Of a DNA stretch of 64,000 nucleotides, positions 1 through 64,000 are shown one piece after another. The position numbers and the translations under genes are program-made. Below the pieces are notes generated by a model. That model did no database searches. It was not told the origin of the DNA and worked only from the letters and a program-made list of their open reading frames with translations. The stretch's first letter is position 1, and each line of letters begins with the position of its first letter. The DNA comes from Phycisphaerae bacterium (GTDB taxonomy: Bacteria > Planctomycetota > Phycisphaerae > UBA1845 > Fen-1342), in NCBI GenBank assembly GCA_963675745.2, contig CAXXWX010000015.1, forward strand, positions 192,001-256,000, given 5' to 3'.

Positions 1-3000
1 CCGTAGAAGATGCAATTCGTAATCACAGGCGGGTGTCCATACTCGCAGTAAAGCCCGCCGCCGCCGGCGGATGCTGTATTCCCACTGAATGTGCAATTCA
101 CAAACGTCGAGCCAAGATCCCAGATGCAGCAGACGCCGTGCATCGAATTCCCGCTGATCGTACAGTTGGTAAGCGTCGGACCGCTTTCCCAACCGGCGAG
201 GAGGCCACCGCAGCCGGTGGCCGAATTTCCGCTGATTGTGCAGTTGGTGAGCACCGGATCGCTTTCCACGCAGTAGATTCCGCCGGCATCGCCCCCGGGG
301 TCGGCGGTGTTCCCGCCGATTGTGCAGTTGGTGAGTGTCGGACAGCCGTCAGAGCAGTACATGCCCCCACCGAAAGACGTCACTGAGTTCGCGCGGATCG
401 CACAGTCCATGAGAGCCGGAGCGCTCTCATCCTCGGAGAAGACGCCGCCGCCGTCGTCCGCCGTGTTCCCGCTGACTGTGCAGTTGGTCAGGGTAGGGCT
501 GCCGCTATAGCAACCAACGCCGCCACCACCCCCGGCCGCGCTTTCGCAAATCATGCAGTCGGCCAGCGTCGGGTTGCTGCCTGCGCGGCAAAGAACGGCG
601 CCGCCGTAGTCGCCACCGGGGCTACTTTCATCAACGTGGCCATTCCTGATTGTGAGCCATCGCACGGCTGCTTCCGGTCCTTCGCCCTTGTGGAAGTAAA
701 AGCCACGGCCGTCGCCTTCACAGTCGATGACGCACGCGTTCGGAATATTGCTTGCGCTGCTCACCGTGATGGTTCGGCCGTCGAAGTCCAGGTTCTTGTT
801 ACCTGCTCCCGTGTACGTTCCATCCGCAACCACGACTGTGTCACCTTCGTGCCAATGGCACGCGTCAATGGCTGCCTGGATGGTCACCTTCGGGCCGTGC
901 TCGCCATCCCAGGCTGGTGCCAGACCATCCCAAGCGTCATCCCCCCCCGGATCGACATGAAACACACGCGGCGGCACGAGCGGATCGGTGCCATTGATGT
1001 ACTCCTCGAGATTCAGCCGGCCGTCGGCATCATCGTCAGCCGCCGAATCGCCTGCGGTCGCCGAGCCGAAATAGTGCTGCTCCCACCAGTCCGGCAAGCC
1101 GTCACCGTCACCGTCGAGCCACTCATCGGAGCCGATGTCCACGAAATCGCCACTGGTCCGTGGCTCACCATCTATGTCAGTCTGGCCAGCGTAACTCCCG
1201 TTGGGATCCCCGTTTTCCAGACATGGAGAGCCGGCTGTCAAATGGCCGTCCGGAGTCAAGGCCGGGTCCAGTTCGATGCAGCCGGGGCCAAACCATGGCT
1301 CACCGGTCCCGCCCTTGACGTTGCTATAGGTGACGGTCGGATTGCCTCCAAGGAAGAAGATCGCGGTCTGCTTGTTGGTCCATATGACACAGTTGGCGAA
1401 TGCCGGCTCACCGCTGCCACTGCACGAAACGCTGTCGTAGCTGTTGCTCCTGTTGCCGGCGATTGTGCAGCCAGCAAACGTCGGGCTGCCGGCAAAGCAG
1501 CGCACGCCACCACCGCTTCCCTCGCTCCAATTGCCGGTAATCGTGCTATTCGCAAGCGTTGGGCTGCTAGAACTGAAGTAGATGCCACCCCCGCCGGTTT
1601 CGGCCGCGTTTCGGCGGAGTGTGCAGTTGGTGAGCATGGGGCTGCTGCTGTCGCAGTACACGCCGCCGCCGTAGCCGCCACCAGGGCTGCTATCGTGGAT
1701 CTCGCCGTTCGTGATCGTCAGGCCCCGCACGATTGCGTGTGGTCCCTCGCCACCGTGGAAATAGAATCCGCGACCGCTACCTTCGCAATCGATGATGCAT
1801 AACGCAGGATCGCCCGAGGCGCTGCGCACCGTGATCGTTTTCCCATGGAAGTCCAGGTCCTTGTTGCCCGTCCCGGTGTACGTGCCATCGGCGATCTCGA
1901 CGGTGTCGCCCGGCCCCGCCGCGTCGATCGCGGCTTGGATCGTGGGATACTCGCTCGGGACGAGAAGCGTATCACTCTGCTCCTGAAACTCATACGCGCC
2001 CATGTCGACCATCGGAGCCGTGCCGCTCCCGGTATCCGCCAGGCCGGGATCGTCGACGAAACGCGGTGCGTGATCCAGATCCCACGGCGTTGCTTCGGTC
2101 GTGTCGCCGTCGCCATCCAGGTCCAGCGTATCGGCCGGTACGCTCGCGTTATCGCCCGCATCGATGCAGGGCGAGAAGGCCAGCAGCCGGAAGTCGTTGT
2201 CCTGCCACGTGTTCGGGTCGTTGTCGGGCCCGTTGGGATCGACGAAGCGCGGGTCGGCGTCGATGCAACCCGCGCCGAACCAGGTTTCGCCGGCCCCGCC
2301 CTGCACCAAGGAGTATGTGACGACCGGCCCAGCGGGGCCAGAGCCGATCTCGTCCGGCGCGTCGTTCCAGAGGACGCAGTTGGTCAACGTCGGGCTGCTG
2401 AGGTTGCAGTAAATGCCGCCTCCGTAGCTGCCGGCCGTGTTACCCGTGATCGTGCAGTTGGCCAACGTCGCGTTGCTCTCGAACCCGCACCACACGCCAC
2501 CGCCGCGGCCATCGATCGATGAGTTGTCGGCAATAGTGCAGTTGGTGAGGGTCGGGCAGGTGGTATCATTGCAGCAGACTCCGCCACCGTGCTGCACGCT
2601 TGAATTGCCGGTGATGGCACAGTTGGTCAACGTTGGGTTGCTTCCCTCGCAGTGGACGCCGCCACCGCGGTTGCTGGTCGAATTATCGGTTATCTGGCAG
2701 CTGGTCAGCGTCGGGAAGCTGAAGTCGCAGCAGATGCCGCCGCCGTCGTCAGCCGTGTTGTTGGTGATCACGCAGTTTGTCAGCGTCGGATCGCTGAAGG
2801 AGCAGTAGACGCCACCTCCGCCGCCGCTGCCGGAATCGACGTGACCGTTCGTGATTGTCAGACCCTGTACGACTGAGTCTGGGCCTTCGCCGCTGTGGAA
2901 ATGGAAGCCGCGACCGCTGTCTTCGCAGTCGATGGTACAGAGCGCTGGATCGCCGCTGGCACTGCGCACCGTGATCACCTTGCCGCCGAAGTCGAGGTCC

Positions 3001-4496
3001 TTGTTACCCGTCCCGGTGTACGTGCCGTCAGCGATCTCTACGATTTCGCACCACCCAGCCGCATCGATCGCGGCCTGGATCGTGGCGTATTCGCTCGGGA
3101 CGTGCAGCGTCCGCACCTGGAATTCGTACGCGCCCATGTCGACCACCGGAGGTGTGCCGTTTCCAGTATCCGTCGTGCATGGAACGTCGATGAAGCGCGG
3201 CGCTTCATCCAAATCCCAAGGCAGCGGTTCGGTCGTGTTTTCGTCGCCATCGAGGTCCAGCGCATCGGCCGGCACGCTCGCGTTGTCGCCCGCGTCGATG
3301 CAGGGTGAGGTCTCCAGCAGCCGGAAGTCGTTGTCCCACCACGTGTCCGGGTCGTCGTCCGGCCCGTCGGGATCGACGAAGCCCGGCGTGGTGTCGATAC
3401 ACCCGGTTCCGAACCAGGACTCGCCGGTACCGCCCTGCACCAGACTGTACGTGACCACGGGAGTGCCGGGATTGACGTAGATCTCGTCGGGTGTGTCACC
3501 CCAGAGGACGCAATTGGTCAACGTGGGACTGCCGGTGTCACAGCGTAGACCACCGCCGCCATTGTCAGCCGAATTGCCGCTAATCGTGCAGTTGGTCAGC
3601 GCGGGGCTGCTGGCGTCGCAACGCACACCGCCGCCGATGCCGGCCGTATTCGCGCTGATGGTACAGTTGGTCAGCACGATGCCGTCGCCGACGCACAATA
3701 CGCCGCCACCGCCTCCGCCGGCGACAACCGTATTCCCGCTGATCGTGCAGTTGGTGAGCGTTGTGTTTCCGCTGCACGCGATGCCAGCCCCGCCGCCGCT
3801 GACATTCTCAGTGATCGTGCAGTTAATCAGCGTCGGGCTGCCGAGGGTGCACCAGACGCCGCCGCCGACGGTGTAGGCGGTGCCCTCATTGCCACTGATC
3901 GTGCAGTCGGTCAGTAGTGGGCTGCTGTCGCTACAGAAAATGCCAGCGCCTAAGACGAACCAGTCCTCGGAGTCGATCGAATTCGTGTTGATCGTGCAGT
4001 TGGTCAGCGTCGGACTGCCACCGGAGATGTACACGCCTCCGCCGCAGCTACCGGGCCCCGCGCGGTTACCGGTGATCGTACAGTTGGTCAGCACTGGACT
4101 GGCGGCGGTGATGTGCACGCCACCGCCGCCGGGGTCATACTCGACGTACCCATCCGTGATCGCCAACCCATCGACGATCGAGGTGGCCCCCTCCCCGCTG
4201 TGGAAATAGAACCCGCGGCCAGACCCTTGACAATTGATGATACACAGTGCCGGATCGCCCGAAGCGCTGCGCACCGTGATCGCCTTGCCGCCGAAGTCGA
4301 GGTTCTTATTGCCGGCCCCGGTGTACGTACCGTTGGCGACTATGACCACGTCAGCGTTGTTCGGATCAGCCGCGTCGATGGCCGCCTGGATCGTCGGATA
4401 CTCACTCGGCACATGCTGCTCTTCAGCAATGGCAGCGCACGCGATGGCAGCGACAGCAAGCAGCGCGGACCGGGCTTGGAATCGTGAGGTTCTCAT
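1..4496 (-). CDS. Large secreted multi-module right-handed parallel beta-helix (pectin-lyase-like) protein; 3' end runs off the window (>1498 aa)
   Basis: Absent from the ORF track because no stop lies in the window. Manual translation from ATG 4496 (GGGAG RBS upstream) gives MRTSRFQARSALLAVAAIACAAIAEEQHVPSEYPTIQAA. Four modules carry 'TIQAAIDA..GTYTG.GNK.LDF.G..ITV.S' followed by many 'PTLTNCTI.GN' coils. All + strand shadow ORFs from 91 to 4234 share one frame, consistent with a single continuous ORF. Confidence 0.85.
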   Translation of the reverse strand, partial: MRTSRFQARSALLAVAAIACAAIAEEQHVPSEYPTIQAAIDAADPNNADVVIVANGTYTGAGNKNLDFGGKAITVRSASGDPALCIINCQGSGRGFYFHSGEGATSIVDGLAITDGYVEYDPGGGGVHITAASPVLTNCTITGNRAGPGSCGGGVYISGGSPTLTNCTINTNSIDSEDWFVLGAGIFCSDSSPLLTDCTISGNEGTAYTVGGGVWCTLGSPTLINCTITENVSGGGAGIACSGNTTLTNCTISGNTVVAGGGGGGVLCVGDGIVLTNCTISANTAGIGGGVRCDASSPALTNCTISGNSADNGGGGLRCDTGSPTLTNCVLWGDTPDEIYVNPGTPVVTYSLVQGGTGESWFGTGCIDTTPGFVDPDGPDDDPDTWWDNDFRLLETSPCIDAGDNASVPADALDLDGDENTTEPLPWDLDEAPRFIDVPCTTDTGNGTPPVVDMGAYEFQVRTLHVPSEYATIQAAIDAAGWCEIVEIADGTYTGTGNKDLDFGGKVITVRSASGDPALCTIDCEDSGRGFHFHSGEGPDSVVQGLTITNGHVDSGSGGGGGVYCSFSDPTLTNCVITNNTADDGGGICCDFSFPTLTSCQITDNSTSNRGGGVHCEGSNPTLTNCAITGNSSVQHGGGVCCNDTTCPTLTNCTIADNSSIDGRGGGVWCGFESNATLANCTITGNTAGSYGGGIYCNLSSPTLTNCVLWNDAPDEIGSGPAGPVVTYSLVQGGAGETWFGAGCIDADPRFVDPNGPDNDPNTWQDNDFRLLAFSPCIDAGDNASVPADTLDLDGDGDTTEATPWDLDHAPRFVDDPGLADTGSGTAPMVDMGAYEFQEQSDTLLVPSEYPTIQAAIDAAGPGDTVEIADGTYTGTGNKDLDFHGKTITVRSASGDPALCIIDCEGSGRGFYFHGGEGPHAIVRGLTITNGEIHDSSPGGGYGGGVYCDSSSPMLTNCTLRRNAAETGGGGIYFSSSSPTLANSTITGNWSEGSGGGVRCFAGSPTFAGCTIAGNRSNSYDSVSCSGSGEPAFANCVIWTNKQTAIFFLGGNPTVTYSNVKGGTGEPWFGPGCIELDPALTPDGHLTAGSPCLENGDPNGSYAGQTDIDGEPRTSGDFVDIGSDEWLDGDGDGLPDWWEQHYFGSATAGDSAADDDADGRLNLEEYINGTDPLVPPRVFHVDPGGDDAWDGLAPAWDGEHGPKVTIQAAIDACHWHEGDTVVVADGTYTGAGNKNLDFDGRTITVSSASNIPNACVIDCEGDGRGFYFHKGEGPEAAVRWLTIRNGHVDESSPGGDYGGAVLCRAGSNPTLADCMICESAAGGGGGVGCYSGSPTLTNCTVSGNTADDGGGVFSEDESAPALMDCAIRANSVTSFGGGMYCSDGCPTLTNCTIGGNTADPGGDAGGIYCVESDPVLTNCTISGNSATGCGGLLAGWESGPTLTNCTISGNSMHGVCCIWDLGSTFVNCTFSGNTASAGGGGLYCEYGHPPVITNCIFY

Positions 4497-4609
4497 ATCA
4501 CATTCTCCCTCGAATGGGGACGTGCATCCCAAGCCTGGCCGGACTGCCCGCGCCCCATTCGCCGTTTTGTCCACACCAGACCGCTGGTTCGCTGGATACC
4601 CATGAACGA

Positions 4610-5056
4610 CTACTGAGCGGACAACAGCACGAGGAATGCATCGATGTCGCCGTTGTTCGTCCAGCCGTCGCCGTTGATGTCCGCCAGATTAGGGTCGCAG
4701 TCCGGGAAAGTGAGTGCGTATGCGGCCGGATCGGTCAGGGCGAGCGTGAACGGGTCGATGTCGCCGTTGTTGATCCAACCGTCGCAGTTCAGGTCGCCGA
4801 CCTCAAACTGCGACCCGCTTTGCGGCGCGGCCCAGAAACCGCCGGCGAGTCGGAAGTCGCCGCCCGTCATGGTGACGGGGCCGGCGTCGGGCTGGCCTAT
4901 GGTGCCGAAGAGCACCAGGTCGCCGCCGGCAGACCACATAGCGCCGCCACCGTCGATGGTGTGCCAGGGTACTTCGTAATCCTGCGCCAGTGTCAGCATC
5001 GTGACAAGCAGACCAGCGCCGAGGGCGAGAGCTTTTGTTTTTTGGCGCGTATACAT
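4610..5056 (-). CDS. Small secreted protein: 'WHTIDGGG...GTIGQPDAG...GGFW' domain plus C-terminal dockerin-like (double EF-hand) domain
   Basis: Signal peptide ([20 protein letters not shown]); C-terminus [17 protein letters not shown]...[17 protein letters not shown]. Start placed at ATG 5056; the ORF track starts at 5086. Confidence 0.8.
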
Positions 5057-5139
5057 ATCGATCTCCGCACTTTGGTGCGGCCGCACGCCGGCCGGGACGT
5101 CGATATCGCCTTGCGGCCCTGGCCGACGGTGCCGCGTGG

Positions 5140-6774
5140 TCAGTCAATGGTCACGTCATAGCCCTTGAGCGTCAGGGGCCGGTCGATCACCAGATTCGGC
5201 ACCGCGAACGTGTTGACGCTGCCGGCTTTGAAGATGAGCGTGGTTCCGTCCGGGGCCTCGGCGATGGCCTCCTCGATGCCCCCATAGCTGTTGTCGGGAG
5301 AGCCGTCGCCCGAGCCGCTGGTATTCACAAACTGCACTACGTCGAGCGGTGCCAGGCGATACACCTGGCCCTGGTCGCTATCGAACCAGGGGAAGTCGTT
5401 CGGGTCGTTTGGGTCTGGATTACCGATCTTGTCACAGGAGTACCAATCGTCCCCACCGCCGCCCCAGCCCATGTTCATCAGGAACTGCGGGTCCTCCGGC
5501 GATGTATCGTAGCCGTAGACGACCCAGGCATGGCCACCGCGACGGTCAAAACCATGCATGATCACGGGCCGCAGCCACTGGATCTCATTGATCATCGTCG
5601 ACGTGCTCAGCCCTCCGGACGTGCCATCCGGGTCGTACCGGAAGTGGCTCTCCAACGCACCTGGGACATTCGAAGTAGAGGCACCAGACGCCAGGAGCCC
5701 GAAGTCCATGTGAACACACACCGCGACGTCGTAGCACAGTTCGGCAACGGCGTCGTCGCTGCTGTCCGGCGGATCGGCGTGCTGATCCTGGAGAATCGAC
5801 CAGTCGTACGTATGCATGCCCGGGTAGGCGTAGTATGTCGAGGTGTACTCGTTCATACGTAACCAGAGCATGAACAGCGCATTCCGGTACGCCGCGGCAT
5901 CGCTGTGGTTGTACGCTTCGCTGAACACTGAGTCGTCCCAGTACCCGTTCATGCGCAGTCGGCCGCCATTGGTGGGTGTCCACTCAAGGCGAGTCGGTGC
6001 CCACCACCACCCAGGGAAGTTGGGATCGGTGGACAAGGGCTCCTCAATCCAGCTCGTCTGCCAATGGCACGAGTAATCGACGTGGTCCGAGCCCACACCC
6101 GTCAACGGCCACTTCCAGTAGTACATGAGCTGACACGTCGCCGTGGCGGTGCATCCGACAACGGTGTGCTGATCGGTGTTGGGGTCCGGCGCCGGGCAAT
6201 CGTCATTGTAGGGCGAGCCTTGATCCCATTTGCACGTCAGCGGCAGCTCCATCCTCGTCGGCGCTGCCCGGTCACCGTCGTCACGCGTCATGACCGGAAC
6301 ACGCCCAACCGTCAGATCGGCCCAGAATGCCGCGCGCTCGGTTAGGGCTGGCTGGTAGCGCTGTAGCCGCGGGTCCCGGCGGCCAACGGCAGCGCGCAAT
6401 GCCTTGGTGCGCATATCGATTTCCCAGAGAATGTAGTCGTAATTCGGATTAGCGGTGTCGTAGGTCCCGTGCGGGCTGTAAAGGTACACGGGCAAAACCA
6501 GGTCATCCGCTCCACACAGGCAGAAACCGCCGGCGCTTAGATGGGCGATGTAGCCCGCCGTCTGATTGTCAACGACGTACGGCTCCATCGTTTTGATGAC
6601 TGCCCCGGGCCGGGCGTCGGCGGTGACATGGCGCACCCAGGTGGTGACGGCCGTGCGGACTTCGTCCTCTGTCAACGGGGCCGCGGATACCGGGCCGATG
6701 ACGAAGATGGCCACGGCGAGCATGCACAACGCAGTGCGGCGCGTCCGTGTTGTCTTGGCAGGAATCGTTGCCAT
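5140..6774 (-). CDS. Peptidase family C10 (streptopain/SpeB-like cysteine protease) with N-terminal propeptide
   Basis: Signal peptide; [19 protein letters not shown] (catalytic Cys); [10 protein letters not shown] (His); MNMGWGG (Asn). Confidence 0.85.
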
Positions 6775-6797
6775 GGTTGTACCCTCCTTCCAAGTGC

Positions 6798-9700
6798 CTA
6801 CTGGAGCGATACCAGGACAAGGACCAGGCCCTCACCCGCATCCAGCGACGTCATGGCCTTGCCGAGGATTGCGCCCTGCGCCTTTGTATGGTCAGCGGCC
6901 TTCATCGCGTGGCCGGGCGTGTCGGAGGTGGTCAGCAGGTCGCCGGGCTCGATGGGGCCACTCGATGCATCGGCCATGACGTAGACGCGGCCGGTCAGCG
7001 CAACGGGGTGCTCACCATCGGCGGCGGAGCCTCTCTGCCCCATCAGCATCCCAGTCTGAACGCCGCCGGCGCCGCTGATCACGCCGGCCACAGTACGGTC
7101 ATATGCGTTCTTGCTAACAACCAGCGCGCCGGGGCTATCCGGGTCGATGCAGACGACCATGCCCGGCATCGGTGTCGCAGTCGCATAGCTGATATCGAAT
7201 TTCTCAGACAGATCGCTGCCGCCGCGGATCTCGAGAATATCGGTGGTAACGCGTCCATCCGACCCATCCAGGGAAATCTGTATGTCACCGTTCGGATCAC
7301 GCACGTCGAAGTAGCCGGCTTCGGTCCCGGTGTCGTCGGGCCAGATTTCGAGCGCGCGGCGCAGCCGGAGCGTGCCGTCATAACCGCTGTGGATGTTGAT
7401 TCCCGGCGTAAGCTCGTCGAGTCGGAACTCGATCCGCCCGGAACCAGGCGTATCGACCGTCGCGTTCCCCGAAAACCAAGTGTTCCCGGTGAACCAGCCG
7501 GCGTAGCCATCCGGGCTGTTCGAGATACCGAGCACGCCGTAGTTCGTGCCCGTCGCGGAGCTGGCGTAGCCGCGCACGGCACAGCCGCTGGCGGTTGAAT
7601 CGGTGACGTCGAGCTTCGCGTCGGGGGTCAGGTCGCCGATGCCGACCTTCCCGCTGTCACGGTCAATAACTACGTGCGCGCCGGTCGGGCCGTCGGCCTG
7701 GCCCAAGATCTGCAATTGATTCTCGCCTCCATCATAGACCAGCGCCATCCCGTACGAGTAATCATCGTCCTCGCCGAGCTTCAATGACGAGAAGCCGCCT
7801 TGCCCCGGTTGGTCTGGCGTGACGAGGATTCCGGCGAAGCTGGAATCGCCCATGACGTGCAGATCGGCCAGTGGGTCGTCGGTGCCAATGCCGACCTCAC
7901 CGTCGACGTCATCGATCCGCAGCGCGTTGATGTACGACGATGCGAGCGTACTCCAGACGCGCAAGCCGATGCCTCCGGCGCCGCTGCGGTTACCGAGCCA
8001 CACGGTATCGCCGGCATCCTTGGCCAATACGACGGATGGCGATCCACTGCTGTCGTCGATGAGAAGGCCCCGGTCGTTGTCCAGCAGGATGTTGCCGCCC
8101 GAGACGTGCAGCCGCGCGTCTGGCGTCGTGGTGCCGATCCCGACATCACCGGCCGGTTCGCAGGTCAGTGCATTGAGGTTCCCCGACGGTCCGTTACCCC
8201 AGATTTCGAAATTGCCCTGACGGCTGCCGGTACCGTTCACCTGAAGGAAAAACCGCTGCTCCACACCCGAGCCAACACCACCACTGGTGTTGGTCAGGCG
8301 GATTTGAGTAACTGCCGTCGAGTCGCTCTCGATAATGAAGTCATCCCACGTCTGCGACGACTTCACGTGCAAAGGCGTATCTGGGGAGTCGGTTCCGATG
8401 CCGACGTTGCCGCCGTCGTAGTAGATGTCTCCCCCAGTCTCCGTCCAAAACGACGAGCCGCCGCCCAGGTCACCGGCTTCGTCGATGACCGTCCCGTCGG
8501 GCAGCATGAAACCGCCGGTGGTTGATCGCACGGTCCCGGCCACGGTGAGCTTGTCGGTCAGGACATCTGTGCCGATGCCGACGCTGTCGGAGAAATAGCC
8601 GCGCCCTTCGAAGTAGCCGGCGTAGCCGTCGGGCGAGTAGGTCTGCCCCAAAACGCCGTAATTCGTACCCGTGGGTTGCATGGCGAGCCCGCGGATTCCG
8701 GCGCCCATCGGTCCGACTGCGACGCCGAGAGCACCAGAACCGCCTTCGACGGTGCTGACGCCGTGCAACCCGGCCGGACTACCTTCACCGTAGACGCCAG
8801 CGCCACTGCCGCCGACATGGCCCCAGTTGCCGCTGGTGCTGTGTTCACCCGCGATGGCCGGGCCAGTATCAGTGTTAGTGACGCTGAACGCGTTTCCGCT
8901 GTCCGCGGCCGTACCGGAATACGGCAACGCGAATCCGCCGCCCGGTTGCCACGTGGCCAGCCAGTGGCGTCAGAGGTCAGCACGTAACCGGCCCCCGCCC
9001 CGGTCGGCAGTTGGAGCCCCGTGGTCTGTACGGTGCCAACAACGTCCAGCATGGTCTCAGGTTGGAGTGTGCCGATACCGACGTAGCCCGATTGAGTAAT
9101 CCTGACGCGGGCCTCGTCGTCATCTGTCCTGGCGCCTGGCGTGTACAGATCGAGGTAGTCACCGAGCGCGGCGTCCCAGCCTGTTCGCAGAATGGTCCGC
9201 GAGCCAAAGTCCTGGTTGGTGACACGAAGCGCCCCGCTGAACGGGAGGGCAATATCCCCGTAGACCGCAAGCCGCGTATCGGGATTGCTGAAGGCGATGC
9301 CCAGGTTGCCTTCATCGGTGAGCCGCAGTATCTCGTTCGGGCTGGCGTTAGGGTTCCAGAAACTCAGCCATTCCTGGTCGAATCGGAGCGTGACGTGGTC
9401 GATCTGCCCGGGCTGCGCTTCAATCATCATCCAGTCGCCTGGCACGCCGCCGGCCCCCATCTGCTCACCGCCGAATCTGCTGACTCCTGCGACGTGCAGG
9501 GCTGCATCGGGATCGTTGGTTCCTATCCCGACCCTGCCGTCGTTGTAGTAGATGTCGCTGCCACTCTCTTCCCACAGGCATGAGCCGCCACCCGTCGCAT
9601 TCAATGCGTAGATGGCGAACGGCGCAGGTGTCAGCTCCTGGCGCGGCAGAAGCTGTGTCCCGTTAACCCAGATCTCCAACCAGCGGGCATCGCCGTTGTA

Positions 9701-9979
9701 GGCGTTGGCTGCGTTGAAGAGGATCTCGGTGCTGAAGAATCCATCGACGACAAGCACGCCGGGGCGTATGTCGCTGTCGATCAGCGTGCCGCCGGTCGCC
9801 GCATCGTAGAGCAAAAACTCCAGATCGGCGGTGGGCAACGGGTACGGAACGCCGGCGCTTTCGAGCCGGCCCTGGTAGGTGATGGCACTGCTCAGAGGCG
9901 TCTGTGGCAGCGCCACGACGGCGCCGAGTGCCGCGACGACCAGGATGGCCGTGGTCGGCCAGGACTTCATCGTTCTCAT
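6798..9979 (-). pseudogene. Fibre/adhesin-like secreted protein (ITYQGRL N-terminal domain, VGIGT repeats, C-terminal chaperone/autoprocessing-like domain) split by a 1-nt frameshift near 8960; pseudogene or sequencing error
   Basis: ORFs 8558-10015 and 6798-8927 overlap in different frames. Adding one base at 'ACT GGC .TG GCC ACG TGG CAA CCG' restores YVLTSDATG-x-ATWQPGGGFALPYSG and a 1060-aa protein. GGAGG RBS before ATG 9979. Confidence 0.8.
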
Positions 9980-10161
9980 TGGTGCATCCTCCCACGAAGC
10001 AGCCATGTCAGACATTCAGTCCCTGCAGGCGGCCGGCGCTGCGGTGCCTGGCGCGCTCTACAGTGATGGGGCGCTTGATTCCCCCCCCTTCAGACGCGAG
10101 AATGAAAGCAGGTACCCGTCAAAAAAAACGGGGGATATTGCGTGCCGGGGAGCGTACCGAC

Positions 10162-10740
10162 GTGGGCGAGCCTTCCGATCCAACGGGACTATTGGTGGGT
10201 GTCTCGTCTGGTGATCGTGAGGCAGAGAATCGCCTGACACCGCTGGTCTATGCGAACCTGCGCGCCTTGGCCGCAAAAATGATGCGCCGCGAGCGCGCCG
10301 ATCACACGCTCCAACCGACGGCACTCGTCCACGAGGCGTACCTGAAGCTGATCGACCAGACGCGTGTGACCTGGAAGAACCGGGCCCACTTCTTCGCGGT
10401 GGCCGCGCAGGCCATGCGGCGCATCCTTATCGATCACGCCCGCAAGCGCGCCGAGGTAAAGCGTGGAGGCCGTCAGTCGCGGCTCGCTTTCGACGAACAG
10501 CTCGTGGCCGAGTATCAGCGCTCGGTAGACCTCGTGGCCCTGAGTGAGGCGCTGGACCGACTAGCCATGCGCGATCCGCTCCTGGTACGCATCGTCGAGC
10601 TGCGCTTCTTCGCCGGACTGACTGTCGCCGAGGCCGCCGAGGTCCTGGGAATGTCCAGCAGCACCGTCGAGCGCGAGTGGCGCTGCGCGCGCGTCTGGCT
10701 GCGCGCGGTTCTTTCCAACGAGGAAGACGCCGGCACATAG
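10162..10740 (+). CDS. ECF-type sigma-70 factor, kinase-associated (TIGR02999-like)
   Basis: LVYANLRALAAKMMRRERADHTLQPTALVHEAYLKL; FFAVAAQAMRRILIDHAR; IVELRFFAGLT..EAAEVL..S.STVEREW; GTG start 10162 after GGGGAG. Confidence 0.9.
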   Translation: MGEPSDPTGLLVGVSSGDREAENRLTPLVYANLRALAAKMMRRERADHTLQPTALVHEAYLKLIDQTRVTWKNRAHFFAVAAQAMRRILIDHARKRAEVKRGGRQSRLAFDEQLVAEYQRSVDLVALSEALDRLAMRDPLLVRIVELRFFAGLTVAEAAEVLGMSSSTVEREWRCARVWLRAVLSNEEDAGT

Positions 10741-10748
10741 GGGGCCCC

Positions 10749-13700
10749 ATGGGACGCGAGCCAAGCGAACGTGCGCTGCAGATTTTCCGGGTCGCGCTGG
10801 ATCGGCCGCCGGACGAGCAGCAGGCCGTGCTGGCCGAGGCCTGCGCTGGCGATGTCGCGCTGCGGGCTGAAGTCGAGCGGCTGCTTGCCGCCGATGCCAC
10901 GCAGACGTTTCTGCAACCCCCCGACAGAACATGCGTTGTCGGGCCAATCGCTCCCGACCCGGATGATGGCCTGGTTGGCCGCGAGATCGGGCGCTACCGC
11001 ATCGTGCGGCGCATCGCCTCGGGCGGGATGGGCACGGTTTACGAGGCGCTTCAACCGAAGCCGCGGCGCAGCGTCGCGCTGAAGATCGTGCGGGCCGACC
11101 TCGCATCCGAGTCCGCGCTGCGCCGGTTTGTCCACGAGGCGGAGATCCTCGCGCGGCTGCGGCATCCGGCGATCGCCCAGGTTTACGAGGCCGGCTCGCA
11201 CGCGGGCATGCCTTATTTCGCCATGGAGTACATCCCGAGCGCGCAAACGCTCATCGAATTCGCCGAAGATCACAAGCTGCCGACACGCCGCCGACTTGAG
11301 ATGTTCGCGGAAATCTGCGATGCAATTCACCATGGGCATCAGCGCGGCGTGATTCACCGCGACCTGAAACCCGGGAATATCCTGGTGGACGAAGCTGGTC
11401 GGCCAAAGGTCATCGATTTTGGCGTGGCGCGGGCCACCGACGCCGACGTGACGATTGCCACGCTGCAAACCGACGTGGGCCAGGTCGTCGGGACGCTGCG
11501 CTATATGAGCCCGGAGCAGTGTGAGGGGGACTCTGCCGCGCTCGATACGCGCAGTGACGTATACGCTCTGGGCGTGGTGCTCTATGAGCTGCTGACGGGT
11601 CGGTTTCCCTACGATGTGACCAACCACTCGCCCTTCGAGATTCCGCAAATCATCCGCGAATGCGCGCCGCGGCGCCCGTCGTCGATCAGCCGGCTGCTGC
11701 GCGGCGACGTGGAGACGATCGTTCTCAAGGCGCTCGAGAAGGATCGGACGCGCCGCTATCAGTCGGCGTCGGAACTGGCGGCCGACATTCGGCGGTATCT
11801 GCACGGCCAGCCGATCGAGGCGCGGAGCGATAGTCGGTTCTACATGCTACGCAAGCAGGTGCAGCGCTATCGGATCCCGCTCGCCGTGGCGTCCGGCTTC
11901 GTGCTGCTGCTGATCGGGTCGTCAATTGTCGCGTGGACGCTGTACTTTCAGTCGCAGCAGCGCCTGTGGGAGTCGTATTTGTCGCAGGCACACGCGCGGC
12001 GCTGGAGCGGCAAGCCCGGCTGCCGTGTGGAGAGCCTGACGGCGCTGAGAAAGGCGGCGGCAATTCGCCCAAGCGCCGCGCTGCGCGACGAGGCGATTGC
12101 CTGTATGGCCCTGGTGGACGCCGAGTTCACGAACCGCATCGACTACTCGAGCCTTGATCCCGCGCCGAACGTGGCAGCCGATCCAGACGTGCAGCGCGTA
12201 ATGCTCTGGTGGAACACCGGCGAGACGCTGTTGAAGCGCGTGGCGGACAATCGCGAGGTTCTGAGTTTGGCGGCACAGGGGGGCTTCCGCGCGCGTCCGC
12301 TTCCGCGTTTCAGCGCGGACGGCAAGTATCTGGCGCGCCCCGGCGAATCGGCGTGCGAGATCTGGGAAATCGATCCAGCCCGGCTGATTGATACGTTCGC
12401 GGTCAGGGCAACGGATTATCTGCAGCCGCTCGACTTCAGCCGTGATAGTTGCGAAGTGGCGGTGGGAGCCGCCGATGGATCTGTCGCCATTCACAGCTTG
12501 CGCACCGGCGAGACACACACGCTTCCGCCGGTGCATGCCCCGGTCCACCGGATTCACTACAGCCCCGCCGTCGACACGTTGGCCACGTGCTCGTTGAGCA
12601 GTTCCGATGTGCTCTTGCGCGACGCGAACAGCGGAGAAGTCCTGCAGGTGCTCGAGCACCCGGCGGCCGTTCGGACCGTGGCCTGGAGCAAGGATGGCCG
12701 ACAAATGGCCAGCGCGTGTTCGGACCAGTGCGCGTATGTCTGGGACCTCGGCACCACGCAGAAGCGATGGACGCTCCACGGGCACACCGGCCCGGTCACC
12801 GCTATCGGCTTTGGCTGCGATGACACGATTCTGTACACCGCGTCGTGGGACGGCACGACGCTGCTCTGGGATCCGCGACTAGGGCGGCGATTGCTCACGC
12901 TACAAGGCTGCGGGTTGGGCTTCGCCAGCGCCGGCCCCTGGCTCGGCCTGCGCACCTTCCAGCCCGGGCTCGCGTTTGTTCGGGCGCGTGTTTACGGCAA
13001 CGATGCCTTCCGAACGATCTGCGACCATCCGGCCGAATCACAAGACGGTTGTCAGTGGGTCCGAGTCAGCCCCGACGGTCGCCTGGCCGCGACGGCGTCT
13101 GGAGCGGGCGTTCGTCTCTGGGATCTGGAGCACAATCGCGCCGTAGCCTATCTGCCGATTGGCTTCACCAACTCGGTTGTCTTCCAGCCAGACGGGCTGG
13201 CGCTGATCACCGTGGCACCGCGCCGCATATTGCGCTGGCCGTTGCGGATCGACGATCAGGTCCTCCACGTCGGGCCACCTGAGAGCATCGTGTTGGACAC
13301 GCTGGGCAACTTCTGGGAAGCATGCCTCAGCGCGGATGGCAACAAGTTGGCCGTTTCGGCGGATCTGCGCCGCGTTGTGGTCGCTGATCTCGATCATCCC
13401 GCAGATGTGCGCATCTTCGAACCGCATGTCGGCGTGTGCTCGGTGGCACTCAGCCCCGACGGGCGCTGGCTTGCCACCGGCGCCTGGAAAGGCAGCGACG
13501 CCAAGGTCTGGGATGTGGCGAGCGGTGAGGTGGTGCATGTGGTGCCAACCAGCGACAACGTGCGGGCCGGTTTCAGCCCCGACGGCAAGTGGCTGGTCAC
13601 AAGCGAGGCCGAATACGTGCTGTGGGAAGTGGGCACGTGGCGACCAGTGGCGCGTTTTCCGCGCGGAGGCTATACGAGCGTGTCGGCCGCGGCCTCGTTC

Positions 13701-14048
13701 TCAGACGACGGCACCTACGTGGCGGCGATCAGCGACGCCAGCAAGATTGATCTGATCCACCTGGGCCGCTGCGCGGTTGTGGCGCGCCTGGAGTGCCCGT
13801 TGCAGCTAAACATGATCGGCGTAAGCTGCACGCCGGACGGCACACGAGTCATCTTCCCCGGGCGTGCCGGGCACATTCTGCATGTCTGGGACCTGCCTGT
13901 TGTCCGCGAGCGCTTGGCGACGATGGGACTGGATTGGGAGGCGCCGCCATTTCCCGCGCCGGCGGCACCAGCTTCCGCTCGGCCGTTACGCGCTGAGTTG
14001 TATCTCGGCAAACTTGAACCGCCCGGTGACCGTGGTCAGAGCAATTGA
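10749..14048 (+). CDS. Ser/Thr protein kinase with TM helix and WD40 repeats (partner of the upstream ECF)
   Basis: SGGMGTVY, VALK, HRDLKPGN, DFG, GTLRYMSPE; TM IPLAVASGFVLLLIGSSIVAW; WD40 motifs (GHTGPVTAI, TASWDGTTLLWD, SPDGRWLATG). Starts 8 nt after the ECF stop. Confidence 0.92.
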   Translation: MGREPSERALQIFRVALDRPPDEQQAVLAEACAGDVALRAEVERLLAADATQTFLQPPDRTCVVGPIAPDPDDGLVGREIGRYRIVRRIASGGMGTVYEALQPKPRRSVALKIVRADLASESALRRFVHEAEILARLRHPAIAQVYEAGSHAGMPYFAMEYIPSAQTLIEFAEDHKLPTRRRLEMFAEICDAIHHGHQRGVIHRDLKPGNILVDEAGRPKVIDFGVARATDADVTIATLQTDVGQVVGTLRYMSPEQCEGDSAALDTRSDVYALGVVLYELLTGRFPYDVTNHSPFEIPQIIRECAPRRPSSISRLLRGDVETIVLKALEKDRTRRYQSASELAADIRRYLHGQPIEARSDSRFYMLRKQVQRYRIPLAVASGFVLLLIGSSIVAWTLYFQSQQRLWESYLSQAHARRWSGKPGCRVESLTALRKAAAIRPSAALRDEAIACMALVDAEFTNRIDYSSLDPAPNVAADPDVQRVMLWWNTGETLLKRVADNREVLSLAAQGGFRARPLPRFSADGKYLARPGESACEIWEIDPARLIDTFAVRATDYLQPLDFSRDSCEVAVGAADGSVAIHSLRTGETHTLPPVHAPVHRIHYSPAVDTLATCSLSSSDVLLRDANSGEVLQVLEHPAAVRTVAWSKDGRQMASACSDQCAYVWDLGTTQKRWTLHGHTGPVTAIGFGCDDTILYTASWDGTTLLWDPRLGRRLLTLQGCGLGFASAGPWLGLRTFQPGLAFVRARVYGNDAFRTICDHPAESQDGCQWVRVSPDGRLAATASGAGVRLWDLEHNRAVAYLPIGFTNSVVFQPDGLALITVAPRRILRWPLRIDDQVLHVGPPESIVLDTLGNFWEACLSADGNKLAVSADLRRVVVADLDHPADVRIFEPHVGVCSVALSPDGRWLATGAWKGSDAKVWDVASGEVVHVVPTSDNVRAGFSPDGKWLVTSEAEYVLWEVGTWRPVARFPRGGYTSVSAAASFSDDGTYVAAISDASKIDLIHLGRCAVVARLECPLQLNMIGVSCTPDGTRVIFPGRAGHILHVWDLPVVRERLATMGLDWEAPPFPAPAAPASARPLRAELYLGKLEPPGDRGQSN

Positions 14049-14067
14049 CGTTTACCTGTGACGTCCA

Positions 14068-14121
14068 GCAACAGAAAAGGTGTCACAACAGGCAACAGAA
14101 AAGGTGTCAGGATGATTTTTC
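14068..14121. repeat. 18-bp direct repeat GCAACAGAAAAGGTGTCA x2, REP-like
   Basis: Copies at 14068-14085 and 14092-14109, immediately after the kinase stop. Confidence 0.75.
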
Positions 14122-14496
14122 GGCACCTTGAACGCGCGGCGGGCCGACCGTTGGCCATTTCGCCCTGCGCTGAGGGGGACACGGCGAAGATCGTATAGCG
14201 CCGGAATACTTGCGTATGGCGGGGAAGTGGAAGGCGAACGACCTAGAAAGTGACGGCAAGCTGCCCCAGCGCTGGCAAAGCAGACGGAAGGCCGCCTCGC
14301 TCCTCGACCCGGTGCTCCGCGCCCCGCGAGATACGGGCCGGAATCGGCTCTCTGTGAGCGCGCCGCCGCGCATCTCGAATGGGGTATTGTCCGGGTGATA
14401 TCGGCACGGGAATGTAGCGGTTGAACCGACCGGGAATCGGTGGCAGCCGTTTCCCGATCGGTTCAGACCTGCGCATGCGCCCGGCGTGCATGCGCG

Positions 14497-17400
14497 CTAC
14501 GACGAGATCGCACTGACGAAATCGTCGATATCGCCGTTGTTCACATAGCTGTCGCCGTTCATATCGGCCAGCCGCAGATCGCAGTCCGGATACTGGACCA
14601 CATAGCCGTCCGGATCGGTAATCGCGGTGACGAACGGATCGATGTCGCCGTTATTGACAAAGCCGTCGCAGTTGAGATCGCCGACCTCGTAGCGGTACAG
14701 CAGGATCGGGGTCACGCACTCGTTGCCGACGCAGTCCAGCACGCGCACGCTGCCCTCGCCAACGGCACCGCCCGGCGTAAGCTCGACCGAGTAGCGCACG
14801 ATCGTGTCGCCATTGGTGAACGGATCAACCGTCAGCACCAGGTTACTCGCACCGGGCAGCAATTCGACCGCACAAACGCCCGTATCGCGGAAGATCGGCT
14901 CCTCAACACGGCCGTCATAGCGCTCCGGGAACGTGCTCGACTCGATCGTCAACGACCAGCTATCAAACGTGCCCGTGTCGTTGTCCTTGTCGTCGGCGAC
15001 CCGCAGCACGTACGTGGCGTCCGCCGAGAGACCGTCGAGCGCGAACAACGCCGGTCCGTCCTCCGGCTGGTAGGTACCGGTGAACGGGGCCTCGGACGAG
15101 GAATCGGGAATCGGCGCGGCGGCCTCATCGTCCAGGGTGGTGTCGATGAAGTTGTTGCCGGTGCTGCCGATATCGGAGAGCAGGTTAATCACACGCGGGG
15201 CGATCAGCGTCAGATCGATGTCGTCGTCGTAGGCATGCGTGATGTTGAACGTGAGGTTGACGTCCTCGATCACGTCGGTGTCCGCAACAACGATCGATGA
15301 CGACACACCAACCACGTTGTTGTCCGGGATTGGCTGGGGCAGATCGCTGCTGATATAGCGCTTGCTGTGGTTGATCGACCCGGTACACACGGGTGCCTCG
15401 GCGTCCATTTCCACGAGAATGTATGAGCGCCAGCCGCAGGCGTCCGTCACGCGAATGTAGCCGCGGCCGTTGATACCAAGCGCGACGCCGACGATGAAGT
15501 CAACGCTGCCGGCCCCGGCGGGCGGATCGGGCGTTACCATTACCAGCTCGATATTCTCGCCATACGGCGCGACTTCGACCGCGACAATGCCGCTGTCGCC
15601 GGGGCCGTTATCCGTCGCCGTGCCGATGAATTTGGCCGTCGCGGGGTCATAGCTGCCTGTGATGATCGGCGGACTCCGGTCGGCGCTGATCGCGGCCAAC
15701 GCCACCGGCACGATGGTCACGTTGCCCGCAACATCGTAGATTTCGATGTCGCCGGCGCCGGCGAAGTTCGGGTCGGTCAGTTCGACGCGGTATTCGACGA
15801 CCTCGTCGCCAGGCGTGAAGCTCGCGACCACCGTCAGGTTCGTCGCGCCGGCGGCCGGTGCGATCGACTGCACGCCGCTTTCCGGCGCAAGCTCCTGCGC
15901 GACGCCGACGTAGCGCTCTGGCCCGCAGGGGCTCTTCAGCGTCAGGGCCCAGCGGCGTAACTCGGTACGTGAGGTACCAATCATGCGGTGATCGGCGGCA
16001 TTTACCTTCCACGGGCCCGCGGCACTCTGATTCGCCAGGGCGAACATCATGTTGTCGCGCTTGTCGGTGGTGATCCCGTCGCCGATGAATTCGCCACGCC
16101 CGTCGGGCTGATGGACGCCGAGGAACGGGATCGTGCCGAGGGCTGGCTCCTCATGGGCGTCGTCGGCCACGGGCGCGTCGTCGTCGAGCGTGATCCAGAG
16201 CGTGTTCTTGGTCAGCCCGGCCGAGGCGCGGTCGTCCATGCCGACGCGGTTGATCAGTGACGCGAACTCGCCACTCTTGTTGATCGTGGCGGCCAGTCGC
16301 CCGACGTCCAGGGTATCAATCGTGATTTCGGCCTCGACTTCGCCGACCAGGAACGGCTCGGCCACCGTAATGGTGCTGGAGGCGCCGGCCGGATTGCCGT
16401 AAGGCAAATCGGCTTGTATCTCCTGCTCGAAACGCAGATCAGTCGTCACGCCGCCCGTGTTCGCCGGGCCGGTGCCATCCGCAAAACCGGTGAGATTCAC
16501 GATGCTCTGGCAGGTGTTGTCCTGCATGTCGGTGACGGTGACCGTGCCCGAGCCGTTCAGCGTCGAGTCGATCAGCGTGACGGTATACTCGACCACGGTG
16601 TCACCCGGTGTGAAGCCGGGCGGCAGATTGAGCTGGGCATTGACGGCACCAGTCAGCACAATCGACTGAATACCCGCATCGAAACCGCCCGAATCAGTCG
16701 CCAGGCCCGCGAACGTCTGAGGCCCGGCGAACGTCGCCACGACATCCAGCTTAGCGTAAACGAGCCGTGAGCCGCCATTCTGCGTGTTGTAGTCGTCACG
16801 CACGTTGAGAATCCAGGTGCCATTGGCCGGGCCGCCATTGAAGTCAGCCAGCGTGCCCTCCGGCAGCCAGGTGCCGGTGTACGGTTCATCGCCGCTGAGC
16901 AGCGGCATGAGCTCATCTGCGTCGTCGTCCCAGGTGGCATCGGTGATATTGAACGCGAGCGAGCTGCCGCGGTCGGTTTGAATCTCGACCTCGGTGAGGT
17001 CCGGCGAGGTCAGTCGGATATCGAGGTCCGCACACGAGGTCGTCTCGAATGTCGCGGTCAGATTGACGTCGGTGATCGTTCCGGCGTCGCCGATGACCAG
17101 CGGTACATCAATCCCCGTCACGGCGTCGTTGTCCGGGATGAAATAGGGACCGTCCAGGGTGCGCACCGAGCGGCCGGCCACGGCGCTGCCGGCACACACC
17201 GGCGGATCAATATCGATCATGACAAGATCGCAGGCGGCATTCCCGGTGCAGTCGATGACGCGGATTTTGCCCGAGCCGCCCTGGTTGGGGTCGGTCAGCA
17301 CGATGTCGAACGTCGCCGTCCCCGTGCCCAGGCCGGTCAGGTTAACGAGCATGAGATTCGTCTCGGCGTAAAGCTCCACGGTGCACACGCCCGTGTCACC

Positions 17401-19317
17401 CGGCTGGTTGTCGGTCACCAGCCCGGCAATCGAATCGGTGTTGAAGTCGGGCGTGAGCGCGACGACGGGGTCCATTTCCTCGGCCAGCGCGGGGGCCGCG
17501 TTGTCGATGAAGACGGCGAGCTCGTAGGTCTCGCCCGGGCCGACTTGCGAAGCGGTGCTCTGCGGCTTGACCTCGATGTAGTAACGGCCGCTGGTGCGCG
17601 CGATGAAGAAACAGGCTTGCGCGGGGTAGTCCGGCGGATCTTCGCTCGTGTTCGAGTCACTCACGTCGCTGATCAGGACGTCGCCGTCCGGATCGTAGAT
17701 CACCAGCTTGCCGTGAAACGCGTTCGGGTCGTCGTTGGCCGCGTCAAACCCGGTCGAGTCGCGCTCCGGGTCACCATCGAAGGCGATGAACACGCGGTCA
17801 CCGACCACGGCATCAAACGCGTAGAAATCGCTGTCATCGCTGCGGTCGATCACGCCGGCGTAGTAGTGCTTGCCGGTGTAATCAGCGCTGTCCATGTCAT
17901 CGTTCAGCTCGCAGCCGACGAGCGGATTTCGCGTCGCGGGGATCACACCGTTGTGGAAGCGATAGCGGTGAACGGTCTTCGTGTCGTCCACGTCATTGTC
18001 TTCCACGACGAAGTAGTGCGTGCCGGCACCTATCATCTTCGCGCCGGCGATTACCGAGCTGGACGTGCTGTAAACGTAGTGCAGGTCGTTGATGGGCGAG
18101 CTGATCCCGTCGCCGTCGTCGTCGTCAAACTCGATCACGGTCGAGCCGTCGGTGCCGAGGAACGACAGCCACGTATCCAGGGTGCTGTTGCTCGAGCCGC
18201 CGAGGTTGACCCAGGCATACACGCGGTCGCCGTCCAGGCCGGTCACCGCCCAGTAATCGGCGTCGGCCGGACCGACGAGTTGGCCGCCGTCGCGCGGATC
18301 GCCGACCGGCGTGGCGTTCACGGCCGAGCCGTTCGGCTCGATCTCGCTGAGCTCGTACTCGATCGCATCATCGATGATGAGCGCGTACGGCCCGGTGGTG
18401 TATGTGGTGCTGCCGTTGTCGACGTAGATGTAGTAGTCCGCTCCCGCCAAGAGGGTCACGACAACGAGTTCGTGCTTGGCGCCGCTGGTGCCGGCGGTGC
18501 TGTGGTTTGATGCACCAAGACACCCATCCGGAAAGACCGGTGGACAGGAGTCGTTGACGTACAGCACGCCGTCAAAGCCGCTGCTGATCAGCTCCAGCGC
18601 GTAGTCACCGCTGGCGGGGGCCGTGAACTTGTACACATGGTCGTTGCCCGGCGCGGTGGTCGGCGTCGTGCCCGACACGCCACAGCGCCCGGTGCCCTGC
18701 ACAAACGAATAGTCGTGCACGGCATTATCGATGTTGTTGAGCCGCAAGACCGGGAGTGGGCCGCTGAGTGTCTCGGCCGCGGCACAGTCGTCCGGGTTTG
18801 TGAGGTTCAGCTCATCGACGATCAACGTGAAGACAAAGTTGTCGTACGTCGCGTCGTCGTGGTCGATGCCGATGAGGTAGGTCTCATTCATCGTCAGGGC
18901 AACGTCGAGATTGACCGGCCGCGCGCTGCCCGGCGCCCGCACGCCATCCACCTCCGTCATGGTCGAATCCAGCACGTAAATCACGAAGCGGCGGTCAGAC
19001 GACCGTAGCGGCGCGTGGTGCCAGGGCGCAAGCTGGATGCGATACGTGGCTGTCACCGTCGGCGTGAAGCTGTAAAAGACATCCGGGCCATCGACGTACG
19101 GGTCGATCGCCGGCAACCCGGGGAGGGTGGTTATGCTGTCATCGGCCAATACGGTAGTACCGTAGATGATGGTTGGTAATGGGCCGCTAATCACAGCGGC
19201 GTTGTTTGGATCGTCGTTGGCCGGGCTCGGTGGCAATGCCCAAGCGGCGGCGGTCAGCCCGCCGATCGTGAGCACACTGACGAGCACCCGCAGTCTGGTC
19301 CCCAGAACGTCCTTCAT
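14497..19317 (-). CDS. 1606-aa secreted protein with PPC-like domains, three proprotein-convertase P-like domains and a C-terminal dockerin-like domain
   Basis: Signal peptide; EIEPNGS and CELNDD PPC-type starts; 'IPDN...ITDVNL...DLDI.L.SP...GTW.L.V.D' P-domain motifs; C-terminal [17 protein letters not shown]. Confidence 0.8.
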   Translation of the reverse strand: MKDVLGTRLRVLVSVLTIGGLTAAAWALPPSPANDDPNNAAVISGPLPTIIYGTTVLADDSITTLPGLPAIDPYVDGPDVFYSFTPTVTATYRIQLAPWHHAPLRSSDRRFVIYVLDSTMTEVDGVRAPGSARPVNLDVALTMNETYLIGIDHDDATYDNFVFTLIVDELNLTNPDDCAAAETLSGPLPVLRLNNIDNAVHDYSFVQGTGRCGVSGTTPTTAPGNDHVYKFTAPASGDYALELISSGFDGVLYVNDSCPPVFPDGCLGASNHSTAGTSGAKHELVVVTLLAGADYYIYVDNGSTTYTTGPYALIIDDAIEYELSEIEPNGSAVNATPVGDPRDGGQLVGPADADYWAVTGLDGDRVYAWVNLGGSSNSTLDTWLSFLGTDGSTVIEFDDDDGDGISSPINDLHYVYSTSSSVIAGAKMIGAGTHYFVVEDNDVDDTKTVHRYRFHNGVIPATRNPLVGCELNDDMDSADYTGKHYYAGVIDRSDDSDFYAFDAVVGDRVFIAFDGDPERDSTGFDAANDDPNAFHGKLVIYDPDGDVLISDVSDSNTSEDPPDYPAQACFFIARTSGRYYIEVKPQSTASQVGPGETYELAVFIDNAAPALAEEMDPVVALTPDFNTDSIAGLVTDNQPGDTGVCTVELYAETNLMLVNLTGLGTGTATFDIVLTDPNQGGSGKIRVIDCTGNAACDLVMIDIDPPVCAGSAVAGRSVRTLDGPYFIPDNDAVTGIDVPLVIGDAGTITDVNLTATFETTSCADLDIRLTSPDLTEVEIQTDRGSSLAFNITDATWDDDADELMPLLSGDEPYTGTWLPEGTLADFNGGPANGTWILNVRDDYNTQNGGSRLVYAKLDVVATFAGPQTFAGLATDSGGFDAGIQSIVLTGAVNAQLNLPPGFTPGDTVVEYTVTLIDSTLNGSGTVTVTDMQDNTCQSIVNLTGFADGTGPANTGGVTTDLRFEQEIQADLPYGNPAGASSTITVAEPFLVGEVEAEITIDTLDVGRLAATINKSGEFASLINRVGMDDRASAGLTKNTLWITLDDDAPVADDAHEEPALGTIPFLGVHQPDGRGEFIGDGITTDKRDNMMFALANQSAAGPWKVNAADHRMIGTSRTELRRWALTLKSPCGPERYVGVAQELAPESGVQSIAPAAGATNLTVVASFTPGDEVVEYRVELTDPNFAGAGDIEIYDVAGNVTIVPVALAAISADRSPPIITGSYDPATAKFIGTATDNGPGDSGIVAVEVAPYGENIELVMVTPDPPAGAGSVDFIVGVALGINGRGYIRVTDACGWRSYILVEMDAEAPVCTGSINHSKRYISSDLPQPIPDNNVVGVSSSIVVADTDVIEDVNLTFNITHAYDDDIDLTLIAPRVINLLSDIGSTGNNFIDTTLDDEAAAPIPDSSSEAPFTGTYQPEDGPALFALDGLSADATYVLRVADDKDNDTGTFDSWSLTIESSTFPERYDGRVEEPIFRDTGVCAVELLPGASNLVLTVDPFTNGDTIVRYSVELTPGGAVGEGSVRVLDCVGNECVTPILLYRYEVGDLNCDGFVNNGDIDPFVTAITDPDGYVVQYPDCDLRLADMNGDSYVNNGDIDDFVSAISS

Positions 19318-19740
19318 CGGGAGATCCTCCGTTCCTTATGGAAAACGCGTTTGACGAACAGGGTCGCGAAGTAGATAGATCGATGGCCCAAGTCCCTGTA
19401 TGCGGCCTCGGGCCAATCCGCACCTAGATTGGCTTGACGCCGTACGAACTTGCTGGCCCGGACCGAGCGCTTGGCATGCTGCCCGCGTGATCAGCGCTGA
19501 CTATCGGCACAGCACGTCATGCGGGCCACTTCGCACGGCGAGTCACCATGAAGCCTGACCCAACTCCTCCGCTGACACCGGCACGGCATGCTACCCGCGT
19601 TCATTGTAGCGTTTCATTCAAGGGGAAGGACAACAAAATCCCCGCCCGTAACCGGTTGCGGACACCCAGGTGAGCAAATCGCCCCTGGGTCAGAACGCCC
19701 CCCAGGCGGCTCAGCAGCGCGCCGCGCTGCGTAGGCACGT

Positions 19741-20652
19741 TTATGGCAGCTTCTCCAGCACCGCCACACGCTCCTCTCCGGGAGGGTGCGTGCGGTAGTG
19801 GTCACGCAGCTCCTTGCCAATCCGGCCGAGCGTGCCGTCAGGTTCGGCATGCTGCGGCGACGGGATCAGTTCTGTCATGCGGCGTAAGAACGCCAGACGC
19901 TCCTGCTTGGACCGGCCGATTTTCCGCATGGTGTCATAGGACCACAGATCGGCTTCAAACTCGTGTTTCTCACAGTAGCCGACGGCGATGTTCCGGTAGA
20001 GGAACATAACGACTCCAGCGCCCAGGTCACCGCCGACCTCTCCCGCGGCGCCCGCATACCCAGCGCCGCGCAGCACGTGCTTGTGCTCGATGTGGCCAAT
20101 CTCGTGACCGAGGACAAACTGGAGTTCGGCGTCGCTGCGTGTTGCGTCGATCAACCCGCGATTGACGTATACATAGCCCCCCAGATGCGCAAACGCGTTA
20201 ATCTCGTCTGAGTCGATGATGTAAAACGAGTAAGTCAGCTCCGGACGCCGGGAATGGACGAGCAAGGGCGTCGCCAGTCGTTTCATGCGAGCGAGCTGCT
20301 GCGGATTGTTCAGGAGCGTGTGCTCGCGTCGCACGGTCTGATGCACCTGCCGGCCATACTCGATCTCCTGCTCGATCGTGAGCGGCAGGATCTCACCGCC
20401 GATCTCGTCGGCGGCGCGCGTGATCTCGTGGAAGACCTCGGCCGCGGTTGAGACCGCCGCGGGGCCGTCTTCCGGCAGACGTTTTCGCACAGCCTGCTCC
20501 CATTCGTCGAGTTGCTCCTTGGTAAGGTCGATGGCGGCCTCACCGCTACCCTTGACGGTGTCGTAGCTGTTGCGCCGGCAACCACGCGTCATGAAAGCCG
20601 CAAGGACCGTGATCGACAGCAGGATGAGCAGGAGCCGGGTGGTTGCGTGCAT
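19741..20652 (-). CDS. M48 family zinc metallopeptidase, N-terminally membrane-anchored or exported
   Basis: EINAFAHLGGYVYVNRGLI; VLGHEIGH (HEXXH); EFEAD; YRTHPPGEERV. Confidence 0.9.
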   Translation of the reverse strand: MHATTRLLLILLSITVLAAFMTRGCRRNSYDTVKGSGEAAIDLTKEQLDEWEQAVRKRLPEDGPAAVSTAAEVFHEITRAADEIGGEILPLTIEQEIEYGRQVHQTVRREHTLLNNPQQLARMKRLATPLLVHSRRPELTYSFYIIDSDEINAFAHLGGYVYVNRGLIDATRSDAELQFVLGHEIGHIEHKHVLRGAGYAGAAGEVGGDLGAGVVMFLYRNIAVGYCEKHEFEADLWSYDTMRKIGRSKQERLAFLRRMTELIPSPQHAEPDGTLGRIGKELRDHYRTHPPGEERVAVLEKLP

Positions 20653-20670
20653 GTCTACGCCCTTTCCGTA

Positions 20671-23076
20671 TCAAGGCTCGCGCGGGCCGGCCCCCGGCCG
20701 CGGCGCGCCAGCCGTCCAGTTCTCGTTAATCCGGCGGGCAACCGTCCGACAGGCCCGTTCCACCAGGGAATCAAATGGCTCGACGGTTCCCTGTGCGTCA
20801 CTCTTGACCGCGACCGTCGGCGTGTCGGGCGTCTTGACGATCGGCCCGAATTCAAAATCCGTTACCGTGTCCAGCACGCTGAGCTCGAGCGCATAGTGCC
20901 AGTTGAACCAGCCCGCCGGATAATCGCCGCGCTGCATCCCCGTGCAGGCGGCGGTGGCGTGACCGCAGATCAGGATGTCGCAGGCGTTTTCGCGCGCCGT
21001 GCGAACGAGGGTGGCGCGATCGGCCGTGGCGGGCACGTCCACACTCACGATCCGCGCGGCCTGGTCCTGCAATTCACGAGCCAGCCAGCGCTCCACCGTT
21101 CCGCGCTCGGGTGAGGCATCCGCGGAAAGCGTCTGCGCTACGACCACCATGATGGCGGGCTCCCCTGCCAGCAGCGGCGGCCGCCAGAGGTCTTGCGCGG
21201 TGACCGTATACTCGCGCTCGATCACGCTGTCAGGTGTGTGCGACCGCAGGGTGACGTATACGGTGCGACCGTCGGTTGGCAGGTCGCCGACTTCGCAGTA
21301 CTCCCCGCGCACCGTCGTGCTGCAAAGGTCATCGAGGCGCGGCGAGGTTCCAAGCAGCAGGTCACGGCGCTCCACCGCGGTTCCATTGCTGACTGCAAAA
21401 CGCACGCTCGGCCCGTTGAGCTGGGCGCCGTCGCGCGGACTGGTGATCTCGGCGGCCACTGGCTCGGGGGGGGTGTCCGTGTCATCGACTACGCTCGCGG
21501 AGGCAGGCTCGGAAACCGCGTCTCCGGCGCGCACAGACGCCGCCGTTGGCGCCGACAGACCGGCCCGCGTGCTCCAGGCCAAAACCGCCAGCAGAAACAC
21601 AACCGGCACGAGGGCCACGGCCCAACGGGTGGATCTCCGTCTGCGGCCGGCCGGTCGGGGCGGTTTATCAGCGGACTTGGTCGGCGGCACGACGGTACCA
21701 CCATCGCGGTCCTCGTGCAGCCAGCGCGTTAGATCGTCAATCAGCGCGGCACAGTCGGCGTAGCGCGCAGCGCGGTCTTTGGACAAGCACTTCTGGCAGA
21801 TGGCCGCCATGCGCGCCGGCACCGACGGCACACACTCGCGCGGCGGCTTGGGCTGCACGCAGACGACCTGGTGGATGGCCTGTTCGAGCGTATCGCCATC
21901 AAAGGCCGGCGTGTACGTCAACATCTCGTACAGCGTGGCGCCGAGCGAGAAGATGTCGCTGCGGGCATCGATCGGTTCGCCGCGCATCTGCTCCGGACTG
22001 CCATAGCGCGGCGAGCCGAGCAGATCACCGGGCTGGGTCATGCCGGTGTCCTGGTTGAGCTGCTTGGCCAACCCGAAATCCGCGACCACAATGCGGCCAC
22101 GATCGGTGAGCATTACATTCGCCGGCTTGATATCGCGATGGACGACGTCGCGCTGGTGTGCATAGCGCAGGGCCTCGGCAATCTCGATGGTCCAGCGCGC
22201 CACCTGACGGTGGTAACGGTCGTGAAACCACGCCGGTTGTCGCGCGCGCAGGGTCTTGGCGTCGAGTGTGTGGGCGCGCAGCTCCGCGCAGCGTTTCGCC
22301 ACGTCCGTCAGCGTCGGCCCATCGACAAGCTGCATTACGATGTATGCCAGATCGTCGCGCTGTCGGTAGCGGTGGATGCGGACGATGCCCGGATAGTCAA
22401 GTCTCGCCGCCCGTTGCGCTTCCAGTTGGAAGCGGCGTCGGAAGCCTTCCTCCAGGAACAGGCTCGAGCGCAAGACCTTCACGGCAACCGGGCGATCCAG
22501 CGAGCGCTCGTAGGCACGGTAGACCGTCGCCTGTCCGCCGCGCCCGATCAAACCCAGAATCTGGAGATCTTCGTCCAGCACCGGGTGCGGGGATTCAAGC
22601 TCCGGCGGTGACTGGGATGGCGACGAAGGTTCACCGCCCGGTTCGAGGAAATCGGGGCTGTCTTCTTCATCTTTCAGATACAGTTCAACCGCCTCGCGCA
22701 GCTCAGGGTCCGCCCCGCAGGCCTCGGTGAGATACGCGGCACGACGCTCCGCCGGCAGCTCCCGCACGCTGAGATAGAGCGCTCTGATGCGCTGGTGGCG
22801 GCCGCGTCCGCCTGTTGTCTTATCATCCGGCGGCGGCGTGGCCGGGCCGCCGACAAACGTCTGCTGGCTTGGACCGTGGAGGATATCGGCGAGCGTCGGC
22901 CCGTCCGCGCCGCGCCGCGTCTCGTACTCCTGCCGGCACCGCGCGCAACCGCGCAGATGAACGCGCAACCGTGCGCGCCGCTCACGAGGCAAGCCGGCGC
23001 CAAACAGGGCTTCGTAATCAGAATCAGTCAGGCACTCGCTCATCGTCTCTCTCTCGCTGACGTCATGCGTGCTCAT
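20671..23076 (-). CDS. Membrane Ser/Thr protein kinase with N-terminal zinc-finger (HxxxCxxC) and an extracytoplasmic C-terminal region
   Basis: HLRGCARC; GRGGQATVY, VAVK, HRDIKPAN, DFG, YGSPE; TM WAVALVPVVFLLAVLAW. Confidence 0.9.
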   Translation of the reverse strand: MSTHDVSERETMSECLTDSDYEALFGAGLPRERRARLRVHLRGCARCRQEYETRRGADGPTLADILHGPSQQTFVGGPATPPPDDKTTGGRGRHQRIRALYLSVRELPAERRAAYLTEACGADPELREAVELYLKDEEDSPDFLEPGGEPSSPSQSPPELESPHPVLDEDLQILGLIGRGGQATVYRAYERSLDRPVAVKVLRSSLFLEEGFRRRFQLEAQRAARLDYPGIVRIHRYRQRDDLAYIVMQLVDGPTLTDVAKRCAELRAHTLDAKTLRARQPAWFHDRYHRQVARWTIEIAEALRYAHQRDVVHRDIKPANVMLTDRGRIVVADFGLAKQLNQDTGMTQPGDLLGSPRYGSPEQMRGEPIDARSDIFSLGATLYEMLTYTPAFDGDTLEQAIHQVVCVQPKPPRECVPSVPARMAAICQKCLSKDRAARYADCAALIDDLTRWLHEDRDGGTVVPPTKSADKPPRPAGRRRRSTRWAVALVPVVFLLAVLAWSTRAGLSAPTAASVRAGDAVSEPASASVVDDTDTPPEPVAAEITSPRDGAQLNGPSVRFAVSNGTAVERRDLLLGTSPRLDDLCSTTVRGEYCEVGDLPTDGRTVYVTLRSHTPDSVIEREYTVTAQDLWRPPLLAGEPAIMVVVAQTLSADASPERGTVERWLARELQDQAARIVSVDVPATADRATLVRTARENACDILICGHATAACTGMQRGDYPAGWFNWHYALELSVLDTVTDFEFGPIVKTPDTPTVAVKSDAQGTVEPFDSLVERACRTVARRINENWTAGAPRPGAGPREP

Positions 23077-23088
23077 CTTGTCACCTGT

Positions 23089-24345
23089 TTAGTCCGATCG
23101 TCGCAGCCGGGTCTCGATCCGATCGCCGCGCGCGTCGAGCATTACGAGTTGGTAATTGCCGAAACGCATGCGGGTGAGCAGATCTTGCAGTTGCTGTCGC
23201 GTGAGGCGCGTTCGCACGGCGAGCGTCACGACCTCCCCGATGCTCTCGTGTTCCTGCACGTGCAACACGTGCTCCCGCGCCGCAATAGCTTCGCGCATAC
23301 TCAGTGTTCTTTCCGGGCTGGTGTTCTGGATGGTGACGAAGACGGTCTGGCCGAACTGCCCAAGCTGGGCATAGGCCAACACCAGCTCCTCGACGCACCG
23401 CAGGCCTAATGCGCGACCGCTGTGCTGGAGGGCACGAACCGCGCCTTCATCGCCCGAATATTCCGAGGCCCAGGCTTCGCTGACCGGCGGCAACCCGCGC
23501 AGCAGCTCACCAGTCGCTGACGAGTGAATCACGGCCTGTGTCGAGGTCTTGTAGTCGGTCAGCCGGCGGGCCGGATTCGGATCGCCGGGCCGACCGGGGA
23601 TTTCGTGGACCTGTGCGCTGCCGACGACGTAAAACGGCGCGCCCAGATCGGCCTGCGCGTGGCGCAGCGCCGCGGCGTTGGCCTCGCCGTCGGCACGCGC
23701 GATCCCCATGGCCTTCAATTGCTCCCAGCGGCTGCGGACACGCACATCGAGGTTGAACTCCTTGAGTGCGCGCTCCAGTTCCGCGGCGACGTGCCCGCCG
23801 GCTTCCGAGCCCGGTTCGTCAAACCAGACCATCAGCCGCGGCGGGACTTCCGCGCTGAGCACCCGGCTGAGCGCGTCACAAAGCTCGCGCAGGCGCATCT
23901 CGTCAAGCTCGGCGGTGATCCTGACCGTGTACTCCTCGTGGGCGAAGCGGGGGCGGCGTCGGTCGGTGATCCGCACGTCGAACACACACTCACGCGCGAG
24001 CAGCCGGCGCGCCGCCGGGTAAATCCAGCCCGAGCGCAGCGGTTCCAGTGCCGGCCCGGCGTAACGCTGAAGGAAATTCTCGCGCGCGTTTTGCAGAGCC
24101 TCCTCCAGCCGATCGCCACGGGCGCGCCCCGAAACCACGCGCCCCGGGCCGGGCGCCGAGAGCGTCGCCGCCGGCACCGGCGCGGTGCTTGCTTCCGGCG
24201 GCGGCGGGCTGGCGTAGCTCGGTGGTCGCCGCCGAACCGGCTGCGGTGATCGGTATCGCGCCAGGGGATCCTCATCGCGGGCCGTGCAGTTGGTTGTCCC
24301 AACAAGCATGATGGCCAAAAGCACCGTTGCGAACGCGCGATGCAT
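23089..24345 (-). CDS. Exported hypothetical protein (possible lipoprotein) with FlgT/CsgG-like alpha/beta segments
   Basis: Hydrophobic N-terminus ending VGTTNC; Pro-rich linker; 'GRARGDRLEEALQNARENFL' and 'PRLMVWFDE...LGAPFYVVGSAQV' patterns; tightly coupled to its neighbours. Confidence 0.6.
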   Translation of the reverse strand: MHRAFATVLLAIMLVGTTNCTARDEDPLARYRSPQPVRRRPPSYASPPPPEASTAPVPAATLSAPGPGRVVSGRARGDRLEEALQNARENFLQRYAGPALEPLRSGWIYPAARRLLARECVFDVRITDRRRPRFAHEEYTVRITAELDEMRLRELCDALSRVLSAEVPPRLMVWFDEPGSEAGGHVAAELERALKEFNLDVRVRSRWEQLKAMGIARADGEANAAALRHAQADLGAPFYVVGSAQVHEIPGRPGDPNPARRLTDYKTSTQAVIHSSATGELLRGLPPVSEAWASEYSGDEGAVRALQHSGRALGLRCVEELVLAYAQLGQFGQTVFVTIQNTSPERTLSMREAIAAREHVLHVQEHESIGEVVTLAVRTRLTRQQLQDLLTRMRFGNYQLVMLDARGDRIETRLRRSD

Positions 24346-24347
24346 GG

Positions 24348-25529
24348 CTAGTGACCTCCTTCGGCAACGCTGCCGACAAGCACAGGTTCGCCGCGACCGG
24401 ACGGCTGCGCGCCGTGACGCGCCTGCTGGGGCATCTGAACCGGAGTGATAACGGAGCCGTTGCTATCGAGCGCATCCGACACGCGTTCGATGGCCCGGCG
24501 GGAGAGGCGGATGTAGCCGTCGTCGTCCTCGCGCTCGTCGTCGTCGCGTTCCTTGACGACGAGAGCCTGACGGTAGTGTGTCAGCGCACCTAACAGGTTG
24601 CCGCTTTTTTCGGCAATCAGCCCGAGACCGAAGTGGGCCTGGTAATCGTCGGCGCTACGGCCGACCAGCGCCAGCTCAAACGCGCTTCTCGCCGCTTCGT
24701 ACTCGCCGCGCTCGATCAGCTCGACGCCCGCGCGGCAGTGTTTGTTGCGCGATGATTCGAGCGGGATGCTCACGGTGCGGGCACCACCGAGCAGGCCGCG
24801 CACGAATTCATCCGCCGCTTCCTCCAGCACGGGGGCCACGAGCCGATCAACGGGGGGCATCTCGCTGAAGTCACGATGGCGCGCCAGGAAACCGACGAAG
24901 TTCGGCTTTAGCTCCTCGCGCTTCGGTTCAGCGCGAATGGTCCGCTGACACAAGACACTCCCGTTGAAAAGCTCAATGCGGACCCGCCCGCTGGGACAAA
25001 TCTGGCGTCCGACAGCGCGGAACACTTGCCGCCGGTTTTCGCCAACCGCCCGCTCGACGCCCCATTGCGACTCTGTAACCTCGACGGTGCAATCGATCAC
25101 GACAAGAGCATCCGCCCCTATCAGCTTGCCGTATTCGGCGGCGGCCCCGGGACGAACCAGGTCAGATCGCTGCAATTTGTGTTCGTCGAGCACGCGTTGC
25201 ATTTCGGGGCCGCGCAAGACCGTCTGCACATGCAAACCATCCTGCATGTCACGCCGACCCAGCAATGTGCCGATCCGGTTGGCAACCATCGGCGCGTAGT
25301 TCTCCACGTAAGTCCGCGACCCGCTGACCGGGCTGTCCGCCTTGAATGGCGGCCGCGCCGGCTGCGACGCGTCATAGACCACCGCGATGGTTTGGATTTC
25401 AGCGGGCAACTCCACGCGCGGCCGCTGGTGGGAAATCGCGACCAGCGCCTTCTTATGACAGCCCGCGCCACCGGGAAACAGGAACACAATCACAAACACC
25501 AACGCCAGTCCCGTACATCTGCGGTTCAT
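24348..25529 (-). CDS. Lipoprotein with CsgG/HfaB-like domain and C-terminal TPR
   Basis: GGAGG RBS, then MNRRCTGLALVFVIVFLFPGGAGC; EMQRVLDEHKLQRSDLVRPGAAAEYGKLIGADALVV; TPR-like 'AHFGLGLIAEKSGNLLGALTHYRQAL'. Confidence 0.72.
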   Translation of the reverse strand: MNRRCTGLALVFVIVFLFPGGAGCHKKALVAISHQRPRVELPAEIQTIAVVYDASQPARPPFKADSPVSGSRTYVENYAPMVANRIGTLLGRRDMQDGLHVQTVLRGPEMQRVLDEHKLQRSDLVRPGAAAEYGKLIGADALVVIDCTVEVTESQWGVERAVGENRRQVFRAVGRQICPSGRVRIELFNGSVLCQRTIRAEPKREELKPNFVGFLARHRDFSEMPPVDRLVAPVLEEAADEFVRGLLGGARTVSIPLESSRNKHCRAGVELIERGEYEAARSAFELALVGRSADDYQAHFGLGLIAEKSGNLLGALTHYRQALVVKERDDDEREDDDGYIRLSRRAIERVSDALDSNGSVITPVQMPQQARHGAQPSGRGEPVLVGSVAEGGH

Positions 25530-25926
25530 CGGTTGACCTCCCATTAGTTGTGTCTTGGCGACGCGAATACCCACTGGCACCATGCCTGACAGCCACCGCG
25601 CCACGTGTCCGCTCTATGAGGCGAAATCGGGGAACGGCGGGCGCGAAAAATCGTCGCCGTAGTGCGGGAGGAGTTCGCACGCTGTCCTGCCGCAACTGTC
25701 ATGTGCCACGGAATCGAGGGAGTGGAGTGCCAGTGTCGTTGCCAGCTCGGCTGTTTGGCGCGTATGGCTGCGTAGCGGCCTGCGCCTCGCAGGCCGTCGA
25801 TGTATGACGAGTGTCCTCAACCTCCACAGACCTTCGTCCATAAACGGCGTTTCCAAGATCGGGCGGCCGGCGAGGCGCCGGCCGTTACACGTTACGCCGA
25901 AGCATGGCGCGAAACACGGAACGCCC

Positions 25927-28497
25927 TTAGTGGGAACGGTGCTGGGGCGTTATGCGCTTGGCGGCCGGCCAGCGGGCTTGCAGTCGCACGAGCAGGCGGC
26001 GCAGTGCCGAGCGGCCTTCTTCCACAACCGGCAGAATGTCAATCCGCCCATACGGGCCGTCCTTACGGTGCAGGAAATAAACGCCGGCCGCGCTGTAGAT
26101 GCTCGTGAACACCAGCAGTGCCACGATGCTCGCAAACCACCCGTGCGAGTGCGGATCGGTCGGGAAGTGCTGCGGGTCTAGCAGTGAGCGCAAGGCATCG
26201 AGCCCCCAGTAGCACGGGATCAACGCCTTGCCAATCAGTGCCAGCGTCCCTTCCAGCGGGCCCAGCGCCTGTGTGAACAGGATCTGCGGCATGATCAGGA
26301 CCACCATCGTTATGACCGCCTTGTCCGTCGTGTCTACGGCACAACTCGCCGCCAGCCCGAGTGCGGTCGCACTGAACGCGATCAGGAACATGGTGATCAG
26401 CAGGGCCAACTCGCTGCCGGCGGCCAGGTCGAGCGGTCCGCCCCAGCGAACAAACAGGTACATCACCAACACCTGCACCGCATTGACCACGCCCAACACC
26501 GCCAGCTTGCTGCCCAGATACGGCAGGATGTGCAGCGTGGCGAAACGCTCGTGCAAGTAGATGCGCAGCTCCTTCACGACCTCTCGAATCGACCCGAACA
26601 GGCCGAGGAAGAACATGCCCACCACCACGGCGAACGTGATGTTCATCTGCCGCGCGCCTTCGGTGGCCCCTTGAGGCAAAGATCCGAAACGGTAGCTCAC
26701 CAGCACGCCGAGTATCGGCGCGAGGCCCAGCAGCAGCGCCAACGCGCGCGCGTCGTTCAACAGCACGCGCGTAAAACGCCGCAACAACACGCGAAACTGC
26801 GTGGCGTACTCGGGTGAGCGCACCACGCGCAGCAAATCCCCGGGCCGGAGCTTGGTACGTCGTTGTTCAAGCGCCGCGTTGTCGGTTTGCGCCTCGAGAC
26901 AGCGACCAGAGCAAGCCCGCGTTTCCTCGAAGCGCTGGGCCCACTCCTCGGCGGTATGGCGCGGTTCACGCCAGAAGACCTCCCGGATATTGTCCACGCC
27001 GAAGTGTTGCTTGAGCTCGGCTGGCGTCCCGTAAAACGCCAGCCGCCCCTGGATGAGATAGATCACCTTGTCGCAGGCTTCGAGGCTGTCGGCGTAGTGC
27101 GTGATGCACAGTGTGGTAACACCGCTGGCGGCCACATCGCGGAAGATCCGCATCATCTCGGCCTCAGTCCGCAGATCCAGACCACTGGTGGCCTCGTCCA
27201 GGAAGAGCGCATTCGGCCGACTCAACAGCTCGATCGCGATTGACACCCGCTTCCTCTGCCCCCCCGACAGGTTGCGCACGGCGACGCCGCGCCGTTCAAA
27301 CAGGCCGACATCACGCAGCACGCGGTCTACGTTTTGCTCGAGCTCTTCGGTTGACGTATCCGGCGGCAGACGGATTTCCGCCGCGTAAGTGAGAGCATCG
27401 GCGACGGTAAGCGCATCGTGGAAGATCAGCTCTTGCGGGACGTAGCCGATGCCGCCCTTGAAGGCGTCGAAGTGGTCGTAGAGGTTGCGGCCGTTGTAGA
27501 GCACCGCGCCCGCGGTCGCCGGCCGACGGCCGTTCATCGCGTCCATCAGCGTCGATTTACCGCAGCCCGCCGTGCCGAATATGCCGACAAACTCCTGCGG
27601 CGCGATCTTCAGACTGACGTCGGCCAGTAGTGGCGTCAGGCGCCCATCGTCCCGGCTGACTACCTGCTTGCCGAGACCCACCAGCTCTATATTGATGCCG
27701 GCGTCGCCGACCTGTTGGGCATGTTGCACGGCGTGCGACGTCAGTTGCCGCCCGTCAAACGCAAGGTCGAGTGATCCGAACCGAACATGATCACCCGCCC
27801 GCAACTGTGCCCGGCCGCGCAGCCGTTGCTCGTTAACGAACGTGCCATTGGCTGACCGCAAGTCACGGATGATCAGGCGCTCATCACGCCGTGTAATCTC
27901 CGCGTGACGACGCGAAACGGTCGGATTCGCCAACTGGCAATCACAATCCTGCCCGCGGCCGATGATCGTGACGGGCCGCTCAAGCCGGATCGCGATGTTC
28001 GGCATCGCCGGTGCATGTCGGCGGCGCGGATCAATCAGTGTGTCCAGCACCTCGGGATCACGAGCCGGGCGCCGCCCCCCCGATCCGGCGCCTGGCATCG
28101 CTGTCTTGGAGGGATCCGTTCGCACGTCGAGATCAGCCGCGGCCGACAGCGGCTGGGCGACCCGCCCGCGCTCGCTGTCGCCGGCACACGACTGCAAGGC
28201 CACGCGCAGAGTCGTGGCGCCAAGCCGCAGCGCGTCGCCGTCGCCAAGCGCCGTCGAAGCGGACACCTGCTGCCCGTTGCGATATGTACCGGACGTGCTG
28301 CCCAAGTCCATTAGCACCAGAACGTTTGACTCGTAGCTGATCTGGCAGTGGACACGACTGACCGCGGTGTCGTTCAGCACGACATCTGCGTCCTCGCCAC
28401 GCCCCAGCAGAATATGTCCGCTGCCCGAGCACTCACGTTCGAAGATCGGCCGCGAGTTGGCATGCTGGCCGGCGGTGAGCGTCAGCCGGTAATGCAT
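25927..28497 (-). CDS. FHA-FHA-ABC transporter (ATPase fused to ABC-2 permease; Rv1747-like architecture)
   Basis: Two FHA domains (LGR..VSRVH..DLGSTSGT; IGR..VSRRH..DLRSANGT); Walker A GTAGCGKST; LSGGQ; FLDEATSGLD; about 6 C-terminal TMs; GGAGG RBS before ATG 28497. Confidence 0.92.
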   Translation of the reverse strand: MHYRLTLTAGQHANSRPIFERECSGSGHILLGRGEDADVVLNDTAVSRVHCQISYESNVLVLMDLGSTSGTYRNGQQVSASTALGDGDALRLGATTLRVALQSCAGDSERGRVAQPLSAAADLDVRTDPSKTAMPGAGSGGRRPARDPEVLDTLIDPRRRHAPAMPNIAIRLERPVTIIGRGQDCDCQLANPTVSRRHAEITRRDERLIIRDLRSANGTFVNEQRLRGRAQLRAGDHVRFGSLDLAFDGRQLTSHAVQHAQQVGDAGINIELVGLGKQVVSRDDGRLTPLLADVSLKIAPQEFVGIFGTAGCGKSTLMDAMNGRRPATAGAVLYNGRNLYDHFDAFKGGIGYVPQELIFHDALTVADALTYAAEIRLPPDTSTEELEQNVDRVLRDVGLFERRGVAVRNLSGGQRKRVSIAIELLSRPNALFLDEATSGLDLRTEAEMMRIFRDVAASGVTTLCITHYADSLEACDKVIYLIQGRLAFYGTPAELKQHFGVDNIREVFWREPRHTAEEWAQRFEETRACSGRCLEAQTDNAALEQRRTKLRPGDLLRVVRSPEYATQFRVLLRRFTRVLLNDARALALLLGLAPILGVLVSYRFGSLPQGATEGARQMNITFAVVVGMFFLGLFGSIREVVKELRIYLHERFATLHILPYLGSKLAVLGVVNAVQVLVMYLFVRWGGPLDLAAGSELALLITMFLIAFSATALGLAASCAVDTTDKAVITMVVLIMPQILFTQALGPLEGTLALIGKALIPCYWGLDALRSLLDPQHFPTDPHSHGWFASIVALLVFTSIYSAAGVYFLHRKDGPYGRIDILPVVEEGRSALRRLLVRLQARWPAAKRITPQHRSH

Positions 28498-28725
28498 CGG
28501 TCTCGGCACCTCCCAGTATGGCGGGCGACGGGCCGCCGGGCGACCGCGCCGCGAACACCGATGTAGTGCGGTTTCAACACAGTTCTGACGTTCTACGTCG
28601 GCCACGGGGGGCCGACGCTACTTCTGCGTCTGACGTTCTGCCACTTCTGCGACGAGCCGTCGTGCCGGCGGCCAAGTGGCAAGTCGCTACTTGGAGAGGC
28701 GTCAAACGCCGCGTTCCCCGCGCAA

Positions 28726-28744
28726 GAAAATTGTGACGATTTTC
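28726..28744. promoter_or_regulatory. Near-perfect palindrome GAAAATTGT-G-ACGATTTTC in the divergent promoter region
   Basis: 8/9 arm match; AT-rich site between the divergent starts at 28497 and 28791. Confidence 0.5.
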
Positions 28745-28790
28745 GCGTGGGGCTGCTTATCACTTCACGCCTCATTGGCCGGAGGCACGA

Positions 28791-29528
28791 ATGACCATGC
28801 ATCGACCACAATCAACGCTCCAGCTTCAGGAAGCCGCGCGTCCGACGCAAACGCAACCACAGCGGGTACCCGCACGCGTTGTTCCCCGGGACCTGAACCC
28901 GGCGGCGCTACCGGCCGGCGAACGCGCGGCTTCGTCACGGGATCAAACGGCACCCGCCACCGCCGCCGGACGTCCCCGGGGGCGGGCCTGGAAGCTGCTC
29001 GGCGCTGCGGCCGCCGCCCTGGTCGCATGGGCCGTGCTGTTGGCGCCATCTCCACCTGATGGGCCCTCGCACCCGCGCTACCACCACCACATTGAATCTC
29101 CGGCGACAGAGATCATTGTCGGTGACGAGGACATCGACCGGGCCAACACTCAGGCAGCGCGCACCGGTAACGAGGCGACTCTCGCATCCGAACCGCTGGT
29201 CGCAACGCTCACGCCGGGCGCGCGGGCGGAGATACGCGCCGGTGATGCGCGCTATTACCACATCTTCCTTTTTGATAACTGCGACGAAGACGGCGACATC
29301 GTGCAGGTGTACTTCAATGGGGCGCTGCTCGGGGAGGTCCCGATTACCCACGCCGGCACGACTATCTCCGTGCCAGTCACGCAGGGGGCGGCCGGCCTGC
29401 TGCAAATCGTCGCCGTTCACGACGGCCAGGGTGGCATCACGGTCGCATTTCAGACCAGCGCCGGGCGCCGTTATTCCCGGATTCTCCAGGTCGGCGAGAG
29501 CCAGGTGGTCAACGTCGTGGCCCCCTGA
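28791..29528 (+). CDS. Single-pass membrane hypothetical protein with C-terminal beta-rich domain (FDNCDEDGDIVQV motif)
   Basis: GGAGG RBS; TM LLGAAAAALVAWAVLLA; acidic motif DNCDEDGD. Confidence 0.75.
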   Translation: MTMHRPQSTLQLQEAARPTQTQPQRVPARVVPRDLNPAALPAGERAASSRDQTAPATAAGRPRGRAWKLLGAAAAALVAWAVLLAPSPPDGPSHPRYHHHIESPATEIIVGDEDIDRANTQAARTGNEATLASEPLVATLTPGARAEIRAGDARYYHIFLFDNCDEDGDIVQVYFNGALLGEVPITHAGTTISVPVTQGAAGLLQIVAVHDGQGGITVAFQTSAGRRYSRILQVGESQVVNVVAP

Positions 29529-29717
29529 CGCTCAACGGGAGCAAAGCCGTGGTCAACCGTGTCAAAACACTGCTTCAGCAATCACCGGCGTTTCGCTATG
29601 CCGCGCTGGTCGCCGCAATTGGAGTGGCGGTAATGCTGCTCGGGGCGGGCCCCGGCAATACAAGCGCGGCGGGATGACCATGAACCGGAGCACACACGGA
29701 TGAGGACCGGAGGCACC

Positions 29718-30992
29718 ATGCGAGCAAGCCAGCAGAGCGGTCTGGCCGGGCCGCTGGCCAACCCGACCGTGCGGCTGGCACTTCAGGCGCTGATGCTGTT
29801 CTTCATCCAGCGTTACCTCTATGTGCGTCTGCCTTTGCTCACAGTGGCAATCACCGTTTTTGCGGGGTTGGTCGCCGTAACCGCTTACCTGCTGCGGTAT
29901 CGGCGGGCCCCGCTCGTGAAGTGCTATCGCCACACAGCTTGCCGCTGGTTCATCGATCTCGTCTGTCGCTGGACGCGCGAGCAACCGCCGCTGACTGAGC
30001 CCTGCGCTGACTCCGACAACTCACCATCCCCGACAGTGCCGCCGCCGTGTCCGCCACAAACGCCGGCCAAGCCCGGCGCGCGCCCCAGCTCGACAACCGA
30101 GTTGCTGGCGACCGACGGCCTCGATTTCGAGTTGTTGCGCGATAACCTCGCGGACGTCGTTCGCGGATTCGACAATAACATCGGTACGGCCGTGGGGCGC
30201 ATACGACAGAATATGCGGCTGCGGACGGATCGCACCAACCAGGTCGCCGACGCGCCGCTGGGGGTGTTCCTGATCGTCGGTCCGGAGGGTGTCGGCAAGC
30301 GGCATTTTGCGCAGCAGCTCGCGCGCGGCCTTTACCGCTCAGCCGGCATCACCAGCATCGACCTGCGCCGTACCGCGGACGCCGCGGACAGCGTCGATAG
30401 CGTGCTCGGTTTCGACGATCGCAGCGATGGGACGCTCATTCGCGCCGTGCGCACACAGCCGTGCCAGGTGCTGCTGCTCGAGCACGTTGATTGCGCGAGT
30501 CCGGAGCTGCTCAATCGTCTGCGCGGCGTCTTGCTCAACGGGTTCCTGCGCGACGAGCGAAACGGGCACACCATCGCGTTCTCGAATTGTGTGATCGTGT
30601 TGACGACCACGCTTGGCACTGAGGCGTTGGCGCGTCTCGAGGTCGATGACGCCGAGGGCTCTGGCGCCCACCGGCAAACCGCTGATGTCCTGGCCGCGGC
30701 CACGCGTTTGCCAAAGCCGTTCCTGGCTCAGGTCCACGACATTTTGTCGCTACAGCCCCCGCCTCCGCCGCAAATGGCAGAGGTCGTGGCGCTCGTAATG
30801 GAGCAGGAGTGCGATCGCCATCGGCTGCTGCTGCGTTATGTCGCCGCCACCATCATTGCCGACGAGGTGCTCGCACTGGATCGAGAGCATGGCTATGCGC
30901 CGCTGCGGGCGCGCGTGCGCCGACGCCTGCGCGACCCGATTGACCGCGCCCGCCAGGCCGGCGCTGCACATTTGACCCTGCTTGATACGTGA
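29718..30992 (+). CDS. Membrane-anchored ClpA/B-NBD2-like AAA+ protein with degenerate catalytic motifs
   Basis: Two N-terminal TMs; Pro linker; PLGVFLIVGPEGVGKR; VLLLEHVD; FSNCVIVLTT; GYAPLRARV; GGAGG RBS before ATG 29718. Confidence 0.8.
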   Translation: MRASQQSGLAGPLANPTVRLALQALMLFFIQRYLYVRLPLLTVAITVFAGLVAVTAYLLRYRRAPLVKCYRHTACRWFIDLVCRWTREQPPLTEPCADSDNSPSPTVPPPCPPQTPAKPGARPSSTTELLATDGLDFELLRDNLADVVRGFDNNIGTAVGRIRQNMRLRTDRTNQVADAPLGVFLIVGPEGVGKRHFAQQLARGLYRSAGITSIDLRRTADAADSVDSVLGFDDRSDGTLIRAVRTQPCQVLLLEHVDCASPELLNRLRGVLLNGFLRDERNGHTIAFSNCVIVLTTTLGTEALARLEVDDAEGSGAHRQTADVLAAATRLPKPFLAQVHDILSLQPPPPPQMAEVVALVMEQECDRHRLLLRYVAATIIADEVLALDREHGYAPLRARVRRRLRDPIDRARQAGAAHLTLLDT

Positions 30993-31004
30993 GGAGACAC
31001 TCAC

Positions 31005-32006
31005 ATGGCCGAGGACATTCTCGCACGCCTGACCGACAAGCAAGTCCTGCTGCAACTGCTGGAGCAGGCTGACCGCGGCGCACGGCGAAAGATCATTGAA
31101 TCCGACATGTGCGCGCATCTCAGCGCGCGGGTCCGCGGACAGGATCACGTAAACGGTGATCTCGCTCGCCTGATCCGCCTGGAGTGGGGCAAGCAGAGGC
31201 GCACCAAGCCCATTGCCAACCTGCTGTTCCTCGGGCCGCCGGCCGTCGGCAAGACCGAGCTGGCCAAGGCCCTGGCCGAGTACCTGTTCGGCGACGAACG
31301 CAACATGCTGCGATTCAACGGCCCCGACTTCAGCGGGCCCGAGGGCAAAACCCGGCTGATCGGCACGCCGACCGGATATGTCGGCGCCGATGCCGGCGGA
31401 CAGTTGACCCGCCCGATGTTCGGCAACCGTCGCCGGCTGATTCTGTTTGACGAAATCGAGAAAGCCTACGACGGCGTTTATGACCTGTTTCTGCCGCTCC
31501 TGGGTGAAGGGCAACTCACCGAGCAGGGATCCGGACGCGTTGCCGACTACTCCGAATCGATCGTCGTGATGACCACTAACGCCGAGTTTGAGGCGATCGG
31601 CAAGATCACTGAGCAACACGAAGACGAAAACGAGTGCATGGCGGCGGTGAAGGCCCACCTGACGGCCGCCAAGGTCTTCCGGCCCGAGTTATTCAGCCGC
31701 ATCGACCGCGTTTATGTGTTCAAGCCGCTTGAGGGCGTGGTCGTCGCCGAGATCGCGGTCTTGAAGATGGTCGATCTGGCCGCCTCCTATGGCCTGACGC
31801 TTGAGTATGTCGAGCCCGACCTGGTTTTCGAGGCGCTGCAGAAGACGGCCAAGTTCGAACGCTACGACGCCCGCGAAGTCGAGCGCATGCTCGTGCCGAT
31901 GGTCGGCGAGGCGCTCCTGCTCGCACGCGAAGCCGGCGCCCGCCGTATCCGCCTCGAAGTGTCGGAAGACGGCGTTCTCGAAGTAAATCCCGCTCAGGCG
32001 GCCTGA
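31005..32006 (+). CDS. Stand-alone ClpA/B-NBD2-like AAA+ ATPase (333 aa)
   Basis: LFLGPPAVGKTELAKALA; pore loop PTGYVG; LILFDEIEKA; VVMTTN; FRPELFSRID; DAREVER; AGGAG RBS. Confidence 0.9.
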   Translation: MAEDILARLTDKQVLLQLLEQADRGARRKIIESDMCAHLSARVRGQDHVNGDLARLIRLEWGKQRRTKPIANLLFLGPPAVGKTELAKALAEYLFGDERNMLRFNGPDFSGPEGKTRLIGTPTGYVGADAGGQLTRPMFGNRRRLILFDEIEKAYDGVYDLFLPLLGEGQLTEQGSGRVADYSESIVVMTTNAEFEAIGKITEQHEDENECMAAVKAHLTAAKVFRPELFSRIDRVYVFKPLEGVVVAEIAVLKMVDLAASYGLTLEYVEPDLVFEALQKTAKFERYDAREVERMLVPMVGEALLLAREAGARRIRLEVSEDGVLEVNPAQAA

Positions 32007-32024
32007 CGAGGGAGCGGCCCCACG

Positions 32025-34007
32025 ATGCCCAGCCGCGTGGAAACAGACGAATTACGCAACGCACGCGCCGGATTCCGGCAGATCGTAATCACGTGTGCCG
32101 CCCTGGTGGTGGGTTGCCACGTGCTGGACTTCGCCGGCGTCTTCACGCGTGACATCCCCCCGCAACCGCTGCGGCGTTACTGCACGATCGCGTACTTCAC
32201 CGCCCTGATCGTGCTGTGCGTGATGATGATGCGGCCGCGCGCGCGGTACATGCAGCTTCTGTACGCCTGGCGTTACGAAGATTCGCCGCCGGCGATCGAG
32301 AAAACCTGGCGCGAGTTCCTGTTCGCGCTCGACCGGGCCGTGACACCGTGCGCCGTGGTCGGGATCGCCTTTCTCGCCACGACCGCGCTAAAGGTGTTGC
32401 TGGAGTGGCATCCGTCGCTGGTGGCGCTGCGCGGGATCTACGAGCCCGGCTGGTGGATTTCCGCCCTGGCCTTGCTGGCTATCCCGTTCTTTCTCGGCGA
32501 TCGCCTGAACGAGGCGCGCCAGCGACACCGGCTGCTGCGCGAACAGCTCGTTACCTCCACCTACAAACCGCGGGCGACGGCGGAAATCATGGTTGCCGGC
32601 GCCGGTGAACCGTCCACGCCGGTCGAAATCCGCGGGCCGCAACGCTTCTGGGCCGGCGGCCTCGAGTGGGGCTGGGATGATTTTTACAAGAGCTGCGTCG
32701 TGCTCGGGCAGCCAGGCAGCGGCAAGACTGTCTGTGTACTCAACGCGCTGCTCGACGGTCTGCTCGGGTCCGGTAGCCAGACACCGGGGCGTGAGTGCAG
32801 CGCGCTGATTCTCGACCCTAAAGGCGACTATCGGCACAAAATTGTCACGCTTTGCCGGCGGTACGGGCGTGAGCGCGACCTGCTGGTGATCACGCCGCGC
32901 GACCCGGCCCGCAGCATCCGCTGGAATCCGTTTGACTCGGCCGACTCGGATCTCGAGCTCGCCGAACGGCTGGCCGGCGCGATGGAAACACTGGGGATGA
33001 AGAGCAACGACACGTCGTTCTGGATCGACTCGGCCAAGAAGTTCATCCGCCACAGCGTGGGCCTCCAGCGTCTGTCCAACCCACGCGGCACACCGCCTGA
33101 CGTGACCGAGGCCTCGCGCCTGGCGGGGAGTTTTGCGGCGATCGCTGAACGTAGCGAGATCGTCGACGTCGCCGACCCCGCCTGCGAAGTCCCCCTTCAG
33201 TTCTTTGCCGAGGAGTGGACCCAATTGGCGCCCGAGCCGCGCACCAGCGTCCAGGCCCACATCTCGAACATGCTCGACCCTTTCCTGTCCGAGCCGTACC
33301 GAACGCTTTTCACCGGCCGCTCGACGATGCGCGTCGGGGAGATGCTCGATCGCGGCAAGATCCTCTACGTGGATATGCCGATCGCCGAATACCCGGCCAT
33401 GTCGCGTACGATCGGCACGCTTCTCAAGCTGGAGTATTTCAACGAGGTGCTGCGGCGGCTTGATAATCCGCGACCGAGCCTGTTCTTCTGCGACGAGTTC
33501 CAGGCGTTTTTCACGCACGGCAAGTCAAAGGGCGACGCGGATTTCTTTGATAAATCCCGGCAGAGCAATCATGCCAACATCATCGCGACACAGAACATCA
33601 GCGGCCTGCTCAAGCAGTGCCGCCGGCCCGAACACGCCGAGACGCTCCTGGGGCTGTGCCAGGTAAAAGTCTTCCTGCGCAACACGGATCACCGCACGAA
33701 CGACTATGCCTCGCGGCTGTTCGGCGAGTCGATCGAGCTGATCGGCGGGCTCAGCGGCCAGAGCGGCAACGGCGGCGTGGCCGGGCTGCGCGCCGCCGCC
33801 ATGGGACAGAACGCGCTGGGGCAATGGGGGCGCAATGCGCGGCCCGAGCGGTTCGCCGAGTTGGGAATACCGTCACGCGTTGAGAGCGTGTCGCACGCCG
33901 AAAGCCTGATCCACCTGGCGGCGCGACCCGAGATCTCTGCCCATCCGATGAAACGCCGGTGGAGAATCCACCCATTGGTGAACGGAACACGGACAGACGA
34001 GGACTGA
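32025..34007 (+). CDS. VirD4/TraD-like type IV coupling ATPase with about 4 N-terminal TM helices
   Basis: VLGQPGSGKT (Walker A); ILDPKGD; RWNPF; FFCDEFQ (Walker B); KSRQ..IIATQNIS; KVFLRNTD..TNDYASRLFGE. Confidence 0.85.
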   Translation: MPSRVETDELRNARAGFRQIVITCAALVVGCHVLDFAGVFTRDIPPQPLRRYCTIAYFTALIVLCVMMMRPRARYMQLLYAWRYEDSPPAIEKTWREFLFALDRAVTPCAVVGIAFLATTALKVLLEWHPSLVALRGIYEPGWWISALALLAIPFFLGDRLNEARQRHRLLREQLVTSTYKPRATAEIMVAGAGEPSTPVEIRGPQRFWAGGLEWGWDDFYKSCVVLGQPGSGKTVCVLNALLDGLLGSGSQTPGRECSALILDPKGDYRHKIVTLCRRYGRERDLLVITPRDPARSIRWNPFDSADSDLELAERLAGAMETLGMKSNDTSFWIDSAKKFIRHSVGLQRLSNPRGTPPDVTEASRLAGSFAAIAERSEIVDVADPACEVPLQFFAEEWTQLAPEPRTSVQAHISNMLDPFLSEPYRTLFTGRSTMRVGEMLDRGKILYVDMPIAEYPAMSRTIGTLLKLEYFNEVLRRLDNPRPSLFFCDEFQAFFTHGKSKGDADFFDKSRQSNHANIIATQNISGLLKQCRRPEHAETLLGLCQVKVFLRNTDHRTNDYASRLFGESIELIGGLSGQSGNGGVAGLRAAAMGQNALGQWGRNARPERFAELGIPSRVESVSHAESLIHLAARPEISAHPMKRRWRIHPLVNGTRTDED

Positions 34008-34044
34008 TTCGCTTGCCTGGTTTCGGTCGAACAAGGAGTCGCAC

Positions 34045-34161
34045 ATGCTGAAGCTCCTGTTTTTGTTGGTGCTGATGTTCTTTGTGGCCACCTTTGCGCT
34101 GGGCTGCTTCGCTGGCATCAAGGCGACGATCTATCAGATCTACTGGTGGATGCTGCCCTGA
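34045..34161 (+). CDS. 38-aa hydrophobic membrane peptide (not in the ORF track)
   Basis: AAGGAG RBS, then ATG 34045; MLKLLFLLVLMFFVATFALGCFAGIKATIYQIYWWMLP; TGA at 34159-34161. Confidence 0.7.
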   Translation: MLKLLFLLVLMFFVATFALGCFAGIKATIYQIYWWMLP

Positions 34162-34254
34162 CAAACATGGCATAAATCACCGCGCGTCGGCCGCGCCGCT
34201 TACGCCTCTCTGATTGTGGCAGGCCAGGTCACCGCATCCAAAGGAGAACGCGTC

Positions 34255-35214
34255 ATGTCGGATTCAAACACGCCAGGCCGCATTGGTCCCGACGCCCCCG
34301 ACTACGGCAGCCGCACCAACCCCGTCGGCAGCGGCGTGGATATCGGCCACGCACCGACGCGCGAATACCGTGAGGCGCTGCACGCCGGGCAGGCGGGTCA
34401 ATGGCCGAAAGACAAACCGAAGTTCGAGAACCTCAAGACGACGTTCGCCGGCGGACAGTGCGAGGCGCGCGTGTTTGGCCCGGGAGAACGCCTCTACAGG
34501 CTGACCGCGACCAACGGCAAGGCCGACCGTCAGTTCTGGGTCACAGAGCCGGAATACAACCGCGTGCGCGGGCACTGCGCCAGGCACGGCATCGCGCAGG
34601 AAGATGGCTTTCGTAATTCGTTGGCGCTCAAGGAGGGCTGGCAGGTCAACCTGGACCAGACGCACCGCCTCGACGTACCGCAGGACAAGTACGTGCTCGG
34701 GCACGTTGGCAAGACCGCGCACGTCACGGGTGGCTACGACCTGTACAACCATGACGACCCAGCCCGCGGCATCCGCGCCGGCGCGCGACGCAATCCGGTC
34801 CACAGCACGAGCTGGGGCGGCGGAGGCGAGCAGGTCCTCATCGCCGACGACATTCAGCTCACCGAATGGCAACGGCAGGGCCACATCAAGAGCACGCACA
34901 CACCCAGGCCACACACGCTTTCTCAGCGCATGGGGACTGCACCGACGCAGCAGCCGCAAGTCGCGAATCAACCCACGCCCCCTGCGTCCAAACCGAAGAC
35001 AACGAACTCGCGCTCGCCACAGTCGCGCCCGCGCAAGCACATCCCGCGCAAGGGTGCGCGATATGGAATTGACGTTCAAAAAGGCCGCGGCCGGCGCGTC
35101 GAGCAGCCGCGAGAAACCAGCCGGCTTCCGAAATCTCACGCGGCACGCGCCGAGAAATCCACAAACCCGACGAAACGTCAAACCAGCAAGCGGAAGCTGA
35201 CACCGAAGCTGTGA
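34255..35214 (+). CDS. Putative TNT/ADP-ribosyltransferase-fold toxin or effector with a long basic C-terminal tail
   Basis: AAGGAG RBS; motif order TFAGG..LYR..QFWVT..FRNSLAL..W..VP..G.TA..GGGGEQ resembles ART/TNT-like polymorphic toxin tips; K/R-rich low-complexity tail. The ORF is likely real; the function is inferred. Confidence 0.55.
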   Translation: MSDSNTPGRIGPDAPDYGSRTNPVGSGVDIGHAPTREYREALHAGQAGQWPKDKPKFENLKTTFAGGQCEARVFGPGERLYRLTATNGKADRQFWVTEPEYNRVRGHCARHGIAQEDGFRNSLALKEGWQVNLDQTHRLDVPQDKYVLGHVGKTAHVTGGYDLYNHDDPARGIRAGARRNPVHSTSWGGGGEQVLIADDIQLTEWQRQGHIKSTHTPRPHTLSQRMGTAPTQQPQVANQPTPPASKPKTTNSRSPQSRPRKHIPRKGARYGIDVQKGRGRRVEQPRETSRLPKSHAARAEKSTNPTKRQTSKRKLTPKL

Positions 35215-35224
35215 ACCTGTTTGG

Positions 35225-35620
35225 ATGGTCGCTATGAACGCCGACGAAGACAGAAGGGACGATCCGCCGCAACGCCGCAAGATACGCCTGGGCAGCTTCG
35301 CGCAGATCTCCGACGATTCCCGCGCACCAGCAGCGGACCTAGCAGCCCCCTCTGTGGGATCGGCCTCTGTGAGACCGGCCTCCGGCCAGTCAGACCCCAG
35401 CAGTGGAATAGACTCCAGCCTCTCCCTCAACCCGGCCGGCGATCAGGTCCCTCCCGCGCCCGACGCGGCCCCGCTGCTGAACCCGCCACTTCCGCCGATT
35501 CCAACCTCGTCACCCGAAGACCTGCGGCGGCGTCGCCGGTGGCAGGCCCAGATAAGCCGTGCCGCCACTGGCAACTATGCGGAGCAGGACGAGTACGGAG
35601 GTTTTCTGGTGGACGAGTGA
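35225..35620 (+). CDS. Hypothetical Pro/Ser/Asp-rich protein
   Basis: Starts 10 nt after the previous stop and fills the gap to the convergent ECF gene; C-terminus GNYAEQDEYGGFLVDE. Confidence 0.55.
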   Translation: MVAMNADEDRRDDPPQRRKIRLGSFAQISDDSRAPAADLAAPSVGSASVRPASGQSDPSSGIDSSLSLNPAGDQVPPAPDAAPLLNPPLPPIPTSSPEDLRRRRRWQAQISRAATGNYAEQDEYGGFLVDE

Positions 35621-35632
35621 CGGGGCCGCCGG

Positions 35633-36226
35633 CTAACTGTCGCGGCTGGCCGCGCGGCGCAAGCGGCGACGCAGCCATGTGCGCGCCATGTTCCACTCCC
35701 CGTCAACACGCCGTGGTGCGAGATCGAGGTCGTCGGCGATCTCCTGGATCGTCATCCCGAGGAAGAACTTGCGCTCGACGATCGCGAGCTGGCCCTCGTC
35801 GAGCTTGCCGAGCTGCTCCAGCGCTTCGTGCAGGTCAAGCACGTCCACAACCTGATCGCTGCGATCCGCCAGCAGAAAAGACGTCTTCAATTCACTCGGC
35901 TTCTTGCCGGCCCCGCGCTTCTTCGCGCTTTCGTGACGGGCCAGGTCGACAAGAATGCGCCGAATCTCGGCGGCGGCGGCACCAAAGAAGTGCTTGCGGT
36001 CACGCCACTGCGTGCTCGAAAGCCGTCGCATTCGATCGTAGAGCAGCCCGACGACACCGGTCGCCTCGAGATTGCGCTCGGGCGCCTCATGCCGCACAAG
36101 CCCGCGTGCGAGTATGCGCAGGCGGTCGTATACCAGGCTCCAGAAGCGTTCCTCGGCACCCGGTTCGCGCGCGATCGCCTTGTTGGCCCAGTGCGTGATG
36201 GATTCGTCGCCGGCGGGCTGATCCAC
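35633..36226 (-). CDS. ECF-type sigma-70 factor (TIGR02999-like), divergent paralog
   Basis: LVYDRLRILARGLVRHE; WRDRKHFFGAAAAEIRRILVDLAR; IVERKFFLGMTIQEIADDL; ARTWLRRRL. Confidence 0.88.
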   Translation of the reverse strand: MDQPAGDESITHWANKAIAREPGAEERFWSLVYDRLRILARGLVRHEAPERNLEATGVVGLLYDRMRRLSSTQWRDRKHFFGAAAAEIRRILVDLARHESAKKRGAGKKPSELKTSFLLADRSDQVVDVLDLHEALEQLGKLDEGQLAIVERKFFLGMTIQEIADDLDLAPRRVDGEWNMARTWLRRRLRRAASRDS

Positions 36227-36366
36227 GCTGAGTTCCCCTTAACGGGCGGCCTCGCAAGACAGGGGGCGTCCCGCCTGCAATCGCGAGACAGGAATACCGA
36301 CAGGCAGAGTATACCCGGACCGTCACATCCTGGCCCGGCCCGCAGAGATTGCTGACGGGGTGGCCT

Positions 36367-39207
36367 TCAATCAGGAGACCCGCGGGAAGCCTTATCATCT
36401 GACATGTCAGCCAGCAGTTGCCGCTGGCGCAGGTACTCCTCAAGCGGCACGGCTACGTCCGGTGGCCCGATTGACCCCAGGCGTTCCCGGGCCTGCGCCA
36501 GAATATCGAGCGCCCCCTCGTGTTGCGGCTCCCGCTCCAGGATCGCGGCCGCCAACTCGATCGCGGTGGTATAGTGGCCGACGCCGTACTCGGCCTGCGC
36601 GAGAAGCTGTTCGCACTTAAGGTCCCCCGGAAAGCGCCGCACCGCCAGCTCGGCCAGGTCGCGCGCCCTGCCGTAATCCCCAGCCTTGAGCATGAGACCG
36701 GCCATTTGCCCGGACCAGCCGGCGAGCTTGGGATCTGAGAGCAAGCGCCCGCAAATTCGATCAAACATCTCCTGCCGAGCAACCGGGTCACTCTGCGCTA
36801 ATCCTGACTCATACATCAGCCCTATTTCAGCCAACGCTGCAACAGTCCATGCCCATCGGCGCACATCGAACAGGGCCGGCGCCTCCATCGCTTGTCGCGC
36901 CGCCGCGAGCGCCTCTTCCCATCGGCCGTTGATCAGCAAGGCCATGCTATACACCGCAAGCGTAACGCCCTCGGGGTTTACAGCAGCAGCCGTCTCTAGC
37001 TCACGCAGCATCGCATCCTCGCCGGTGCCGTACAGGGCGTGACCGACGAACGCCCCCGCCACGCGTCCCCAACTCTCTGCGACCGCTGGAGGGAATCTGC
37101 TTCGCAGTGTATCCAAGACGCTTGCCGTCGCGCCGGCCTCTGCCTGCTGAAGTGCCGCGCCAATAGCGAGAACGCGGGTCATCAAGCCAAAAACCCGGTC
37201 ACGGACGCGTTCATCACCCGACTCCGCCAGCGCGTCGATATACTCGGCAGTATCGCTGACACAACGAAATATCTCACCGAGCTGATCCACATAATCGCTG
37301 TCGTGCTGATGACGTAGGCGCTCCATACAGGCGGCAAGCGCAGGCTCATCACGCTGGAATGCGCACAGCACCGCCTGGAATGTCAACGCTGCGGGGTCTT
37401 CAGGGATCAGCGCCTCCACAATTGCGAGTTGCCGCCGGCTCTCGTCCAGACGACCCGCAAGGAACAGTGTCACCGCGAACATGGACCGCGCGCGATAATC
37501 TAGCTCATCAAGCTCTACCGCCTGACCGAGCAACTCGACCATCTCTGGAATTGTCGGCGCCAGCAGCGCGCGCGCATACGCTTCCTTGGCAGGTGGCAGT
37601 CCAGCCGCGAGCGCTTCACGAATCCACTCCAGCCCGTCCTCGCGAGTCTCGGTCTGCACCAAGGCAAAGTCGCCACGCCAGAGCAGAACCTGACTGCGGT
37701 GATCGCCCAAGTCCTCGCGGGCCGCCAACTTGGCTAATTCGCGCTCCGCGTCGGCTGTTTGGTTCAACGCGTCATGGGCCACCACGATTCCGAGTCGTAG
37801 GGGCACATCATCCGGATACCCTTCGGCGATAGCCAGCCGATGGTACCTCAGCGCCGAGCGCCAGTCTCCGCGCCGCGTGGCCAGCGCCCCCGCGTCCACG
37901 TAGGATTGCACCAATAGTGAACGGGTCTCACGTTCGGCCTCGTCCGCGCGCACATACAACAACCGGGCGTCGCGTTCAGCGTTATTCGCGCGCACATACA
38001 GGTATGTGCTGACCGTCACACCGGTCACCAGCACCAGAAAGATCGCCGCGGTGCCGCCCACGAGTCCCTTGTGACGCCGCGCGAATTTGCCCAGCAGATA
38101 CGTCGCGGTGGGCGGACGAGCGGTGATCGGCTCGCCGCGCAGATTGCGGCGAATATCGTCCGCCAGGCCGGCAGCCGTCTGATAGCGTCTGGTCTTCTCT
38201 TTCTCGAGCGCCGTGTTGATGATGGCGTCAATGTCGCCGCGCAGCGCGCGATCGACGCGGCCGAGTGGCGTTGGTTCCTGCTCGCATATGATGCGCACGG
38301 CTTCGGGCACGCGCTTGTTACGCAGGTCGTGCGGCAGGCGCCGCGCGAGCAGCTCATAACCGATGACGCCGAGCGCATAGACGTCGCTGCGCGTGTCGAG
38401 GTCATCGGGCTGGCCGCTGGCCTGCTCGGGACTCATGTATGGCAGCGTCCCCACCAATTGCCCGACGTCGGTCTGCAACGTTGCTTGCTTCACATCACCA
38501 TCGGTCACCCGCGCCACGCCAAAGTCGAGCACCTTGGGCTGACCGTCGGACGTGACCAGGATATTGCCCGGCTTCAAATCGCGGTGGATGACCCCCTGCT
38601 GGTGCGCGTGTTGTACGGCGTCACACACGTCGGCCAACAGTGCCAGGCGCGCCCGCAACCCGAGTCCGCGCTGGTTCGCGTAGTCAGTGAGCGGCTGGCC
38701 GTCAACCAGCTCCATCGCGAAGAACGGCTGCGGACCCTGCTCGCTCTCAAACGTGTCGGCATCCAGGACGCGGGCCACACCGGGGTGCCGCAGGCGACCG
38801 AGCACACGCGTCTCGTGCGCGAAACGGTGCATCGCCGCCTGGGGACTGATGCCGGGATTAATGACCTTCAACGCTACGGCCTGCTGCGTCCCCGGCTGCC
38901 GCGCCTTGTAGACCACCCCCATGCCGCCGCGCCCCACCTCGTGCAGGATTTCGTAACGCCCGATCAGGGCCGGATGGTCCCCTCCGACTTGGACGGCGTC
39001 CACGCCCAGGGGCGGCGGGTCCTCGAGAAATCGGGTTGCCGTCTGCTCATCGGCCAACAGCGCGTCGATGCTCGCGCGCAGATCGACCTCCGAGCCACAT
39101 GCTTCGGCGAGATACGCGCCGCGTTCGCCGGCACTCAGGTCGCGCGCAGCCAGGTAGATCGCCTTGATCCGTCGGTAGCGCTCCGCTGACATCTCCTGTA
39201 GCGCCAT
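36367..39207 (-). CDS. Ser/Thr protein kinase with TM helix and TPR-like helical C-terminus
   Basis: GRGGMGVVY, VALK, HRDLKPGN, DFG, GTLPYMSPE; TM GLVGGTAAIFLVLVTGVTVSTYL; start approximate. Confidence 0.92.
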   Translation of the reverse strand: MALQEMSAERYRRIKAIYLAARDLSAGERGAYLAEACGSEVDLRASIDALLADEQTATRFLEDPPPLGVDAVQVGGDHPALIGRYEILHEVGRGGMGVVYKARQPGTQQAVALKVINPGISPQAAMHRFAHETRVLGRLRHPGVARVLDADTFESEQGPQPFFAMELVDGQPLTDYANQRGLGLRARLALLADVCDAVQHAHQQGVIHRDLKPGNILVTSDGQPKVLDFGVARVTDGDVKQATLQTDVGQLVGTLPYMSPEQASGQPDDLDTRSDVYALGVIGYELLARRLPHDLRNKRVPEAVRIICEQEPTPLGRVDRALRGDIDAIINTALEKEKTRRYQTAAGLADDIRRNLRGEPITARPPTATYLLGKFARRHKGLVGGTAAIFLVLVTGVTVSTYLYVRANNAERDARLLYVRADEAERETRSLLVQSYVDAGALATRRGDWRSALRYHRLAIAEGYPDDVPLRLGIVVAHDALNQTADAERELAKLAAREDLGDHRSQVLLWRGDFALVQTETREDGLEWIREALAAGLPPAKEAYARALLAPTIPEMVELLGQAVELDELDYRARSMFAVTLFLAGRLDESRRQLAIVEALIPEDPAALTFQAVLCAFQRDEPALAACMERLRHQHDSDYVDQLGEIFRCVSDTAEYIDALAESGDERVRDRVFGLMTRVLAIGAALQQAEAGATASVLDTLRSRFPPAVAESWGRVAGAFVGHALYGTGEDAMLRELETAAAVNPEGVTLAVYSMALLINGRWEEALAAARQAMEAPALFDVRRWAWTVAALAEIGLMYESGLAQSDPVARQEMFDRICGRLLSDPKLAGWSGQMAGLMLKAGDYGRARDLAELAVRRFPGDLKCEQLLAQAEYGVGHYTTAIELAAAILEREPQHEGALDILAQARERLGSIGPPDVAVPLEEYLRQRQLLADMSDDKASRGSPD

Positions 39208-39424
39208 CTCCCACACCCCTTCCGTGTCTTGCCGCGGCACACCACCACCCGAGCGCCGCCTCACGGCCGGCGAATACGGACACCGGACATACGTGCAACC
39301 GTGCCGCTGGAGTTACTTTACCACGTTTTCCCGCCGTGCGTCACGCACCCCGCGGCCCGTTACACGGGCGTACGCGCTCAGCGCAACTTCCCAAATCGGG
39401 CGCCCCCAGTGCATTGAACGCTTA

Positions 39425-40588
39425 TCACTCAGATGCGGTCAGCATGCCGGCGTAGATGCCGAGCATCGCCGGGCCGGTGCCATGTGAGTCGTTGCGCTGC
39501 GGTTGACGGTCGAGGTATGCCTGTTCGGAAGCCTGCGGACCGGTGCCCGGACAGACGTTTTCGAGATCGCCATTCGGCGTAATCAAGGCGGCCATCGCCG
39601 CGTACCCCCGTCGTGCCGCCTCAGCATATGTATTGTCCAGCCAGCCGCGTTGCGCGCCGCGCGCCAGCCCGTAGGTAATCAGTCCGGTGGCCGAAAGCTC
39701 GGCGTAGCTTTCAGGGTGATCCAGGAGCTGATGCCAGGCACCATCATTACCTTGATGGGCAACCAGGGCCGCGGACAGCTCCTGGTAAGCGGCCAACAAG
39801 TCAGCGCGCCCCGTGTGCGTCGCGGGGATTGCGTCAAGCGCCTCGACCATCGCCACCAGCACCCAACCATTGGCCCGCCCCCAGAATCCGGGTGTCGCAC
39901 CTTCGCCGTGCCAGTTCCAGCCCTGGTGATAGAGGCCAACTTGCGGGTCGCGCAGCCGTTCGCCGAATCCGGCAAACTGTAGCAGCACATCGTCATGGTA
40001 TTCGTCGTCATCGAGCACGACGCCCGCCTTCGCCAGCAGCGGCATCACCATGAACAGCGCATCCGCCCATATGCGACCGCGTTTGGGATCACTGTGATAC
40101 GCGATGAGCCCCTCCGGCGTCCGCGCTGCGTTGTTACGGAAGAAGTCGGCCGCGTCCAGGGCGACTTGCAGCGCGTCCTGGTCACCGGTTTCCCGCGCAT
40201 ACTCCAGCGTGGCATGCGCCATCGCGCCGAGATAGTCGATCGGCTCATCGCCGCCATGCGGGCGATATAGCTCGTCAAGCATGTACTTGTCCACCGAGGC
40301 GCGCACCTGCGCCAGGTATGCCGGATTGCCGGTCTCGTCATGGAGCAGGAGCAGCGCCCACAGCGAAACGCCGTTGACGTACGTGAAATGATACACGACG
40401 TAGGGGGCGTCGAGCGTGCTGTCGATCGCGCCGTGATACTCGCCGGCCATGTAGCGCGCCGTGACGGTTGTCGCCTTCAGCAGAGGATCGGGCGTCGCCC
40501 CCACGTCGAGTACAAGCGCGTCGCACCCGGCCGCAAACAGCGCAGCCGCGAGCATGCCGCATCCCATCGCCAACCGCGTGCAGAACAT
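39425..40588 (-). CDS. Glycoside hydrolase family 88/105 (unsaturated uronyl hydrolase-like) lipoprotein
   Basis: LFAAGC lipobox; IWADALFM; GLYHQGW; FWGRANGW; SYAELSATG. Confidence 0.85.
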   Translation of the reverse strand: MFCTRLAMGCGMLAAALFAAGCDALVLDVGATPDPLLKATTVTARYMAGEYHGAIDSTLDAPYVVYHFTYVNGVSLWALLLLHDETGNPAYLAQVRASVDKYMLDELYRPHGGDEPIDYLGAMAHATLEYARETGDQDALQVALDAADFFRNNAARTPEGLIAYHSDPKRGRIWADALFMVMPLLAKAGVVLDDDEYHDDVLLQFAGFGERLRDPQVGLYHQGWNWHGEGATPGFWGRANGWVLVAMVEALDAIPATHTGRADLLAAYQELSAALVAHQGNDGAWHQLLDHPESYAELSATGLITYGLARGAQRGWLDNTYAEAARRGYAAMAALITPNGDLENVCPGTGPQASEQAYLDRQPQRNDSHGTGPAMLGIYAGMLTASE

Positions 40589-40621
40589 AGCGGTACTTCG
40601 CCGCCTGCTTGGGGCACCGGT

Positions 40622-41893
40622 TTACGGAGTCTCTTTCTCAGGCAACGGCTTGGCCGGAGGTCCCTTGGCGGCGTTTTTCTTGCCGGTGTCCTCGCCGCCC
40701 GCCTGTGCATCCTTGATACCCTCGTCGATCTGACGACGCACCACGCTGGCATCGACCGCCGGTGAAATCCGCCGCGCCCCCTTGGGGTTCGACATGGCCG
40801 GGGCCGCCGGGCGTTGCGGTATCACACGCCTGACAATCATGCACTGCAGCTTCTGAAACTCGGGAGACTCATCGTCCGTGAGGACTGTCAGCATGCCACC
40901 CTGCGGCGGTAAATCCTCGAACGCCGGCAGCGTCACCCTGATCCGATGAAACGCGCTCCTGCCGCGCGTAACCGCCGGCGCGTCGAACAACTCCGCCTTG
41001 ACGGTCTCCGGTTCCACCTTGATATCCGTGATCTTGACCGGTTTGTCCGCGCGATACTGCACCTGGACAAAGCGCTCCACGGGCTTTGTCATGCTCGAGG
41101 TCACGTACAGTTGAGGCGGGACAAACGCGACGCGCGGCCGGACATTGGCAGTTACGTCATACTCCAAGGTAGGCGCCTCGGGCAGCCCGGTCTCCAGGAC
41201 CACGGTCGTGCGGTTGAGACCCTTCACGAGCGGCGGCAAGGTCGTCACTTGCAGCTCATACTCCATCCCCGGCTTGATCTCCTTTAACTCCACAGCGAAT
41301 TTGTCGCGCTTCGGATCGTCCTTGAGCTTCAGTTGCACGGGTTTCGTGTAGCTGTTCGTAAGCCTGGTCACAACCGTGTCGCGCGAATCCACCTGCGCGT
41401 CGCGGAAAATGATCATCGAAGAGGGGGCCGCCGTGAACACCGCCTTGACCTCGCCGACAACATTGATCACCGTCGTGGGCTGCGTTGGGTCATTTGTCGT
41501 CAGCGTGATTTTCTTGTTGGCCTTGCCCGCGCGCTTGGTGCTGTAAGTGATTGTAAACCGGGTCTCCTCGCCCGGCGCCAGCGGCGACTTTGGACGAGTG
41601 GCGACTGTGCATCCGCACGAGCTCTTCGAAGCGATCGTCAGCGGCGCGTCGCCGACGTTCTTAATCGTGAACTCACCCACCGCGGGTTGATGCTCCAGGA
41701 CGGTCCCAAAATCGAAGACCGTGGGGCTCAGCACCATGCGCGCCGTGCCCTGTGGCGCCGCATCCTTGGGCGTCAACTCGACGAAATTCGGCGCCGGCGT
41801 GGCGGGCGCGGGCTCCTTCGCAGTGCCCCCTTCTTGTGCGAAACCCACCGCGCACACCAGCACAATCGATGCCAACCCCATGCAGCTCCGCAT
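40622..41893 (-). CDS. Exported DUF1573-domain (Ig-like) protein
   Basis: Signal peptide; FDFG..FTIKNVGDAPLTI..SSCGCT..LAPGEE..ITLTTNDP. Confidence 0.8.
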   Translation of the reverse strand: MRSCMGLASIVLVCAVGFAQEGGTAKEPAPATPAPNFVELTPKDAAPQGTARMVLSPTVFDFGTVLEHQPAVGEFTIKNVGDAPLTIASKSSCGCTVATRPKSPLAPGEETRFTITYSTKRAGKANKKITLTTNDPTQPTTVINVVGEVKAVFTAAPSSMIIFRDAQVDSRDTVVTRLTNSYTKPVQLKLKDDPKRDKFAVELKEIKPGMEYELQVTTLPPLVKGLNRTTVVLETGLPEAPTLEYDVTANVRPRVAFVPPQLYVTSSMTKPVERFVQVQYRADKPVKITDIKVEPETVKAELFDAPAVTRGRSAFHRIRVTLPAFEDLPPQGGMLTVLTDDESPEFQKLQCMIVRRVIPQRPAAPAMSNPKGARRISPAVDASVVRRQIDEGIKDAQAGGEDTGKKNAAKGPPAKPLPEKETP

Positions 41894-42034
41894 TACCCAG
41901 CCTCCTGCCGATCATCGGCGATACATTGCCCTCATCAACCTGCGCACACTCGCGGCCCCCGGTGTGGCGCAAACCGGTAGTTTAACGTGATCATAGTGCC
42001 AATGCGAGAAACAAGTGCAGCGTCACGCAAAAGG

Positions 42035-42116
42035 CAGGGAACAGGGAACGGGGAACAGGGAACCGAAGGGCCGCCAGCCGCACCCGCCGTTCCCTGTTCC
42101 CTGTTCCCTGTTCCCC
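42035..42116. repeat. Inverted heptamer arrays, (CAGGGAA)x4 and (GTTCCCT)x4, forming a long hairpin
   Basis: Left arm 42035-42063, right arm 42089-42116, spacer about 25 nt. Confidence 0.85.
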
Positions 42117-42193
42117 TTTCCCCGCCCCTTGCCTCACGCCATAAGTACGCTAAAGTAATTGTCTGGCCCCGCAATGCCGCGCCGGCCACATAC

Positions 42194-42266
<73 letters not shown>

Positions 42267-42272
42267 ATCAGT

Positions 42273-42316
42273 GAGGCCGAATCTGCAAGGGCTTTCGACC
42301 TTGCGAGTTCGGCCTC
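42273..42316 (+). terminator. Hairpin downstream of tRNA-Lys
   Basis: GAGGCCGAA..GCAAGG / CCTTGC..TTCGGCCTC inverted repeat; weak U-tract. Confidence 0.55.
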
Positions 42317-42683
42317 TGTCATGCGCATCGGCTATGTGCCATACCGGTGGCATGTTCTCGGTCATTCTCGGCAGAGAGGCCGCTGCCGTATCATGAATTG
42401 TGTCCGGCCGGATGTTGGTCCAGTTGCGTCCGGGCTCTATCATCGCTCAAGTGATATCGCGACAATACGCCCATGCCCGGGACTTAAGCGGCACGCCACC
42501 TCGTGGTCTGTGCATGTACATTGTCAATGCTCCACCCCCGCACACCGGCACCTGACGGGAACGCCTCGCATACGGGTTTTTGCGTATTCCTGCTCTCCCG
42601 GGGATGACTCTTGCCCCTGTCTCGATGCCCTGCGCGGCATCCTGGAGGTATAACGCCGTGGCGCGCGACGATGACCAGCTTGA

Positions 42684-44081
42684 TTGTGGATTCGCATGGT
42701 AGATCTTGGTGTACGCCTGTGGGCCTGGATCAAACGCGGCCTGGCGAGGCCGGCGGGGTTGCTGACCGCGACCTTCGTTCTGCTTATCGTCATCGGCTGG
42801 GCGTTGCTGACGCTACCGATGGCTCACGCCCACGAGCCCTTCTCCGCGCTCGACGCTCTCTTTACGGCGACCTCCGCCGTCTGCGTCACCGGCCTGATCG
42901 TCGTCGACACCGGCACCGATCTCAGCCCGTTTGGCCAGATCGTTGTCCTGATCCTCATCCAGCTCGGCGGACTAGGGATCATGACTTTCGCAGCACTCGG
43001 CATGCAGGTGCTGGGCCGCTCGCTGTCGTTCCGCTACTCGGCCTCGTTGCACGATGTGTTCTACCAGGCGGAGTCGGCGGCCAGCCTGCACAGCGATCTA
43101 AAATGGATCGTCGGCCTGACGCTCGGGTTTGAGGCGCTAGGTGCCCTGCTGCTCTATCCCGGGTTCCATGCGACACCCGGAGGACATGCACCCGCGTTCG
43201 CAGCGGTATTCCACGCAATCTCGGCCTTCTGCAACGCGGGTTTCTCGCTGCAAACGGACAGCCTTACCGCCTATCGGGGCAGTGCGTTGGTCATGCTGAC
43301 GATCATGTCGCTGACCGTGGTCGGCGGCCTGGGTCATACGACGCTGATCGAGTCGCTGCGTCGCGCGCGCGATCGATTGTTCCGGCGCTCGGTTCCGTAC
43401 CGGGCATGGAGCCTGAACAGCAAGATCGTGCTCACGACCTCGGCGGCCCTGCTGGCCGCCGGCTTTGTGCTGCTGCTCGTGATCGGAATGGGCCCCACCG
43501 ACACGCCGCGCGCGCGTTTCCACGTGCTCGACGCGCTCTTCCAATCCGTCATAGCCCGAACGGCCGGTTTCAACACGGTCGACATTGCCACCGTGCCCGT
43601 TGCGGCTCAGCTAATCCTGATCATGCTCATGTTTATCGGCGGCTCACCCGGGTCCTGTGCCGGCGGCGTGAAGACCACGACATTCGCCCTCTCGATCGCC
43701 TACGTGCGGACGCGCCTGATGGGACGTCAGGATGTCACGCTGTTCCGTCGCCGAGTCGCCCAGCGCACCGTTGCGCGCATGGTCGTGCTGGTTACGCTGG
43801 CGCTGGCGTGGAACGCCTTTGGCTGCACGCTGCTGGCGCTGACCGAGATGCACGAGCACTCCCACATTGCGCTCAACGATGTGTTGTTCGAGCAAATCTC
43901 GGCGTTCGCCACGGTCGGGCTGTCCACCGGCATCACCGCCCAGCTCTCCGCGGCGGGCAAACTCTGGATCACATTGACGATGTTCGTCGGTCGGGTCGGC
44001 CCGCTGACGGCGGCGCTGGTGGTGCTGGCGCCCCGATCGCAAGCCACACGCTATCCCGAGGCACATTTGATGGTCGGCTGA
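42684..44081 (+). CDS. ktrB: Ktr/Trk potassium uptake membrane subunit
   Basis: LFTATSAVCVTGL; SAFCNAGF; RTAGFNTV; MFIGGSPGSCAGGVKTTT; SAFATVGLSTG; MFVGRVGPLT. Confidence 0.93.
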   Translation: MWIRMVDLGVRLWAWIKRGLARPAGLLTATFVLLIVIGWALLTLPMAHAHEPFSALDALFTATSAVCVTGLIVVDTGTDLSPFGQIVVLILIQLGGLGIMTFAALGMQVLGRSLSFRYSASLHDVFYQAESAASLHSDLKWIVGLTLGFEALGALLLYPGFHATPGGHAPAFAAVFHAISAFCNAGFSLQTDSLTAYRGSALVMLTIMSLTVVGGLGHTTLIESLRRARDRLFRRSVPYRAWSLNSKIVLTTSAALLAAGFVLLLVIGMGPTDTPRARFHVLDALFQSVIARTAGFNTVDIATVPVAAQLILIMLMFIGGSPGSCAGGVKTTTFALSIAYVRTRLMGRQDVTLFRRRVAQRTVARMVVLVTLALAWNAFGCTLLALTEMHEHSHIALNDVLFEQISAFATVGLSTGITAQLSAAGKLWITLTMFVGRVGPLTAALVVLAPRSQATRYPEAHLMVG

Positions 44082-44091
44082 GGTCAGTCAC

Positions 44092-44748
44092 ATGAAACAG
44101 GTAGTCGTTATCGGTATGGGGCAATTCGGCATGCATCTGGCACGTGAGCTCGTGAAGCTGGGCTGCGAGGTGCTGGTGATCGACTTGTCGGAAGAACGGA
44201 TCGCGGAGATCGACGACGAGGTGCATCGCGCGCTGATCGGCGACGTGCGCAGCATGGAGACGCTGCGGGCCAGCGTGCCGGAAGGTGTGGACGAGGCCGT
44301 CGTCTGTCTGAGCAACAGTCTCGAAACCAGTATCCTGTGTACCGCGCACCTGGCCGACCTCGGCGTCAAGACGATCCGCGCCAAAGCCCTCAACGATGAT
44401 CATGCCAGCATCCTGAGCCGCGTCGGCGCCACGGAGACTATGTTCCCGGAGCGCGAGACCGCGGAGCGCGCGGCGCGACGCATCGCCCACCCCGTCATGC
44501 GCGATTTCTTCCCGTTCGCCGAGGAATACCGGATCATGGAGATCGCCACGCCCCGGTCTTTTGTCGGCAAGACCGTGCAAGGGGCGCAGTTGCGCGCCAA
44601 GTACGAGTTGATAGCGCTGGCCATCAAATCGGAGCGACGCGAAGTTTATCACTTCATGCCCGCCGCAAACGACGTCCTTCACGACGGTGACATTCTGATT
44701 CTCTTCGGCCGCGAGATGGACCTGGCGCGCTTCTCCGCGCTGGACTGA
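44092..44748 (+). CDS. ktrA: Ktr/Trk potassium uptake RCK regulatory subunit
   Basis: VVIGMGQFG Rossmann motif; TrkA-C domain; adjacent to ktrB. Confidence 0.92.
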   Translation: MKQVVVIGMGQFGMHLARELVKLGCEVLVIDLSEERIAEIDDEVHRALIGDVRSMETLRASVPEGVDEAVVCLSNSLETSILCTAHLADLGVKTIRAKALNDDHASILSRVGATETMFPERETAERAARRIAHPVMRDFFPFAEEYRIMEIATPRSFVGKTVQGAQLRAKYELIALAIKSERREVYHFMPAANDVLHDGDILILFGREMDLARFSALD

Positions 44749-44901
44749 GCGACTGCCGCACACGTGGCCACGATCCGCCGGCGGCCGCGGCGTTTGGTGC
44801 CGGGGACCACACACAACTCGCGAGTTATGCCAATGACTGGCACCGCGCCTCGCGATTCACTGCAACATGCCCCCGGGGCCAAGCCAACAGACGTGCGGCA
44901 A

Positions 44902-45477
44902 TCAGCAGTCGGCGACAATGCCCTCGGCGTGGCCCTTGACCTCTTCCACCGCCATACCGAGAAAGTCTCCAAGCCGCTCGGCCACATCCTTCGCGTTCTC
45001 CGCGCGAAGCGTGTGCCCCAACTCGACGTCGCGCTGATCCGCACTTGCCGCTCGCACGACCAGCCGATAGCGGTAGCGATTCGCATTGCGGCCGACTCGA
45101 TTGAAGAGCCAGTACCGCGTCAGGAGCAGCGCATCAAACCGATCCAGCGCGTACTCACGCCGGCGTTGAAACAGGAAATGCGAGGTCCACGACATAAAGG
45201 TGCCGCGCCGACGATCGAAATCAAAACCCGAGCGCTCGAGCACCAGCATGATGCCGATCACGAGGAAGCTCAGACCGCCGAGGACCGGCAATACCATATA
45301 GGGCAGAGCTTCACGAGGCAGCGGCGTCCCCGTTGCCCCGGCGAGCCCGGCGACCACGCCAATCAGAGCACCAGCGCCGATCACGGCAAGCAACAGACCG
45401 AAAAGCGTGGAACGCGTCGCCCCTCGCTGAACGCGCCGGCACTCCGCACCATCATCGGACAGCAGGTTCAGACGCAC
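44902..45477 (-). CDS. Hypothetical protein with two TM helices
   Basis: GGAGG RBS before GTG 45477; two hydrophobic segments. Confidence 0.6.
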   Translation of the reverse strand: MRLNLLSDDGAECRRVQRGATRSTLFGLLLAVIGAGALIGVVAGLAGATGTPLPREALPYMVLPVLGGLSFLVIGIMLVLERSGFDFDRRRGTFMSWTSHFLFQRRREYALDRFDALLLTRYWLFNRVGRNANRYRYRLVVRAASADQRDVELGHTLRAENAKDVAERLGDFLGMAVEEVKGHAEGIVADC

Positions 45478-45603
45478 GATCGCACCTCCATGATGCGTGC
45501 TCAGCGCGCACAAGACGTTTGCCCGGCCTGAGCGCCGGGCTGTTTTGCTCCAGTATACTGCCGCCCAGCGGCATTGCGTGCCGTGATCACGCTGGGCGGC
45601 CAG

Positions 45604-46788
45604 CTACCCACCCAGCAGCGCCACGAATGCGTCGATGTCGCCGTTGTTGACGAGCCCGTCACTGTTGCAGTCGGCCCGACTCCGGTCGCAATCCGGGTAT
45701 GTCGCCACGTAGCCAGCCTCGTCCGTCACCGCCAGCACGAACGGATCGATGTCGCCGTTGTTAATGAGCCCGTCGCAGTTCAGGTCGCCAGTGAACAGAA
45801 CTCGGGCGACACGAAAACCGATGTGGAAGTTTTCGGTCAACGGCGCCGTGCCCTGGTCTCGACACGCCGCGCGGAGACCGATGTCCTGGCCTCCATCGCC
45901 AAACGAACCTCCGCGCAACATCCGAGTAGACTCAGTGACAAGGCTATCGTTCCATTCCCAAACATTGCCCCCTTGGTCATATGTTCCATAGGGACTTGCG
46001 GAGTTCTCAAACTCGCCGATTTCGGTGCGCCAGAACGGACCGTCGAGCGTGAAGGTGAGGTAGTAGAAGTTGGCCGAATTGCCGGGGTCGGGTTCGACCA
46101 CATGGTTGCTTGGCAAACTGTCGCTGCTTGTCGGATAATCAAAGTAGTTCACAGTTACGCCGTCGTTTTTGTGATAGGCGGCCTTGTACCACTCGTCTTC
46201 GGTGGGAATCACCCATGTTGCATCTGTCTCACGGACGATCAGCGCGAGCCCAGCGCCACCCACCTCCCCGTCCAGGTAGTACGAACCATCCTCGGTAGTC
46301 GTCAAATCCTGCGCCCCCGACGGCTGGCCGTTGTGCAGCCAGTTGCAGAACCGCGCTGCGTCACCCCAGGATACGAAATTCACTGGACGCTCAGCCCAGT
46401 CCGCCGCGGTTGACCCAGGCGCTTCGACAGTCCCGCCGCTGAAATCGTAGACATAGCTGCCATCACTTCCCGTGCGAGTGATCTGGCAACCATACAGATT
46501 GCTGTTCATGTACTCGCTGTACAGTCCATAGGAGTCGCTCTTGGCCACGGCGTTGAGGAACTCTGTGTACTGCGCGGCCGCGATCTCGAACTGACCAATG
46601 TCGTACACATAGTCCACCGCACCGCAGATACGGTCTGGGCCGAAGCCACCCGCCCCCTCACCTGATAGCTCCCCGGCGTTGCCCGGGTTGCCGACCGTGA
46701 CCGTGTCAATGACCACCTCTGCTTGCACGACGCTGGTGCATGCCAGTGCCAAACCCAGCAGCCCGACAAGTGTTGCGATCCTGCACAT
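45604..46788 (-). CDS. Secreted FGE/SUMF1-like (sulfatase-modifying factor domain) protein with C-terminal dockerin-like domain
   Basis: [70 protein letters not shown]. Confidence 0.88.
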   Translation of the reverse strand: MCRIATLVGLLGLALACTSVVQAEVVIDTVTVGNPGNAGELSGEGAGGFGPDRICGAVDYVYDIGQFEIAAAQYTEFLNAVAKSDSYGLYSEYMNSNLYGCQITRTGSDGSYVYDFSGGTVEAPGSTAADWAERPVNFVSWGDAARFCNWLHNGQPSGAQDLTTTEDGSYYLDGEVGGAGLALIVRETDATWVIPTEDEWYKAAYHKNDGVTVNYFDYPTSSDSLPSNHVVEPDPGNSANFYYLTFTLDGPFWRTEIGEFENSASPYGTYDQGGNVWEWNDSLVTESTRMLRGGSFGDGGQDIGLRAACRDQGTAPLTENFHIGFRVARVLFTGDLNCDGLINNGDIDPFVLAVTDEAGYVATYPDCDRSRADCNSDGLVNNGDIDAFVALLGG

Positions 46789-46830
46789 ACGCCTCTCCTC
46801 CTCGGATTGCAGTGCACATTCCCCTGCCAG

Positions 46831-47940
46831 CTACCCACCCAGCAGCGCGACGAACGCGTCGATGTCGCCGTTGTTCGTTAGCCCATCTCCATTCGTATCG
46901 GCGAGCGTTATGTCGCAATCGGGGAACACTGCCGCGTAATAGGCCGGAAGTGTCACTGCCAGCACAAAGGGTTCGATGTCCCCGTTGTTGATGAGGTCGT
47001 CGCAGTTGAGATCGCCCAGCGGCCGCAACTGGGCGATGCGAAATCCAACATGGTAGGATCGATAAAACGCCGCCCCGCTGCTGCGTGATCCCGCCCACAG
47101 TCTGGTGTCATCATTGATGAACGACCCGCCGCGCAGCCCGTGATACGGATTGACGACACCGACCAGGGTGTCATTCCACTCGAACAAGTTCCCGCCCTGG
47201 TCAAACGTACCGTAGGCACCGCTAGACGGCTTGGCGCTGTACGCCCCAACTTCCGTCGTGTAGTAGGTCGTGTCGACGTAGTCGCCGTCACTGAGGTAGT
47301 TTGCGGAACCGTTGGCCATGTCCGTACCCGGAGGAAGTTCGGGTATCGGGGCCGTGTCCGATTGTGTCGGGTAATCCCAGTACCCGGCATCGGTCCCACC
47401 ACCCTTGTAATACGCCGCCTTGTACCACTCGTCCTCACTCGGCAGGAAGAAGCGCGCGCCGGGCTTGCGAACCGCGTCATGGCCGAGCGACACGTCGTAC
47501 GCGCCATCCTCTGTATCGCCACTGCCCTGACCGTTGTGCATCCAGTTTGCAAAGCGAAGCGCGCAGACCCAACTGACGTAGTTCACCGGTCGATTACCGC
47601 GATTCGGGCGGGCCGCGTATACCCAGGTGCTGCGATCCCGAGTCGATACACCGCGCGAGATGCCCCCGATATCGTTCCAGCCGCCGCCCATATCCGTGGA
47701 GTACAACCCGTGCGGATCGCCGCTGGCTGCCACGGCGTTCAGAAACTCCGCGTATTGGCTGTTGGTCACCTCGTATTTGCCGATCTCAAACGTGTGGTCC
47801 ACCGCGCCGTAGCCACCGGCATCGGGCGCGTTGCCCGGATCGCCGACGGTGACCATCTCGATCACCACGTCTGCGTGCGCACCGAACGCGCAAACCAATA
47901 GCGCCGCCACGATCCCCACCGATGTAGCAATCCTGCACAT
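46831..47940 (-). CDS. Tandem paralog: secreted FGE/SUMF1-like protein with dockerin-like domain
   Basis: Same MCRIAT start; RPVNYVSW; PSEDEWYKAAY; YGTFDQGGNLFEW; VGFRIA; GDLNCDDLINNGDIEPF. Confidence 0.88.
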   Translation of the reverse strand: MCRIATSVGIVAALLVCAFGAHADVVIEMVTVGDPGNAPDAGGYGAVDHTFEIGKYEVTNSQYAEFLNAVAASGDPHGLYSTDMGGGWNDIGGISRGVSTRDRSTWVYAARPNRGNRPVNYVSWVCALRFANWMHNGQGSGDTEDGAYDVSLGHDAVRKPGARFFLPSEDEWYKAAYYKGGGTDAGYWDYPTQSDTAPIPELPPGTDMANGSANYLSDGDYVDTTYYTTEVGAYSAKPSSGAYGTFDQGGNLFEWNDTLVGVVNPYHGLRGGSFINDDTRLWAGSRSSGAAFYRSYHVGFRIAQLRPLGDLNCDDLINNGDIEPFVLAVTLPAYYAAVFPDCDITLADTNGDGLTNNGDIDAFVALLGG

Positions 47941-48533
47941 GCCCCAATCCTCCTCGGTTCACGACGTGCGCCCTTACGGCGCTTCCACCCTGCTCCAGTG
48001 CCCGTATCAGCGAAAGTGTACCGCCCATGCTATCGAGTGGCTTTACGCGCAACAACCTGAGTGAGAGCGACTGCTACACTGGCCGGCAGGCATGCCCCCC
48101 GGAATCACGACGGCAGCGCGCATGCGATCACGCCCGCGCCTCAGGGATGAATCGCGCACGCCCTGTTGTGTCAGAGGCGACCATCCGTAGTGGCCGGCGG
48201 TTTGGAATTGCCAACCGGTTGTGGTCGAACGAGGCTCAGCTTCGGCGTGAGTGCGCGATGTGCGTCGTTGTGTTCGTGGGTCGCCGCGCAGGACAACGGC
48301 GTGGGGAGGTCGTCGTGTGGCGGGCATGCCTGCGCACCGGCTGATTGATAGAAAGATTCTATCTTGGCGCCTGCGCACCGCCGCGCTAGAGTGGCGCTCA
48401 CACAACCCGCCGGCGCGCCGTTCGTCCAACTTTGGGGGACCGGGCAGGCGCGCCGCCTTTATGCGCTTCGCCATTCAGTTGGCGATCCCCAACGCCAACT
48501 CTGATCACCCCCGCCTCTTCTTCGGCTGTCCGG

Positions 48534-50507
48534 CTACCTGCGCGCTTTCCTCGGCCGGCGCGAGCGGATCATGCCGAGCAGCGAACCGCCGATCATCAGG
48601 CAACTGACCGCACCGCAAGGGCCGGTGACCGGCGGCACCACGGACGGCGTGTTTCCATCGCCACCGTCACTGCCATCGCTGCCGTCATTTGGATCGCCCG
48701 TCCCGTCGTTTGGCGTGTTGGGGTCGCCGGTACCATCTCCACCGTCGGTACCGTCGGTGCCATCGCCCCCATCGGTGCCATCACCACAGCCCGCAACTTC
48801 AACTTCGCCGCAACCGCACGCACCCGGCGCGGTCTTGGCCGGATCGTTGGGGCATCCATCGATACAGTCGGGCGTCCCGTCACCATCCGTGTCGGTCTCG
48901 GCAACGCCACAGCCGCACGAGCCCGGCGCGGTCTTGGCCGCGTCGCTCGGACAATCGTCGTCGCAGTCGAGCGTCCCATCGCCGTCCGTGTCAACGTCAG
49001 CCTGGCCACAGCCACACTCGCCCGGCTCGGTCTTGTTCGCGTCCGTGGGACAGTCATCGACGCAATCAGCGGTCCCGTCGCCATCCGTGTCGGCGTCGGT
49101 GTTTCCGCAACCACACTGCCCCGGGCCGGTCTTGGCCGCATCATTCGGACAGCCGTCGCAATCATCGATCGCGCCGTCGCCGTCAGTATCGGTTTCGCAC
49201 TCATCCGGCACGCTGTTGCTGTTGCAGTCTTCGCTGGTGCCGTTGCTGATGTCGGTCAGATCGGGCACGTTGTTGTTGTTGCAGTCGACTTCGCACTCGT
49301 CCGGGATACCGTTGCTGTTGGCATCACTGCTCGCCCCCCCACCGACGTCACACTCGTCCGGCACGCCGTTACTGTTGCAGTCTTCACTGGTGCCGGCGGT
49401 TATGTCGTCCTGGTCGGGCACGCCGTTGGAGTTGCAGTCCACCTCGCACTCGTCGGGTACGCCGTTGCTGTTGCTGTCGGCGCTGGTTCCGTCGGCGATA
49501 TCGCACTCGTCGGGGAGGTCGTTCTCGTTGCAGTCCTTGCTGGTCCCGGTGGAAATATCCGTCGCATCGGGTACGCCGTTGTTGTTGCAATCCGTCTCAC
49601 ACTCATCCGGCACATCATTGCCATTCGTATCGCTGCTGGTACCACCGGCGATATCGCACTCGTCCGGCACGTTGTTGTTGTTGCAGTCCTCGCTGGTGCC
49701 GTTGCTGATGTCGGTGAGGTCGGGCACGTTGTTGTTGTTGCAGTCGGCCTCGCATTCATCGGGCACGTCGTTTACATCGGTGTCGGCACTGGTACCGTCG
49801 GCTATGTCGCACTCATCCGGCACACCGTTGCCGTTGCAGTCTTCACTGGTGCCGGAGCTGATATCAACCGCATCCTGCACGCCGTTGTTGTTGCAGTCCA
49901 CGGGGACGTCAATCTTCGCGTCGGCGATGGTGGAGCTCAGCCCGACCAGCCGGCTCTTCACCGGGTTGTCACCGAAGCCGTACCTGACATAGTCGGTGTC
50001 CACCGATCCCCAAACGCGCGTGGTGATAGCCGGCCCGGTCGCCATCCGCACTTCCGTGCTGCGCTCGGCCGTGATGGTCACCTCGCCGACCAGGAACCAG
50101 GCAAATGAGTCATTCGGGTCGTAGATCGTGCCCTGCGTATCCTCGTCGTACCTCCCGAGGCCGTAGGTCTGCACAGCGCTCCCGTTCGCCCGACCATCGT
50201 CCCAGTCGAGGCTGGCGACCGAATCCCAGCGCTTGTTGAAGGCGTACTGCGGGTTATAAAGCTCACCATCGATGCTCGTGACGGCGTTGGGGTCGCTGAA
50301 GACCAGATCGACCGCCAAGCCGTTCCACACGTCACCGACCGTGACCTTGCCCCACAAATAGAGCTTGGTGCCGCTGGCCACCGTCTGGTTGCCGGTGGGA
50401 AAAGCGTTGTCGGCGGTGCCGAACGCCAATTGCAGTTCATGGTCCTGAGCCGTAGCCACGCCCGTCAAAGCAAGCGACAAGATCAACACACAGCAAGCCT
50501 TGTACAT
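48534..50507 (-). CDS. Cell-surface protein with Ca-binding DCNxNGVPDEC and CPxDxxKTxPGxCGCG (thrombospondin-3-like) repeats and a C-terminal TM plus basic anchor
   Basis: MYKACCVLILSLALTGVATAQ signal; tandem repeats; tail GPCGAVSCLMIGGSLLGMIRSRRPRKARR. Confidence 0.85.
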   Translation of the reverse strand: MYKACCVLILSLALTGVATAQDHELQLAFGTADNAFPTGNQTVASGTKLYLWGKVTVGDVWNGLAVDLVFSDPNAVTSIDGELYNPQYAFNKRWDSVASLDWDDGRANGSAVQTYGLGRYDEDTQGTIYDPNDSFAWFLVGEVTITAERSTEVRMATGPAITTRVWGSVDTDYVRYGFGDNPVKSRLVGLSSTIADAKIDVPVDCNNNGVQDAVDISSGTSEDCNGNGVPDECDIADGTSADTDVNDVPDECEADCNNNNVPDLTDISNGTSEDCNNNNVPDECDIAGGTSSDTNGNDVPDECETDCNNNGVPDATDISTGTSKDCNENDLPDECDIADGTSADSNSNGVPDECEVDCNSNGVPDQDDITAGTSEDCNSNGVPDECDVGGGASSDANSNGIPDECEVDCNNNNVPDLTDISNGTSEDCNSNSVPDECETDTDGDGAIDDCDGCPNDAAKTGPGQCGCGNTDADTDGDGTADCVDDCPTDANKTEPGECGCGQADVDTDGDGTLDCDDDCPSDAAKTAPGSCGCGVAETDTDGDGTPDCIDGCPNDPAKTAPGACGCGEVEVAGCGDGTDGGDGTDGTDGGDGTGDPNTPNDGTGDPNDGSDGSDGGDGNTPSVVPPVTGPCGAVSCLMIGGSLLGMIRSRRPRKARR

Positions 50508-50832
50508 TCTGTAAAACCTCTCTAGCTGCGTCAGCGCGAGCGTTTGTTCGCCCGCCCTGCTACGACCAGTCCATTGCCCGGCTGATAACTTTCTTCCATG
50601 CACACGGTTCGAGATCGGCGCGCAGTAAGGGCGCGCCAGCGAATTATACGATTCAAGGCCGTGTCCCGGCGAGTGCTGCCGCGCGGGGAATACGGGCGGC
50701 CTCGCCCCTGCTCGGCGCACCGCCCCCAATCACCGGCAACGCACGGTCCCTGCTCACGCACATCATTTCTTATCGGTAGTCAGGCGGCGGTGAATGAACC
50801 GGGCCGGCGTGATTATCCGCCGGAGAGTGGTC

Positions 50833-52056
50833 CTACTCGAAGCGCAGCGCCTCAATCGGGTCCAGTCGGCTGGCGCGCCAGGCCGGGTAGAAACCGAAGA
50901 ACACGCCGATAATGCTGGAAAACCCGACGGCGATGCCCGCCATCCAGTATGAGATGATGGCCTCACGCTCGAATTGGTGCTCAACGAACAGGGCCAGCGC
51001 CCAGCCGCCAAGAAAGCCAAATAGACCGCCAAGCGCGCAAAGCACGACAGCTTCGCACAGAAACTGCCCAAGGATCTGCGTCGCGTTCGCGCCGATCGCC
51101 ATGCGCAACCCGATCTCGCGCGTCCGCTCGGTGACCGACACGAGCATGATGTTCATGATCCCGATGCCACCGACCAACAGCGAGATTGACGCGATCAGCG
51201 TCAGCAGGAAGTTCATCGTGCGCGTCACCTCTTCGCGCGCCTGGGCATTCTCAGCGCGATCGAACATGCGAAAATCGTCGGGCTGTTCGTCGGCCAGCCG
51301 GTGACGCCGCCGCATCACATTGCGAATCTGCTCTTTGGTGAAATCGAGGGTGTATCCGGGCGTCGCGCCGATGAAGAAGACGCGTGGCGGGTCATTGCCG
51401 CCGACGCCGGCCTGGTAGGTGGTCAGCGGCATGATGATCTCGTCGTCATAGTCCTCGCCGCTGCTGCCGGCGCCCTTGGGCTCCAGCAATCCGACCACCT
51501 CGTAGGCACCTTTGTCAACCCGGATGGTCTCGCCGATCGGGTAGACGTCACCGAAAAGCTCCTCGGCCACCGTGGCGCCGATCCAAACCACCTTGTTCCG
51601 CAGATCCAGGTCGTACTGAGTCAGCACACGGCCTTCCTGCACACGCCAGCGACGGATATCGAAATACGGCGGCTCGACGCCGCGAACCGTTGTGCGGTGA
51701 TTGCCATAGCTGGAGATCGCCTGCGTGCCGCGCCAGTGGCGCGCGGTCAGCGATACGGCGCGCACGGACTCACACTCTTCGAGAATCGCCAGCGTGTCAT
51801 CGCGGGCGGTGTTGGGACGAACGGCTGTCTGCCGCTGGGCCCCGCTGGCCTGTTCGCGCTCGTACCAGATTACAATCCAGTCATCCCCCATCTGCGCAAT
51901 CTCACGCTCGACAGCCCGCTGCGCCCCGGCCGCCACCGAGACCATCGCGATCACCGCGGCGATGCCGATGATGATGCCCAACACTGACAAGGCGGTGCGC
52001 ACCTTGTTCTTGCCGAGGCTGCCCAGCGCTTCACCGATGACGGTCAGTGGTCCCAT
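50833..52056 (-). CDS. MacB-like ABC transporter permease
   Basis: NKVRTALSVLGIIIG; GGIGIMNIMLVSVTERTREIGLRMAIGA; YPAWRASRLDPIEALRFE. Confidence 0.93.
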   Translation of the reverse strand: MGPLTVIGEALGSLGKNKVRTALSVLGIIIGIAAVIAMVSVAAGAQRAVEREIAQMGDDWIVIWYEREQASGAQRQTAVRPNTARDDTLAILEECESVRAVSLTARHWRGTQAISSYGNHRTTVRGVEPPYFDIRRWRVQEGRVLTQYDLDLRNKVVWIGATVAEELFGDVYPIGETIRVDKGAYEVVGLLEPKGAGSSGEDYDDEIIMPLTTYQAGVGGNDPPRVFFIGATPGYTLDFTKEQIRNVMRRRHRLADEQPDDFRMFDRAENAQAREEVTRTMNFLLTLIASISLLVGGIGIMNIMLVSVTERTREIGLRMAIGANATQILGQFLCEAVVLCALGGLFGFLGGWALALFVEHQFEREAIISYWMAGIAVGFSSIIGVFFGFYPAWRASRLDPIEALRFE

Positions 52057-52059
52057 CAG

Positions 52060-52815
52060 TTACCCCGCTTCGCTGACCAGGTGCGGCTCGACCACGGCGT
52101 TGCGGGCAGTAGCCACTTCACCACCGGGAGCGCCATCGCTGACAATAACTCCATCCTCAAACACCAGCTCGCGCCGGCCGTACGCCGCGATGTCCGCTTC
52201 GTGCGTGACCACGATGATGCTTATGTGCTCCTCGTGGTTCAGTTGCGTGAAGAGGTCCATGATCTCGCGGCTGGTCTTCGTATCCAGGTTGCCCGTGGGC
52301 TCATCAGCCAGCACGACGGCCGGGCGTGTAACCAAAGCCCGCGCGATCGCGACGCGCTGTTGCTGGCCGCCGGAGAGCTGGTTCGGATGGTGCCGGACGC
52401 GATCGGCAAGGCCCACGCGCTCGAGCATCTCGGCTGCCCGGCAATGCCGCTCACGTCGCCCCGTTCCCTGATAGGCCAGCGGCAAAGCCACGTTGTAGAG
52501 AATCGAGGTCCGCGGCAGCAGATTGAAGCTCTGGAAGACAAACCCGATCCGCTGATTACGGAGCAACGCGAGCCGCTTACGCGAGAGCTTCTCCGTGGAC
52601 TGGCCCTCGAATGCGTACGTACCGGCGTCCAGCCGATCGAGGCAGCCGACCAGGTGCATGAACGTCGATTTTCCCGACCCGCTCGCGCCTGTGATGGCGA
52701 CAAACTCGCCACACTCAATACCAACCGTGACACCACGAACGGCCGGCACTTCCATGTCACCAAGGAAGTACGATTTGTGCGCACCGCGGATATCTACCAA
52801 GGCGTTGCTGGTCAT
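52060..52815 (-). CDS. MacB/LolD-like ABC ATP-binding protein
   Basis: GASGSGKST; IGFVFQSFNLL; LSGGQQQRVAIARAL; LADEPTGNLD. Confidence 0.95.
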   Translation of the reverse strand: MTSNALVDIRGAHKSYFLGDMEVPAVRGVTVGIECGEFVAITGASGSGKSTFMHLVGCLDRLDAGTYAFEGQSTEKLSRKRLALLRNQRIGFVFQSFNLLPRTSILYNVALPLAYQGTGRRERHCRAAEMLERVGLADRVRHHPNQLSGGQQQRVAIARALVTRPAVVLADEPTGNLDTKTSREIMDLFTQLNHEEHISIIVVTHEADIAAYGRRELVFEDGVIVSDGAPGGEVATARNAVVEPHLVSEAG

Positions 52816-52824
52816 GGGATCGGA

Positions 52825-53994
52825 TCAGGCGCGCGAGCGGTTGCGGCGAGTCGTCTGGCGCATGCCGGTGACGACCTCGTCGCCGGCGTCCAACTCGTCC
52901 GTGCGCACCTCAGTGAATTTCCCGTTATTGAGGCCCAATTCAACCTGCACTTCACTAAGCACCCCGCCAGATCGGCGGTACACGCGCGGCTGCGTCGGGC
53001 GTCCGCGCGGCGCGACGTTCCACCCGGTCTTGACGCGCTCGGCGTGTGGGTCAAAACGCAGAGCCGTATTGGGCACCATCAGTACATCCTCGACCTTCTC
53101 GACTTCGAAGAGAATGGTCGCCGTCATGCCCGGTCGCAGTGCCAGGTCCGGGTTGTCGACCTCGACCAGCGTCGTGTAAGTGACCACGCCATCGACCACG
53201 GTTTCGGCGTAACGAACTTCGGAGACGGTGCCGCGAAACTTGCGCCCGGGAAACGCATCGACGCGAAACTCCGCCGACATCCCCTCGTGTACTCGGCCAA
53301 TGTCGGTTTCGCTGACGGCCGCGTTGACACGCATGGCGGTCAGGTCGTTCGCGATGGTGAACAGGGTCGGGGCCTGCAACGAAGCCGCAACCGTTTGCCC
53401 CTCGTCCACGTCGCGCGATATGACCACGCCGTCAATCGGCGACTTGATGACCGTCTTTTCGAGCTCGATCTTGGCGTATTCAGCGTCGGCCGTGGCGGCC
53501 TCGAGCTGAGCCCGCGCCGCATTGGCAGATGCAAGAGCAGCCTCCTCTTCCGCACGGCGCGTCTCCAGCTCAAACTCCGAAGCCACTTGCCGCTCAAACG
53601 CCCGCTCGATTCGATCACGATCGAGCGTCGCGGTTGCCAGCCGGGCTTCTGCCTCATTGACTCGCGAGCGGGCCACGGCAACAGCGGCCTGGCGCTGCGC
53701 CAACAACGCCGCGAAACGATCCTGATCCAGAACCGCCAGCAAGTCACCTTCGCTGACGCGGTCATTGAAATCAGCGTGCAACTCAATGACCGTGCCACTG
53801 ACCTGTGAACCGACGAGCACCTTCACAACCGGCTCAACCGTGCCGGTGGCCGAGACGGTTGAGATCAGCGTGCCGCGCGCCACCGTGGCCGTGGTGTAGC
53901 TGACCTCGACGGGCGGCGCGAGCCAGTTGTGGTAGCCGTACCAGCCGCCGCCACCAAGCGCCGCCACCACGATAATCCCGATGAAAAGCCGCAT
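52825..53994 (-). CDS. MacA-like efflux periplasmic adaptor subunit
   Basis: ATGTVEPV..VGSQVSG; IKSPIDGVVI..GQTVAASLQAPTLFTIA; LRPGMTA; start at MRLFIGII. Confidence 0.92.
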   Translation of the reverse strand: MRLFIGIIVVAALGGGGWYGYHNWLAPPVEVSYTTATVARGTLISTVSATGTVEPVVKVLVGSQVSGTVIELHADFNDRVSEGDLLAVLDQDRFAALLAQRQAAVAVARSRVNEAEARLATATLDRDRIERAFERQVASEFELETRRAEEEAALASANAARAQLEAATADAEYAKIELEKTVIKSPIDGVVISRDVDEGQTVAASLQAPTLFTIANDLTAMRVNAAVSETDIGRVHEGMSAEFRVDAFPGRKFRGTVSEVRYAETVVDGVVTYTTLVEVDNPDLALRPGMTATILFEVEKVEDVLMVPNTALRFDPHAERVKTGWNVAPRGRPTQPRVYRRSGGVLSEVQVELGLNNGKFTEVRTDELDAGDEVVTGMRQTTRRNRSRA

Positions 53995-54270
53995 GACGTT
54001 TCGACGCTCCAGAGAATCTGCCCGATGACTGCGTTGCCGATTATAGATGCCGCCCATCGATACTAAATCGTCAGTGCCGCTGCGCGTAACGCGCGTGACG
54101 ATTTCCGACATCGCTGACAAAATCGGTAGACTGGTCCCCGGCTCGCGTTTGCGGCAACTGACTGGTCGGCCGGCGCCTTCCCGCCAACCGGTGCGCGCCA
54201 AAACGCGTCCGTTCGATTGGCGAGATCGGCCCAGCCAGAGATGATACGCGCCGGCCGACATGGAGCATCG

Positions 54271-54771
54271 ATGGCAACTACCGGCGAAATCCGTCCGGTC
54301 GTAATCTGGGGTTTGCTGATCGCCTGGCTCGCCTGGGGGGCGTGCGCCGTGGCCGAGGTTCTGTTGCTTCACGAAGTCGAGAGTGTGATGGTAACAGGCC
54401 CGGTAATCTTCATCCTGGGGCTGTTTGTCATCACCCTCGCGCTGATCGGCCGCTATCGACTGCTGGCGATGATCGGTTTGGCGGATACGCTCATCTGCGT
54501 GCTGTTCTTCACGCTGGTACAGGTGCTGACCTGGGGCCCCGGAGACGCCTACGCCCCCTTTGCAGTCCTCGGCGCCATTTACGTGGCGTCACTGCTTCCA
54601 ATCATGCTCACCGCCACGCGGCGTGTCCCGCGGACCAGGCAGGGCGATCGGTGCCTGAGCTGCGGGTATCTGCTCCACGGCTTACCGGAGCCCCGGTGTC
54701 CGGAATGTGGCCAGCCGTTCGACCCGCGGGCAGTGAGTCCACCTCCCAATTCCGGGCGGAAATCCCTGTAA
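54271..54771 (+). CDS. Four-TM membrane protein with C-terminal zinc ribbon
   Basis: CLSCGYLLHGLPEPRCPECG; GGAG RBS. Confidence 0.75.
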   Translation: MATTGEIRPVVIWGLLIAWLAWGACAVAEVLLLHEVESVMVTGPVIFILGLFVITLALIGRYRLLAMIGLADTLICVLFFTLVQVLTWGPGDAYAPFAVLGAIYVASLLPIMLTATRRVPRTRQGDRCLSCGYLLHGLPEPRCPECGQPFDPRAVSPPPNSGRKSL

Positions 54772-54814
54772 ACGGGCGAATATCGCCGCCGGCGCTGAAT
54801 TTTCTGATTTTTTT

Positions 54815-54925
54815 TGAGACCAGAGTGGAAATCCGGCTGATGGGGTGCCTATTACCTGATGACTTCTCCTCCTCCTCCTCCTCAAAGAAGTTGGGGCCCA
54901 CTCGCACGAGTGGGCCTGTTTTTTT
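54815..54925 (+). ncRNA. Candidate small RNA with a CCUCCU-repeat (anti-SD) loop and an intrinsic terminator; 5' end uncertain
   Basis: Stem GACTTCT/AGAAGTT (54861-54892) encloses CCTCCTCCTCCTCCTCAA and is followed by a terminator. Confidence 0.45.
54895..54925 (+). terminator. Rho-independent terminator
   Basis: GGCCCACTC-GCAC-GAGTGGGCC followed by TGTTTTTTT. Confidence 0.85.
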
Positions 54926-55040
54926 GCGCGAAGCACGCTGCCACGCAGAACGACGCGCAACTCTCGCCATATTAATAACTTACCCCACCGACGCCCCCTG
55001 ATCGTCATTCACCACCCACACGGACCGGCCCAACGGGCCG

Positions 55041-55625
55041 TCACTCGAAGACCAGCGTCCTCGCCCCAGCGTCATCCGAATCGCCACGGCCGGCCGCCAT
55101 TTCCACGTATGTCTCGTTGACGGCGGCTTCGGGGCTGAGGCCCAGACGGTCGCGCAGAGAGAAAATGATCGCCGAATCATCTGCTTCAATCTCGAGAAAC
55201 CAGCCCAGCCGCGGCAGCTCATCGAGCGTGACGGTTGCGCCCCCCAAGGTGTACGACTCGCGGCGTTTCTCAAACCGCACGCACACGCGGTAACCGAGGC
55301 GCTGCATGATGTCGCTCAACGCGTCGGCGCTGCCGGCGCTCGTCTCGATTTCGCTGCGCGATTTGATGCCCGCCGGCGCGTCGGTGTCGAGCGGCCCTTT
55401 GAATGTGAGCGTTACGTGTGGTGGCCCCGCACCGTTTAGCGGAGTGGCGACGCGTATGCGCAGACCGCTGCCCGCGCCGAGCAGTGCGCGCGTCTCCGAG
55501 TCGAGTATCAGGTTGGTCTCGAGTACCTGTTCACCCGATTGTGCCCCCAGTTCACGCAGCCGCGCGCGGATCGCGTCAGGCTCACCAACGCGGAATTTCG
55601 CTTCGATTTCATTGCGCATCGACAT
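55041..55625 (-). CDS. CYTH-domain protein (class IV adenylate cyclase CyaB-like)
   Basis: EIEAKF (ExExK); LRIR; LTFKGP; FEKRRESY; FLEIE. Confidence 0.88.
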   Translation of the reverse strand: MSMRNEIEAKFRVGEPDAIRARLRELGAQSGEQVLETNLILDSETRALLGAGSGLRIRVATPLNGAGPPHVTLTFKGPLDTDAPAGIKSRSEIETSAGSADALSDIMQRLGYRVCVRFEKRRESYTLGGATVTLDELPRLGWFLEIEADDSAIIFSLRDRLGLSPEAAVNETYVEMAAGRGDSDDAGARTLVFE

Positions 55626-55776
55626 GGACTCGATTGACAGCACTCTCGGTTGTGGGCATGCTAACGTCGAATCACGCGGATTCATATCGTTCCGCGGCGT
55701 GTAAGCCGTTGCACTTGACTTTGGCGCGGGTGGGCGTGATCGACGCCCCGACGGCACAGGCTTTCCGCAAAGAGCG

Positions 55777-57210
55777 TTGACAACCATGATACGAAGCATG
55801 AGACCTCTCGCGGTGATCGCCATCGCGTTCGCCATCATCGCCTCGGCATCAGCACAGCCCCGGCCCAATGGCACGGCGTCCCCGGCGACCAACATCCTGG
55901 AGCAACAGCGCTATATCGACGAGCAACTGGCCGACGCCCGGGGGACGGCCGCTCCGCTCGACGCGCTGGTGGACTGGCAATGGGGCGGGTGGATCGAGCA
56001 TTACACGTTCCACTTCGATGACGGTGTCCAGGCCTCACGCTGGTACCATCGTCCCGGGATGTCATTGTGGACGCGCCTGCGGTTTGATGGCGGCACACAC
56101 GAGCTGTTTGCCCGCATGAAGCTGGGCTTCGAGTATTTCAAGCCCGGCGACGAATACGAACGCCAACAGGACTGGGTTGGCCCCAACCTCGAACGTCTTT
56201 GGTATCAGGTGGACGTAGGCCGGGCGCTGCGCATCACCACACCGGCCGACCCTTACCAACTGACGCTCCGCATCGGTCGGCAGCAAGCCATGATTGGCAG
56301 CGGATATGTGCTGGACACGCCGCTGGACGCCGTCTATTTCGACAGCCGCCTACACGACCTGCGCGTCCAGGGCCTCCTGGGCAAGACCTTCGGCCTCACG
56401 CCCAACATCGACCGTAGCGACCCGGTAGACAACAACAGCGCGCGCTGCTTCTACGGCGTCCAGCTCTCGTATACCGGCATCGAGCGTCACGAGCCCTACG
56501 TTTACGCCCTGTGGAATGACGATCACACGGATGAGCGGCCGCAGGACTGGTTCCAGAATTACAGCTACGACACCGCGTACTTCGGCATCGGCTCGCAGGG
56601 TGAACTGGTCCACAACCTGCGCTATTGGGCGGAGGGCGTGTTTGAGACGGGCAAGAGCTGGGGCAATGATCAGTGGATCGTGCGGGATGATGTGAACGCC
56701 TGGGGCTGGAGTGCCGGGCTGGAGTATCTCTTCGACACGCCGACGCGGCCGCGGCTGGCTTTTGAATACATGTTTGCGAGTGGCGACCGTGATCGCATCG
56801 GCAGCCCGAGCAACGCCGCCGGTGGAAACCGCCGCGGCATGGACACCAGCTTCAACGCCTTTGGCTATCGCGACACGGGTATTTCCGCGAGCCCGGCACT
56901 CAGCAACATGCACGTTTGGCGCCTGGGCGGATCATGCGCCCCCTTCGCCAAATACGAGTCTTTTCGCGACCTCGAGCTGGGCACCAACTGGTTCCTGTAT
57001 CACAAACACCATGCTCGCGCTGCGATCAGTGATATCACGTCAGACATGAATGCCGGATATGTCGGCTGGGAGATGGACTATTTCGCCAACTGGCGTATCT
57101 CGTCCGATCTATCCTGGACGCTGCGCTGGGGAGCCTTTTTCCCCGGCGACGCCTACAACGATCGTGGCATGCGGAACTTCGTCTTCACCGGCATCACCTG
57201 GAGCTTCTAA
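55777..57210 (+). CDS. Outer-membrane beta-barrel, alginate-export-like family
   Basis: Signal peptide; RIGRQ; EYMFASGD; GWEMDYF..W; C-terminal TWSF; start may be 55786 or 55798. Confidence 0.75.
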   Translation: MTTMIRSMRPLAVIAIAFAIIASASAQPRPNGTASPATNILEQQRYIDEQLADARGTAAPLDALVDWQWGGWIEHYTFHFDDGVQASRWYHRPGMSLWTRLRFDGGTHELFARMKLGFEYFKPGDEYERQQDWVGPNLERLWYQVDVGRALRITTPADPYQLTLRIGRQQAMIGSGYVLDTPLDAVYFDSRLHDLRVQGLLGKTFGLTPNIDRSDPVDNNSARCFYGVQLSYTGIERHEPYVYALWNDDHTDERPQDWFQNYSYDTAYFGIGSQGELVHNLRYWAEGVFETGKSWGNDQWIVRDDVNAWGWSAGLEYLFDTPTRPRLAFEYMFASGDRDRIGSPSNAAGGNRRGMDTSFNAFGYRDTGISASPALSNMHVWRLGGSCAPFAKYESFRDLELGTNWFLYHKHHARAAISDITSDMNAGYVGWEMDYFANWRISSDLSWTLRWGAFFPGDAYNDRGMRNFVFTGITWSF

Positions 57211-57213
57211 GAA

Positions 57214-57801
57214 ATGCTCGCACGCACGATACGCGCAACCCTGCTGGCGATCATTGGCTGCGGTCTGGCCGGCTGCGATGCCACGCAGAGGCGTGACACC
57301 GCCAATCCCGTCACCGCGCAGCCCGGCGCCGAATCGATGACCGCCGAAGCCGCTCAGGCGGAGGTGCCGCGCCAGAGCAGTGCTGAGTTGATGGACTACA
57401 TCGGGAACCAGCCCTTCGTAACCGCCGAGGCCGGATACCGCGCCGCGCATTTCCTTGCGCGTGGTGAGTCGTTCGATGGCGACTTCCCGGCGCTGTCGGC
57501 CGAGCTGGCCGGTGCCGCCATCATTGACGACGGCTGGCACTACGCGCCGGACTACGTATTGCGCCGGGCCGACGTCGGCTATATGATCTGCCGCGCTTGC
57601 GATATACGCACCGGCATCAACTGGCCCCTCTTCGGCCTCGGGCGCTACGCCTACCGCGAGCTGCAATATCTGAACATCGCCGGTCCGGGTGGCGAATGGG
57701 CCCTGGTCAGCGGCGGCGAATTCCAGGGCATCGTGCGCAGGGCCGACGAGTATCGGCGTCGTGCCGGCGGGCCACGCGCGGAATTGGGCCCGCAGCCCTG
57801 A
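57214..57801 (+). CDS. Lipoprotein, hypothetical
   Basis: LAGC lipobox; starts 3 nt after the barrel gene. Confidence 0.75.
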   Translation: MLARTIRATLLAIIGCGLAGCDATQRRDTANPVTAQPGAESMTAEAAQAEVPRQSSAELMDYIGNQPFVTAEAGYRAAHFLARGESFDGDFPALSAELAGAAIIDDGWHYAPDYVLRRADVGYMICRACDIRTGINWPLFGLGRYAYRELQYLNIAGPGGEWALVSGGEFQGIVRRADEYRRRAGGPRAELGPQP

Positions 57802-57879
57802 AAACCGCCACCAAGCTCGCGCACACACCTGGAATGTCAATGATCGGGGGGGCTCCAGCGCTATCGATCGGCACGCCGC

Positions 57880-58227
57880 CTAATAGGTGATCTGGTTCCG
57901 CGTGAGAACGAAGAACACGGCCGCAGATAGTGCGATCGTGATCGCGCCGGCGCTGATGAAGAACGCAAGCCACGATAGGTTGGTCTTTTTGTTACGACGC
58001 TGACCGGCCGTATACAGGCCCATGAAGAACGCCAACGCACCGGCTCCGAGCGCAACCAGCAGGCTGGCCGCGACCGCCGGAAGCCACAACGTGCCGCTGG
58101 CGTAATTAACGAAGAACTCCTCGGAGTCGAAGTTGCGCAGGATGAGGGCCACCGAGGCCAGCGATGCGAGCCCCGCGACGATCGACGCGTAAACGCTGAG
58201 CTTGGCCTGGTCCTCGTAGGTTTTCAT
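57880..58227 (-). CDS. Small three-TM membrane protein
   Basis: Three hydrophobic segments. Confidence 0.7.
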   Translation of the reverse strand: MKTYEDQAKLSVYASIVAGLASLASVALILRNFDSEEFFVNYASGTLWLPAVAASLLVALGAGALAFFMGLYTAGQRRNKKTNLSWLAFFISAGAITIALSAAVFFVLTRNQITY

Positions 58228-58450
58228 GCTGATCACGGTCGTCGTACCCCTGCTCTATGGGCTATTTGAACTCTGGGCAATACCAAGTGCGTCCCGGTGC
58301 TGGCCGGGGCAATCCCGGCCCCGCCGCAAACCTCATTATCGTCATTCTATCCCGATCACGTCGGCTGGCATCATAGCAAACTCCCCGGAGAATCACACCG
58401 CTACGCCGGCGATGATTCCGTGACGACGATGCTAATGTTACGATACGCAT

Positions 58451-59095
58451 ATGCAGGCGGGATTCTCCAACCAGCACCCGTTGCGCCTCGCGGTGCTCAT
58501 CTCGGGCGGTGGTTCGACGCTGGCGAATCTGATCAACCACATCGACGACGGGCGTCTGCGCAACACTCGCATCGTGCTCGTGATCAGCTCGCGCGGCGCG
58601 GTTCGGGGTGTCGACATCGCGCGCGAGGCGGGCTTGCCGGTGCGGATCATCCGCAGTCGGGATTTCGCCGACGCCGCCGCCCACTCGGAAGCGATCACGG
58701 CCGCCTGCGACCAAGCCACCGTCGACCTGGCCGTAATGGGTGGATTTCTGTGTCTGTGGGATTACCCCGCGCGCTACGAAGGCCGAATTCTCAATATCCA
58801 TCCGTCACTTCTTCCGCGACATGGTGGCAAGGGCTTGTACGGACATCGCGTACATCAGGCTGTCTTGAGGCATGGCGACAGCGAGAGCGGCTGTAGCGTG
58901 CACCTCGTGGACCACGAGTACGATCATGGACCAATCATCGGGCAGCGCCGAGTCCCGGTATTGCCGGACGACGACCCTGATACGCTGGCCCAGCGCGTCG
59001 GCGTCCAGGAGCGCGAGCTATATCCACAGATTATTCAGCGGGTGGCAGATCACGGCCTGGAGTGGCTGAAACACGCCGGCAGCCGTACCACCTGA
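58451..59095 (+). CDS. purN: Phosphoribosylglycinamide formyltransferase
   Basis: LAVLISGGGSTL; ILNIHPSLLP; HQAVL; SGCSVHLVDHEYDHGPII. Confidence 0.96.
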   Translation: MQAGFSNQHPLRLAVLISGGGSTLANLINHIDDGRLRNTRIVLVISSRGAVRGVDIAREAGLPVRIIRSRDFADAAAHSEAITAACDQATVDLAVMGGFLCLWDYPARYEGRILNIHPSLLPRHGGKGLYGHRVHQAVLRHGDSESGCSVHLVDHEYDHGPIIGQRRVPVLPDDDPDTLAQRVGVQERELYPQIIQRVADHGLEWLKHAGSRTT

Positions 59096-59125
59096 CCGGC
59101 CAGGTCGAGATCAGCGACCTGCGGA

Positions 59126-60232
59126 CTACTCCTCGGGAGCCTTGCCGCTCTCGGCCGGGCCACTCGCCGGTCTGGCGGCCAGACACAATTGGCTCAGGGC
59201 GGCGAGTTGCTTGCGGACAGGCTCCACGTCCGTGCTGTCGCGCAACAGCGTCTCGATCTGCGCGGCCAATTCCGTGATCACCTGGAAGCCATACGATCCG
59301 GCCTGACCCTTGAGCGATCGCACGATCTGGGTGATGGCCGACACATCGCTCGCCGCGGTGGCGCTCTTGAGTTCGGCAATGCGCGCCGGCAGTTCGGACA
59401 CGAAATGGTCGATCAACTCGACCATATCCGGCTCTCCGGCAAGGCTGCTGACGAGCGGCTCTCCGGCAAGGCTGGTCAACAGGGCCACGAGTGCCTGCCG
59501 GCACACCGGCTTGGGCAGGAAGCGTGTGCAGCCGGCCTCGAAACAGCGCTTACGGTCCTCTGGATCGGGCAGCGCGGTCAGGGCCACAATTGGCCCCGAA
59601 TACCCGGCACTGCGCATCTGCTTGACCGTTTCGAAACCGTTCATCTCAGGCATGTCCATATCGACGATGGCGACATCAAAGCTCGCCCCGTCGGTCAGCT
59701 CCAAGGCGCGTTTTCCGCTTTCGGCGTATGTCACCTCGGCGTTGATGCCGGCGAGGAGTTTCTCGACGAGCTGGGGGATGGCCGGATCATCGTCCACGAG
59801 CAGTACGCGCGAGGTCTGGGCTTCCGCCGAGAACCGCGCAACCTCGATGGGCCGGTCGAATTTCACGCCGACTTCGTACACGCACCCCGAGCCCTCGATA
59901 TAGCGGCAGCGTGTAACCTGCCCGTTGACAAGCTGGGGATCATGTCTGGTCGAGAGCAGACGCAGCCGGCATGGTGTCGATGGGTGCACGAAATGGCCCA
60001 GGAGAAAGCCCAGCCCGTCACGGCTGATATTGCGCGTGGGTACCAGGTATTGGGTCGGTCGCCCCCCGCGCGGCGACAGTTCGACGCGGATGGCGGTCAG
60101 GCGATAGCGCAACCTGTCCGACTGACGGGCGCAGGCGTGCTTGTTCGACTTGTTGGCGTTGTCGAGCAAATCCAGGTAGGCGGCGATTTCGTCGTCGTCC
60201 TTCCTGATTCGCAATGGGCGGCTACTGTCCAT
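59126..60232 (-). CDS. PilZ-like + receiver + Hpt domain signalling protein
   Basis: RQSDR and NISRDG (PilZ motifs); VLLVDDD, VDMDMP, FLPKP (REC); SLKGQAGSYGF (Hpt-like); GGAG RBS before ATG 60232. Confidence 0.85.
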   Translation of the reverse strand: MDSSRPLRIRKDDDEIAAYLDLLDNANKSNKHACARQSDRLRYRLTAIRVELSPRGGRPTQYLVPTRNISRDGLGFLLGHFVHPSTPCRLRLLSTRHDPQLVNGQVTRCRYIEGSGCVYEVGVKFDRPIEVARFSAEAQTSRVLLVDDDPAIPQLVEKLLAGINAEVTYAESGKRALELTDGASFDVAIVDMDMPEMNGFETVKQMRSAGYSGPIVALTALPDPEDRKRCFEAGCTRFLPKPVCRQALVALLTSLAGEPLVSSLAGEPDMVELIDHFVSELPARIAELKSATAASDVSAITQIVRSLKGQAGSYGFQVITELAAQIETLLRDSTDVEPVRKQLAALSQLCLAARPASGPAESGKAPEE

Positions 60233-60380
60233 TTGTACTCCAAGCCACGGCGCCGCTGACTGCCGGCCGGCAGCTCTCGCGGTGGCCATACCTCCGGCGC
60301 TTCATTACATGACATCGTGCCGGGTCGGCGTGAGCTTCATCAGGAGTATCACGCTGGCGGGGCGCGCGATCTGTGCCGGA

Positions 60381-60809
60381 CTATCGACCGACCACGCTGA
60401 GCAGGTGCCGGTCCAGAAAACACTGGGTAGGGGCGTCAAAACAGTAGTCGCGCAATTGCGGCACGAGCACCCAGCGCGACTCGACGTGCTGCATCAACCT
60501 GCTATCGGAGAGGTCCGGGTGGCACACGAAGTACCGATATTTCGCCGTGCGGAAACCCAGGTTGTAGCTGCAGCTCTGGCTTCCGGCCAACCGCACGATG
60601 TTCGAATCGAACAGCTCCCGACATATTCGCAGCAGACCATTGACCGCCGACTCCCCCGCTCTCAACTGCACGCCGGGAAACCCCCAGGCCGCATCGGAAT
60701 ACGTCCTGGTAATCAACACCTCACGGCCGCCGCGCAGAAACAGGGCCCGGACCTCGGAATACGTCGTGTGCGGGGTACATTGCATGCGCGCACGGTAGTG
60801 GCCTGCCAC
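60381..60809 (-). CDS. NUDIX-fold protein with degenerate Nudix box
   Basis: EVLITR..WGFPGVQLRAGESAVNGLLRICREL; RWV..L..Y.F. Confidence 0.6.
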   Translation of the reverse strand: MAGHYRARMQCTPHTTYSEVRALFLRGGREVLITRTYSDAAWGFPGVQLRAGESAVNGLLRICRELFDSNIVRLAGSQSCSYNLGFRTAKYRYFVCHPDLSDSRLMQHVESRWVLVPQLRDYCFDAPTQCFLDRHLLSVVGR

Positions 60810-60910
60810 GCTGATGTCCAGCTCGCATGGCGTGCGCCGGGCACAACGATTAGGATACCCCGCTGCGTCGCACGGCGACGGCGCTGTTCCACGGTGTACT
60901 GGCGGGAAGC

Positions 60911-61849
60911 ATGATGCGCGTTCTCATTACCGGATCAAGTGGGCAAATTGGCACTAACGTCGGGTTGGCACTGCTGGAGCGCGGCGATGATGTTGTGGGA
61001 GTGGACATCCGCCCCAACACGTGGACCGACCGCATTCCGACCGTGACGTGCGACCTGCGACGTCACCAGGACGGAGATCTGCCGGTCGACGGCAAGTTCG
61101 ACGCCGTCCTGCATCTGGCAGCCCATGCCAAGGTGTTCGAGCTGGTCGAGAATCCGCGGCGCGCGATGCATAATGTCGAGACGCTCTTCGCCGCGCTCGA
61201 GTTCGCGCGGGTGAACGGCAACACGCCGTTTATCTTTGGCAGTTCGCGCGAGGTTTACGGCGACATCCACCAGCACGTAACCGACGAGGCCCAGGCTGAT
61301 TTCGTGGTCGCCGAGAGCCCCTATAGCGCGTCGAAGATCTCCGGCGAGGCGTTCATCTATTCATACGCCGAGTGCTATGAACTGCCGTGCCTGGTGTTTC
61401 GTTTCAGTAATGTCTATGGCCGCTATGACTGCGATATCGAGCGCATGGAGCGCGTGATCCCGCTGTTCATCCGGCGGATCGCGCAGGGGGAGCGGATCGT
61501 CGTTTACGGCCGTGAGAAGGTGCTCGATTTCACGTATGTGGATGATTGCGCGCGGGGCGTGCTGGCGGGCATAGACGCCGTCGTCGCGCGCCGCATACTG
61601 CGTGAGACCATAAACCTGGCGTGTGGGCAGGGCTCGACGCTCGTCGATCTGGTGAATCTGATCGGACTGTCATTACAGACAGAGCCCAATGTGCAGTATG
61701 AACCGTCCCGGCAAGGAGAGGTAACGCGCTACGTGGCGGACATCGCGAAAGCGCGTGATCTGCTCGAGTATGCGCCGCGCACACCGCTGACGGCCGGCGT
61801 GCCACTGAGCGTGCGCTGGCAGCGAGAAAGCGGCATGCTCGAAATCTGA
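60911..61849 (+). CDS. NAD-dependent epimerase/dehydratase (extended SDR)
   Basis: ITGSSGQIG; HLAA; SSREVYG; YSASK; FRFSNVYG; DFTYVDD. Confidence 0.93.
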   Translation: MMRVLITGSSGQIGTNVGLALLERGDDVVGVDIRPNTWTDRIPTVTCDLRRHQDGDLPVDGKFDAVLHLAAHAKVFELVENPRRAMHNVETLFAALEFARVNGNTPFIFGSSREVYGDIHQHVTDEAQADFVVAESPYSASKISGEAFIYSYAECYELPCLVFRFSNVYGRYDCDIERMERVIPLFIRRIAQGERIVVYGREKVLDFTYVDDCARGVLAGIDAVVARRILRETINLACGQGSTLVDLVNLIGLSLQTEPNVQYEPSRQGEVTRYVADIAKARDLLEYAPRTPLTAGVPLSVRWQRESGMLEI

Positions 61850-61915
61850 GCCCCGGCGCCCGGGACTGGCGCTCGATACAACGCTGACCTGGTGCATGGC
61901 GTAACGACCAAAGCA

Positions 61916-61996
61916 TGGGCCACTGCTCTCGAGCAGTGCTGAGCCTGCTGGGCACACCGAGAGCGCCGGGAGACGCCGCTCAAGAGCAGTGGCACA
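61916..61996. repeat. Inverted pair of 23-bp palindromic REP-like units (REPIN-like)
   Basis: TGGGCCACTGCTCTCGAGCAGTG (61916-61938) versus the reverse complement of 61974-61996, TGTGCCACTGCTCTTGAGCGGCG; 19/23 identical. Confidence 0.65.
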
Positions 61997-62015
61997 GCGG
62001 CCCGTCAATTGAGGG

Positions 62016-63071
62016 TTGACAAAGCACTTGCCGCCCGCGAAGACCATGATCCGCAAGCGCCCTGATCTACGCCACTGGCGCCGTTTGCTCGCGCCGCTCT
62101 CCGCCGCCTATGGTGGGGTCATCCGGTTGCGCAATCGACGCTACGATCGCGCCGGTGCGGCCCGGCACGCCGGCATCCCGGTGATCAGTGTGGGCAACAT
62201 CACGACCGGCGGCACCGGCAAAACTCCGACGGTGATTGAGATTGTCAGCCGGCTGCGCGCCATGCAGCGCCGACCGGCCATCCTGACCCGTGGTTACGGC
62301 GCCCAGCCGGGCCAGACGGCTGACGAGGTGCTGGAGTTCGAGAAAGCCCTGCCGGGTGTGGCGGTCGTCGTCAACCCGGATCGCGTCGCGGGGGCGGCGA
62401 TCGCACGCCGGCAGCATGATGCCGACGTGTTGGTACTCGACGATGGTTTTCAGCATCGCCGGCTGGCGCGCGACCTGGACATCGTGCTGATTGATGCGCT
62501 GAATCCGTGGGGTGGCGCAGCGCTGCTGCCCGCCGGCAATCTGCGCGAACCGTTGACCGGCCTGCGCCGCGCCGGGTTGTTCGTGATATCGCGCGCGAAC
62601 CAGGTCACGCCGGCGCGTATCGACGAAATCGAAACGAGGCTGCGTCACTATGGACGCGCGCCGCTTATTATTCACACGACGATCGCCGCGACGCAGATCG
62701 AGTACCAGGACGGGCACACCGAGGATGCCGCGGCACTGGCCGGCCTGCGCGTGCAACCGGTGTGTGGATTGGGCAACCCCGAGACGTTTACACGCCTGCT
62801 GACACCGCTGGCCGCCTGTGTCCGATCGGTGCTCCCGTTCCCCGACCACCATCGCTACACCCGGCGGGATGCGGATGTTATTGCGCGGACCGCGCAGGCG
62901 CGCGGCAGCGACGTGGTGGTGACAACGCGCAAGGATTGGGCGAAACTATCCGCCGTCTGGCCGGCCGCGCCCGACCGTCCATCATTGGTGCGGCTTGATG
63001 TGCGGGTCTGCTTTCCCGAAGACAGCCCGCTGGACCCATGTCTGCGCGAGGTGCTGGAGGAAACCGCGTGA
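62016..63071 (+). CDS. lpxK: Tetraacyldisaccharide 4'-kinase
   Basis: VISVGNITTGGTGKTP; LTRGYG; LDDGFQHRRLARD; LPAGNLREP; FPDHH; TTRKD. Confidence 0.95.
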   Translation: MTKHLPPAKTMIRKRPDLRHWRRLLAPLSAAYGGVIRLRNRRYDRAGAARHAGIPVISVGNITTGGTGKTPTVIEIVSRLRAMQRRPAILTRGYGAQPGQTADEVLEFEKALPGVAVVVNPDRVAGAAIARRQHDADVLVLDDGFQHRRLARDLDIVLIDALNPWGGAALLPAGNLREPLTGLRRAGLFVISRANQVTPARIDEIETRLRHYGRAPLIIHTTIAATQIEYQDGHTEDAAALAGLRVQPVCGLGNPETFTRLLTPLAACVRSVLPFPDHHRYTRRDADVIARTAQARGSDVVVTTRKDWAKLSAVWPAAPDRPSLVRLDVRVCFPEDSPLDPCLREVLEETA

Positions 63072-64000
63072 AACTCGATTTCTCGAAGATGCGCATGAAA
63101 TCCCGTGGCCGTCGCACGCACAAAGTCGATACTGCGTCGCTGGTCGCACCGCCCGCGGCAGGCGTGTCGTTTGCCGACTGGTTCGCCACACTGCCGGGCT
63201 TTCTTGGCGCAAACGAGTTGCGCGCAACGGTCGATGCCATCGTGGCCGCGCGCCGCGCCGACCGTCCGGTCGTATTTGCGTTCGGCGGTCATGTGATAAA
63301 AACGGGTTGCGGCCCGTTGGTGGTGGATCTGATCGAGCGCGGGATTGTCACGTCTATCGCAACAAACGGCTCGGGCGCGATCCACGACCTGGAGTTGGCC
63401 GAAACCGGCGCCACGAGTGAAGAGGTCGGTGAGACCATCCGTGATGGCAGCTTCGGCATGGTTTTCGAGACTTGCGAGCGCATGGGCACCGCCGCCCGGC
63501 TCGGCGCGGACGGACGCGGCCTGGGTCGCGCCCTTGGAGACCTGCTGAACGAAGCCGAGGCGCCCTACCGCAGTGTGAGCATCATGGCCGCCGCGGCGCG
63601 CGCCGGCGTGCCGGCGACAGTTCATGTCGCGATCGGTACCGACACCGTACACATGCACCCGGACGCCGACGGAGCGGCGATCGGGGCCGCCAGCATCGCC
63701 GACTTCCGCACGCTCTGTGGCGTGGTCGCCGATATGACCGCCGCCGCTGACGGCGCCGCGGGCGGCGTGTGGCTCAATGTCGGCTCCGCCGTGATCATGC
63801 CCGAGGTCTTCCTCAAGGCCGTCTCCATCGCGCGAAACCTGGGTCATTCGCTGGCCGGCATGCACACGGCGAATTTCGACATGTTGCGGCACTACCGTCC
63901 CCAGCAGAACGTCGTCACCCGCCCGGTTGATAAGGGCCATGGACACACGATCATCGGGCATCACGAGATTATGCTGCCGCTGCTGCGCCAGGCGATCATC
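63068..64000 (+). CDS. Conserved hypothetical, deoxyhypusine-synthase-like fold protein; 3' end runs off the window
   Basis: GTG overlaps the lpxK stop (GTGA). Manual translation: MKLDFSKMR...FGGHVIKTG...ATNGSGAIHDLE...SEEV...GSFGM...VAIGTD..HMHP...NVGSAVIMPEVFLKA...GHHEIMLPLL. Confidence 0.75.
   Translation, partial: MKLDFSKMRMKSRGRRTHKVDTASLVAPPAAGVSFADWFATLPGFLGANELRATVDAIVAARRADRPVVFAFGGHVIKTGCGPLVVDLIERGIVTSIATNGSGAIHDLELAETGATSEEVGETIRDGSFGMVFETCERMGTAARLGADGRGLGRALGDLLNEAEAPYRSVSIMAAAARAGVPATVHVAIGTDTVHMHPDADGAAIGAASIADFRTLCGVVADMTAAADGAAGGVWLNVGSAVIMPEVFLKAVSIARNLGHSLAGMHTANFDMLRHYRPQQNVVTRPVDKGHGHTIIGHHEIMLPLLRQAII

Follow-up and report, generated by a model that had tools for sequence, protein, structure and literature searches.

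The 64-kb stretch of DNA analyzed here (from a Phycisphaerae bacterium; hereafter, the window) carried six close genes on the plus strand: (i) U (28791–29528), encoding a bitopic protein whose N-terminus is disordered and whose C-terminal part is an Ig-like beta-sandwich, with one predicted transmembrane (TM) segment; (ii) B (29700–30992), encoding a 430-aa pseudo-ATPase of ClpB-D2 fold with a predicted N-terminal TM hairpin, assigned to type B1 (see below); (iii) A (31005–32006), encoding a 333-aa soluble stand-alone AAA+ ATPase of ClpB-D2 type; (iv) the gene for P0003 (32025–34007), a VirD4/TraG-like coupling-protein ATPase for which about four TM segments are predicted near the N-terminus, and which has intact Walker A and Walker B and matches over cut-off to PF10412, PF02534, and PF12696; (v) a candidate toxin/effector gene (34216–35214), whose 332-aa product had no hydrophobic segment and ended in a basic disordered tail; and (vi) a small hydrophilic ORF (35225–35620) with an N-terminal R-L-G-S-F motif. 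The coupling-protein gene started 18 bp after A. The initial annotation, made from the sequence alone, had taken the unit to be a two-gene pair of B and A; the pair was confirmed, the upstream U (a core member and the marker gene of the module) was found to belong to the unit as well, and a toxin cassette had gone unnoticed. A short motif resembling R-L-G-S-F was also present in small ORFs at four related loci; this pattern was set after those ORFs had been viewed, and 0.3% of background ORFs matched it. Divergent from the operon, and possibly within the wider locus, was an FHA–FHA–ABC transporter gene (25927–28605, minus strand), of which a full-length homolog (33%) lay on the opposite strand in one other VirD4-type locus, L178, adjoining a kinase gene. 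The GC content of the locus was the same as that of the remainder of the window, and promoter and terminator scans gave matches at chance level only. A CsgG-like reading of 24348–25604 was dropped: the two-CsgG-protein profile matched three loci, and the window was not among them.

Protein A displayed every motif quoted for it in the initial annotation, each at its place: GPPAVGKT at residue 77, GYVG at 124 (with pore-loop Tyr125), FDEIEK at 148, SRID at 231, and DAR at 288. It also had sensor-1 N192. The family of A was made up of stand-alone proteins of about 330 aa; eight motif columns were canonical in 52–55 of 55 rows (the exceptions being gaps plus one Phe), and the Arg finger was kept in 53/55. 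Both A and B matched PF07724 (AAA_2) over cut-off, and the ClpB/ClpA/TssH models were matched in their D2 part only: just model positions of about 450–850 of the class 1 Clp models were covered, with scores far under the cut-offs, and scans with these models detected neither a Clp N-domain nor NBD1 in either protein, as had been annotated. Identities were 34–41% between A and Clp D2 domains and 22% between A and B. The IGF/L loop after sensor 1 was found in 0/55 A rows and 1/50 B rows versus 9/26 control rows. A metagenome scan with the A alignment was set aside, its matches having only 32–43% identity, the ordinary Clp D2 range.

Protein B presented the degenerate counterparts GPEGVGKR at residue 194, LLEHVD at 259, FLAQVH at 341, and GYAP at 398, as annotated initially; the A and B family profiles aligned end to end (profile–profile; probability 99.8, E 7.7e-30), confirming the motif register. 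B of the window thus retained Walker A Lys200, had Arg201 in place of Thr, and had lost the Walker B Asp-Glu pair, sensors 1 and 2, the Arg finger, and the pore loop. Starting at another ATG, at 29718, would shorten the protein to the 424-aa form of the protein collection. The AlphaFold model of B (pLDDT 82.9) was composed of an N-terminal helical hairpin (residues 22–43 and 45–67), a disordered linker, and a ClpB-NBD2 fold (Foldseek matches to ClpB NBD2 4fd2 and 4lj9, E about 4e-16). Of the two TM segments claimed initially, residues 46–64 alone passed the hydropathy threshold (2.25), with the first segment peaking at 1.36; two TM segments are nevertheless likely, because the model contained a hairpin and most B orthologs had two hydrophobic peaks.

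The species-genome scan retained 80 loci, 53 of them with A orthologs (45–62% identity) from Planctomycetota, Acidobacteriota, Verrucomicrobiota, Gemmatimonadota, and Pseudomonadota. A second AAA gene was present in 48/53, and a predicted membrane-anchored B accompanied A in all 48 evaluable loci; the remaining 5/53 were cut off by the contig edge inside A or right at it. A U homolog was clustered in 43/53; among the 10 loci without it, seven were at contig ends, L036 matched by tblastn, and the others were L018 and L027. L027, L035, and L036 showed apparent U–B fusions, which were disregarded; in L035, the U match lay in another frame. One viral contig carried a B2-type module (see below). 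U was absent from 400 other genomes of the host's class (0/400), and the VirD4-like coupling protein was not found in 400 genomes of the host's phylum, so the locus is accessory and was probably acquired.

The B proteins fell into two types, both with N-terminal hydrophobic segments (the third AAA of L046 was left out of the B counts). B1 comprised 20 rows from four phyla (18 loci, the window, and P0005): Walker A Lys was kept in 19/20, Walker B Glu and sensor 2 in 1/20 each, and sensor 1 and the Arg finger in 0/20, and the pore loop in none; Walker A Thr was replaced by Arg in 17/20 and otherwise by Lys or Gln, and three Arg positions were specific to the B1 clade, each in 17/20. B2 comprised 30 rows from 30 loci, with catalytic motifs canonical in 30/30 and the pore Tyr missing in 30/30. 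Word-based protein searches recovered few B1 relatives (three and eight matches), which reflects their limit of sensitivity. In the tree (126 rows, unrooted, without a clade test, long branches flagged; L072, L079, and fragments of <260 aa left out, and L058 left out of the controls), A, B1, B2, and the Clp controls each made up one side of a branch, and B1 plus B2 were split from A plus Clp with support 97. By this sequence comparison, A and B form their own clades apart from Clp D2 domains. A proteins with a B1 partner clustered together (support 85), as did those with a B2 partner (98), and these subgroups mirrored the B tree; a reduced tree gave the same result. The simplest reading of these sequences is a single loss of catalysis in a B lineage already without the pore Tyr.

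The initial annotation had proposed to check whether the degeneracy of B is conserved in orthologs, where canonical motifs would mark this copy as simply decaying. Canonical catalytic motifs were indeed found in B2, but not in B1, the window's own clade, where the losses were conserved. For the AAA domain (Nei–Gojobori), dN/dS was 0.12–0.32 in B1 (five pairs), 0.02–0.09 in B2 (six pairs), and 0.01–0.20 in A (11 pairs), these pairs excluding the window's copy and several dS values being high and near saturation. Judged from these coding sequences, the B1 clade is under purifying selection. Decay would account for the long branches and for a dN/dS relaxed relative to A and B2, but the reading frames were intact, identical losses were shared by 20 sequences of four phyla, Lys200 and the three clade-specific Arg positions were retained as above, and dN/dS was well under 1; the shared motif losses and the low dN/dS make decay very unlikely, to the point of being nearly negligible.

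The U protein was modeled as a beta-sandwich (pLDDT 77; best Z 5.8), fold searches gave no specific match, and there was no match in Pfam, NCBIfam, or PADLOC. Its family contained 929 representatives at E<=0.001. U was detected in 4/401 genomes of the alphaproteobacterial class, of which three loci were read (L187, L188, and L189) and the fourth (G1500) was an N-terminal match only. These loci displayed modular variations behind U: (i) L187 had a partly degenerate TM-AAA plus a soluble Clp-D2 AAA; (ii) L188 had one AAA only, a TM-hairpin protein in which all motifs, GYVG among them, were present and whose soluble part started like A; and (iii) L189 had a degenerate TM-AAA, a soluble AAA of CbbX/SpoVK/EccA type (TIGR03922, E 6.5e-75, below cut-off), two more genes, a P0003 ortholog, and a toxin. 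No coupling protein was found within the DNA read of L187 and L188. Searches of plasmids yielded a single U locus and, in addition, one distant coupling protein. Methylorubrum plasmid NZ_CP088249.1 carried U plus a one-TM AAA that was catalytically intact and had no pore Tyr; A was absent, and the U–AAA pair was oriented divergently to the genes of a coupling protein and a MobQ relaxase. As far as gene order and motifs go, L189 is the same design built from another AAA clade, the unrelated CbbX/EccA type. In design, these variants appear to share an AAA motor that is kept at the membrane behind U, and this supports an anchor role for B.

The neighborhood of A and B to a VirD4-like protein, pointed out initially for the window, proved to be a real link: orthologs of P0003 (34–51% identity) lay beside U in 11 further loci. 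Seven coupling proteins from these loci were combined into a profile, which other subfamilies could escape; it matched 11/18 B1 loci, the other seven ending within 4.2 kb downstream, and 0/30 B2 loci, 25 of which had at least 7 kb downstream. Six of the 11 matched B1 loci had P0003 orthologs directly downstream. The other five, of Pirellulaceae type, had a coupling protein of another subfamily (23% in the best local match, over 136 aa), which was encoded about 5.4 kb away next to relaxase-like genes (weak MobC match); this subfamily is probably a mobile element's own module and may only mark the mobile element. A reciprocal search with P0003 alone detected 7/301 genomes of one acidobacterial family, four of which were new; among these four, the two loci with upstream DNA both carried U–B–A. 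Wherever upstream DNA existed, U accompanied the coupling gene. Since B1 is one clade, its link to the coupling protein counts as one event, plus L189.

A toxin-type domain was assigned by tool in 10/12 loci with a P0003 ortholog: nonspecific endonuclease (L002 and L174), lipase (L174), glutamine deamidase (L046 and L176), VgrG3-like muramidase (L176 and L177), zeta toxin (L001), HNH (L005, just under cut-off), and ADP-ribosyl-cyclase fold (L026, L178, and L189; E 7e-7 to 9ro8). L003 gave no toxin-domain match. A reading of domains in L003, L046, and L176 as adenylate-cyclase toxins was set aside, Pfam and NCBIfam giving no match. The positional equivalents of 34216–35214 in other loci were toxins, and the gene itself is a likely toxin gene, although this call is weak. 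Its product had no Pfam match at E 0.1 and none in NCBIfam, PADLOC, or PDB; an atlas feature match of 0.90 to a PF14021 (TNT) cluster (rank 20, 159 shared features) gives a TNT-like NADase as a lead only. BLAST did not bear out a likeness between 34216–35214 and an L002 ORF. None of 21 neighboring ORFs had a hydrophobic segment (maximum 0.78), and 18/21 had very hydrophilic tails versus 6.6% of background, although these ORFs had been picked by eye and p-values for the tails are not a fair test. A muramidase must act outside the cytoplasm. No clear immunity genes were found at the loci, and no export channel was encoded in the locus. As for type IV secretion, the window genome (91% complete, so that VirB genes may have been missed) contained the VirD4-like coupling protein, no match to VirB10 (PF03743), and a TIGR00929 (VirB4) match in the coupling protein alone; among other carriers, VirB10 was over cut-off in 1/5 and a VirB4-family match was obtained in 1/5.

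The initial annotation had proposed a heterooligomeric ring in which a dead subunit anchors an active unfoldase to the membrane. The anchoring part is favored, because B accompanies A in 48/48 evaluable loci and a one-gene TM-plus-active form exists in L188; the tethering of A by a predicted B1 anchor at the inner membrane is thus considered probable. An alternating heterohexamer is not favored: B1 has no Arg finger, and an alternating A3B3 ring would therefore have no complete active site. In the proposed mechanism, a ring or spiral of A would thread the polypeptide by means of its Tyr pore loop; B1 would bind A through its retained AAA surfaces and keep it at the membrane; and since B1 would contribute neither ATP hydrolysis nor an Arg finger, its place would be at one end of the A spiral or once per ring, rather than in alternation with A. 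The kept Lys200 suggests that the pocket face of B1 is the face still in use, and B2, judged from its motifs, could alternate with A. U would be the envelope-side partner, the coupling protein would pick substrates without signal peptides by their hydrophilic tails, and outward export would go through a channel outside the identified parts of the locus. The whole reading, in which B1-anchored A unfolds toxins recruited by the coupling protein for export, is held tentatively, with a little less than even confidence. Export cannot be the function of the whole family, because the B2 form (30 loci) showed no coupling protein or toxin nearby.

The main features of these loci were also weighed against other functions. 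U–B–A might be a general motor for remodeling the envelope, acting on bitopic proteins (U and beta-helix, Sel1, or BNR partners) by extracting or switching them, with the coupling protein and toxins as a separate cassette on the same island: at the B2 loci, the core was accompanied by TM beta-helix, Sel1, or BNR genes and not by a coupling protein, L187 and L188 had none in the DNA read, and the U family was far larger than the VirD4-type set. The position of the coupling gene directly after A in the window and in other loci, its constant company of U where upstream DNA existed, and its staying with U when the AAA pair was replaced (L189) speak against a separate cassette, and this remodeling role is regarded as unlikely. 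An inhibitory role of B1, as a membrane-bound brake that joins A oligomers, poisons them, and lets go on signal, would fit the missing of both halves of the composite active site, so that inclusion of B1 would silence two sites; with B2 and L188 occupying the same slot with intact catalysis, anchoring fits better than inhibition, and a brake seems highly doubtful.

Two further explanations keep the toxins and change their route. In one, the module is an auxiliary loader for the host type VI secretion system (T6SS), the coupling protein and A preparing effectors. TssC was present in 10/11 VirD4-type genomes tested and the effector domains overlapped those of T6SS (PF21277), but TssC had base rates of 205/301 and 41/60 (68% in both host families), from which the co-occurrence was indistinguishable; moreover, G401 had no TssC match, TssC was found in only 2/17 B2 genomes, the host T6SS already has its own TssH, and no VgrG, PAAR, Hcp, or Rhs domains were reported in the scanned neighboring ORFs. 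A loader is accordingly thought quite improbable, and we give much the same low weight to a defense or suicide system in which U would be the sensor of phage or of damage to the envelope and intracellular toxins (NADase or nuclease) would be set free by the ATPases. The patchy distribution of U, the NAD- or nucleic-acid-directed nature of several toxins, and the weak similarity of A to the stand-alone ClpB-like ATPases PADLOC PDC-M37B (E 5.9e-25) and Dodola DolB (E 1.8e-14) would suit defense; these matches were limited to about 135–160 residues of the common ATPase core, no known partner was matched (DolA gave none among nine proteins scanned), and the muramidase and lipase domains point outward.

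Compared to known systems, A and B shared the fold of the Clp NBD2/D2 domains (ClpB, ClpC, ClpA, and TssH), with motifs complete in A only; class 1 Clp proteins have two tandem NBDs with an N-domain, whereas A and B contained no N-domain, NBD1, or middle domain, and B had a predicted TM hairpin. The unfoldases that partner with ClpP (ClpA, ClpC, and ClpX) have the IGF loop, which A did not contain. Skd3 is ankyrin-fused, mitochondrial, and without a dead partner; Skd3 (human CLPB; 8zrs and 7ttr matched) is likewise a single Clp-D2 ring. EccA serves a secretion system; the clade of CbbX, SpoVK, and the type VII secretion system ATPase EccA was that used by the L189 variant, whereas the window pair was of Clp-D2 type, and no WXG or Ecc genes were seen at the locus. 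To our knowledge, AAA+ motors with a dedicated dead partner have been described mainly in eukaryotes (Torsin/LAP1) and among clamp loaders. PMC4358337 describes LAP1/LULL1 as membrane-anchored nucleotide-dead ClpB-D2-like partners that target the soluble AAA+ protein Torsin to the membrane, AAA+ ring sites as completed by the neighbor's Arg finger, and LAP1 as the supplier of the finger that Torsin lacks. Set against that description, the logic of A and B1 was reversed, A having its own finger (53/55) and B1 none (0/20), and B1 kept the P-loop Lys and the C-terminal lid domain, neither of which LAP1 has.

The bacteria-killing T4SS of Xanthomonadales, as presented in PMC6759196, employs a VirD4-like ATPase and X-Tfe effectors with variable lipase, nuclease, and lysozyme-like toxins. 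A VirD4-like ATPase and variable toxins were also found at the present loci, but no VirB genes were found at the locus or in the genome, and the AAA pair and U were additional here; XVIPCD was not reported by general Pfam scans of the neighboring ORFs. The text available of PMC7159879 had no VirD4 and named ClpB in a reference only, and that of PMC3482391 had no VirD4 and stated that classical polymorphic toxins do not use T4SS. The module was not described in the full-text literature searched, with subscription journals outside this scope and the supplements of PMC7159879 and PMC3482391 as places that could list such loci. It is a conserved module and a member of no family tested, composed of known parts in a system matching none known. 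The most far-reaching reading is an undescribed toxin-export machine in which an orphan coupling protein would select toxins without signal peptides and a tethered intact/dead AAA+ unfoldase would drive them out without VirB or T6SS parts; its motor would occupy a modular slot taken in some loci by one TM-ATPase, in others by Clp-D2 pairs in three stages of degeneration, and, independently, by a pair of CbbX/EccA type. This reading is possible, although we lean clearly against it.

These loci presented a bacterial graded series in one gene slot, namely fused active, pore-less, and fully dead, which opens to direct test the number of working subunits required by a threading ring and the origin of pseudo-ATPase anchors. 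If the export reading is true, the module would add a way of exporting antibacterial toxins in soil and sludge phyla that have received little study, it would explain a class of coupling proteins without T4SS, and U would be a marker gene for finding new toxin domains.

The AAA genes varied among the loci related to the U-B-A module (Ig-like membrane protein U, TM-anchored partner B, and soluble ClpB-D2-type AAA+ protein A): (i) L046 had a third AAA gene (11027-11893) placed between A and the coupling-protein gene, and this recent duplicate of A had lost the Walker B Asp-Glu, the pore loop, and the Arg finger and thus represented a second, soluble dead copy; and (ii) L189 (2800-10438, minus strand) carried a CbbX/SpoVK/EccA-type AAA pair in place of the Clp-D2 pair in the otherwise same module, together with an ortholog of VirD4-like coupling protein P0003 and an ADP-ribosyl-cyclase-fold toxin. 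The coupling-protein gene of L005 was split into two pieces (10990-12935), attributable to either a frame break or a long-read error.

The Pirellulaceae-type loci (L006, L016, L021, L029, L043, and others) differed in what lay directly after A: genes for a Cas4-like nuclease and an HTH-kinase fusion came first, and then relaxase-like genes and a gene for another coupling protein. An integrase was often close by, and three copies (L006, L021, and L029) were found in one genome. A module with the B2 type of B, which kept its catalytic motifs, was located at 4340-10981 of the phage-like or mobile IMG/VR contig L186, together with DNA polymerase and ligase genes.

The window displayed a divergent minus-strand operon (19741-28605) encoding an FHA-FHA-ABC transporter, a TPR lipoprotein, an unknown lipoprotein, a Ser/Thr kinase, and an M48 peptidase, which we take to resemble phosphorylation control modules of secretion systems. 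Also present were a minus-strand pair (35633-39264) made up of an ECF sigma factor and a Ser/Thr kinase-TPR protein and, 6.5 kb past the module, a tRNA-Lys gene (42194-42266) with which no integrase was seen. The same genome contained a T6SS region (L190, G000:C1:147000-166000) with two TssC-family genes and TssH.

In acidobacterial loci L002, L026, L046/L179, L174/L175, and L178, the cassette extended to a membrane-anchored subtilase and a small TM protein, and the opposite strand encoded a Ser/Thr kinase, an SLT-like gene, an NlpC/P60-like gene, and a CsgG-like protein, a candidate outer-membrane pore there; CsgG was not found in the window. An R-hydrophobic-x-G/S-F motif, a pattern defined after the fact, occurred in small or N-terminal disordered stretches of the window (35225-35620) and four other loci (L001:13055, L001:13366, L002:7289, L003:2162, and L026:15151, repeated three times in L026); it might act as a docking tag.
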